Shown here piece by piece: positions 1-64,000 of a DNA stretch of 64,000 nt. Source of the stretch: the human T2T-CHM13v2.0 reference genome, Homo sapiens; assembly GCF_009914755.1 (NCBI RefSeq), contig NC_060935.1. One strand, 5' to 3'. A program made the position numbers and the translations under genes. The first letter of the stretch is position 1. Each line of letters begins with the position of its first letter. The notes below the pieces were generated by a model. It did not search any database and was not told the origin of the DNA. It worked only from the letters and a program-made list of their open reading frames with translations.

Positions 1-1739
1 AAAAAAAAAAAAAGAGTATATGTAGTTTGAAAACTTCGAAATAAAGAAGATGGGGGTTCACAGGAGGTGAGAGCTTATCCACGATAAAGCAGAGTGAAAG
101 GTAAAGACTATATGCAAAGTAAACATTTTCCAATTCCGGTCATGCATTATTATAGCATAACAAACAGAAATTGTGAAGTCACAGGGTGAAGATAATACAA
201 TAGTCTTTTAAAAAGAGTGCCAAAATTCTTGGGCTACAGCTGAAAAGTGATCTAGGTTACTCAGTCTTGCATCCTAGAAAGTATGCTTAAGGCTTGAGAT
301 TTAAGAAAGAAAGAGGACTCTTAAACAACAACTGAGACCAAAAAGCTGGAGAAATTCTTCATAAAAGACACTAAGCTTATCATGTTCCATTCCACATTTA
401 GCACTAGACCAGATACTTCAAAGAGAAGAGAAGAAAGTATCAGGATAGGATCAAGATCGTATCAGTTTGGAAGTAAGTTAAGGATTCTGAGGCTGTAAAT
501 CAGAAATCAGAAAACAAGGTCATTTATTCTGGAATGTGATGTGGTTGAGTTTTCTCAATGGGATTCAATGGAGATGGAAAAGGGCCCACCCAGTTATAAA
601 GCTAGACACTGACAGATTGAATGAGAAAATGGACAGAGGCTAAAACACCAAATCAAGGAAGATGGACAGCCTTTGGCAGGAGAAGAACGGGCCTCTAAAA
701 TGAATTTGGGGCATGGGTTGATTTTAAGTCTTTTGGCATCGAAAAAGAATGACAGCAGCACTCAATTTGATCTTGAGAATCAATGCCAATTCCTTATTAA
801 ACTGTCAATCTTTTTTAGTGTCATTCCTAAAGATCTTGATTGGATGAATGTACCAGTGAACCAGAATGTTACAAGTTTCAACAGTTCTCCTCGAAAAGTA
901 AACACCAGGCTCCACTCAGAGTTTCTGGCGTTTCTGGTGCCATTAGCACGACCATGATACTGATTAAGACATCAACAACACTGCAGATATTCCTAAGAAA
1001 CTACATTGAATTGTTTACCTCATGAAAAATTTGCAGAAAATGTCTAATTTTGAAAAATATTTTCAAAATAAAAAGCTGGTATTGGTTTTCATTGAGCCCC
1101 CAAACAACGGAGCTTCCTCAGGGCTGCATTTTTCTCTCCAGAAAATTGTGGGAACAGCCATCCTGGCAAGCTGGAAATTTATTAAGGCCATGATAAGATC
1201 AGTAACTTTGAATCACTTCTCCCCTAAAGGATAATTCCTGTGTCATCTGTCCACTTGAGCTCCTTTGGGACTGTGGAGAAGCCAGCAAAAGGATTCAAAT
1301 CTGACTCTTCCTTCAGGGACAAAATATAGGGAATTCCTTGATTTCACAGCTCCCAAGATTATGCAATGACCTAAGTCACTTGTCTACACCAAGCTTTAAG
1401 ATGTAGATGGATTCAGATAAGCCAGAAAGTAAAGCTCCTGTTTGTGCTCAACTGCAATTCCATCCTCAACCAACAGTCTATTCCAAGTCAAAGAATCCTG
1501 AATTCAACTACCCATCATCCTTATTGTAGGTCTAGGCAAAGAAAATATGTTTACATACAAGGTCTCCTCAGTCTATCCCAATGAGGGAGTAAGGCAGTAT
1601 TTTTTCAATAAGAATTGAACAGAGGGCCAAGCACAATAAAGACAATATGGCCATCAATGCAGCTAAGTAGATGTAGATGTATACATGTGTTTGCTCTCTG
1701 CCACACACTGTGCTAAGCACTTTATCTACTTCCTTTGAT

Positions 1740-1816
1740 CCGAGTGCCTAGCATAGAGCCTGGCACATAGAAGGTGCTCAATAAATATTTGTTGAATGAA
1801 TGAATGAATGAATGAA
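1740..1816 (+). mobile_element. L2 LINE 3' end with (TGAA)n tail, flanked by MIR fragments
   Basis: cctggcacatagaaggtgctcaataaatatttgttgaatgaatgaatgaa is the characteristic L2 terminus. Confidence 0.8.
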
Positions 1817-3111
1817 ATAAAGCTCTGTGGGCATCATCATGATCATGTATAATGAGGCTGAGAAAGGGTAACAGAGGTCCCCTAGCTAGTAAGGAGTAAG
1901 GCCAGAATTCAAACCCAGGCATAGCTGTGCGTTTATATAAGTTTACCCATACAAGTTCATGTCCTTAACCATCTACTTGCCTTTTAAAAATATTACTTGA
2001 ATGCCTGCTCTTTGTCAGACATTATGTCAGGGCCAAGAATAATGAACCCTCCCCTTCAGAAGTACACAATCTTGTATAGGAAACAGGGGCATTAACAAAT
2101 GCATTAGCAAATAATAGATGCAATCATTACAGTAGACACATGGTATAGAAGACACCCCTCTGTCCGATGAGATGGGGTCAGGAGACACCCTAGAAGGGAC
2201 TCATGGATTTGGGCCAGTGGAAGTCTGGGTATAGGGAAGTTCTGGAGGTCATTCAGCAAGGCAGGCTGAGCAAAGCCAGGCTGGAGGATGTCTTTCCTTA
2301 CCATCTGATCACTTTTAGGTTCCACCACCAGTTTGGGGTGGTCCTGCCAGATATATCTCAGAAATATTTGATTGAAAAACAACCCTGATAGCATCAGAGC
2401 CTGATCTTTGGAGGCTGTGCATGCAGCAAGCATGCACTGAGGGCAGCTGGTCTCACTAAGCTCTGCTGCTGTGACCACCTTGGCTCAACCCAGCCTGGAC
2501 TAGAAGTCCTCACCCAACCAAAGCCAGGTCGTACCGGGTAGATCAGACTTTGCTTAAGGACATTAACACAGAGTAACACGCACGGAGGCAAATCCAGACT
2601 GTGAGGCTCAGTGGTGTCTCATGCCTAAGATCTTTTCCCTATCTGCTTCCAGCCTGCCTCTGTAGCAGAAACCACATTCCCTATACCCACTCCAGAAGTG
2701 TCTTCAGCCATCTCTAGAACCCTCTTTGTCCAGATCCAAAGGGTTGAAGTCCAGGGACAGATGGGTGGGACTCCCCTCTCCAACCTACCAAGGCCTCCCT
2801 TCCAAGGCCCTCTTTCTTGTCTGAGGGCACCTATTTCCTGGACTTCAACTCTAGGAGTGTCACTCTGTACAGGGGAAACATTGTCTTTTATTCTCAAGGG
2901 TGTGGCCTTCCTTAGACTCACCACATCAGGATACAACATCTACAGAAAGGCCCCTCACACACAGCAGAGGCACAGGCTGTGGATACTTGCTGACTGGTGC
3001 TCTCAACGGCAGCTGTCAGTCATGATTCATACACTCAAAAAACAACATGGAAAACTGTCTCTGGGCCATTAGCATGCAAAGCAAATAATATGTGATCTCA
3101 ATTTTCTAGAG

Positions 3112-3378
3112 GAGCACTATCCAATAGAGCGTGAGTCATGTACGCAATGTTATATTTTCTACATTAGTAGCCACATTAATAAAAGTAAAAAAAATCAGGT
3201 GAAATTAATGTGAATAATATATTTTATTTAACCCAATATATCCACATATTTTCACTTCAATGTGTAAATGAAAATTTTACTCTTTTGTTTTGTACAAAGT
3301 CTTACATATCCCTGGTAGATTTTACACTTACAGCACATCACCACTGGTGGCTTCTGGCTACTGTATTGGACAGTACAG
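3112..3378. mobile_element. MER33-like hAT-Charlie DNA transposon
   Basis: Termini gagcactatccaatag ... ctgtattggacagtacag, with an 8-bp TSD (ttctagag/gtctagag). The interior resembles MER33. Confidence 0.75.
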
Positions 3379-3825
3379 GTCTAGAGGCTTCCAGTTAGTG
3401 GAGCTCGAAGATGCTCCCATTATCTCTAATTACCTCTCCATGTAAAGTGATATTCAGACCCCTCCCTTACCCAGGGGATGATGGCCCAGGACTTTTCCAG
3501 GCAGATTTCCTTAGGCTACCCTTTAACACACACAGATAAACTGCTTTATGCCAAGCAATGGAACAGACTCAAGAGAGTGGAACATTCATGAGCTTTGCAA
3601 GGCATCGCCAGCATCTCAGACTACCCGACCCTGAACACATCCCCATCCTTGGATTCCTGCTATAGCTGCTTTGTTTTAAAGGGTAAAAAGGGTCTGTTGA
3701 TGTTCCCACAGCTGAGCTACCCTACCCAAAGGCTTTCACAGTTGTTGTCTTTGGTTAAATTCTGTTCCATTACTGATGCCTGAGTGACTGATTTTAATGT
3801 ATTAGACACTTTGATATTAGTAGTT

Positions 3826-4373
3826 ATCAGTTAGGAACTCTTCAGTTGCAAGTGACAGAAAAACCAATTCAAATTCACTCAAACAATAGGCAGAGGGTGT
3901 GAGTGCTTTAGCAGTCCACATAACTAGAAGTCACCAACGATCTGATTTCATGCTCTTCCCACTCTGTGTTCCTCTGCATCAACACAATCTCTCAGCTTCA
4001 CACAGTGCTCTCCTGCAGCTCCAGAAAATCACCTTGAGATCTCAGAGTGTCTTCAAACATGGCAGGTCTCACACCCAGCAGAGGAGAAAGTGCCCCTTCT
4101 GCTACCTCTCCACAAATCCTAGTATTCACTCTTTGCCATCGGCCAGAACTGAGTCACATGTCCACCTCCGAACCAATCAGTGCAAGTGGTTGCTGGCTTT
4201 CCTAACTGGTTAGACCAATTGAGGCCCACCCCAGGAGTTGAAGAGGGGTTAATCCCACCCAACTGTATGGCTGAAAATGGAGAGGGAAGAATTCCCAAAG
4301 AAAAAAACTCAAGGTCCCTTAGTGTGAGAAGCTAAGAGTAGATATTGAAGAAGCCCCAACAAATGTCCACCAC
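3826..4373. mobile_element. Old MaLR LTR (MLT1K/L-like)
   Basis: tcagttaggaactcttcagttgcaagtgacagaaaaaccaa ... gagtcacatgtccacc ... aaatgtccaccaca are typical old MLT1 segments. Confidence 0.6.
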
Positions 4374-5579
4374 AATCAACATAATATGTCCAAACTTGTT
4401 ACTTTATCTTGCCTGATGTGTGAGTATTCAACGGGGGAATTGCTGAAATATCTAGTAACTTCAACTATGTCACATGGAATTAATTTCAATCCCTCCAGAG
4501 AACTGTCATAACTACTAGACTCCTTTGGCTAGAGAAAAATCTCCTTAGCACAACGCTTTTAAGAAAACAAACCTCCCAACTTGGGTGGGATATCCTCAGA
4601 CTGCTCCATTGAAAGCCTGAATATAATCCAGGGATGTTAAGACACAGATACCTCTTAAGAGTTAAAAATTACAGAAAGATTTTTGGAACAAAGTACAAGT
4701 ATTCTGTTAGTACCTTACAAAGCCATGTCAAATGTGAGGTTGGCAAATCTTCTAATAAGATCCAATAACATGATTTAAGGAAATTTGTGCTGTTAAATTT
4801 CTATGAAAGGGTTTTTAAATAAATTTTTTCTTAAGCTCTTTCTATGGACAAGACTGCACCATGTGTACCAGGGACTCCGAGGCTAAAAAAGCAAGGAATG
4901 CACTTTGAAAAAGAATCATTCTCAATACTACAGTATTCCCTGGTATCTTTCCGCTCCATAGGGCTTTAAAATACCACATTCATTTGAAAGATGGAATGTT
5001 CTTCCCAAGTTTATCATCTGTAGCAATTACTGTAATTAACAATCAGGACATCCATAAGGTCAGGGTCGGTTCTGCTCACCATTATGTACCCAAGTCCTAG
5101 AACACAGTAGGTGCTCTTTAAATATCTGATGCAATGAAAGGAAAATGAGATTGAATGCATTTTGTAGAAGCCTGCCTATTTCAACACAGCTCAGCCTGAA
5201 GACTCGTCCATGTGTTCCTCTATAAATCCCCTAGATGGTTGGGACTGAGGTGAGGGGTTGGTGGTGAGGGAGTGGTTGAGAATGAATGGGATGCTAAAAG
5301 ATGGCCTAAAAGCAACAATGCCCAGTGCGGAGGATTCAGAGATGGAGAAAATACACGAGCTCACTGATGCTCTGGCCAAGAGAGACATCTAAGTAGCAAG
5401 AGCACACGTGACCACACATAGCGAAAGGAAGTGTGAAGTGCTGTGGCACAGAGAGGAAGGGGCAATTAATTTTCCCCAGGGGAATCAGGGAGAAATATAA
5501 GAAATTATATTATATTAGATTGCAAGTTGTTTTACCAGAAGCTTCCACCGAGACAATATTTAAGACCTCCAGAGACCTA

Positions 5580-5939
<360 letters not shown>

Positions 5940-6039
5940 TCAAAGCCCAGCCAGACAACACTGTGTCCCAGGAAACAAGAAGTTTAGCAGAGAGGGACTG
6001 AAAGTTCTTGTTTTGAAAGGATGCAGTGGGTTATTTCCT

Positions 6040-7130
6040 GCCACGCTATTTTGTTTCTAGCAAAAATTTTAATAAACAGGCTTTCAGAAGAAGGGACTAC
6101 ATCCTCTCTGCTAGATAGATTTGTTTTTGCCACATGGGTTTCAGTGTTCCTAATGAACTGTTAACAAGCTGTCAATTACACGCACAAATTAGGAGAGATG
6201 ACATGGAGAGGTTTCTATCACAGAGTGTACTCCTAGGCTGCAAACTACAGACCCTTAGGGCCGAGGGCCTTGCCTTTGGACTTTCCAATGATCCCTTTGA
6301 CCCATATGGGAAAATCATTGCAATTAGGTCCTGGTTTTGGAGGGGAGGGAGGTTTGAAGACCTAAGTTAAAAGTAAATTTTTTTTTCTCTCACTCCAAGT
6401 GCTGAAAATTCTCTTGGTTTCTAGCAAATCAAACAGTTAATTCTCTGCTGCAACATGTAAACCTGTTTAACTTAAATGGGTGCTGACAGAAGACTTCATT
6501 CTGTGCGACTTTTATTGTCATTTCTTTTCCAGCCAATTGGCTCTGTAGCCTTTCTGCTGTTTATCAAGCCCCTCTTTGGGCTTCCGGGAATAAACTCCAC
6601 ACAAAGGAAGAAAACTGTGCAAGCAAATAACAAACTTTCAGTGTAATTATTCCTGCTCTCTGCCTGTCACTCCTTCCCAAGAGAATCTCCAGAAAGTCCC
6701 ACTTATTCGAGGAGCTCTCAATCTCCCTGGCCTGTTTGAAGTCAGGAATGTGATGCTAGGGGAATGGTTTAGAGCGCCGTCGGCAGTGCTGAGGAAAGCC
6801 AAGTAGGCTGGCACATTCTGGGTGGCGGCGTGCCGTTCTCTAGGACACAAAGGGACATGAAAGGTTTTCCGCAGACCCGAAAGAGAAAGGAAACAAAAAT
6901 CAGAAGTGCTCCCTTAGTGAGAATTGTTGGCAGGGCTCCTCTCACAGAAATCGGATAACAAAAAGACCAGTTACTGGTTAACTTTAAGAAAGAGCCAGCC
7001 ACGCCAGGGGAAGGGCGCACATTAATAGTGAATGAAATGACCGTGTGCACGGCTTTGTGGTCAAAGGATCCGTGGGAGATTCTGGAAAGGAGGCTGCCCA
7101 GAGGGGCTGTCCCTAAACACACGGGGCTGA
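6040..7130. promoter_or_regulatory. Candidate conserved non-coding element / enhancer
   Basis: Repeat-free block with TAAT/ATTA, TGACAG/CTGTCA and TGTTT/TAAAC motifs and some retained CpGs. Inference only. Confidence 0.35.
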
Positions 7131-7814
7131 TGGGCCACAGTTGTTCCCATTTCACTCCCATAACGTCAATCGTTTCCCCAGAAAGCCATGGGAGACTCTG
7201 TGGGCTGAGCCCTCAGATTTGCAGGGCTGATTCCTGGCCAGCTTAGGTACCCTGTGACTCAGTTTCCTACCTGCTGAAGAACTGGAATGAGGCTGACAAT
7301 CCCAAAATGAAAGGAGATGCCCAGTGGCAGGATCCCTGGTCCCAGATGCAGAGGCTAGGACTGGCTGGGAGGGCTGTGGCCGGCAATCAGGACGCTGGAG
7401 GCTCCGATGGTTTCTTCCCTTTCTGGGGCACTGCTGCCTCCTGCTGTCCTGCCTATTAAATCTCAGGTTTCTCCCTCCACCCGGCTAATCAATCACCACC
7501 ACCCTCTCCCTGGAGACTTTTCCTTGTGTCACCCAGGGTGCCATCACACATCAGGTCCCTCTTCAAGTCTGATCTTAGGTTCTCACTCTACTCTATCCTG
7601 CTGTAAGGGAGGAGTCCTGAATTTGGATTCTGAAGGCTCAGGCTCAAGTCCAAGCTCTGCCACTCACTGTGTAACAAGGAATATATTTCTTCATCTTGAT
7701 GAACTTTGCTTCCTCTTCTGAAAACAGAGATTGGGGAGGATGAAGTCTCTGTGAGGTCCAAGTGAGATCATGGGAAAACTCTGTAAACCAGAAGGCAGTC
7801 AACCAGAGGTTTAA

Positions 7815-8153
<339 letters not shown>

Positions 8154-8370
8154 TAAACCAGAGGTTTTAAATTTGCCTCTATCTCTCTCTTTTACTCTTT
8201 TAGCAGTGGAACCCTCTTTTCCAAATTAGATCTTAAGTGGAGCCCCAAAAAGGCAGAGCGTTCTGGTAGAAGCAGGGGCAGAGCCCCCAGCCCCTTGGCC
8301 ACACCCTCCAGGTTCTGGTCCCTACCCCATTGCTGGAAAACCACTGCCCTTGAGGAATATTCACTATTAA

Positions 8371-8797
<427 letters not shown>

Positions 8798-8799
8798 CC

Positions 8800-9193
<394 letters not shown>

Positions 9194-10206
9194 TGACTCC
9201 TATTTCATTTATCATATCACCCATTTTCTCCTTGTCTGATACTCATGGCTACTTATCTTTAAAAGTGGTATCTTATGTCCATTTCGTGACTCACCCCTAC
9301 ACACACTAACATGCATGCACACATACACACAATTAAGAGCTACCTAAAAGTATAAATTTCTTAAAACCATTCTACAAAAATGAAAAATGAGCTATAGATC
9401 CACTGGTAAGAATCCTTTTGAATCTCCCAACAATCTCTACCACCAGTCACATTGCCAAAAATGACCACAGACAATTGTCCCCATCTGACTAATGTCCTCA
9501 TCGTCAAGAATGGGATTTGCTGGCAGGTTTGGATCTGACATGAGTTGCAACACCCTGATCAGCTCGTGGGGCCTAGGCCCTGTTTTAATTCAGAGCTGGT
9601 ATTCCTGCAGGATTCCCCACTACCTTCCCCTTCACTCTGCCGGTTTCATTAGGCAATTCTTCCCGATCTAAACACTCACTGTATGGTAGGTTGCAAAGCC
9701 ACAGTCCCTACCCCCAGCCCCAGAGAGGCCCAGAGGGAAAGTCAGCAGGTACAATTATAGCTTTCACATGTCCTTCTGGAAAGAGGAGTTAAGTGTTATT
9801 TTATATATTTTTCTCAGCACCGTGTCAGTGATTTTCTCGGGAAGCACAAGGCTCCTGCTCCCCCCGCCCACATACAATGAAAATTTTATGGAAAAGTTAT
9901 CCAGAGGAAGGATGGCAACGTTTTGTTTTGTTTTTTCCTGAAAGCCATGTGGGCTATTTTCTACTGCATACTACTGTCAAGAGCGGAATCACAAATAAAT
10001 CTAAGAAGCAAGGAGAGGGGTATAAAATATAAACAAGGAAGGAAAGAAAGAAGGGAGTTAGCGAAATAAAGAGAGCTCCACATTTATTAAGAAAAAAAAG
10101 AATAAATTGGTTTTTTTTTACAAGCGACAGAAATTGGCCTACAAAGGGCCTTTCCTACTTGCATCCCCAAAACCAACCCGCCAAGCTATGGGCATTCATG
10201 GCTCTC

Positions 10207-10225
10207 TTGTGCCCTCTAGTGGGCA
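10207..10225 (-). promoter_or_regulatory. CTCF-binding motif
   Basis: The minus strand reads TGCCCACTAGAGGGCACAA, a close match to the CTCF core consensus (CCACCAGGGGGCGC), in non-repetitive sequence. Confidence 0.6.
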
Positions 10226-10249
10226 AAGGTGGTCCATGTTTTTTCCTTG

Positions 10250-10740
10250 AGTGACAGCCAGAGTCTCTCATGCACTTGTCGGCCTTCTTATTACATCATG
10301 AATTTTGATAAGCCCATTAGCCAGCCAGGCAGCCAGGAGGAGGATGTCTTTCTCACTTGATGACTACACAATGAGGAGTAATATATTTTAATTTAAACAC
10401 CATAAACCTATTGAGTGCTTAATTAACTTTAACCGTCTTTAGGGGAATGAAGCCAATTTGAGGGGGTCAAAAGGAGTTGTTTCAATATCAAACAGTTTTA
10501 CATAGTCAATCCATTCATTCGGCCTACAGCTACTGATTAACACACAAAATTAACATGTTAGTAAAAATTCATATTCAGGCCTCTGGGGAAATTAAGATGC
10601 GCATGCACAGGGCATGATTAGCACAGCTATTGTTTTCTCCCAACAATATAATTTAATGGGTTTTTAGAATTACAGAAAGAGAGACTCGGTGCTGGTTTGA
10701 ATTGATTATTTACCACAAAGCTTTGAAATATAGAAAAGAT
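10250..10740. promoter_or_regulatory. Candidate conserved non-coding element / enhancer next to the CTCF motif
   Basis: Repeat-free, with dense homeodomain-type sites (TTAATTAA, TGATTAA, AATTAAC), ACAAT Sox-type sites and TGCGCATGC. Confidence 0.4.
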
Positions 10741-11299
10741 AGAAAACATCTCAAGCCAAAAAGGCCAGCGAACAGAGGCGGATGGGCTCAGAGCGAGTGT
10801 ATCTCACTAAGGAGGTTGGCGGGATGAACTGATGGAGAGGCAGGCTGGGCATCCCAACTCGACATGAGCCAGGGCCAACGGGACCAAAGAGAGGATTTCT
10901 GGCTGCCTGGAAAAGCACAGTAAGGGCTGCCTGCCCAGGGAGGAGGAAATTATTTCATTTAATATGTAATCATATTATACATACAGTCTATTTCCCAGAA
11001 GTATCTAAGGCAGATTATGTTATTTAAACATACTAAAAATAATAAATTTTTAAAAGAATTTTTTTTTTTAAAAAAAAGATAGGGAGTCAATGAGAAAGAA
11101 CAAAGAGCAACTGAGTAAGGCAGTTACCACATTCGCAAAGCAAATTTAGTTCTGAGCTTCCTGGCAGCCAAGGAAAAAGTGCCAAGTACACTAGGATATA
11201 TGGTTCTCATTACCTGTTGCCTTCAAAGGGATGTATAAGTTTGACTGAATAGATGTGTTTCCTTCCTCATGCTAAATTTGAGAGCAACTGATTGTGTAG

Positions 11300-11668
<369 letters not shown>

Positions 11669-13443
11669 TAATGACAGCTTAGCAAAATATACAGAAATGT
11701 TCTTTAGAGCTTCTTTTGTCAGCACTCCATAACAGGCAAGCACAGAGGTTCAAGTTGAAACTCAATAAAGCCATTTCTGTAGGGAGGTAAAATAATACTG
11801 TCTAGATATATATTTTTTGATAATCCTTCTTCAATCTCTATGGTAATGGTAATTTTAGGACCCAGACAATCAGGAAGCAAAGAGGACTTGGTCTCAAGAT
11901 GGAATTCACAGGACTTGTACAAGAACCTCATAACTGGCCTGGTTGCCTTCAGTCTCTCCCTCTGTCCAAACCATCTATACATGGCCAAGAAGTGAATCCT
12001 CCTGTAACATTTACTTTAATTTCCCTGTATCTGCTCAAAGATCCTCCAATGCCTCCTCTCTCCCCACATGATCTATTTTCAGCCTCATCTCCCAACACCC
12101 CTGACACACCCTGCAGCCAACCATGAAGGTCTTTCCTCATGCCCTCCACATGCCTTGTTTAATCCCACCTCTGTTGCTCATGCCACCCCCCCATCCCACT
12201 CTGACCTACTTTTCCTCTGCTTTTCCACTTCTTCGAATCCTCCTTCCTCCTCCAAAATTTTCCCCTTCTTCTCAAAGACTAATTTTTCTATCTCAGCAAC
12301 CTTTTTGTTGCTCCTGAGAAATAGCTTTTAAATTGCCTACAAGGTCATGTTCCTCCTCCTTAACATAGTAACCCAGACCCTCCAGGCTGTGGAACTCCCC
12401 CTTTTCCCCAGATTCTCCACCGATGTTCAGCCCTCCATGCTCTGTCCTTTGCCCACCCGTCCGCCTTGCTGTCTAGCCTCTGCTTTCGACCTGGCAAACT
12501 CCTTCCTAAGACTCAGTGCGCCTTAGACTTCTGGGAAGCTGTGTGCTGCCAGAGTGAGGCTCCTTCTGCTCTCTGCTCCCAAAGGCCCCTGCACACACCT
12601 CTTCCCTAAGCAGCCACAGTTTCCTGTGAATGTTGAGGTCAGCTTCTCCTCTGCCAGCTCCTTGGTAACAGGTGGGATGTTTTAGTGGCTTTTTCTTTTC
12701 TTAAATCTCCTGCGGCTGCTGGTGCGTGGCACTTAATAGGACTCGGCAGATGCCACAGAACTACTTCATCGGCTGATCCTCCACCAGCAGCACACCCACC
12801 AGGCTCACAGCGCCTGCGTGCCAGGGTGCCTGGGCTCCACTTCTCTGCATGCCTTCATGTGCCTCCTCAGCTGCCTACTGTTGTAGGAAGAACCTTCACT
12901 TCTCTGTGTCTGTCCACCTGGCTACCCACTCTCCAATCCCTTATCTCTTCTCTTGATGGCTTTTATTCGCCAAAAAAGCCTGGCAAAGAGGTACAGGGAA
13001 ACCAGGTCCATGGGACTAGATACAGAAAAAGAGACTGATGGAGAGGACCCAGAGAACATAAGTGACATGGTCTCTTCCCTCAGAGATGCTTTGACTCTAA
13101 CAGCCTCCAGTTACTTGGAGCCAGAGAAGGCCCAAGGTCAAAAGGTGCTAAAGCCTGGTCCTTTAGCCAAACAAGCAAACCAGGTGACTCAGGTGACTCT
13201 ACCAGGCTCATGTCAAAGTGATGGAGACAGGGATCCAGTTGGCTCCAGCCCAGGAAATAGGGTTGGGACTCCCAAACAGAAGCGCCGAGGGTCTGGGAAC
13301 TGAGGCCATGTCAGGATCACTTTTGGGGCAGACTAGCAAGGCACAGGACATTTCACGGTGGCCTCACAGGCTGGGACCAGGCTGGACTATGTCATCAGCA
13401 AGTTGTTGCCCCCACAACTCTGGCCTGCCTCTCCTCCTCCTGA

Positions 13444-13777
<334 letters not shown>

Positions 13778-14189
13778 TGGTGTCCACTCTTTTTCCACAG
13801 GATTCAGTAGATGCAAACACTTCAAGCCAAATATGTTCATAAGAAAGTCTCTCTGCTACTGGCTGAGGGGAATGTGAGCAAAAGCTTCTCATAAGCACAC
13901 ACTGAATTCTGTCTTCGATCTGTCTGCTGGGTTCATTTTATTGAGAACATGACTTCCCCAAACAATCTGACAGACGTGGCCAATCCTATCCTGTCATGCC
14001 TTGGGGGTTTGTACTCTGATCCCTCCCTCCTCCTCTTTACTGCACTCCTTCATTACAGAATAAGTACGTGTACACTGTACTGCCTTTGGGTGGAACGTGT
14101 GGTTTGGGGCTGGAGCAGTTACAAAGCTACCAAAGATATCAGCTCTTCATCCTGGGTAGATGAACCCTCCACCCAAAGGGCAGTCCTCG

Positions 14190-14550
14190 ACAGTGCTGGG
14201 GAGAAACTGTCTGGGGGAAATTTGGCATATTAGCCAAAAGTCTTTAAAAATGTATGCATTCTTAGGACCCTCAATTTAGGAATTTATGCCAAATAAATAA
14301 GCGTGGATAGGTTCAGAGATTCAGCTGTATAGATAATCTTCCCAGGATTGTTTAGTGAAAAGCTGGAAACATGCTTAACCATAGATTGATTCCTTAATGA
14401 AATTATGGTACCTATTCAATGGAACACCAGCAGTCTAAAGTAGATTAATGTTTTGGACAGAGAGAAAAAGTGTTCATTCCACATTATTAAATCAAAGCAG
14501 CATAGAATAAAATAGTAACTACAGTGTAATCCCATTTTATTTAAAAATAA
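14190..14550 (+). mobile_element. Old L1M (L1ME-like) 3' fragment
   Basis: aatttggcata ... ctcaatttaggaatttat ... aattatggtacctattcaatggaa resembles an L1M 3' UTR. Confidence 0.5.
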
Positions 14551-14554
14551 ATTT

Positions 14555-14884
14555 ATGCATGAAAAATGACATTTCACTCAGTGACAGACTGCATGTATGA
14601 TAGTTATTCCATAGGATTATAATACTATATTTTTATGGTACCTCTTCTATGTTTAGATACACAAATGCTTACCATTGTGTTGCAATTGCCTACATTCAGC
14701 ACAGTAAGATGCTGTACAGGTTTGTAGCCTAGGAGCCATAGGCTATACCATGTTTCTTAGGTGTGTAGTAGCCTATTCCATCTAGATTTGAGTAAGTCCA
14801 CTCTATGGTGTTTGCACAATGATAAAATAACCCATCAACACATTTCTCAGAAGGTATCCCCATCCTCAAGCAATGCATGACTGT
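14555..14884. mobile_element. Tigger3/MER7-like TcMar DNA transposon
   Basis: tgctgtacaggtttgtagcctaggagc ... catttctcagaaggtatcccc ... aagcaatgcatgactgta matches a Tigger3 end, followed by TA. Confidence 0.75.
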
Positions 14885-15092
14885 ATATATATGTATGTGA
14901 ATGTACAGAGAAAGGTCTGGAAGGATAGCTACCATGATCTTCATAGCAGTTACTGTTATATAATGGAATCACGGTGCTTTTCAATTGCGATGTTTCTGCT
15001 AATCTGCAATTCTAAAATTTCTAATAATAAGAGTTGTGCTGCTTTTGTAAAAGGAAAAAGGCAACAGGAGTTATTTTCAATGATTTCTTTAA

Positions 15093-15516
<424 letters not shown>

Positions 15517-16156
15517 TGAGTTTCCTTTCTCAGCTAAGATGATTTGCCCCACATAATTGCCCTCTCCTCATCCCATACCCCAGTGGCCATCAGCTGCTCT
15601 GATAATCTTGACCCTTCCCCATCATTTTGAATGTCTGAGTACCCCCTTAGGGTTCAGTTTTTCCCAGGCAATCCAACTTGAAAACAGGGCACAGGCAAGG
15701 GGGCCTTTTGGAGACATTACCTAAAGGACCACCCACGGCATTTCTCTGTTTTAGAGACAGGGGAGCCCAGCAGTTAAGAAAGCAGAGTTGGGGTAGTGGA
15801 CTCAGCCAGTGGGTTCATCAAACAGGAGAGTCAAGGCAGTTGCTTAAATTAGAATAAGTAACAGGCTGAAATGAAGGCAGTTAAGATAATGAAGCCAAGA
15901 ATAGATCTCTAAGAGTTGAGATTCAAGACAGGAAATGCTGGGTATCCATCCTCACATTCCTTTGAAGCAAACCTTGGCATTTTTCTCCAGGCTGTAGAAA
16001 GTCTTTGAGATACCTAATGGGGCCAGACCAGAGATGGGGACAAAAAAAGTCACTTCACTGCAAAGAACACCACATTTTCCTGAGCAAGGTACATGTAAAA
16101 ATACAGGCTAGTGGTGTAGATTAAAATGCCTCAAAGAAGACAGCATGGGCGAGACT

Positions 16157-16615
16157 GTGACTGCCATCCAGTGTCCATTCTTTCCTTCTTTGCTAACAGA
16201 ACCCCAGTGTTAGCCCAGGTGCCAACGCACTCAACTAAAAGACTACATTTTCCAGCCTCCCTTGCAGATAGCGTGGCCAAGAGGCCAAGTGCTGCCCAAT
16301 GAATGGTACGTAAGTGTTAAGTGGGGCTTCCAGAAAAGCTCTCCAGGGGAGCTGACTCAGCTGGAAGTGTTGTCCACCTGTCCTCCCCTACTTGCTCCTT
16401 CCTCCCGCCCTGATGGTTGAAGCCCCAGCAACTTTCCTAAATCATAGGTGACTTTAGGATGGAAGCCTAGGTGGAGTGAAAAGACAGAAGCCGGGTCCCT
16501 GTCATACCAGCTATGTCTGCCCTCTGGACTTCTTTTATATGAAAAATAATTGCAATCTTAAGTCCCTGTTATTCTAGATTTTCTGCTATACATGGCCATT
16601 CCTATTCCTTGGTGC
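16157..16615. mobile_element. Old MaLR LTR (MLT1I/J-like)
   Basis: gactacattttccagcctcccttgcag ... gcccaatgaatg ... tctggacttctttta. Confidence 0.6.
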
Positions 16616-17324
16616 TACAGTGGGGTCAACAGTTACTCTGAAGGGAAAAATAAAGGAGGAAAGGAACTTGAAATTCTAAATTGTGGTGGCAAAGAAAGTC
16701 AGCAAATACTTCAAAGATTCCTTCTAGGCTTTTATGTGCTGTTATTTAAAATCACAAATGCTGGCATTTATGCAACTGAGGGAGGAAATGCATTAGTAGC
16801 ACAGAACTACTAATGGCAAGTTATTTCACTTAGAAGATGTTTAACACAGGTACCATAATTGTCACTTAATAGGTCAGAGAACCAAGAGAGACCTGCCTTT
16901 GTGTGTTTGAGCCCCCTCTCTGCAGATCACAAATATTTCCTTTTATGTTTAAGAAATGTAATTATGTCTAATGCAAATTACAAGCCAGAATACCACCACA
17001 AAGCTTACTGCTTTTGTGCCAGTTTAGTCCTTTCATTATTTTATAAATGTTGCAGTTCTCAAAAGGCAAAGCTTACCTCCCAAGACCTTTTGGAGAATGT
17101 TTAATCATGCCCTCCTCAAACCTAGTCAGTGAGTGTAACACTCATGTTGGACAAGGCTTCCAGATGGCTTTTTAACCACACCTTCCCCAAACTGAAGCTT
17201 TCTGCTACCTCTCTGTTGCCTCTTTCCTGCTTACCCTCTTCAGGTCGGTGTCCCCTCCTCCAGGCAAAGCCCAATCTTTGGGCTCATCTCTGGCATTCCC
17301 AAATGATCTACTGCTAACCTCATT

Positions 17325-17575
17325 CATAATAAGAGCTACCACCTATTGACTCCATGTTATGCACCAGGCACCGTGCTCATTAGTGCTTTGTGGGGACTAT
17401 CTCATAACCCTCATAAGATCCCTGTTCCTGTGAGGAAGGAACAGGGATCCTCAAATGAATGAGGATACTGAGGCTGAGAGAAGCTAACAACTTGTCCTCT
17501 GCCTTGGAGTTGGTAAAAGATGATGCAACAATTCAAACCCAGGTCATCTGGCCCTAGAGGCCAAGTCACACTATT
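17325..17575 (-). mobile_element. MIR
   Basis: atgaggatactgaggctgagagaag ... ttcaaacccaggtc is the MIR core. Confidence 0.65.
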
Positions 17576-18271
17576 TTGTAAACTAGTGTACAGTCTCTTT
17601 ATATATTGCGTACTTCCCACCTTTTCCAGTGCCCAGCATCCAGCGGTACTCAATAAATGCCAGCTGAATAAGTGTCTGGTCCAGCATCATTCATTCCTAT
17701 CCCACTACACAGACTTGGATTAAAAATTACCAGATGAGAGTGAGAATTAGTCTCCATGCTTGGAAGAAGCAGCCCCAGAGAGGTGTGGTTCAACCGGAGT
17801 CTGCTTACCAGGAACACAACCCACTGCTGAGGAAGGAAGCCCATTTCAACCATTTCAAGGTGCATCCTTACTGCTGGGAAATAGATGGTTAGAAAGAGAT
17901 CATATTTTTTCCTCATGATTCTTCACAGAGACGAAATAGAACCAACAGTGGCTTGAAAACATGGAAGGAACAGCAACTGGAGGCTGGCCAGCCCTGTGCT
18001 CTGATTCTGGAAGACAATGGCTCCAAGCTCTGAACTGGATTTAGAGGGTATCCTTTAAGAGGCTCTGGACACTCCCAGGGGCAATTCGGCTTGGGCTGGA
18101 ACCAGAAAGGGCTCAACCAATAAAGAATTTCCTGAGCCTCACAATGAAGCATTCCTGCCCTAGGAAGAACCAGGCAGAACCAGGCAGGAGAAGTGAATTC
18201 TCAGGAGCAATGAAGAAGGCAGGCCTGTCCCTTGAGCCTCCAGACAGAACTACTCCATGAGGGCCTTCTGG

Positions 18272-18335
18272 TGTCTCTCTGTCTGTCTGTTTCTCTCTCT
18301 CTCTCTCTTTCCCTCCCTCTCTATCTCCCTCTCTG
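18272..18335. repeat. (CT)n-rich microsatellite
   Basis: Visible CT/CTGT repeats. Confidence 0.8.
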
Positions 18336-20199
18336 AAACTATCTTGGCGAGCTCACACCAGCAGGGAGACAGCCCTCCCAGCCCAGGCGCAGGAAATGGC
18401 TGCCATGACAGGCGGCCATGCCAAGTGGGAAGTGTGGCTTCCAGCAGCAGCACCTGGCCTCCTGGCAACTGCTCAGCCAGGCTTGGAGAGGTGCCTGAGC
18501 TTTTTTGTTCCTGATTTTTGACATCTCCCCCACCGCACCCTCCACTTCATTTTTTTTTCCCCAAAAAACCATCCTCTTAAAAGCCTCCCCCTGTGGCCTT
18601 GTGAGGGGCCAGAAGGGGCCAGTCCTAAACGGCTTCCCTCTTCTTGTTACAAAAGCTATCTCTGACTCTTCAGTTAACCACAGGCTAAAATCTAGCCTTC
18701 TTGAAACTGCAAGTTTCATTTGTGAAAAGAAAATGAAATCTCCTTTTCTCTGGCAGTGTAACGAGGCTGCTTTTGTTAAGGCTGTGTGTTTGGGGGCAGC
18801 TATCCGGCCCCACAATGGACATCGGGCAGGACCGTCATCCGTCTTCCCAGTGACCACTCTGAGACATCAGCATCCTGAAGAGGGATGAGGTAGGCTGGGG
18901 ACACAGAGGCCCATCACCTCCTTGGTGTTTCTCCTTTCTCACCCCCGACATCTGCAGTCACCAAGCTCTGCAAACTCCGTGTCTGCAATAGCTGCTTTGC
19001 CGCCTCTTCTGTGTACCTGGCGCTAGAATGCCAGCCCTCAACATCTCTGGTCTGTGTTACTACAACAGCCTCCCATCTCTCCCCTTATCATCCCTCCTCC
19101 ATGCTGCAGCCCTAAAGCACAGTGTGATCATGTCTCTTCCACTACCCAACTCCTCAGAACCACAATCCAGCCCAAATCTACTTTTCCCTCCTCATCAGCA
19201 TCTTGACAGTTCCTTCCCTGACTTCCTCTTGCACTCAATCCCTTTGAGAACCATCTCCATGGACACTTTCAGTGGGTTTGTGTTGTTGCCCTGGCCTAAA
19301 GTGTGTTTGCCACATTCTTGTTTGGTTTGCTCCCCATTCTTCAAAATCCAAATCAACATCATCCCTTCCACCTACTGCAGGCTGAATGAATCACTCCCTC
19401 CTTTGAATTCTGTAACGTTTAATTCCTTTTTAAAGTTTTGATTCCAATTTCCTTAATTGCCTCCCTCATGGGATTATGAGGTCTTTGAGTCGAGAGCCTG
19501 GGTATGAATTCATCCTTTGTATTCCCAGCACCAAATAAGGCACCTGTCCTAGTTTGCGTCAGACAGCTTTGGGAAATGAATGGCAATAATGGAGAAGAGG
19601 AGACTCTGTGCACAGATACTAACCTGTGAGCCAGGCTCAGGTAAAGGAGGAAAACTCACCTGAGACATCCAGAAAAACCCTGGTGGTACTCAGTTAGGAG
19701 TCCCCTGCCAGAGACAGGTCTTTGGGGAATGACAAGTCTCCTCAGTGAGCTTGAACTTCAGAGCCTTCCCACTTCCCTTGGGCCAGATCTCTCACATTCC
19801 TGAGTCACGCCTCTCCATTTCTGAATTTGTTTCCTCAAACATCTTCTTCACCCTGATCTGCTCAGATGGCCTCCATTTCCAGTTGCTTCCTAGCTGTGGG
19901 TTTGGTGCTAGTAGAAATGACCTTGGCCTATATCGGGCCTCTGAGTAACTTGACTTCCAGAAGAAAAGGCCTGGGATCTTTCTCTATCAGATATAATTCA
20001 AAAGACAGGACGATCACCTCCTGTGCAGGTCATGTGGCATCAGGCTGTTACTGCACAGTGCTGTGGGTTAGGGGAAAGGAGGATAGGATCTGGCCCACTC
20101 TGTGGCTCCTCTGTCACTACAAACTCATCTTGATGGAAACCAAACTCGTTAACTTCAGTTCCTCTATTTCAATTACCTCTGATAGCTGATCAGTAACTG

Positions 20200-20830
20200 G
20201 GTTGTGTCAACTCACTTCCACAGTCACAAATATCCATCTCCCCCTACTCATTTCTACTTCCACTTAGCTAGGGCCCCTTCATCCTTCACCTGGGCTACTG
20301 AAATGACCTTCTAGGAGATGACCTCCTAGCAGCCAGTCTTTCCTTCCCCTGTCTGGCCTTCACATTGACCCAGTTGTCTTCCTAAAATACAAGCTGATTA
20401 TGTCACTCTGCTGCTCAAAATCCTTCAATGGCTCCCCACTGCCTACAGAATAATGTTCAAACTCCTTCAATTGCCACTTGGATCCTCTAACAATGTAGTC
20501 CCAACTGACTTTTGTCACCTCACCTAGCGGCAAGCACCTTTCCCTCCTTCCCAACATAATGATCCTTGCTCCTTTCAGTCCAGATAAAATATTCCATTCT
20601 CTCCAAGCAAAATTAATTCTTCCATTCACAGCATTTCCACAACACACATCTTATATCTTAACTGAGCACTTCTTTATTCTGCCTTCATTATATGCGGCTG
20701 TTTTCATAGCAAACTGGCCCTGTAGATTGCAAACTCCCAGAAACAAGAAGCCTGCCTTATCCACCTTTGCTATCCTCCACGTTGCCCTGGGCATGACACA
20801 CACTCAGGGTATTTCCATTAACTGCAAATG
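20200..20830 (+). mobile_element. L2 fragment
   Basis: gattatgtcactctgctgctcaaaatccttcaatggctccccactgcctacagaataa is a typical L2 segment. Confidence 0.6.
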
Positions 20831-21239
20831 ACACAAGTGAATCAAAGAAGTTTTGCATTGTGTTTAAATAGGTTCATATAGGTTTGGAGGCCATTGTGGT
20901 CAGGATCATGGTATGAAGCAGTTCTGGATGAGAAAATGGCTCTTAAGGAATTCACAGTATATTTGAGATAATATAGGTGAATGTCCAGACACTAAAAAGC
21001 CACAAAGTAATAGAAAGAAAAATAATGTTCTTCAAGCATGCATGCAAAATGAAGCAGAGATTGCACACAATTTATGCAGCACACAGAGGTATTTTCATGC
21101 CATGACTCTGAATCACACATTTGAGATTTAAAATACCTTCACCTTTGCTTGGGGGAACAGAGACTCTGAAAAGTCTTACTATTGCTGCATGTGACTGGTA
21201 GACTGTATCATCATAATCAGTCCACATAGGGGAGTCTCC

Positions 21240-21470
21240 CCAGGCAGCATAACCTACTGGTTATGAGCCAGACCACCTGAGTTCAAATCCCAGCATCACC
21301 ATTTCCTAGCTGTGTGACTGAGCAATTAACTTCTCTGTGCCTCTTTTTGTTTCTCCTATAAATGCAGAGAATAACAAATGCCTGCCTCATTCGATCTTTA
21401 GAAGAATTAATATAGATAAAGGGCTTAGAACACAGTAAACTCTGCATCATCACTGAGGATTATTACTATT
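21240..21470 (+). mobile_element. MIR
   Basis: ctgagttcaaatcccagcatcaccatttcctagctgtgtgac is the MIR core. Confidence 0.65.
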
Positions 21471-21477
21471 ATTATAA

Positions 21478-21768
21478 ATTTTTTTTTGAGACAGGGTCTC
21501 GCTCTGTTGCCCAGGCTGCAGTGCAGTGGTGCAATCTTGACTCACTGTGACCTCTGCCTCCCAGGTTCAAGCGATTCTCGTGCCTCAGCCTCCTGAGTAG
21601 CTGGGACTACAGGCATGTGCCACCATGCCTGGCTAATTTTTTGTATTTTAGCAGAGACGGGGTTCACCATGTTGCCCAGGCTGGTCTTGAACTCCCGAGC
21701 TCAGGCAATCCATCCATCTTGGCCTCCAAAAGTGCTAGGATTACAGGCATGAGCCACTGCGCCTGGCC
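21478..21768 (-). mobile_element. Alu (J/S)
   Basis: Dimeric Alu with a T tail. Confidence 0.9.
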
Positions 21769-23376
21769 ATCACTAGAATTATTTTTAACTATACCTATGT
21801 TCTAGAGAGACAGAGGGTCAGACAGATTGTCCAGCTGATAAGCATTTGTATAATACCTAGTATTGAGGTACTGTTCTTTCCTTCTCATGTTTTCAGGATC
21901 TACTGTTTAATGGGAAGTGTCTTCTTTTTTTTTAAGTGGCTACCATCTGTTAAGGGCTTACTCTTTTTCTGATTATATCAATGAATCTTGGATTCCAAAA
22001 AAACACAACATGGTAGCAAAGAGCTTAGGTCCTGGAGCCAGGCTGCCTGAATATTTTTGTAGGTGCCTCCATTATGTGACTTAACTTTTCCAGATCTCAG
22101 TTTCTTCATCTGGAAAAAGAGGTTAATAACAGTTTCTACCCCCTCCCACCAGTGTGAGAAGTAATGAGTTGGTGCATGTAAAATGCTTAGAACAGCACTT
22201 GGAGTGTTGTTAATCCTCAATAAATGCCTCTATTCCTATTTAATAAACAGGTACTCGGCACCTACTATGTGCCAGGCACTGTGCTAGGAGCTTGTGATCC
22301 AGCAGCAAAAAGGCAAAGTCCCTGCTTGCTGGAGATGTAGATACTATTATCATCATCATCAACCTCTAAACTGAGGCTTTGAGTGGTTAAATCTGCCTGA
22401 AGTAAGTGAACAGTGAACACGCTGGGGTTTGAATCCAGGCCAGGCTTAACCTCAGGACTATCCCTCTCCAACATGGAGCCCCTGGAGAAGGGAGGTGTTA
22501 GCTTTCACTCCCTCAGAACCCTAGAGACCCTGCTCAATGTCTGCAGAATTAGAATCTCAACCCCTTAGGTTGTCATTCCAGATATGTCAACCATGGTGCC
22601 AGTCATTGTCACACTCTGTCATATGGAAAGTAGCCCAAGGCAGATCCACAAGCAAGACAGAGCTGAGAACTGGACCATGGCTGAGCACTTGGCCTCACAG
22701 CCACCCAGCGCTAGGCTAACCATGACCTAGGATGTAGCCAGTGCAAAAACTGCCCAAGGAGGATAATGGTAACTTGTTACGCCAAACAGACTCAAAGTCT
22801 CCCTCTAGAGTGTAAACAGAGAGCTTCAGAGAGAAGCCACCCAACAGAAACCAGGAGCAGGAATAAGAAAGCATCAAGATGCAGAGGACGCAGGAGAAGC
22901 AGCATCTGCACGATGGGCAGAGGACAGAGGTGAGGATCTCACACCCCAGGGGCTGAGGGAGAGACCTCAGACCCAGGATGAGGAAGAATCCCATGGGATC
23001 CCTACTCATCTACAGCCCCCACACCCTGACAAGAAACCCCTATCCCCTGAGAGTCTCTGACCCAGCTGTGTGCAGCCATTCAAGACTCTCCAATCCCAAC
23101 CCACCTGCCGTGGCTTCTCTTCTATTCCTGCTCCACACATAATGCTCCTGGGCCCCAAACAGGCTGTGTGCATGCCTGCTCACTCTTCCTCCCCACCCCA
23201 ACCCTTCAAGGCCCAGTCACACTCACCCTCTGCCTGATGGAGAGACCTCCCAACATAACTCCAATCGCATTGTGACCCCGGTGCCTTCTAGCACATACCC
23301 AGTAAACGCTGGCTGGCCAACTGGCCTGATAATATGAAATATAATACAATAGGCCTATAATACAATAGACCTAGAG

Positions 23377-23666
23377 CAGTAGTTCTTTTTGTTTTATCCT
23401 TTATTTTTATTTTTTTGTTTCTCAAGTTCTATAGAGCAGTAGTTCTTAACCCCAAGCCCCAGGGGGCAATTCTGCTCCCCAGGGGATATTTGGCAATGTC
23501 TGGAGCCATTTTTGGTTGTCATAATTGGGGGCAGGGAATGTGCCAGTGGCACCTGGTGGGTAGAGTCCAGGGATGTGCTAAATGTTCTACAGTGCACGCG
23601 ACAGCCCTCCACAACCACGAATTATCAGGCTCCAAATGCCAATAGTGCCGAGGTTGAGAGACTCAG
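23377..23666. mobile_element. MER20 hAT-Charlie DNA transposon, interrupted near its left end by a 44-bp retro-insert
   Basis: cagtagttcttaacc ... ggggatatttggcaatgtctggag ... tgccgaggttgagagactcag, with an 8-bp TSD (acctagag/ggctagag). Confidence 0.85.
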
Positions 23667-24028
23667 GGCTAGAGTTTTAGAAAAACTTAAAAGAAATAAG
23701 ATTTGGGTAATACAATTACAATAACAACACATTATTAGAAGTGGAATGGTTGAACTGTATTTTTCTGAGTGCTGCTCAAGATTTTAGATATATTACAGTG
23801 AACTCCCATCCCAAGCCCCATATTGATGCTGATTTGGATATAACGCGATCAACAATTGGCAGCAAACACCCCAGCCTTCCATTCACCTCTCCTTGGCAAT
23901 GGTGTGGCCCCTTATTTTACCAGGCAGAGTTGTTTGGACCCACTGATAGTATGACAGCAGCGTTTGATCGTCGTGCCACAGTGCTGGTGGAGACCATGAG
24001 CAAGCTAATGCCATTCTCGCCAGTCTGA

Positions 24029-24324
<296 letters not shown>

Positions 24325-24868
24325 CAGTCTGACCATTTTTAATCCAGTCTGTGGGGCTGCGTTGACAGATTCTATTCAGCATTTTTTTTTTTAACCTGAA
24401 TGGCGTTTCTCCCTTCATGCTGGTTAAGAGCATAGGCTTTGGAGGTGGCCGTAGCCAGATTGCACTCTCCGTTCTGGGAGGGTTTGTTCCATCAACCACT
24501 GCACATTCAGTGCCTGGTAAGACAGGGTGCTCAGGAAGAACTTGGGGAATGAATGAACGTAGCAGTCATTCTCTGTTTCACCTCATTAAGCCTTAGTTTT
24601 CTTCTCTATAAGATGGAGCAAATAGCACCTAGGACATCAGGTTATTGCAAGAATGAAATGAAATTAGACCATGCATATCAAGCCGACAGCCCAGAACCAG
24701 ACGCACAGCTCAGTAAGTGGCTGCCATCTCCATTTTCACAACTAGTGCAAGTCTGTGGCTCTTTCAGAATCCTGAAAGGTACCATGATTTTCTATCCTAA
24801 TCCTCTGTTCTTCAAAGAATCACTATCAAGGCAGAGGAAGTTCTAAAGCACGGAGAATGGGGTGGGTT

Positions 24869-24969
24869 CATTTTTCTGAAACTAATTAAAAATCAGAAGT
24901 TCTGCCGTGATTTCCAATTAACTTTCCATTTTTCTGAAACTAATTAAAATCAGAAATCTGCCGCAATTT
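24869..24969. repeat. Imperfect direct repeat (about 45-bp unit, period 58)
   Basis: catttttctgaaactaattaaaa(a)tcagaa ... tctgccg occurs at 24869 and 24927. Confidence 0.85.
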
Positions 24970-25474
24970 GTACTGTACTGTATAAGTTTGTGCTCATATG
25001 TGGGCTTCCTATTTTAAATTTTCATTTGATTATGTACATCTCAGTCTAGCAAAAGGAATGGATGAGGGCAAGTATCCTGTATTTTAAGATTTTCTCAGAA
25101 TTTTCTACCTGTTACAGGTACCCAATATAATAAATAGTAAACAAACAAAGTGAACAAACTTAGGTTTTAGCTACTGGGTTTTCTAAGGGTGAAGTCTAGT
25201 TATATAAATATGATACAATTATCTACTTTTACTCTGGTTCACATTTAAACATAAAGCTATCAGAATGAAAGAGATTAACTGTGGCATCAACTCTTCACAT
25301 AAAACCTTGCAGACCCCATGGCTGCTGAGAGCATTTCCCTAAGGCAGTATCCATCAGGACACAACAGACCTGGGAAGGCAGGATGGCAGACAGCAGGCAA
25401 TGCGCTGGCTTCAGACCACACTGGGTTCAGACCCTGGCTCCAGCACTTTATAGTTGTGCAGTTTCAAATCTCTA

Positions 25475-25819
<345 letters not shown>

Positions 25820-25857
25820 TAATTTTCTCACCTGTAAAAGGACAATAGCATACCTGC

Positions 25858-26313
25858 TGTTACTGGTTGAATTATGCATCTCCCAAAATTCATATGTTGA
25901 CATCCTAAGACCTGATGCCTCAGAATGAAACCTTATTTGGAGACAGGGTCTTTACAGAGGTAATCAAGTTTAAACAAGATCATTAGGGCCCTACTCCTAC
26001 ATGACTGGTGTCCTTATCTAAAGGGGAAATTTGGAGACAGACACGCACACAGGAAGAATGCCAAATGCAGATGAAAGCGAAATTGGAGTGATGCTTCTAT
26101 AAGACAAGGAACCACGGATTGCTAACGAACCCCCAGAATCCAGAGAACAGGCCTGGAACAGATTTTTCCTCACAGCCCTCAGAAAAAAACAACCTGGTCA
26201 ACACCCTGACCTCAGACTTTTAGCCTCCAGAACTGTGAGAAAATAAATTTATGTTGTTTTTAAGCCACTCAGTCTGTGGTACTTTGTCATGGCAACCCAG
26301 AAAAACTAATACA
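25858..26313 (+). mobile_element. MLT1C-like MaLR solo LTR inserted in a MIR
   Basis: tg ... ca termini (tgttactggttgaatt ... aaactaataca) and a 5-bp TSD (cctgc/tctgc). Confidence 0.8.
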
Positions 26314-27499
26314 TCTGCCTTGCAGGGTTATCATGAGGAATAAAAATAAAGTTTAAAAGATGTAAAAAACACATTCCACAGTTCATAGTAGGTGGGCAAA
26401 GTTGGTAACTGTCGCTATTATTAATTATTAGTGTATCACAAGTTGAATATAACATAAATATCAGAAATGTGTATGTTAGACACAGGAAATATCATATTGT
26501 CTGAATATAAGGCAACACCCTAAATGCCAATTCACCTTCTTGTCAATGAGAAAATCAGAGAAAAAACTTTTTAAATATAGAAATAGCCAAATGGAAACAT
26601 ATTATATTTAATTAAACTTAGGTACCTATACACATATAAAATTACATGGTATACAAAAATCATACATTGATTTAGAAACTATATTCATATTTCATGAAGC
26701 AATTTTATTTTAACTTCAGTTGTTTTCATCACTAGAACCTTTTTTGAGTCAGTTTTCCAGAGAACTTCATCTTCATTTCCATCTAAGTCATTTGAGATAC
26801 AGCACTTTTGAATCTGTGTATGATAACACAAAAATGTTATCCGAAGCTGCAAATATTATTTTCACATACCATTATAACTGTTGTATCTTTCTTTCTTCTG
26901 TACTTATATGTATATATATTCATGATCTTCACTTGTAACCACGTACTCTATTGCTTTGTAACATGATTTCTAAAAAGTGCATTTATAACAGAATCTAACA
27001 CTTGCCATTGTGAAGTCGTGCTCAAAGAAATAATCCCTAAATCAGTACTGGAAACCTGTATAAGCATCGAAAACTAACATTGATTTAGGTGATTTCAGGC
27101 TAATATAGTTTTACAAAGTGAAAAAATTGGAAGTGAATCCCCTAGTGTGGGGGAACTTGAAGGACTTAAATATAAGGCAATTCTTTCTTTACTGAGAAGC
27201 AGATTTTGGGGGGAAACTCATCCCGTTAACTTCAGACTATAAGCAGTTTATCACCATTGGCCTTATCAATTCAGATGCTTTTTCCATGTCCCGCTGATTC
27301 TTATCCTTCAAGGTCAAGTTCAAATGTCACTTCCTCTATGAACCTCCCCACCATACATGCAGAGTTGGAATAAATCTCTCATCACTTAGCTCCCCATCCA
27401 TGTGTGTGTATCTCATAACTTTCCTCCATCCCTGAGGCCAACTCCTTCTTGTGATCATCCATACACTGCACTTTGCTTTATAAATAGTAAGTTCCTTTT

Positions 27500-28230
27500 T
27501 TCTTTAATGAGTGAGAGGAAATAACTTGGTGCTTTTCTCCTGAGTATAAATAGTACATATTTATTGTAAAAAACCCAGATTCTATAGAAATGTTTTAAGA
27601 GTAACATAAATCTTCTAAAGCTCCCCCACTATTAATTTTTTGGTGTATCATTTCCAGAATTTTTACTACATGCATACACACGGGCACACACATACACATA
27701 CACATACACATACACATATATATAACCCGGACATATTTTTAAACAGATAAGAATCAGGCCATAGCATGCTGTTTTGTAACCTGCTCTTTTCACTTAATCA
27801 TACAATCTTCCTTTGTAAAGAAATGTAAATGTAAAGTGTAAATTTTAATGGCAGTATAGTATTAAAATATCAAAATTTCCTTAATCATCATCCTACTGTT
27901 GGATTCTTAAATTGTTTCAGGTTTTTTATAATCATGAACAATGCTACAGTGAAAATCCTTGAAATTATAGCTTAGACAAATGATCATTATTTAGGATAAA
28001 TTCTGAAAAGTAGTATGCTAGTTCAAAAGGGTATACTTCATGTAAGTTTTAGTTATGCCCAGTAACAGTGCAAAAGACTGTCTATTTCCCTGGGTCCTTA
28101 CCAATATTAGCACTATTCATCCTTTTAATCTTGGCCAAAATGAAAGGATGAAAAAAAAGAGAGATTTTAATCCCATTTTTATTACCAGTGAGTTTGAGCA
28201 TCTTTTAGTGAGTCCAATTATACAACTGTT
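27500..28230 (-). mobile_element. Old L1M fragment with an embedded (CA/TACA)n repeat
   Basis: gctgttttgtaacctgctcttttcacttaat ... aacaatgctacagtgaaaatcctt ... accagtgagtttgagcatctttt resembles an antisense L1M 3' region. Confidence 0.55.
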
Positions 28231-29210
28231 TATTGTACAACGTTGTACAATATAATTATTTACATCATATTAAATATACTTGAGTATATATAATTATTGT
28301 ATTATATATTCATTGCATTGTATTTTACTATATAATTATTTATCAAGTTCTTAATAGATGTTTGCAGAATAATAATAGCTGGCACTGCTTATGTGCAAGG
28401 CACTGTTCTAAGCACACCTTGATGTGGTCCTACCTCCTCCTAGCCACGTGGGTGCACTTATCCCGCCCTTGTGTTCCACTGGTTAGGTGAAGGCTCCTTT
28501 CTGGTTTGAAAAGGAACGTACATGAGTACATTTGAAATATGATTGAATTTTAAAATATTTAAAAATATTACAACGTTTAAAATGTTAATATTTTTTAAAC
28601 ACTACACACTTGTTCTCATTTTAGTCCCAAAACAACCTGGTGAGGTTGGCACTACTACTACTATAATTCTTGCTTTAAAGATGAAGAAATTGAGACACGG
28701 AGTGTCCAGAGACTTGCCCAAAGACACAGATCAAAGAGGGGTGTTCACAATCTGAACCCAGGTTTTTTTATCCCAAAGCTTCCATCTTTAACTACTACAC
28801 CGAACTGCCAGTAACAAGAGCCACTTCATGTCTTGAAATAGCAGTTGGTACACAAGCCCCTAATGGAGGCTTTGATTTCTAAGTCAAGAGGGATGCTTAA
28901 GCCTTTCAAATAAAAACAGAAAGGGTCAGAGACGTATCCCAAGGGGGACTGGAACCCGCATGCCTCCACCTGGTGCTTCAACCCCTCAATCAGACACAGA
29001 AGAGTCTCAGAACCAGAAAGAGGGGACAGTGTCACAGTGGGAGGTGGGACTCCCTGCAACAGAGGCAGAACAGGAGGTCGGGCAGCAGCAGCACCTGAAT
29101 TGGGTGGGCGCATTCCACCTAGAAACCTAGACTAAAAACTTCTGTTAGCCAAGCAAAAGGGAACAGGAGAGAGCAAAGTGAGGAAGGAGGTGGGAGAATA
29201 AGAGTTAGTG

Positions 29211-29604
<394 letters not shown>

Positions 29605-30594
29605 TTACTTAGTCCTCACAACCACCCTATGAGGTGGGACCTACTAGACCTGATTTGCAGATGACACTTGTGCAAGGACACAGTAGCAGGGCAAGGGTTG
29701 AAAGCCAGGTCTCCTGATTCAAGTCCAAGAAGAATCCCCGGGTTCGATAGGTGTGCCTGGGTGAAGAGCAGAGACTTAGGGGCAAGGCTGTGGTTCCAAA
29801 CTCATGTCAGCCAGTGCTCCTTTTTATAACACACAGCTCCAGGTGAGAGTTTGTTGGAATAAAAGAGTTCTACTGCTTAAAAAACTCAAATTTAATTTAT
29901 AAAAAGAATTCAAAAACACAATACCACATCACATCTGGTTCCTATCTTCCTCCAATCATCAATCAATTCCACTAAATAAACATCTAGTAATGATTGACTG
30001 TGTGCAAGGTTCCCTGAGCCAGCAGCGGTATTATGAAAACAAACCAGACATCAAGACCCAGCCCTGATCACCCTTCCTACACATCATGGAGAGAAGGACA
30101 GCACTGAACAGTGATGGTCCAAGGCAAGTGTAGTAAATTATGCAATAGTGTTATGGTATTATTCAATCCTTGCAAAAGGAAAAAAATAATGTATGGAGAA
30201 AAACACCAAAGTGTTTATAGAGGTTATGTGATTATTGAAGACTGTGGAATTACTGGAAATTTTGGCTCATCTACATTTTCTAAAGTTTCTACAATAGACA
30301 TTTTTCACTTTTGAAATATGAAGAAAACCAAGCAGTCATTGTTTAGTGTTCTTCCCATCCAGAATCAAAGATCAGGGACAAGTACGTGGCTGTGATCCCT
30401 GATTCTTGTTTCTGTGACCCAGATCATTCCTAGGCACAGTATTTAAGGTTGGGTATCAGAAGTAGAGACTGAATACTCAATGGCCCCCTGCCCCCTGGAA
30501 CATACACCTCCCAAGCTCTCCACGCCTTCATCACTATTTCATTTAATTGTGGAAAAAAGCATTTGAGTTCAATTCATACCTAGTGTGGTAGGCT

Positions 30595-30835
30595 ATTATT
30601 TAACATTAAGAGCTACACTTACTATGCACTGCCTGCATACAGGACTCTGCTAAACACCTTCAAATTATCTCACTCAATCCTTCCACAACTGCGGAAGTTA
30701 GGTACCATTATTTCCATTTTACAGACAAGGAACAGAGGCTGAGAGATATAAGCCATTCGTCCAGTCATTCATGACCAGTCAGTGAAAGAGCCAGGCTTTA
30801 AATTGCAGTCTGTCTGGTTCCAAAGTCTTCAGTCT
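30595..30835 (-). mobile_element. MIR
   Basis: ccattttacagacaaggaacagaggctgagaga is the MIR core. Confidence 0.65.
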
Positions 30836-31014
30836 TTATGTCTATACAATTCTGTCCTTCTAAATAGGGCCTGATTTGTTAATATTTATAGAGAATGCAT
30901 ATGTGTTATAATAGGTTTTGCAAATGACCTAGGACTGAAATGAAAACCTCCATGTAGGAAGTGGCTAGATATGAGGTAATAGATGACAACTATGAAAACC
31001 AAATAAATTATATT

Positions 31015-31190
31015 AAAAAACAAAGGTAAAATATCTATGTGAGGTGATGGGTATGCTAATTAGCTTGATTATGGTAATCATTTAACAGTGCATACAGATA
31101 TCAAAGCATCACATTGTACATTGTAAATATACACAATTTTTATTTGTTAATTAGACACCAATAAAGCTAGAAATTTAAATTTAAATTAAA
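31015..31190 (+). mobile_element. L1MA 3' end
   Basis: atgtgaggtgatgggtatgctaattagcttgattatggtaatcattt ... caataaagct. Confidence 0.75.
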
Positions 31191-31199
31191 AACAAGATA

Positions 31200-32029
31200 A
31201 TAAATATAGTACTCCAAACTCATTGCTTCCTAATTAATTGACTTCATTTTACTACTAAATATGCTTTTATACCTGTGTAGTGGAAATACTATCTAATAGT
31301 GTTCTACTACACCTCTCTTCCCATTTCCATATTTCACAGTGTCTCATTATGGCTTGAAATTGGCTATAGTGGGAGTATTTACACCAAAGAAATCAGCAAA
31401 CACTACCAATCAGTGCTCAGTTGATTGTTTTGTTGATTGTTTAGATTTAAGGAAGTGACAAAGGAAATGTTAACAACGTAGATTAAACCTGAACTGTGTC
31501 ACCTTTTAGCTGTTACATTGTGAATAGCACACAACATTGAGATATTCTTCCAGTATTTGAAAACTATTATCTGCCTCTCTAAAGAAGTATCTTATATTAC
31601 TGACAAATGAGTAAAGTTCTGATATGTCTTTGATGTGTCCTTCACATTGAAACCGTACTCCTTCACCAATGATGTGAGCAACCTCTGTGTTGAACCAGAC
31701 TGCCATCAAGCACATATTTGTAGCTGATTTTGTCAAACTATGGTTGAATTGCAACCATAGGTTGGCTACTGATACATGAGTTCAGTAAAAATCGGTGGAA
31801 GAGTCCTGTGATAATTAGTTGACTATGTGAGATTTACAATACAATATGTTGCATTTTTTAACTTTTTATTTCATACTTTATTTTATTTTCCCTGTCCTTG
31901 GAAATCAATGTTGTATACGTTAATATTATTTGTAAATTGTGAGCTATGCATATTTTATATCGGTAAATTTTATAATAAACTTCTTTTTTCCCAGAGAGTC
32001 AGGTGTTAAACATTGAAAGCACACTACTG
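31200..32029. mobile_element. Arthur1-like hAT-Tip100 DNA transposon remnant
   Basis: Contains ggcttgaaattggctatagtgggagtatttacacc and the terminus gagagtcaggtgttaaacattgaaagcacactactg. Confidence 0.6.
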
Positions 32030-32536
32030 GGTAGAACCATGGACAGCCTACGTGACTCCTTTAGTGACAAATTCTCAGAAATTTTCAGAACTCTGGACAA
32101 GGTCTTCCCAGTGATTCCCAAGGAAACCCTAGGTGAGTGACATTTCAGACCTAGTCCTTTCTCAACTACAGCTGTCCCAATTCCCAACTTCTTAAGTATC
32201 ACTGGAAGTCTGGCCCATCTTTCAGAGAACTAACCACAGATCACTTGATAGAATTAGAAACTCTCCTTTGGAACACAAGTTGCAAACAAAACAAGGTTTC
32301 TGCAACAGAAAACATTACTGGAAACCTTGGAAAATATTAATCACACTCTCTCCAGGTGAGTACTTCATTGCTGTATCCATCATGCAACATTATCAATTAC
32401 TAATTTATATGTTAATCTCCCCTGCTGACCACAGGCACCATGAAAACAAGAGTGTCTCTTATTCCTTCCTTGCCCAGACAGAGTTCAGCCAATGTTCCTG
32501 AGCTCATGTATGAATGACAAAAGAGTCGGGGATTGA

Positions 32537-32975
32537 GGCCCAGCAGAGTGGCTCATGCCTATAATCCCAGCACTTTGGGAAGCTGAGGGAGGAGGATTGC
32601 TTGAGCCCAGGAGTTTAAGACCAGCCTGTGTAACATAGCAAGATCCCTGTCTCTACAAAAAGAAAAATTAAAAATTAGCTGGTCATGATGGTATATGCCT
32701 GTAGTCCCAGTTACTTGAGAGGTTGAGGCAGGAGGATCACTCAAGGCAAGGAGTTTGAGATCAGCCTGAGCAACACAGTGAGACCTTATCTTTACAAAAA
32801 AAAAAAAATTAGCCAGGCATGGTGGTGTGCACCTGTAACCCTAGCTACTGGGGAGGCTGAAGCAGGAGGATCACTTGAGCCCAGGAGTTGGAAGCTGTAG
32901 TGAGCTGATTGCACCGCTGCACTCCTGCCTGGGCAACACAGCAAGACCCTGTCTCAACAACGACAGAATAAAAAG
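32537..32975 (+). mobile_element. Trimeric AluJ (three monomers)
   Basis: Left arm, hybrid middle monomer and right arm, separated by two A-rich linkers. Confidence 0.8.
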
Positions 32976-33639
32976 AGAGAAGAGAAAGAGGAGGAGGATC
33001 TCCTTACAAATCTGGCATTGGCAGAATTAGCATCATTTTGTTGTGTTATTTAGGTGTTTCCTGTATGGCTCAAGAGCAATACCTTTATTGTGATTCTATA
33101 TCCAAATATATATACAACAGCAAGTCAACTGACAAGATCACCCAGATTTTTCTAAATATACTACATATAATTGTTACTCTTACTAAAGCACACAACCATC
33201 ATGATTAGTGAACAATAACCATGGGATTCATCCATACAAATAAGTTGCCTTTGCAAATAGGATCCCCAAATCCCCAAATATATGTGGGCTAAAGACACTT
33301 TACAAGTGTGATCTAGAAACTTGCCCCTTTTTATGTTCTGTACTTACAGAGTAGAGGGAAGAACAAGCTATCCTTGGTCATGTGGCTGTGCATTATAGGG
33401 GCAGGTCCTATATGAATGATTTTTATCTAGAGGCTGTTGTATCTACCTTGTTTCTGAGTATTTGAGGGATCTAAAGCCAGGGCACTTTGGGAATGGGAGA
33501 CAATTGCAGAGGGGGCAACAGCTACTCTCAGAATTGATACTGAGAGCAATAAAAGCCAACACACACAGGAATTGCTACAAAACCATCACAGCATACAGAG
33601 TTTTCTAAATTGTGCCTGGAATTAAAAAAAAAAAAAAAG

Positions 33640-34480
33640 AATGCCAAAGGATACATTTAAGATAATTAAGTCATCATTTAACTCAATCAGTGAAATAATA
33701 GACATGAAAATAGGCCCAGAATTCTCCTTCAGGATCCGTATGGATATTGGTATTGGCCCACTTTCCTAATTTCCATGCTTTCCACGGCTTTTAATTTCTT
33801 CTTTCCATGACTGAAAACCAAATACACAATTTTCTCCTCCTTAATTCTGTCTCACTCGGAGCTGGGAATTTTCTGACATAAGAAGCTAATTAAAAACGCA
33901 TTACTACAGCAAGGGTTGCCTTGCAATTCACCTGGCATCTAGGGGTTAATCTCACACATTTTCAATCCCACCTTAAACAGAAATAATAGAAACAGGAAAC
34001 TGGCTTTTGGGCAACCTTCCTAAGATGGTGCTTCAGAGCACAACAGTTAAAAAAAAAAAAAAAAGAAAGAAAAAGAAAAAAACCTCTGTGCAAATGGAGA
34101 TGAATGGTACGCAGGCCACTGAGGTAATTAAAAATGTATTTTCCGTCTCCTAGTAATTGAATTGTGTACAAGCTGCAAGTTAATGAGGTCATCTACCCTC
34201 GAGCACTGACAGGAAAGCAGGAATAATTATCTTTCAATTTTTTCTTATGTAGCAATTAATTTTAACCATTTGCCTACACCCCACTTCCACTCCCCTCATT
34301 CCAGTCAGTCAAAGTCATCGCTAAACCGAATTGACAAGCAATTGATACGGTGGCGGCACGGAGCTGCCGAGGCGGGCAAGGTAATCAAGGGGCTGCAGCT
34401 GTTGAGGGCTAAGCGCTTCCAGGTGACTGTCGCCTGAGATTTCGCATTCTGTCTCGCGGAGGATGTGGGACACACAGTGG
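33640..34480. promoter_or_regulatory. Candidate conserved non-coding element / enhancer
   Basis: Repeat-free, with many TAATTA/TAATTG/TAATCA sites and TGACAG, and an unusual CpG cluster at about 34318-34460. Confidence 0.45.
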
Positions 34481-35088
34481 TGGCTGACGGAACATCTGGT
34501 GCCAGGTGGGCTGGGAAGGGGCACTGCTGACTTGGGAAGGCAACAGAAGGATGGACAAGGATTGATGGATGGACAAGACTTTGAAACAAAAATGTCACTT
34601 ATAAAAACTGTTATCGCAAAATGGGGGAGAAGCGCCCGGCCACTCGCTACACACATCTTAAGCTTATGGCCTCCTTGAACTTCTTGAAGATTTTGGCTGG
34701 TTAAGTTTAGAGTGGGGTCCAGCTGCTCAGTTCTCCTAGAACTTACGAACACAAAAAGTTTCTTCCCTCATTGAGCTCAACAAAAGCTCACCGCTGTTTT
34801 TACTCATCCTCATTCTAGGCCCACTGTTCTAAGCCAGAGCAGTGCTGAGGAACAATTTATTCCAACTCAGCTGCAGTCTAGCCCAGAATGCATCACGATA
34901 TGATGTAATGGAAGGTTGTCCATACGCTGGTTGGTCCAATGTTTAGATCAGATCCTAGGTTTGTGACTCCACATCACCCCCACTTGTCTTTCTAATTGGC
35001 AAAAATTAGAGAAAAATCTCACTTTTGACAGGTTTCAACCAAAATGAGTAAATGTTTATGAAAGAGAGAGAGAGAGAGATATCAGGTC

Positions 35089-35607
35089 CGTGATGGTTAA
35101 TTTTATAAGTCAACTAGACTGGATTAAGGGATGTCCAGATAGCTGGTAACGCATTATTTCTGGGTGTGTCTATGAGGGTGTTTCCAGAAGAGATTGGCAT
35201 TTGAATCATGGACTGAGTCTGGAAGATCCACCTTCACCCAGTGGGGCTGGGCACCATCCAATCCATTGAGGGCCCAAATTGAACCAAAAGGCAGGAGAAA
35301 GGTGAATTCACTCTGTCTTCAAGAGCTGGCACAGCCATCTTCTCCTGCTCTTGAACATCGGAATTCCATGTTCTCAGATCTTCAGACTCCAGGACCTGTA
35401 CCAGCACCCCACATGGTTTCCAGGTCTTGGACTCAGACTGAACGATACCACTGACTTCCCTTGTTCTCCAGCTTGAAGATGCATATCTTGGGAATTCTCA
35501 GCTTCCATAACTGCATGAACCAATTCCATATATCCATATTTATACCTATATCTACATCTAACTACCTATTATTGGTTCTGTTTCTCTGGAGAACCCTGAC
35601 CAATACA
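35089..35607 (+). mobile_element. MLT2 (ERVL) solo LTR
   Basis: gtgatggttaattttat ... ttggttctgtttctctggagaaccctgaccaataca, with a 5-bp TSD (aggtc/aggcc). Confidence 0.85.
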
Positions 35608-35977
35608 AGGCCATTATTCATTAAGCCTATTCAGACTTATTAAGTGTCTAAATGGCTCTTCATGCTAAGTAAGCTCTTAACACTAAGTTCTATGAGAAGA
35701 GCATGCATAATACTAAGTATCAATACTTAATATAATACTTAATACTAAGTAAGCATATTGCTCAGTTTATATCTGCTGTCCTGATGCAATTATTAATAGC
35801 AACACTTCACTCTTGAAAGTGTACCACTACTGATGATAGTTTATATAGCCACCTGGTCATGAGGTGCTATGGGTGAAAGCTATCCAGGAGGCCAACAGAG
35901 ATAAACTGAAGTGTCTTTTAGTTTAGCAGAAGAGTAAGATAAAATACCTTTCTCTTTGTTCCTGAGGCTTTTGTTAA

Positions 35978-36273
35978 CTTTTTTTTTTTTTTTTGAGACA
36001 GGGTCTTGCTCTGTTGCCCAGGCTGGAGTGGCATGATCATAGCTCACTGCAGCCTCCAACTCCTGGGCTCAAGCAATCCTCCTGCCTCAGCCTACCAAGT
36101 AGCTGAGACTACAATCGTGTGCCACCAGGCCCAGCTAATTTTTTCATTTTTTGTAGAGACAGAGTCTCGCTATGTTGCCCAGGCTGGTCTCGAACTCCTG
36201 GGCTCAAGCAATCCTCCCGTCTCAGCCTCCCAAAGCTTTCTGGGATTACAAGCGTGAGCTACTGCACCTGGCC
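35978..36273 (-). mobile_element. AluJ
   Basis: Dimeric Alu; TSD tttgttaact/tttgttgact. Confidence 0.88.
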
Positions 36274-36538
36274 CCTTTGTTGACTCTTCATTCTCATAAT
36301 GTCTATGCCATTTCTCCAAGGGGACCACAGAAGGAAGGGCACTTTGGAGCCATTTTTACTCAGATCAATGCAAAGTCATCAGGTGGACTCAGGGATCCAT
36401 GACAGAGCAAAAAGAGGAAAAAGTCTCCCTCGAAGCCTACAAGGGATGACAAACAGGCTCTCAATCTGTGTCCTGAAGCAACTGTAGGAGGAGAGTGAGA
36501 GGGGAAGCTCTTGCAGGCCACTTTTCAAAGATGAGCAG

Positions 36539-36840
36539 GGCTGGGTGCAGTGGCTCACCCCTGTAATCCCAGCACTTTGGGGGGCCAAGGCGAGTGGATC
36601 ACTTGAGGTCAGGGGTTCGAGACCAGCCTGGCCAACATAGCGAAACCCCATCTTTACTAAAAATACAAAAAATTAGCCGGGCTTGGTGGTGGGCGCCTTT
36701 AGTCTCAGCTACTCAGGAGGCTGAGGTGGGAGAATCGCTGGGACCTGAGAGGCAGAAGTTGCAGTGAGCTGAGAATGCACCACTGCACTCCAGCCTATGA
36801 GACAGAGCGAAACTCCATCTCAAAAAAAAAAAAAAAAAAA
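36539..36840 (+). mobile_element. AluS
   Basis: Full dimer; TSD gatgagcag. Confidence 0.9.
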
Positions 36841-36895
36841 GGGATGAGCAGTTGTCATTATGGGTTTGCTGCTCCTGCAATTAAATGCATATCTG

Positions 36896-37190
36896 GGCCA
36901 GTCACGTGGCTCATACCTGTAATCCTAGCACTTTGGGAGGCTGAGCAGGAGGATCGCTTGAGCCCACAAATTCTAGAATAGCCTGGACAACACAAGGACA
37001 GCCCCACATCTACAGAACGAAAAAAATAAATAGCCAGTCATGGTGGTGCATGCCTGTGGTCCCAGCTACTCAGGAGGCTGAGGTGGGAGGATTGTTTGAG
37101 CCCAGGGGGTCAAGGCTGCAGTGGGACATGATCATGCCACTGCACTCCAGCCTGAGCAACAGAGCAAGGCCATGTCTCAAAAATAAATAA
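36896..37190 (+). mobile_element. AluJ
   Basis: Diverged dimer. Confidence 0.85.
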
Positions 37191-37222
37191 ATGCACAAGT
37201 GCTTAAAAATAAATAAATTCTG

Positions 37223-37537
<315 letters not shown>

Positions 37538-38206
37538 TTATGGATGCCATCAGGGAAGGACGCACTTTGTACCATGGTCACTGCAACTTCACGTACAGGT
37601 TTAAGTCTCACTGCCCCTGCCTACCTTCAGACAAATTTCTCTCTTAAGAGGATAAAGAAGCTAGCATTGTTTTAGCTCCTATCACGTCCTAGGAAGTTTA
37701 TATGTATGCATTACTTGTCACAGCAATCCTCTGCAGCATTAAAATTGCAATTTCCAGATGAGGAAACTGAGGCTCAGAGAAGTCCAGGGATTTGCCCAAA
37801 GACAAAGGATTTAAGCCTGAGTCCATCAGATGTCAAAGCCCATGCTTCTTCCCTGACATCACTCCAGCAGGCTGGACTAGGCAGGTGAGGTTTTGTTCTT
37901 TTTCTCATTGCAGGCTTGCTCCTTCTAGCTCTATGACTGTTAACTAATCTAGCATTCTGGAAAAATGAGGCAACATTCCCATTGATCCCTAAGTGTCCAT
38001 TCTTGGAGAGTTTTGTGTAAAGCGTGGCCCTCTTCCTTTTCTATGGCAGACCCCACATGGGAGGGGACACATATCTGTCTCTAATGCCTTGGTATGACTG
38101 TGTTTATCAGGTCCCTTTTCTCCGAATTATATGGCCATTAGGAAATAAATCCTATCAGAAGAGAAGAAACTAGAACCAGGGGGAAGGACACACATGAGCA
38201 GGCTGA

Positions 38207-38936
<730 letters not shown>

Positions 38937-40287
38937 AGCAGAGAGGAAAACAAAGCTGGTGTAATCTTAAGGCATCTCTCGGGCCAAGAACTTGGAGGAA
39001 GTAAGATTTCCTCATGGCTTCCATTTTTGACCCAATTCATTTTTTTCTGCTTTCCCTAGAACCTCTGCTCCTATGAAACTAAGGAAGTGTAAATATAAAG
39101 CGTTCAGGGTATTTGTTGAGAAAGAGAGCAGACATATGACAAAGGGTGATTTGTTTCAAAGATGGAAGAGAGTGGGCTACGTGTCTACACTGGCAAGAAT
39201 GATCCTCAGGAGAGAGAGAGGGAGTAATTCAAGAGGAACACGCAAAGGAATCAAGACCTCTGGAGGAGCCCTGGGTAGAATCCCAGAACCCCAGAGCTAG
39301 AAAGGACTCTCAAGTCCCTACTCTTTTTAACCAGCAGAACATCAAGGTGAAACAACATAGGTAGGGCTACTTAGCTGGTAAACTACACAACCAAGAACCC
39401 CTGTCTTAGCAATGACTTGCTGTTTGTTGAGCACTTACCATCTGCCAGGATTTATCTTACAGAAAAGGAAACAGGCTCAGATAAGTGAGTTGTCCAAAGT
39501 TAGACAGTTACCAAGGGTTAGGACTGGAATTCAAACCTGATAATGTCTGACTCAGAAATCTTAACATTTACTGTCCACACTGGATAGCCTGCTGGCCAGG
39601 GTACCCTGCATCCTGTAGAACTGAGTCCCCGAGTCTCTGGAACTCCTCATCTGTAGCTATTTACAGTCTCGGGGAAACCAAAATGTCCTAACCTCTTGGA
39701 AGGTGGCTCAGACAGGAGGTGATGCTGTCTATATCTGTGACACACAGCCACATAGCATCTCAGAGTGGGAGATTAAGACCAGATCCTTGGGAAAGTTCAA
39801 CAGGAACACCACACATACAAATGTGCACAGGTGTGCATGCACACACACACACACAGATGCACACATGAACGTGCTCATGAACAGACGGCACAGATTTCCT
39901 ATGGCTCTGTGAGGATAAGGGGCTGCCAGCAGGACACTCCACCATCACCTGCTGAACACAAGCTGTTCCACCCCCTTGCTGAGCCTTGGAACCAGTGTGC
40001 AATCATACACAAAAAAGCCCGGCTCCATTTTAGTGGCTAAATTGCCATCCAAAGAAAAGACTTCCTAGGACAACAGATTTCTCGGAGGAGAATACAAAAG
40101 AGTGAACAGGTGGTTTCCCATCCAAAAGCGTCACCCCTAACTTCCTCTCCAGACTCCAGGCTGCCTGGTCAGGCCTGGAAAGGAAAAGACATGTTGGCGC
40201 AAAATAGAGACATTTTTGGAAGTGCAAATGGAACTTGTGAATTGTTTGGCGTTTTGTTTCAATAAAGAACATCTTTTGAAAAAGGTA

Positions 40288-40319
40288 GATGATGATGATG
40301 ATGATGATCATGATGATGC
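40288..40319. repeat. (GAT)n microsatellite
   Basis: Visible directly. Confidence 0.85.
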
Positions 40320-40583
40320 TACTACTTATTAAGCATAATAATAATGACTGCTGCAATTTATTGAGCACTTACTACATGCCAAGAACTGTGCTTCACATGC
40401 ACTCTCTAATTTGATCTTCACAACAACTGTTTGACTAGTAGTCTGTTCATGCTGCCATTTTACAGGGGAGAAAATGGAGGCTCTGAAAGGTTAATTCTCT
40501 TCCCAAAGGACACGAGCTAGTAAGGACAGTAGCTGGGGTGGAAACCTGAGTCCCAATTCTGATTCTGAGGCCTGTGCCCCTAA

Positions 40584-40585
<2 letters not shown>

Positions 40586-40631
<46 letters not shown>

Positions 40632-40640
40632 TGTGTGTGT
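40586..40640. repeat. (GT)n microsatellite
   Basis: About 27 GT units with one interruption. Confidence 0.95.
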
Positions 40641-40929
40641 ATAGATGACTTAACATAAAAAGTAAGACACCTTGAGCAATTAACTCTCCAAGAAGAACTT
40701 CAGGACACAGACTGAAGTAAAATTCTCTCCTCTCTCTCTCCACTAACAGGTCTACACTTGGGGATATGCAGGTGAGCGCCCACAGCTCCCTTCTACTCAC
40801 AGGGCAAAGGTGTGGGACCCTCCATCCCTTTTCACTTCCACTTCACCAGACTCTCCCAGCTTTCTGGACATTAGTGAGACATGGGTTCCTTGGCATCCAA
40901 CTCCCTTTGTGATGCCCAGCTACTGCTTT

Positions 40930-41450
40930 CTCTAGATCCCCTCCAACGGCTTCCGTCACACTTAGAACAAAATCCAAAGCCCTCCTCTTGGCAAACAGGG
41001 CCCTGCATGATCTGGCTGTGACTCCCCCTTTACCTTTTCTATTCCAAGTACCCTCATCTATGCCATTCTCCCCACACTGACCTGCCCAAGCATGTTCAGA
41101 GGCTTTGCCCTCACTCTTCCCACTGCCTGGAATGCCTGTCCTTGGGTATTCACGTGGCTCGCTGTATTCAGGTACCTTGCCCAAATGCCACCTGATGAGA
41201 GAAGACTTCCCATTTACCTTCTCCCCAACAGCACCCTTCAGCCCCTCCACTCTCTGACCACTGATCCTGCTTTATTTCCTTTCACAGCATTTATCACTAC
41301 CTGATCTTTCATTGTGTCTGTATATGTTATTATCTGTGTCACCAACTAGAGGAGGAACTCTGTGAGGACGGGGATGTCCCCCGGTGCTCAAGCTTGTCTT
41401 AGCCTGTAATATAGCACCTCGCCACTGAGGCCGCTCAACGAACACTGTCA
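40930..41450 (+). mobile_element. L2 fragment
   Basis: cttagaacaaaatccaaagccctc ... ccactgcctggaatgcc ... cacagcatttatcactacctga. Confidence 0.7.
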
Positions 41451-41532
41451 AATGCACGCCCAAGTCTCCAGGTTGCGTTCCCTTGCCCTGTTTTACAATA
41501 TAATACATGATGGGTTCTTTGACCCAAACTAA

Positions 41533-41950
<418 letters not shown>

Positions 41951-42911
41951 TGACTAATATTTTCAGGCTCACTCTCATGTTGGAATGCACCTCAGCTGCC
42001 ATTGCTCCAACCACGTTTCATAGGTTAGGAAGATGAGGCCCAGACAAGTTAAGCCCCTTGTCCAAGATATCACAGCTGGTTAGGGATGTAGCAAACACTG
42101 AAATCCAGCTGTTTTGCTTTGTATTCTAGTCTCTAAAGAAGAGATGTGTAACTTGTAGGAGGTACAAAGAAGACACATAATTTAGTCCTGGTCTCTTGGT
42201 ATGTCCTCCAGTGGTAGAAAGAGAATTGGGAGTTTTCAGTTTTTCCTACTTTTCATTCCCTAAATTCGGAATACTTCTGGTTCCCCCACAGACTCCTCAA
42301 ATCTGCTAGCCCAGATTCTCAAGGCCCCTGGCACAGAAACTAACGACTGCTCTAGAACTAAAGATTTGGTCCCCATGGTGCACAGGTAAAGCAATATTTA
42401 AGGAAAGATGATCACCTAGAGAACAGTGGGCAAGTTCCATAGTGGAAAAGAGGCACAGGCAGTTCAGACTCAGCATCCACAGCGTCTAATCTGGAAGACG
42501 GAGGACATCATGGGCTGTGCCGGCGCTGATGCTCACCCTGTTCCCATGGGGACACATCTCCAGTGTTTCGCCCACCAACTTGTCACGCTTCTCTAATGTT
42601 TATTTGACTTATCTATATATGGTGGGAAGTTGAGCAAAGAATGTGTCAAGAGCCCAAGCGAGGACCAAAGAGGATGGCCTGGGAAGAACAAAGACAAATC
42701 AATCCAGAGCAACTACGCGATCTCAAACCAAATAAGGAAGAAACAACTATTGATTTCCAAGAAGGGCAAAAAAAAAGAAAAAGGAGGGAGGGGAGGGAAG
42801 GGGGAAAGGGAGAAGAGAGAAGAAGCGGGAGAAGAAAGAGGAGAAGGAGAAGGAGAATCCCTTGTCCAGCAAATACAGGTCACAGAGCACCTAACAGCTT
42901 TTCTCTATCCT

Positions 42912-43340
42912 GGTGTGGCAGAGCCTGGCACCGTCCCTGCAGTAGCCATTCTTTCCTTTAGGACTCATGGCTGTCCCACTAAAGACTACAATTCTAAGAC
43001 TCCCTTGCAGCTGGATGTGACCACAGGGTGAGATTCTGGCCAATGGGATGTGAGTGAAATGTGCAATTTCAGGAGCTTGCCCTCTTCTTTCTTCCCCCTC
43101 CTGTCAGGGAAGCCTGGCTGTGATGGCACATCCTCTGCAGCCACACAGGTGAGGACAACACTCCAAGGACAACAGAGCTACAGGAAGAAAAGAGTAGGGG
43201 GCCCCAGCACAGGCAAGCTCCTCTGCCGGTGCCAGATCTTATCCCTGGACTGCGATGTGACAGGGAAATAATCTCTCTTGTTTAAGCCACTATATTCCGG
43301 TGTCTTCTGTTACAGCAGCCTAACTGACATTCTAACTAAA
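42912..43340. mobile_element. Old MaLR LTR (MLT1-type)
   Basis: gactacaattctaagactcccttgcagc ... ttctggccaatggga ... ttgtttaagccact. Confidence 0.65.
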
Positions 43341-43733
43341 GCTCTTTGTTTCTGCACTCAATATTTAAACTTTACCCACTGTCGTTGAATCTCTGACTTG
43401 CCCTGTCCACTTAACCCCACTCTCAGGAGATGATCTGATCTTCTATTTCAGAAAGCAAAGAGAAGCCAGCATATGGGAACACTCAGCTTCCACTACATAA
43501 CCTTTATAGGTGACATCTGCACATACCTGCTCCTCCCATCCCTGCTGGAACTCTGTGGGAGTGTCCCTCTTCCTATCATGGCCAGGATTTCCATCTGGGC
43601 TTTGGGTCCCATCCCTTCCTGCCCTTCAGGGTAATCTCATTATCAACCATCCCTTGTCTTTTATCATTCAGCCTCTCCCTCCCTCTTGACTGTTACCATG
43701 GCAGTTTTTTAATATGTTGGTGTCTTTCCCATC

Positions 43734-43735
<2 letters not shown>

Positions 43736-43763
<28 letters not shown>
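43736..43763. repeat. (TAA)n microsatellite
   Basis: Visible directly. Confidence 0.9.
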
Positions 43764-43766
<3 letters not shown>

Positions 43767-44771
43767 TACTAAGACCTTCCTTGATCACACACTAGCATGG
43801 CACATTTCTATAGCCTCCTCCATAGTACACAAAGAACTGTGTATTCATTAGTGGAGGAGAGGGTGCAAGAGGGGCTTTGTCCCCATGCTCCTTTCTCCCA
43901 TACCCCTTTAGTCGGGCCACCCCCCAACAACCCGTCGTCTCAGCAGGTAATTCTGAGCACCCTCATGCTTTCCTTGCCCTGAAAGGTACAGATCCCAGAC
44001 GCTGGAGTTCAACAGCCCTACTTTGCTCTGCTACTCAGCCTGGCATGACCCCTGACTCCTGCACTTCAGTTTCATTGATCATAAAATGCAAACAATGGAT
44101 ATGCTACTTCATAGGGTTGTTGTGAGGATTAAAGCATATATGTGTCTTTATCAGGATTTCTAGTTGCAATCCATAGAAATGAACTCTGGCTAATTTGGTT
44201 AGAAAAGGGAATTGTTAAAAGGATTTTGGAGACCCCAGATCTCCAGGAAGGCTGGAGAACAGGTTTGAATACTATGTTGCCAGGAATAACACCCAAAAAT
44301 CACATCACAGAGCTAGTCCCCTGAAGAAACCTCTGCCAAGCCACGGCCGCTGTCCCCAGACACACTGTTCACTGGCCCCAGAGCAGCAGTGACGGCTGCC
44401 ATCACAAGTGGGAAGTCACTGCCATAGGCCCCTCTCCCTCGCCAGAATGGATCCTGAGCAGTCACAGCCTCAGCCCATCAGCAGCTGCTGATTCACAGCC
44501 TGGGGTGGGTCCATTGGCAGAGCCTGGGTCTCATGCCAGCATCCGAGCTGCAAAGGAAATGGGGAAAGCAAGTTATCTGTTATATTCAGCTTCTGTACTG
44601 TGCGCATGGGTGAGGAGGAGTATCCTATAGTCAGAGGAAGTGTGTTCAGCTACCAACAACCAAAAAGAATGACTAATATCCACTAAACAAATGAAATATT
44701 TATCCCAGTACTTGACGTGTTATCTTTCATCATTGTACTTTATTTTACCCAAGTCTGTGTTGAGACCATCA

Positions 44772-45385
<614 letters not shown>

Positions 45386-45540
45386 TCACAACCATCCCCC
45401 TCTTTCCCCCAGCAACAGAACTTTCCAATAAAACCTACCTGTCCCCACATCCCAGTATCTCCTTTTATTTTTTTCTCCAAGGAACTAATGGCTATCTGAT
45501 AAACTTGGGCTAAATATGGATGACTGAAAATTGGCTAGTT

Positions 45541-45684
45541 GGTGTCTGATTCTTTTCTACATCTTCCTGTGTTCATAGGAGATTCCCGGAGTCACAGAGC
45601 TTCCACCCAAAGGGTGTCTGATTCTTTTCTACATCTTCCTGTGTTCATAGGAGATTCCAGGAGTCACAGAGCTTCCACCCAAAG
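45541..45684. repeat. 72-bp tandem duplication (2 copies, 71/72 identical)
   Basis: 45541-45612 and 45613-45684 differ only at c45587/a45659. Confidence 0.95.
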
Positions 45685-45978
45685 GGATTTCAAGCAGCTG
45701 TGAAATTTACCTCAGGGAGTTTTTGGTCAGCAGGAAGGTCTTTTGACTGAGACGACTGCTATTCAGTAAATAACCTTGGCTAAATTGATGTCACCAACTC
45801 CTTGTCAACCCCATAGGTTTGAGCACATCTTACATACTTTCACACATTTTATCTCACCCGCTCTTCCCCCAAAGCCCCATGTGATATTCAGGATGTTATC
45901 ATCTGCAGTTGATGAGATGTCCAGAAAGGCTTAATGAACTTCCCAAGGGACTAAATTTGGTAAACAGAAGTAACACTA

Positions 45979-46601
<623 letters not shown>

Positions 46602-47699
46602 GTAATAATAAGACTAAAACTAGACCCAGTGTCCTGATTCCTGGCCAAGTGCTCTTTACTTTTTACAAATTCCAGCTGCCCTTTTTTAGGTGGAGAAAAT
46701 CCCAGTGGTGTCAGTGAATAAAGGAACAAAGGAACCCAGGAGAAAGTCCTTGGGAGGCTGGCAGGGGAGAATAAACAAACCAGGAATGATCCCCCTCTTT
46801 AGGAACATCTGATTTGCTGTGACTTAACTCTGAATATTTTCAAATTTCTGATTCCAAAACATTTACATTCACCAGGAGTACTGAATGTAATTACTTCCTT
46901 TTTGTCTCAAAAATTGCAAAAATTAGGGGATGTACAACAACCACAGAAGGAATTCAGGAGCTGAGGTGAAAAGGGGTAGCACCCAATCTGCAAAGCCAGT
47001 GGGAGCCTTTTTAGCCACAGCACTGGGGAAGCTGCCATCTTTGAGCTCCATGATTAAAGCAACTGCAAATTAGTTTCAGCAAAGGTCTTTCTCCTTAAAT
47101 TGAAAAGCACCGTGTAATGGAATTTCATAGACGCTGCTTTGGAAATGACTTCATACCTCACTCTGTTCAGAGCTGAGAGGTGGCCACATGCCATGAATCA
47201 TAAGAGGCTGAGGCTCTCGAGGGGCTGGTGAACCATCCTCTGACTTCAACATCTAGATGCTCACAGACAACTCGCCCCCATCCGTTAACCTAGGAAGGGA
47301 ATTACTCATCTCAGAGCACTGGAGTCACTTCTGCATGATTAGTAATCTTCTCTTCCCCCAACTCAGGCTACTTACTTGCAAACTGTGCTTTGTACCACAG
47401 TCAGGCTCCTAGGGGTTGCTAGCTGCAAACAGATTGCCCAGGTACATGCATTTTAAGTAAAAGGCTTTGAAAAGCTATGGGATTTGGGGGCTTTAGGAAG
47501 ATTTCCAATAAAAATGATAAAGTCAAGCTGACAAAGATACATACGGAATGCCACGCTGTTTTCACTGACCACCTTCGCTTTCTTGGGGTACTCTGTGAGA
47601 CCCCATCTTTCCAAATTGTTGGCAGCTTTACGGTCAACCAAAGCAGGCTGTATTTCAGTGTCAAGTCTGATTGATTAATATTTTCAAACAGCTCAAATG

Positions 47700-48280
47700 T
47701 TTAATACATTTATGCATAAAAAATGCATTAACTTCTACTATGTGCCAGGCACTAGGTCAGGCACTAAATTACAACAGTAAGTAGGACTATCAATCACAGT
47801 TCTCATGGTGCTTATAGTCAAATGATGGAGACAGGATGTATTCAAATAATATGACGCATGTAAAATTGCAATTATGACAATAATTGAAAGTCCCTAGGCT
47901 TTCAGGGAATCCTGAGAGAGCCCAGGAGAGGGGAATTAGACCTGGTCAGGGTCTAATTAGACCAAGTCAGCCCTAAGAAAGTGACCCTTGAGCTGAAACT
48001 AAAAGGTAAGGAAGAGCTAACCAAATGGAGAGAGAAGAGGAAAGCACTGAGGCAGAGGACACAGTGTGGGCAAAGCCCTAGAGTGGCAGGGGCATGGTAA
48101 GGACTGGAAACAGAGCCCATATGCATTAAGCTTAATGAGCGAGGGGAGCCTGAGGAAGAGGCAGACCCCTCAGGGTTCCACAGGACACCCAAAGGAGTTC
48201 TGTCTTTGTTTACAATGCAAATTGCATGGCATGGAAAAGTTTTGAATGGAGGTGAGGGCGGAAAGGTGGCCTCATCCAAA
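47700..48280 (-). mobile_element. L2 fragment
   Basis: ctactatgtgccaggcactagg ... gaaagtgacccttgagctga ... gtgggcaaagccctagag. Confidence 0.65.
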
Positions 48281-49379
48281 TGTCCCTCTGCTTGCAGCAT
48301 GGAGGTTGTATTGGGTTGGGGCTCATAAGCTGCTTGCCAAAAACCCATGAAGGGAAGTAGGTGTTTAAAGTCTTCCCTGCCCTGATGGTGACCTGATTCA
48401 CCCAGAATCTCAAGGCCAATCACACAGCCAGCTCAGGTATTCAGGACACCAGTCTCCTACCACAAAGCTCCTTCTACTACAACATTGCTTAGTAGTAGCA
48501 TAATTTTCAAGATATGATGTTATCACCTGGGCAATAAGTTGGTAAACCAGGCAGCACATCCTTTCACCTCTCTGGGAAGCTACCCACTGACACAGGTAAC
48601 AGCACTGACAATAATCAGCATTCAAGTACCAAGCCCAATACTGGGGTCATCACTTTTCCAGCTACATACCCCCTGTGTAGGAGAGATGTTCAAGTGTGTG
48701 CTCTTACAAATGATGATAATAATTTTAAAAATTTAACCTCCAGTCATTACCTATGTGCTTATGTATTGGTGTTGAGGAAGAAAGCAGGTTATCAAAAGGA
48801 CCAAGCTACCTGAACACATTCCAGGAACAGGAACTAGGGCTCAACTTTTGTGGTGATTTATTTGCTCAAGAGTTATTGTACCCATTCTGTTAAATTATTT
48901 CACATTTGCTGATCATTTAATTAAAACATCTACTTAAGGTAATGGTATTATAAATGTTTAAACTGTTATCACTATGTTTTTCTATTTATAACAACTGTGT
49001 TGTAACCATACTACACAGATACAGTCCACCCAGAGACCCTGCCCCGTTCCCCTCTGCACAGTCAGCCAGAGTGGCTCATGTGTCCACTCTCCCACTGTTT
49101 CAGTTTAAAAATCATAATTATACTACCCAGAAGGAGGTGCTCATGAGCTCATCAGCATCCTTTGACCACATCAGCACAGATTCAGTTATTTTAGAAATCA
49201 GGGTTCTGCACAAATGAAAGGGAAGACAGATGAGCCTTGATTGGGAGACAAAGGAGGGTGGGGAGATAAAAAGGCAGACCCAGAGGTACCTGTAGTGGCA
49301 ACTGGCAGACTCAAAGGCATCAAGTGCCAGGAATGGGAGGTACCAGATCTGGTATACCCTTGGCTTACCCTTGGCTTAT

Positions 49380-50103
49380 TGGTGTGGCAGAGAAAAACAC
49401 ATACTCAACAAACCCTATTTCCTTTTCCTCCTGGGAACATGCCTACATGACAATTCCATCTACCCTTTCAGATAGGTGAAGCCATGTGTCTTCTACCCAA
49501 TAGAGTGTAAGCAGAAGTGATGTGTGCCAGGCCTGGCCCATAAAAAGCTCTGGCAGAATCCTCCTTGCTCAATTCCCCCACCCTCCTGACAAATGGAGAA
49601 GCCTCCATTGACTTAGAGCAGCAGTTCTCAATTCAACCAGGGGCCATTTTGTCCCTTCCCCCAGGGGCATTTGGCAATGTCTAGAGACATTTTGCATTGA
49701 CACAACTAGAAGCATGTCCTACTGGAATCTAGTGGGTGGAGGCCAGGGATGTGGCTAAACATCCTACAGTGCACAGGACAGCTCCCACAACAAAGAATCA
49801 TCCAGCCCCCAAATGTCAACAGCACTGCTAGTGAGAACACTGAACTAGTGGGGGTAGAGCCACCGGGTGGGTTCTTGAATGACTGCCTGGAGCAGAGTGC
49901 CACACCCGCATGTGTGCACACACACATACACACCCATGCACATATATACATGCACACACATCACACGTAGACACATACACACACACATGCACACACACTG
50001 ACCTGTATGAGCTAGGAATTTCAATAAGAAATAAACTTTCATTGTGTTAAGTCGCTGAGATTCAGGGATAATAGCAGCTAGCATTATTTACTTTAGCAAA
50101 TAC
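49380..50103. mobile_element. MLT1 LTR containing a MER20 (49619-49842) and a (CA)-rich tract
   Basis: MLT1 segments (gtaagcagaagtgatgtgtgcc; aaataaactttcattgtgttaag) flank the MER20 cagcagttctcaa ... tgagaacactg. Confidence 0.75.
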
Positions 50104-50469
50104 AATCACCAGGGGTTAATCTTTCCATGGAGGACAAGCATGCCCTTAGCAACAGCTGCCTCACTTGGCAGGTACAGGGAAGGCTTCTGGAATAAAGAAG
50201 TGAAGGGCAATGGAGGCCTGGCCCTGTCCTTCAGTCACGAGGCCCACAAGGCAATGGGGGTAAAAAGGCCTAGGGTACAGGGGGAGTTTCAGAGCTCTTT
50301 CACTCTTCATGACCGGAGGCGGCACCTTTGGGAAGAAACTTAGCAACTCAGCCCAAGAACACAATCCGAACCCCACACCTACCCAGGAGAAACACAACAA
50401 CAGCCAGAGGCAGCATCAGCACTAACCCCCGTCTTCTTCCTCTCTCCCTCACCCTTTTTTTGTCTGACA

Positions 50470-50950
50470 GGGACTTGCTGATAATAATCAACAAGGTCCT
50501 TTTAGTGTATGGGCCGGTCTTGCTGTGACTAATAAGATGATTGGTTGTATATATCCTCTTTATGGTTGTTCATTATATCACCCTAACATAAAGTAATTTA
50601 ATTTCAGTGGGATAATTAGGGTATTTCTAATCTAACTGATAGTCTGAATGAAATGAGATTCTCAGAGGGAGATTTGTGTATCAGGAGACTGGTGACCTCC
50701 GGCCCCAATTTTCACACAATGTATTAATCTGACAGCCCGACTTCCCAGGCACACTGCATCCATATATTTCTGAGCCTGTGGGTTACAGAGCACAACCACA
50801 AATGAGATTACTTTATTTATAATGAGATTTCCTTGGGCTCAAGGAGACAGATCATAATATTTTAACTGAGGCCTTCAGACTGACAGAGCATCCATACGTT
50901 AACTCAAGCCCTGAGACGCAAATGTATCAAAGAGGGAGTGAGGCCCTGTC
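50470..50950. promoter_or_regulatory. Candidate conserved non-coding element / enhancer
   Basis: Repeat-free, TAAT-rich block (TAATTTAATT, GATAATTAG, TATTAATCTGACAG, TGATTGG). Confidence 0.35.
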
Positions 50951-51171
50951 TAGGGTCTCAAAGACGAAGCTCAGCAGGAGAAACAAAAATGGAACCCTGT
51001 GAGATGTATGCCTGACTGGGACGGGTCAGGGCCACCCCCACAGGGGTGAGGGCCACTGGAAGACCCCTGACTGTCACCTGTTCCCTTGAGGAGGCTGCAG
51101 AAAGAATCTGCTCAGTATGTCTGAAATGGGGGGACAAAGAAAGATACTGCTGGAAAGAAAAGGTAGTGAAG

Positions 51172-51527
<356 letters not shown>

Positions 51528-52168
51528 CTACTGCCTGTCTCCACCCCCCCAGAACATCCCCCTAGGAGCAGACCCAGCTCACCTCTGTCCTCCAGGCAGG
51601 CTCCAAACCTTTCAATTAGAGCCACTCTTTTACGTTAGTCATTGGAGGCAGGATGCTGGTTCTTAGGAAAATCTGCTACTGAAAACACTCCTCATTCATT
51701 CACTGAGTGCCCACATGTGCCAGGCGCTGCTCGGGCCCAAAACGGACAAAGCCTAGTTCCAGGCTCCTTCCATTCTTCTGGTTTTATCGCTCAAAACTTC
51801 TTGGTAAATTTCTTTTAGAGTTTAATGTGAGGTGGGAAAAAAAGTCTGTTTCTCTGGAAGAAAAACTGTTTTCTTTCATGAGATAATGAGAATTATGCAG
51901 CTCATCTCATCTTGTTCCCCTTGTTTTCTTGGGTGCTTGGAAGCTCAGAGATGAATGTCAGGCAGTAGCAGCATTAGGTTAGGATTTGGGACCTATTTTC
52001 CTTCTTATTTTCTATTTCCTTATTTTTTCAAATAAAGGAGAAAAGCTTTATTTAAATGCATCATTTAACAAAACACTTCAAGTTCAATTTGAAAATAATA
52101 TATTTTATTTTTTAAATAAGCCAAAATAGAAGCATTGACTTACAAAAAGCCACTGTTAAAATTCCTTT

Positions 52169-52756
52169 AGTGGCTTATGCCTGTAATCCCAACATTTTGG
52201 GAGGCTGAAGCAGGAGGACTGCTTGAGGAGTTTGAGACCAGCCTGGGCAACATAGCGAAACCCTGTCTCTAAAAAAAATTTTTTTTTTTGAGATGGAGTT
52301 TTGCTCTTGTTGCCCAGGCTGGAGTGCAAAGGCGCGATCTCACTCACTGCAACCTCCGCCTCCCAGGTTCAAGCGATTCTCCTGCCTCAGCCTCCCAAGT
52401 TAGCTGGGATTACAGGCACCTGCCACAACACCTGGCTAATTTTGTATGTTTAGTAGAGATGGGGTTTCTCCATGTTGGTCATGCTGGTCTCAAACTCCTG
52501 ACCTCAGGTGATCCGCCTGCCTTGGCCTCCCAAAGTGCTGGGATTACAGGCATGAGCCATCGCACTCGGCCTTTTTTTTTTTTCTTTAAATTAGCCAAGC
52601 ATGATTGTTTGCGCCTGTAGTCCCAGTTACTCAGGAGGCTGAGGTGGGAGGATCACATGAGCCCAGGAAGTGGGCGCTGCAGTGAGTTGAGATCGCACCA
52701 TTACACGCCAGCCTGGGCAACAGAGCAAGAGACTGTCTCAAAAAAAAAAAAAAAAA
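52169..52756. mobile_element. AluJ (+) split by an inverted AluS (Sp/Sq-like, -, about 52278-52572)
   Basis: J left arm, antisense AluS in the linker, J right arm at about 52586-52756. Confidence 0.85.
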
Positions 52757-53059
52757 GTCCTTAGTAAGTGTTTACTAGGTGCCTAATTAATAACTGCCCT
52801 CTGGTCGGCGTGTGGCACAGGTCCTTTCCTAAGCACTTCATGTCTCACAATAGCCCCCTGACGTAAGCACTAGTACTATCCCCACTTTAAAGATAAGGAA
52901 ATGAGGCAACAGAAAAACTAAGTAGTTTGCCCAAGATGGCACATTCAGTAAGGAGTAGAACCAGGACTAAAGGGGTAGTCTGACACAAAGGCTGCCCTCT
53001 TAACCATTGCCCCTCAGCATATGCAACATACTGGGCTAGGCAGTAAAACATGTATGTGA

Positions 53060-53593
53060 CATATACTTGATGCCTCCGCAGCTGCCAGCATCCTCTGAGC
53101 CCCACTTTACACTCCAGCCATTGGTGCAGTGACCAGCCTGCTCAGGTATGACCTGCCAGCACCTAGCCGTGGCAGTATGGAGAATCGTTGGCTTTCCCCC
53201 CTGGGGTGTCTCTCCCCGAACCTCATGGGAGCCTGGCAGAATCTGCTCAATGATTCTGACATGTTCACACGTTTGGAAAAGAGTGAGAGCTCACACCCAC
53301 GAGCCAAGCCTTGGCCAATGGAAGATGGAGCTAGTAGATAAATGTTCCCCATTTCTGTCCTGTGAGCAGAGAATTCTCAGGCCGGTTCCGCACAGCTCCT
53401 CAGGGATCCTAGGGGGATTTAGCCCCTGGGGCCCACACTGTTCATTGGCTCAGGAGTGCTAGGTTGGTCGTCATCTGTCTCATTCACTTTTCTTGACCCC
53501 TCACTCTTTTTCCTTGAAATCAATTTCTAAAAAACAACCTTTATGCAAGATCTTAGCTCAGCTCTGCTTTTGAGGTAAATCAAGGCTAAGACA
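53060..53593 (+). mobile_element. LTR16-like ERVL LTR
   Basis: ccttggccaatggaagatggagctagtagataaatgttcccc ... ctcagctctgcttttgagg ... ggctaagaca. Confidence 0.6.
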
Positions 53594-53767
53594 CTACAGT
53601 TCCTTGTTTGAGGAGTTCAGATTAGGGTGACCTATCATTACAAGGGGAAAAATTCAGTAACAGTGCATAAGAATTTATGATTAAATAGCTAAAAGATCAA
53701 CTCAAGCTATGAAAATACAAGAGTGCAGAGAAGAGAATGCAGAAATTATTGTAGGAAACTGAAACAA

Positions 53768-54071
53768 TTTTTATTATTATTATTTTTTTTTAGACAGGGT
53801 CTCACTCTGTCACCCAGCCTGGAGTGCAGTGGCACAATCACGGCTTACTGCAACCTTGACCTCCTGGGCCCAGGTGATCCTCCCATGTCAGCCTCCTGAG
53901 TAGCTGGGACTACAGGTGCCTGCCACCACACCTGGCTAATTTTTGTATTTTTCGAAAACATGGGATTTCACCATGTTGCCCAGGCTGGTCTCAAACCCCG
54001 GGGCTCAAGCGATCCACCCACCTCAGCCTCCCAAAGTGCTAGGATTACAGGCATGAGCCACCGCACCAGCC
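53768..54071 (-). mobile_element. AluJ
   Basis: Dimeric Alu. Confidence 0.88.
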
Positions 54072-54074
54072 TAT

Positions 54075-54235
54075 AATAAAATTTTATTGGAGCATGGCCA
54101 TGTTATTCATGTACATGTTGTCTATGGCTATTTTCCTATTACAGAAACAGAACTGAGTATGTGCAACACAGACCTATGTATGGCCCACAAAGCTTAAAAT
54201 ATTTACTGTCTGACTGTTTATGGAAAAAGTTTGTG
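54075..54235. mobile_element. MER58-like hAT DNA transposon fragment
   Basis: ttttattggagcatggccatg ... tggcccacaaagcttaaaatatttact ... aaaaagtttg. Confidence 0.7.
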
Positions 54236-54634
<399 letters not shown>

Positions 54635-56212
54635 TCAGACAAAGGTAGAAAGAGACTGCAGAAGAACAGGAGCAAGAATATTCCAGCTAGAGGCAATGGT
54701 TTAACCAAAGACAGAGAGGTGAGAAGCAGGTGGTCACAGGCAGTTTACTATTGCAGGAGACGAAGAAACTACAGTGGAAGTGATGGCACATGAGGCTCCA
54801 GGCAGAGGTTTCCTTAAGTTCTCTGATGCTGGGTTATTTCTCTCATTTTAGGATATTTCCTTCAATAGACAAAGATGCTGTAACAAAGAATATCCCCAGA
54901 GCCTGGTATGTACCTTTTACTGAAGGGAGTTTATGTGAAGTTTGTCCCATTTATGTTCTTCTGATGAGCAGTGGGAGCCTCTGCTCCTAAAGCCACCCTC
55001 TTTGCACCTGGGCATTCCTGACATGAAAGAGCCACCCCTTTGCCTGCCTGGGATATGCCAGCTCCTGTCTTCTGCTCCTGCTGCTGCTAAAACAGCCACA
55101 GCTGAGTTGTGGCCATAGCAGTGAGAGTCCACTGGGTGCTCTAATGAGGTCTCCCTAGTCGGCCTGACTTGTGGTTTCCGGGTCTGAGGATCCAGTAATG
55201 TGTGGCAAGAACAATCATGGAAGACTTGCTGCACAGCCCGGTAGACAACACTTCTTTATACCATTGGAAAAGCGTGTCCTGGGTGATCCAGCAAGGTCGA
55301 GAGCGAGTTACTTTGGTTCTTTCAAGAAACATTCACTCAGGCCAAAATATATGCCAGGCAAGGTAATATACTGATCAAGATACTATCCTCCCTCGAGGGG
55401 CTCACAGTCTACTGGGGGAGATCGACATGCAAATTAACCCACACCCCAGTGGGGGAAATGCTGCCCTATGACTCCTTGGGTCACGCGATGGGGTGAGGAA
55501 AGGAAGTGGCTCTGCCTGTGGGAGGGTCAGGGAAAGCACTGGGAGAGAAGATGCTCAACTAGCTTCCCCAGAAGGCCCTGGGGGCAGCGCAGTCCCAGCA
55601 CGTGCAAAGCCGAGAAGCTGTGAATCACACGTCTCACCTGGGGAAATGCTCGGAATGATGGTTTGCTCACCTAAGCATGACCTAACTTCCACTACACATC
55701 TGTCTGATTTTCAAAGAACTGTAAGGCACTCAAATGCCGTAAGCTGGAACATATTTTAGGCTCTCGTGGGGCTCCAGGTTCATTGCCACAAACATCAGTT
55801 ATTACTGCACTGATAAGTGAAGAAACAACAGTTAGCAGAGCTTTCTGGTTGACTGATTTCAGATAAGCCCACTTTTTCCTTTGCCCATATGTAGACAGAA
55901 CCAATAAAATGGATCTAAACTCTACACAAGGCCAGGCTGCTTGATCCTGATGAAGGAGGTCGGCACCCACCCTCTGCAAGCTTTGGCTTCCTCTGGAGCT
56001 TTGGCTTCCTCTGGAGTCAGAGAGGTCATGCCGCTTCTCCAATGAGGGTATCTTGTTTTCTGTATGTGTATTGCTTTAGAGCATGATGCTGCAGAATTCA
56101 GTTATAAGGTGTTGCTTCCCTCTGGCACTCTCTAAAAACTTGTTGACTAGCTCCAAGAGGAGGGAAAAGGTAATCCAGTAGATGACATAGGAATCGTATC
56201 AGTTCTATAATG

Positions 56213-56488
56213 GGCTGGGTGCAGTGGTTCAGGCCTCTATTTCCAGCACTTTGGGAGGCCAAGGCAGGAGGATCACTTGAGGCCAGGAGTTCAACATCAG
56301 CCTGGGCAACATAAAAATTTTTTTAAATTTAGCAGGACATGGTGGCTTGCACCTGTAGTCCTCACTACTCAGGAGGCTGAGGTGGGAGGATCGCTTGAGC
56401 CCAGGAGTTTGAGGTTACAGTGGGCTGTAATTGTGCCACTGCACTCCAGCCTGGACAACACTGTAAGACCCTGTCTCTAAAGAAAAAA
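56213..56488 (+). mobile_element. AluJ
   Basis: Diverged dimer with a shortened left arm. Confidence 0.85.
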
Positions 56489-57129
56489 ATTATATTAATA
56501 TAATGGCCATCATTCTTTGATTGTCAGGCACCGTGTTAAGAGATTATTATAAACATTATTCCAGCTAGACCTCACAAGGAAAGACTCATTCATTCCTTTA
56601 AACAAATGAGGAAACTGAGGCAGAGAAAGGCTAAATACCTTGGTTCACACTAGTTATACTAGTTATAGAGCAGGGACCAGACACATTTCTCTGGTTTCAG
56701 CCCAAGCTCTTTAACAGCTAAGTGGTGCTGCTTCCTACAGGTAAAAAAAAAAAAAAAAAAAAAGCTGAGTTGCTTTTACTTATTTAAAAGCAGACTTGCT
56801 CTTTGCTGCCATGTGAAATTAAAATATAGATCTAATCCTTGCTTTTCATTTGAAAAGAATTTTTTAAGGCAACTCTTAATTAAATCAATAACAGGCTACT
56901 TGCCCTCCTTCCAAAATGCCAGGTTGGGCTGGTGGGGTAAAGAGAGACCTAAAATAAGCCTGTCCTGAGTCACCCTAGAATGGCTGTAGGTAGTGGCAGA
57001 CCTGGAAAGTCTAGTAAGAGCCACTAGTTAATCACGTAAGACAAATCCGTGTTCCTTCTTCCAGTGACTGAAGGACAGCGGGCAGGGATGCTATGAGGAG
57101 CTGCTGCAGAGAAAGGGACAGGACACCAG

Positions 57130-57724
57130 GCAGCCTCCCTCCACAGGAAGGTCATCTGCCTGCTTGCTCTTAGCTCCAGTCCTACCCTTCCATGATCTGC
57201 TTTTATTTTAGGGGCACTAGGATCCCCCCAAGCCCCCTTGCTAGCTAGCTTCTGATTTGGTCCTAGCAGTGGGAGGCACTGGGGACGTTTGGAAGGCAAG
57301 AAGAGGGGAAGGAAGGACTCTTCCTTATTCCAGCTCTGTCAGAAATCCTCCAGCAGCAGTCAGCTATGGGCGCCAGCTTCCCCGGCAGCTCATAACAGCC
57401 TCCTCCATCCCAGCCCCAGCACTTAGCATCCCCTCCTCATTCCCAGCACTGACTCAGCACAGCCCTTCCTCCAGGGTCCCAGCACCCACCCAGGATCCCA
57501 TTCTCTGAAGTTCTGGGCTCTGGTAATATTATGTTCTCTCTGTTGTTCCCCCAGCACTAAAAGTAAGGTTTTCTGCAGTTGCCAATCTCTGTATTATATC
57601 ACTGTCTTTTTGTTTGCTCTTTGAGTTCTTCCAATAACTGTGTTGCCAAATCTCTGTATTCAACTCCTTCTGTTTGAAAGACCTAGAGAAGTTTCTGTTT
57701 TCTTGACTGGACCCCAGCTGACAT
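57130..57724 (+). mobile_element. LTR33-like ERVL LTR
   Basis: gcagtgggaggcactgg ... ctgcagttgccaatctctg ... gtttctgttttcttgactggacc. Confidence 0.55.
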
Positions 57725-57973
57725 GCTCCATGTGTATGTCCACAGCTGTTAGAAAAGATATTTCCAGGACTTTCACTTCACTGACTCCTCCCTCACCATC
57801 CTGATTGTCCTGTTTGGGGCATACTCCCCTAGCTTTGGTCCTACCTAGTAATAAAGTCTACAGTTTACTGACCACTTATTATGTACTTTGCAAATATTAT
57901 TACACTTAGTCATTATGCCTAACACAGGGAGCTATACAATATTTTAAAGAAATTAATTAAAAACCCTAAGGCT

Positions 57974-58214
57974 GGCCGGGCACGGTGGCTCACACCTGTA
58001 ATCCCAACACTTTGGGAGGCTGAGGTGGGTGGATCACAAGGTCAAGAGATCGAGACCATCCTGGCCAACATGGTGAAACCCCGTCTCTACTAAAAATACA
58101 AAAATTAGCTGGGCAGGAGAACCGCTTGAACCCAGGAGGCGGAGGTTGCAGTGAGCCGGGATCGCGCCACTGCACTCCTACGGAGTGAGACTCTGTCTCA
58201 AAAAAAAAAAAAAA
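57974..58214 (+). mobile_element. AluS (Sc-like) with an internal deletion in the right arm
   Basis: aaaaattagctgggc joins directly to aggagaaccgcttg; TSD aaaccctaa. Confidence 0.85.
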
Positions 58215-59119
58215 CCCTAACACTGAGGTCACATGGCTATCAAAGAGAATGAGTCGACATAGGAACTGAGGCACCTCTGAAGTAGCCCAAGCACTTCATC
58301 TACTCTCCTGCCTCCTCTTATCTCTTTTGCAAAGGTCTGTTCTGGGCTCTTTGATCTGTGCTTTCCTACCTCTTTTTTTTTTTTCTGTCTCCTATTCCTT
58401 TCTCTCTACTACCTGAGTAAAATGTTTATCTTTTAAGAGGCCCCCTACTTCCTGCCCTCAAAGGGACTAAGTACTGACTACTTGGTACCTGAAGATCGGG
58501 ATTCTTTTCTACTCCCTCAGACCTTGCTAGTAGTCTAGGCTTATCCCAGTAACCCAGCCATCTCCCATGGCCTAGCCTTTTCTCATTGGCTCAGTCCACT
58601 CCCCTTAGCCCTGCCCCCTCCTACTTGTAGATCCTTCTCCAAAAGTGGTCTAGCCTTCCACTATTTGCACGGCAGGGAGATCTGGTGCCAACTCTCCCCT
58701 GATGGGGGTGCAGGCCGTGAGAGGTAAAGCATGAGAGAATATGAAAAAGCTTAATAAACATCCTAAGGAAATCTGCTTCAATGGCTATTTAGGAAAGAAC
58801 TGCAGTTACCGCATCAATGGCTGACATGCAGATACATACATACATACCAGTGAATATTCCAAAACAGTCTATCCTCCTTAGGAGTTTCAAGATTTCCCTG
58901 ACAATATTTACGTATACTGTTGGCTCATTTGGTGAACTATTTTTGAATAAGTAATGCAAGGGTAAATATCAGTCCCTAACAAAGAGAACTTAAACATAAT
59001 TTGTAAAACAAACTGATAATGCCAAGTTGCTGGCATCTAGATGCCCATTTTCATTGTTTCAGATTTGCCTATCGAGGCTAAGATGGAAATGGAGAAAACT
59101 AACACTGATTTCTTTTAAG

Positions 59120-59350
59120 GTAGAATAGTTAACAATGACTAAACTTGCACATTTTGTCAAGCACTGCGTTCAGAGCTTCGGGTGCCTTATCCCATTTAAT
59201 CCTCATAACAATCCAGTGAGGTAGAGTCTAGAATTCTTACCATTTCCATGTTACAGATGAGGCAACTGAGTCTTAGACAGATTAAGAAACTTGTTCCCAG
59301 GCATTGCTGGAGAAAGCAGGTGTCACCTGACAGTTTATCTATGGGGGCTG
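59120..59350 (-). mobile_element. MIR
   Basis: atttaatcctcataacaa ... ttacagatgaggcaactgag. Confidence 0.7.
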
Positions 59351-59509
59351 CACCCTTCACCACCACACCACCTGTCTCCCCTCGCTGGCCAGTCCCCCGT
59401 TCCCTACTGGCACAGCTTTCTTTTGGCAGTTTGGCCCTGAATACACTTCAGGATAAGTTCCTTCGTTGTGATAAGCAGGGCCCACGATCTCTGACAGCTG
59501 TTCCCCGCT

Positions 59510-59810
59510 CTTCATCATCATCTGAAACAATCAGTAAGCATTAGAGAGTACTTTTCCCTTTACAAAGGTGATAATTAGATAACAAGCTGAGATTAAAGTA
59601 ATTACAGTTAGACAGCTGGCGAGGCAGCACAGTCATGTTGAAATATTGTTGGTACTTCAGCATCTGGTTCTAATAACAGCATAGGCTAAAGGATTTTACA
59701 TTAATTACAGAACATAATTTAATATAAACATATTTAATTACAATTGATGAGCGATAAACTGTTCAAGAATGACTTAACCCCTTCCGCGTGTCAAAGTGAT
59801 GGGAACTTGG
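59510..59810. promoter_or_regulatory. Candidate conserved non-coding element / enhancer
   Basis: Very dense homeodomain motifs (GATAATTAG, TAATTAC, ATTAATTAC, TTTAATTACAATTG) and a CAGCTG E-box. Confidence 0.4.
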
Positions 59811-61041
59811 GGCAGGCTGTGGCCAGTTCCACCGTCTTTCTCCCCTCCCTGCCACGTCCTCCACATCCCCCTGGCACCCCCTCCTGGACAAACCCCCCTC
59901 CCCAAAAAGGAATGTTCTAGGAAATGATGTGTGGCTCATTGATTACCCCATGGGTATTTGGCCACCCTTAGAATGCCAGGAGAAAAGGAGGCTACAGGGC
60001 ACCACAGTCTGTGATGCATCACTGTGGCCCGACCCTCCTCTTCCTCTCATTGCCCGAAATGAGGCAATTCGCCGCTCCTCACCTGCTCTTCCCACACTCT
60101 CACACCTTCAAGGGGTGCTAGGTTTGCTTCCAACAGTCCACGAACAACCTATTAAACAGTCTGCAGATCTCATAGAACAAGTTTAAAGGTAAATCCATTT
60201 TCTTTATGAAATCATGACTACAAAGTCCCTGGGCACAACAGTCAGGGTATTTTCACAATTTAAGAGCCAGTGTGTAACACCTGGAGATTTCTACCTGTGA
60301 CAGAGCATTATTCCATCAGGAATTCTTCCTTACCTGCCGCCTAGCCCCATCTCTACCCGCAAAACTGGCAGAAGCTGACCCTGGGTGAAGCAGTTTATAA
60401 CACGGGATCGCACAGACATGCTCTCCACTGAATAAAGGCCTCAACCACCATTAACTGCACATTGTCTTTCCACAGGCCCCTTTGTGAATGGGAGACATTT
60501 GACAGCCACAAAAGCCAAACAGCACTAGCTCTCACTCGTATTGAGGTAACCCAGGAGTCAACCCAAAGAAGCTACAAGGCTGGTCCTTCCTAAGAGAGAG
60601 TGAGTAGCCCTGAGTGAGTTAGAAAATTCACTGTCAAGTTGCCCTATGTGACAAATGATGGGAAATTATAAATAACCTCAAATGCTGTTTTTACCTCCTG
60701 CTGTGGATTTCAAAGTAGAAAGCATACATTGTCCTAAAAGCTAAACTGAGTGCTGAAAAAGATAGTTTATTATTCACAAGTAAGCAAGTGCAAACTACTT
60801 CTACAGAAATTACGGGCAGGTGCACGTAAAGTAAAATTAGTGTGAAGATTCAGGACAAGAGAGAAACAGCCACTTTCAAAGTGAAAGTGGTTTTATACCT
60901 ATCCTTTAGGAAAAAAAAAGAGTTTAGTTGCTTAACATAGCAAATCTGCAATCTGAGTAAGAATTATAAAGTACTTTTTGTAGATGAAGTGCTCCTGTGG
61001 AAGGGAGGAAGAAACAAGAAGGGAAAATAATCAATAATGCA

Positions 61042-61366
<325 letters not shown>

Positions 61367-61600
61367 TAAAAAAAAAACAATTTAAAAATAGGCAAAGGAT
61401 TTGAATAGGCATTTTTCCAAAGAAGGTATACCAAAGTCCAATAAGCACATGGAAAGATGCTCACCATCATTAGTCATCAGGGAAATATTACTTCACAGAC
61501 ACCAGAATGGCTATTATCAAAAAGATGATAACAAGTGTTGGTGAGGATATGGAGAAACTGGGACCCTCAGCCATTGCTGGTGGGAATATAAAAGGCACAG

Positions 61601-62247
<647 letters not shown>

Positions 62248-62884
62248 CACAGCTACGGTAGAAAACAGTCCGACAATTCTTCAGAAAGTTCAACAAAGAG
62301 TTTAACGTATGACCCAGTAATTCTACCTTCATACCCAAAATTGAAAACATGTCCAGATACAAACTTGTACATGAAATCTTCACAGCAGCATTACTCAGAA
62401 TAGCCCAAAAGTGAAACAACCCAAATGCCCATCAACTTATGAATGAATAAGCAAAATATGGCATATTCATACAATGGAATATTATTCAGTCGTATAAAAG
62501 AATAAGGTACCAATACATGCTACAACATGGGTGAACCCTGAAAACTTCATGCCAAGTAAAATAAGCCAGATACAAAACACTAAATATTATTCCATTTACA
62601 TGAAATGTCCAGAATCGGCAAATCCAAAGATATAGAAATTAGATTAGTGATTGCCAGGGGATGGGAGGAGAGGGGAATTGAGAGTGGCTGCTAATAGATA
62701 CAGGTTTTTTTTTGTTGAGGGGGAGGGTAGCGATAGAAATGTTTTGGCATTAGATTGTGGCGATAGTTGCATAGCATTGTGAATATACTAAAAACCACTG
62801 AACTGTATACTTTAAAATAGTGAAAATGCTGGATTTTATGCTATATAAATTCTACCTCAAATAAAAACTATCAGTCTGGTTAAC

Positions 62885-63185
62885 TAGAGCTGATTCCCAC
62901 CAGGGAAACCTGGGAGCCTGTGTAAGGTATGCACCTTAGAATTATCTCCCCCAAGAAGGAAGGAAGGTGGGGTATTTATACACCAGCTCTCATCAGTCAG
63001 TAGTCGAAAACTGCTTCTAGGGGCATTCATCCCTCGGAACTTCTGGTCTGCCCATAAAAGGAGCTCTGGTAGCCAGAGAAAGTCCTTAGGCAAAGAAATG
63101 TTGCTAATGGCAGTTGACAGACAGGCCAGCATGCCCCCAAAAGAGTACAGGCAAAAAGGCAAAATAGGTTCCTTGCACTGACAGT
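62885..63185 (-). mobile_element. LTR16-like ERVL LTR fragment
   Basis: cttagaattatctcccc ... ggggtatttatacaccagctctcatcagtc. Confidence 0.5.
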
Positions 63186-63918
63186 CTGTGCTACTCTCTC
63201 GTTGGGATAAAATAAGAAAGCCCATGTAAAATGCATCAGTGCTAGACACAGAGAAAGCTCTCAATAAATGTGAGTTATTTTTACAGAAGACTCTATAAGG
63301 TTAAACAATTTGATCAAAACTTCCCAGCTAAGGCAGGGTAGAGCTAGGGTTTACACAATCTCTATATGACACAATCTTTCATATACAGAATTATATTGAC
63401 CAAATATACACTAACCAGCCTTGCAAACATACCTATCAAATGGCAATCATGTCATCATGGCATCCAGAGGATATGATAAACATCTTTATATCTTTGCTCT
63501 CTCTCTCCTCCCCCTTGTGTGCCCTCTGTGGCGGAAGCAGCTGCTTTTCCCACAAAAAGGCCTCGAGGGTTGATGTTAATGTCTGCTCAAGTTGCACAGG
63601 GGCTGAACATTATGTGGTCTATTGTGTAGGTGCTTATTTGAGATTCAAAGCCTACACATTTGCTGACAATTTAGTGCAAAGGACCAAGACATATGAACAC
63701 CTGAGACTGCAGGAGCAACAGGGCGGCGCGTTTTTCACTCACGTGTCAGTTTGCTGTTCTCCTCTGGAAGGGTCTGATATTCACATGGCTCAACAAAAGA
63801 GGTGCACTAGCAGAGGAAAACTGGGGGAACCTCTTCCCGGAATTCCCTACATGAACTCCCAACCAAGGGCATGTCAGAGAGTCAAAGAGAGGGGCTGGAG
63901 CTGCAGAACTTGAGCGAC

Positions 63919-64000
63919 CTGATGAGGTAGAGGCTGATAATCGTGTCGAAGTAGCTGTAGTACACGGCGTTGTTGACGTGGCCATACTGGTCATTGTCCT
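63919..64000 (-). pseudogene. THEM7P: Exon (truncated by the window edge) of a YbgC/4HBT-like hotdog-fold acyl-CoA thioesterase gene; probably THEM7P (thioesterase superfamily member 7, pseudogene)
   Basis: The reverse complement from 63998 reads gac aat gac cag tat ggc cac gtc aac aac gcc gtg tac tac agc tac ttc gac acg att atc agc ctc tac ctc atc ag|gt = [27 protein letters not shown]. This matches the D-x-D-x-x-G-H-V-N-N-x-x-Y thioesterase motif. Third codon positions are strongly C/G-biased. A GT donor sits at 63918-63917, and read-through stops about 12 codons later. The family call comes from the sequence; the gene name and pseudogene status come from recall. Confidence 0.8.

What the first reader, a model, noticed from the sequence alone, without database searches (positions are those of the whole stretch)
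63919..64000. Hidden, apparently intact hotdog-thioesterase exon (THEM7-like) in a frame missed by the ORF track
Seen: an uninterrupted minus-strand frame, [27 protein letters not shown], with nearly all codons ending in C/G, several CpGs retained, and a phase-2 GT donor. Known: D-x-D-x-x-G-H-V-N-N-x-x-Y is the active-site motif of YbgC/FadM/4HBT-type acyl-CoA thioesterases, in which the second Asp is the usual catalytic residue; it is retained here. Recall: mouse Them7 is an intact, poorly characterised gene between Wt1 and Rcn1, while human THEM7P is annotated as a pseudogene. Inference: this is either a recently lost enzyme gene or an overlooked functional one, because no inactivating lesion is visible in this part of the exon.
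Basis: partly seen in the sequence, partly recalled or inferred. Interest (0 to 1): 0.8.

Follow-up and report, generated by a model that had tools for sequence, protein, structure and literature searches.

The report
Intact first exon of dead THEM7P
The stretch is a real, undamaged first coding exon of the human copy of the thioesterase gene Them7, but the only other coding exon, 118 kb away, carries two stop codons, so this is a relic of an already known dead gene.

Summary
On the minus strand, 63998..63919 reads [10 protein letters not shown]... and ends at a phase-2 GT. It matches Pfam 4HBT just above its cut-off.

Reading past the window end gives the whole exon, window 63919-64136. It has 72 codons plus 2 bases and starts at an ATG that aligns with the start of about 200-residue mammalian THEM7 proteins.

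A whole-genome search with an intact orthologue found only two real matches. Both lie on chr11, minus strand: this exon, and a second coding exon 117,612 bases downstream.

Joined in silico, the two give 200 codons colinear with the orthologues and no frameshift. There is a TAG at codon 105 (Gln in 31 of 32 intact mammals) and a TAA at codon 170.

On a confident model of an orthologue, codon 105 lies before three of the five hotdog strands.

So this is the known unitary pseudogene THEM7P, not an overlooked enzyme. The small new point is that RefSeq's T2T span for THEM7P stops 61.3 kb short of this exon.

Protein-level counts suggest decay since before the human/colobus split, so the loss is probably not recent (inference). 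Interest is low.

The parts
63919..64000 (-). The in-window part (3' 82 bases) of the first coding exon of THEM7P. The whole exon is window 63919-64136 (chr11:32365919-32366136 in T2T). Its ATG is at 64136-64134. An acceptor-like tract (a T-rich run ending in AG) ends 24 bases upstream of the ATG.
   Evidence: Searches give the sequence and frame. One search gives the Pfam 4HBT match. Searches show homology and colinearity with mammalian orthologues from residue 1 to 73.
63917..63918 (-). GT of the phase-2 splice donor (CAG|GTCGCT). It departs from the usual donor consensus at +3, +4 and +5. The intron that follows is 117,612 bases long.
   Evidence: The consensus is recalled. The donor was not compared with other species.
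1..63916 (-). Intron sequence between the two coding exons. The second coding exon lies outside the window at -53694..-54078 (chr11:32248306-32247922). It carries TAG at -53790..-53788, TAA at -53985..-53983 and the natural TGA at -54078..-54076. RefSeq's THEM7P span ends at window 2636.
   Evidence: One search found no other THEM7-like coding match in the window. Apart from 36 weak matches of the colobus model's N-terminus to a dispersed repeat (best E 0.012), every other match had E of 0.088 or more.

Best explanation
Window 63919-64000 is the 3' part of the first coding exon of THEM7P. THEM7P is the human unitary pseudogene of the mammalian thioesterase gene Them7, a YbgC/4HBT-class hotdog enzyme and presumably an acyl-CoA thioesterase.

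The ancestral gene has two coding exons:
- Exon A (window 63919-64136) encodes residues 1-73: a variable N-terminal leader, the invariant D-N-D-x-Y-G-H-V-N-N active-site loop and the central helix.
- Exon B, 117.6 kb downstream, encodes residues 73-200: strands 2 to 5 of the sheet and a C-terminal helix.

In human, exon A is undamaged. Exon B has a TAG in place of Gln105 and a TAA in place of His170. The longest product would therefore be 104 residues and would lack three of the five strands, so no working enzyme is made.

Shown: the homology, the exon anatomy, the two stops and the fold of an orthologue. Inferred: thioesterase chemistry, loss of function of the truncated product, and a loss older than the human/colobus split.
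For: - Frame, ATG and donor.
- Pfam 4HBT match, 21.2 bits against a cut-off of 20.6.
- Protein search with the 72 residues of exon A: 1521 proteins at E <= 0.001 among 1530 candidates. The top of the list is mammalian proteins, mostly of about 200 residues, at 66-82% identity, with PF03061/PF13279 precomputed for most.
- Whole-genome six-frame search with the lynx protein: 4 matches at E <= 10, of which 2 are significant. These are exon A (residues 1-86, E 1.1e-33) and exon B (residues 72-200, E 1.4e-51, with stops inside), both on chr11 minus. The other two have E 4.5 and 8.0.
- In-silico splice: 200 codons, no frameshift, stops at codons 105 (TAG), 170 (TAA) and 201 (natural TGA).
- Gln105 is present in 31 of 32 intact mammals. 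The alignment printout shows His at 170 in 31 of 32, and His170 is at least 90% conserved over 47 homologues reaching to bacteria.
- AlphaFold model of the armadillo orthologue: pLDDT 83.5, pTM 0.80. Strands at 37-40, 87-97, 108-116, 120-128 and 164-173; helix at 56-75.
- The model matches the PA5185 thioesterase of Pseudomonas aeruginosa (Foldseek E 5.7e-16, TM 0.90 on the target) and YbgC-type structures. The sequence match to PA5185 has E 4e-31.
- At columns at least 90% conserved, human departs at 15 of 116, against a median of 4 for the intact species.
Against: - Exon A is strikingly clean. 39 of 41 core residues (33-73) equal the mammalian consensus. GC3 is 0.88 there against 0.57 in exon B. 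CpG observed/expected is 0.45 against 0.12 in exon B.
- There is no frameshift in 600 bases.
- The human count of departures (15) lies inside the range of species whose models are intact: ring-tailed lemur 18, tree shrew 14. So the case for a dead gene rests on the two stops, not on drift.
- The difference between exon A (3 of 45) and exon B (12 of 71) is not significant (Fisher p 0.16).
- Both stops lie in the last exon, where (established knowledge) they should not trigger nonsense-mediated decay, so a 104-residue fragment is not excluded.
- Only one human haplotype (this assembly) was read.
- I saw no transcript, ribosome or peptide data and no primate DNA.
Confidence: 0.9

Rival explanations
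1. The locus still makes something useful. Either exon A is translated into a 104-residue fragment (leader, active-site loop, central helix, strand 2) that escapes decay because the stops sit in the last exon, or exon A is spliced into other transcripts of the region.
For: Exon A keeps its ATG, frame, motif and GT. Its core is 39 of 41 identical to the consensus, while the colobus copy has 33 of 41. CpG observed/expected is higher in exon A than in exon B. A GWAS table labels a variant in this interval a THEM7P non-coding transcript variant (one passage read), so the locus is modelled as transcribed.
Against: The fragment would lack strands 3 to 5 of the orthologue model. The donor looks weak. 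The human-versus-colobus contrast in the core is about 1 against 7 derived changes, which I estimate is not significant (my own binomial estimate, about 0.08, not from a call). No expression data were seen. No CpG-island-like window lies in the 20 kb upstream (0 windows found).
Confidence: 0.06
2. An intact, overlooked enzyme gene.
For: No lesion in exon A. No frameshift in the whole reading frame.
Against: There are two in-frame stops in exon B, at positions conserved in mammals; His170 is also conserved over 47 homologues reaching to bacteria. There are replacements at positions invariant in 32 of 32 intact mammals: V87L, A112V, G147A. RefSeq lists it as a pseudogene (hub table). In the list of 120 best proteins, no ape has a protein, and the only anthropoid model (red colobus) skips 18 residues around codon 170.
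Confidence: 0.01
3. A chance open frame, a processed copy, or a fragment of another hotdog gene.
For: A 27-codon open frame is common by chance. The Pfam score is only 0.6 bits above the cut-off.
Against: E 1.1e-33 over the full exon. The exon is colinear with exon B across a 117.6 kb intron, so it is not a processed copy. There is no other significant copy in the genome.
Confidence: 0.01

Closest known systems
THEM7P (human; RefSeq 'thioesterase superfamily member 7, pseudogene') and mouse Them7 (UniRef Q6PER5, P0065 here)
   Same: Same locus next to RCN1 (hub table). Exon A is 68% identical to the mouse protein over 100% of the query. The reading frame is colinear and of the same length, 200 codons.
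   Different: The RefSeq T2T span (-54073..2636) holds exon B but not exon A, which lies 61.3 kb beyond its 5' end. The human frame has stops at codons 105 and 170. I found no open-access paper on the function of Them7.
PA5185 thioesterase of Pseudomonas aeruginosa (PDB 2AV9, 2O5U, 2O6B, 2O6T)
   Same: The nearest solved structure to the family. Sequence match E 4e-31, sharing the W-x-D-N-D-x-Y-G-H-V-N-N loop, F-P-Q and V-H-V-F-V. Fold match TM 0.90 on the target.
   Different: The mammalian proteins carry an N-terminal leader of about 30 residues and an insert of about 30 residues (130-160) between strands 4 and 5. The human copy is truncated.
YbgC/FadM family acyl-CoA thioesterases (TIGR00051; Pfam 4HBT PF03061, 4HBT_2 PF13279)
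   Same: Same hotdog fold and N-terminal Asp motif. Structures of E. coli and P. aeruginosa YbgC appear among the fold matches.
   Different: The armadillo orthologue scores 29 bits against a TIGR00051 cut-off of 68.7, so it is not a member of that subfamily model. THEM7 is a separate branch of the 4HBT class.

Membership tests
4HBT / YbgC-class hotdog thioesterase (Pfam PF03061) | Profile match above the curated cut-off | tested here: met
   21.2 bits (26 residues) and 23.0 bits (38 residues) against a cut-off of 20.6. PF13279 falls below its cut-off (17.0 against 25.5). The orthologues carry PF03061/PF13279 precomputed.
4HBT / YbgC-class hotdog thioesterase (Pfam PF03061) | N-terminal active-site loop D-x-D-x-x-G-H-V-N-N with the Asp residues kept | tested here: met
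   Searches show it in the human exon. D47, N48, D49, Y51, V54, N55 and N56 are invariant in 47 of 47 homologues. Which Asp is catalytic is recalled, not tested; could not settle it.
4HBT / YbgC-class hotdog thioesterase (Pfam PF03061) | Complete hotdog fold: a five-stranded sheet around the central helix | tested here: not met
   The orthologue model has strands at 37-40, 87-97, 108-116, 120-128 and 164-173. The human frame stops at codon 105 and again at 170.
4HBT / YbgC-class hotdog thioesterase (Pfam PF03061) | Hydrolysis of acyl-CoA or another thioester | not testable with these tools
YbgC/FadM subfamily (TIGR00051) | Score above the curated cut-off of the subfamily model | tested here: not met
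   29 bits against 68.7 for the armadillo orthologue. Human exon A gave no match.
Orthologue of mammalian Them7 | Best and unique match to THEM7 proteins, colinear over the full length | tested here: met
Orthologue of mammalian Them7 | Position between RCN1 and WT1 | tested here: inconclusive
RCN1 lies 60-75 kb before the window in the hub table. WT1 is not within 100 kb after it. A sturgeon gene model fuses a THEM7-like part with WT1 and zinc-finger domains (P0086), which hints at old adjacency.
Unitary pseudogene | A disabling lesion in an otherwise orthologous, intron-bearing locus | tested here: met
   Two nonsense codons and an intron of 117,612 bases.
Unitary pseudogene | No intact copy elsewhere in the genome | tested here: met
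   10 candidates scored, and only the two chr11 exons are significant. The first look is a filter, so a very diverged copy could be missed.
Unitary pseudogene | Lesions fixed in the species and neutral evolution (dN/dS near 1) | not testable with these tools
   No population data and no primate DNA are held. Protein-level counts only.

The most novel reading that the evidence does not exclude
Exon A is still used. Because both stops lie in the last exon, the spliced RNA would escape nonsense-mediated decay. It would yield a 104-residue protein with the leader, the intact active-site loop, the central helix and one strand. Such a half-hotdog micro-protein might be kept in apes for a new role, which would explain why the exon is cleaner in human than in colobus.
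Probability: 0.03. Interest if true: 0.45.

Novelty: already known. Interest (0 to 1): 0.12.

Why it matters
It matters little. THEM7P is already listed as a pseudogene, and the two stops confirm that.

Two modest points are worth recording:
- The RefSeq T2T span of THEM7P misses the true first coding exon by 61 kb.
- The gene died by two nonsense changes with no frameshift. The family itself has no function described in the open papers I could search, although it is conserved from bacteria to mammals. The mouse or armadillo protein, not the human locus, is therefore the thing to assay.

Tried and rejected
- A paper search for 'THEM7' alone returned 618 papers. All 20 listed were unrelated to the gene by title; I take them as text matches of 'them' plus a reference number 7.
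- 'THEM7P' or the full name gave 7 papers, of which 4 were listed. I read one passage in each of 3. Two are GWAS gene tables and one is a BLAST table.
- 'Them7' together with 'thioesterase' gave 0 papers.
- In the search, none of the 15 papers listed (of 77 found) held 'Them7'.
- A second protein search, with the 64-residue middle piece of exon B, gave only 11 proteins at E <= 1e-10 and no further anthropoid.
- I looked for upstream coding exons and a CpG island in the 20 kb beyond the window. No window passed GC > 0.55 with observed/expected > 0.6. The only protein matches were to exon A itself and up to 72 bases upstream of its ATG (18-21 bases in most models).
- I looked for protein similarity at RefSeq's 5' end (window 2636) and found none.
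- I tried to settle which Asp is catalytic from the D21A mutant entry 5DIO. Chain numbering could not be tied to residue numbering.
- I tested whether exon A is better kept than exon B: not significant.
- dN/dS could not be computed, because no primate or mouse DNA is held.

Full report
**The observation**

The minus strand of the window from 63998 down to 63919 is open. It reads [26 protein letters not shown], followed by AG|GT. In one search, 23 of 26 codons end in G or C and the 82 bases hold 5 CpGs.

An open frame of this length is common by chance, so it carries no weight by itself. The homology does:
- The 26 residues match Pfam 4HBT (PF03061) at E 3.7e-4, 21.2 bits against a cut-off of 20.6. 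They fall below the cut-off for 4HBT_2.
- In a tblastn of nine mammalian proteins against the whole window, this is the only significant THEM7-like match (E 1e-11 to 5e-7).

**Extending the exon**

The window's own genome is held, so I could read beyond base 64000. The frame stays open for 111 codons. An ATG lies at window 64136-64134. 24 bases upstream of it, a T-rich tract ends in AG, which looks like a splice acceptor.

The donor reads CAG|GTCGCT. Against the usual GTRAGT (recalled consensus) it fits only at +1, +2 and +6, so it looks weak. Without DNA from other species I cannot say whether it was always so.

**What the exon belongs to**

A protein search with the 72 residues gave 1521 proteins at E <= 0.001 among 1530 candidates; the best 120 were listed.
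- The top of the list is mammalian proteins, mostly of about 200 residues, at 66-82% identity. Most are called 'uncharacterized protein'. One (blind mole rat) is called 'Thioesterase superfamily member 7', and mouse Q6PER5 is among them.
- Further down come turtles, sharks, a sturgeon, echinoderms, a hemichordate, chytrid fungi and bacterial acyl-CoA thioesterases.
- Four of the 120 are primates: tarsier, slow loris and ring-tailed lemur, each 200 residues, and red colobus at 203 residues. No ape, macaque or New World monkey protein is listed.

**The rest of the gene**

A six-frame search of the whole genome with the lynx protein gave 4 matches at E <= 10. Two are significant, both on chr11 minus:
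- residues 1-86 at this exon (E 1.1e-33);
- residues 72-200 at chr11:32247925-32248311 (E 1.4e-51), with stops inside.

The other two matches (chr13 and chr20, E 4.5 and 8.0) are noise. The gene therefore has two coding exons separated by an intron of 117,612 bases, and there is no second copy in the genome.

Exon B starts after a T-rich tract ending in TAG|G, and its first base completes the split Arg73 codon. Joined in a script, the two exons give 200 codons with no frameshift. The stops are at codon 105 (TAG), codon 170 (TAA) and codon 201, the natural TGA. In window coordinates the two premature stops are at -53790..-53788 and -53985..-53983.

**Comparison with intact orthologues**

From the first 75 proteins listed, I took the 32 of 199-201 residues. 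I dropped the other 43, which are longer or shorter isoforms and partial models. I added the colobus model and aligned all of them with the human reading, with X at the stops. The human ATG aligns with their start and the natural stop with their end.
- Codon 105 is Gln in 31 of 32.
- Codon 170 is His in 31 of 32 in the printout, and His170 is at least 90% conserved in a wider set of 47 homologues that reaches to bacteria.
- Of 116 columns at least 90% conserved among the 32, human departs at 15: 3 of 45 in exon A and 12 of 71 in exon B, the two stops included. The intact species have a median of 4 and a maximum of 18.
- Three human replacements hit columns invariant in all 32: V87L, A112V and G147A.

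Against my reading, the human count is not outside the intact range. Ring-tailed lemur has 18 and tree shrew 14. The difference between exon A and exon B is not significant (Fisher p 0.16). The case for a dead gene therefore rests on the two stops.

**What the stops remove**

An AlphaFold model of the armadillo orthologue, built on the 47-sequence alignment, is confident (pLDDT 83.5, pTM 0.80).
- It has a disordered leader (residues 1-18).
- The strands are at 37-40, 87-97, 108-116, 120-128 and 164-173.
- The central helix is at 56-75 and a C-terminal helix at 185-192.

It matches the PA5185 thioesterase of Pseudomonas aeruginosa (Foldseek E 5.7e-16, TM 0.90 on the target), then many YbgC-type and other hotdog thioesterases. 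PA5185 is also the best sequence match among solved structures (E 4e-31).

A stop at 105 leaves the active-site loop, the helix and strand 2. It removes strands 3, 4 and 5 and the last helix. The stop at 170 lies within strand 5. I infer that a 104-residue product cannot form the hotdog sheet, and so cannot form the dimer that builds the active site in this class (established knowledge of the fold).

**When the gene was lost (inference from proteins only)**

The colobus model has Gln at 105 but skips residues 162-179. Gene builders do this to step over a lesion, so it may share the stop at 170. Its first 17 residues match a dispersed repeat at 36 places in the window, so that extension is spurious.

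Over 182 positions aligned between human and colobus:
- 9 replacements are shared by both and absent from all 32 intact mammals;
- 12 are derived in human, Q105-stop included;
- 16 are derived in colobus;
- 2 are ambiguous.

With recalled neutral rates (about 3% per site on the human branch since that split), I would expect about a dozen replacements in 182 codons. So the human branch looks unconstrained over its whole length. This argues for a loss at or before the catarrhine ancestor, with the TAG at 105 arising later on the ape side. It is a rough estimate, not a test.

**Annotation**

The hub's table gives RefSeq's T2T span of THEM7P as -54073..2636.
- That span holds exon B, all but its last 5 bases.
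- It ends 61.3 kb short of exon A.
- The sequence at 2636 has no THEM7-like coding similarity.

A GWAS table calls a variant at hg19 11:32296455 a 'THEM7P / WT1 ... non coding transcript variant' (one passage read). By my recalled offset between assemblies, that lies some 45 kb beyond exon A towards WT1. The Ensembl model probably spans the exon, but I could not check this.

**Literature**

Searches for 'THEM7P' or the full name gave 7 papers, of which 4 were listed. I read one passage in each of 3: two GWAS tables and one BLAST table. 'Them7' together with 'thioesterase' gave 0 papers. None of the 15 papers listed held 'Them7'. So I found no functional study of Them7 in the library searched. 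Subscription journals are not covered.

**Verdict**

It belongs to a known pseudogene whose other coding exon is broken twice.

The remaining open reading is that the exon is translated into a 104-residue fragment, since last-exon stops do not trigger decay. I give this a few per cent, for these reasons:
- The fragment lacks most of the sheet.
- The donor looks weak.
- No CpG-island-like window lies within the 20 kb upstream.
- The cleaner state of exon A in human than in colobus (39 against 33 of 41 core residues) is within chance.

Noticed in passing
P0086, Acipenser sinensis, 509 residues: A sturgeon gene model matches THEM7 exon A (59% identity over 82% of the query). Its precomputed domains are WT1 (PF02165) and C2H2 zinc fingers. 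It looks like a merged model of neighbouring genes, which would mean the THEM7-WT1 adjacency is old in vertebrates.
   Followed up: no
P0002 (red colobus) residues 1-17; window e.g. 15411-15461, 52500-52550, 13706-13756: The N-terminal extension of the colobus protein model matches 36 places in the window, many inside NCBI-masked repeats of about 300 bases. The extension is therefore repeat-derived (Alu-like, by recall) and not a real part of the protein.
   Followed up: partly
P0055 (Lemur catta) and P0073 (Tupaia chinensis): Two species with intact 199-200 residue models depart from conserved columns as much as the human pseudogene does (18 and 14 of 116, against human 15). The gene may be under relaxed constraint there too, or the models may hold errors.
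   Followed up: no
window 2300-2760 (minus strand): RefSeq's 5' end of THEM7P (2636) has no protein similarity to THEM7. The annotated span seems to start at a non-coding exon and leaves out the true first coding exon.
   Followed up: partly
Armadillo orthologue P0003, residues 130-160: Mammalian THEM7 carries an insert of about 30 residues between strands 4 and 5 that the bacterial relative PA5185 lacks. It is modelled with lower confidence (block 131-140, pLDDT 64) and holds two short helices.
   Followed up: no
L006 and L007 (chr11:32366001-32386000): No CpG-island-like 500-base window and no further THEM7-like coding match lie in the 20 kb upstream of exon A. Any upstream non-coding exon and the promoter lie further away or are CpG-poor.
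   Followed up: partly
window 63913-63918 (minus strand, donor of exon A): The donor GTCGCT lacks the usual purine at +3 and G at +5. It may be a third, splice-level lesion of the pseudogene.
   Followed up: no
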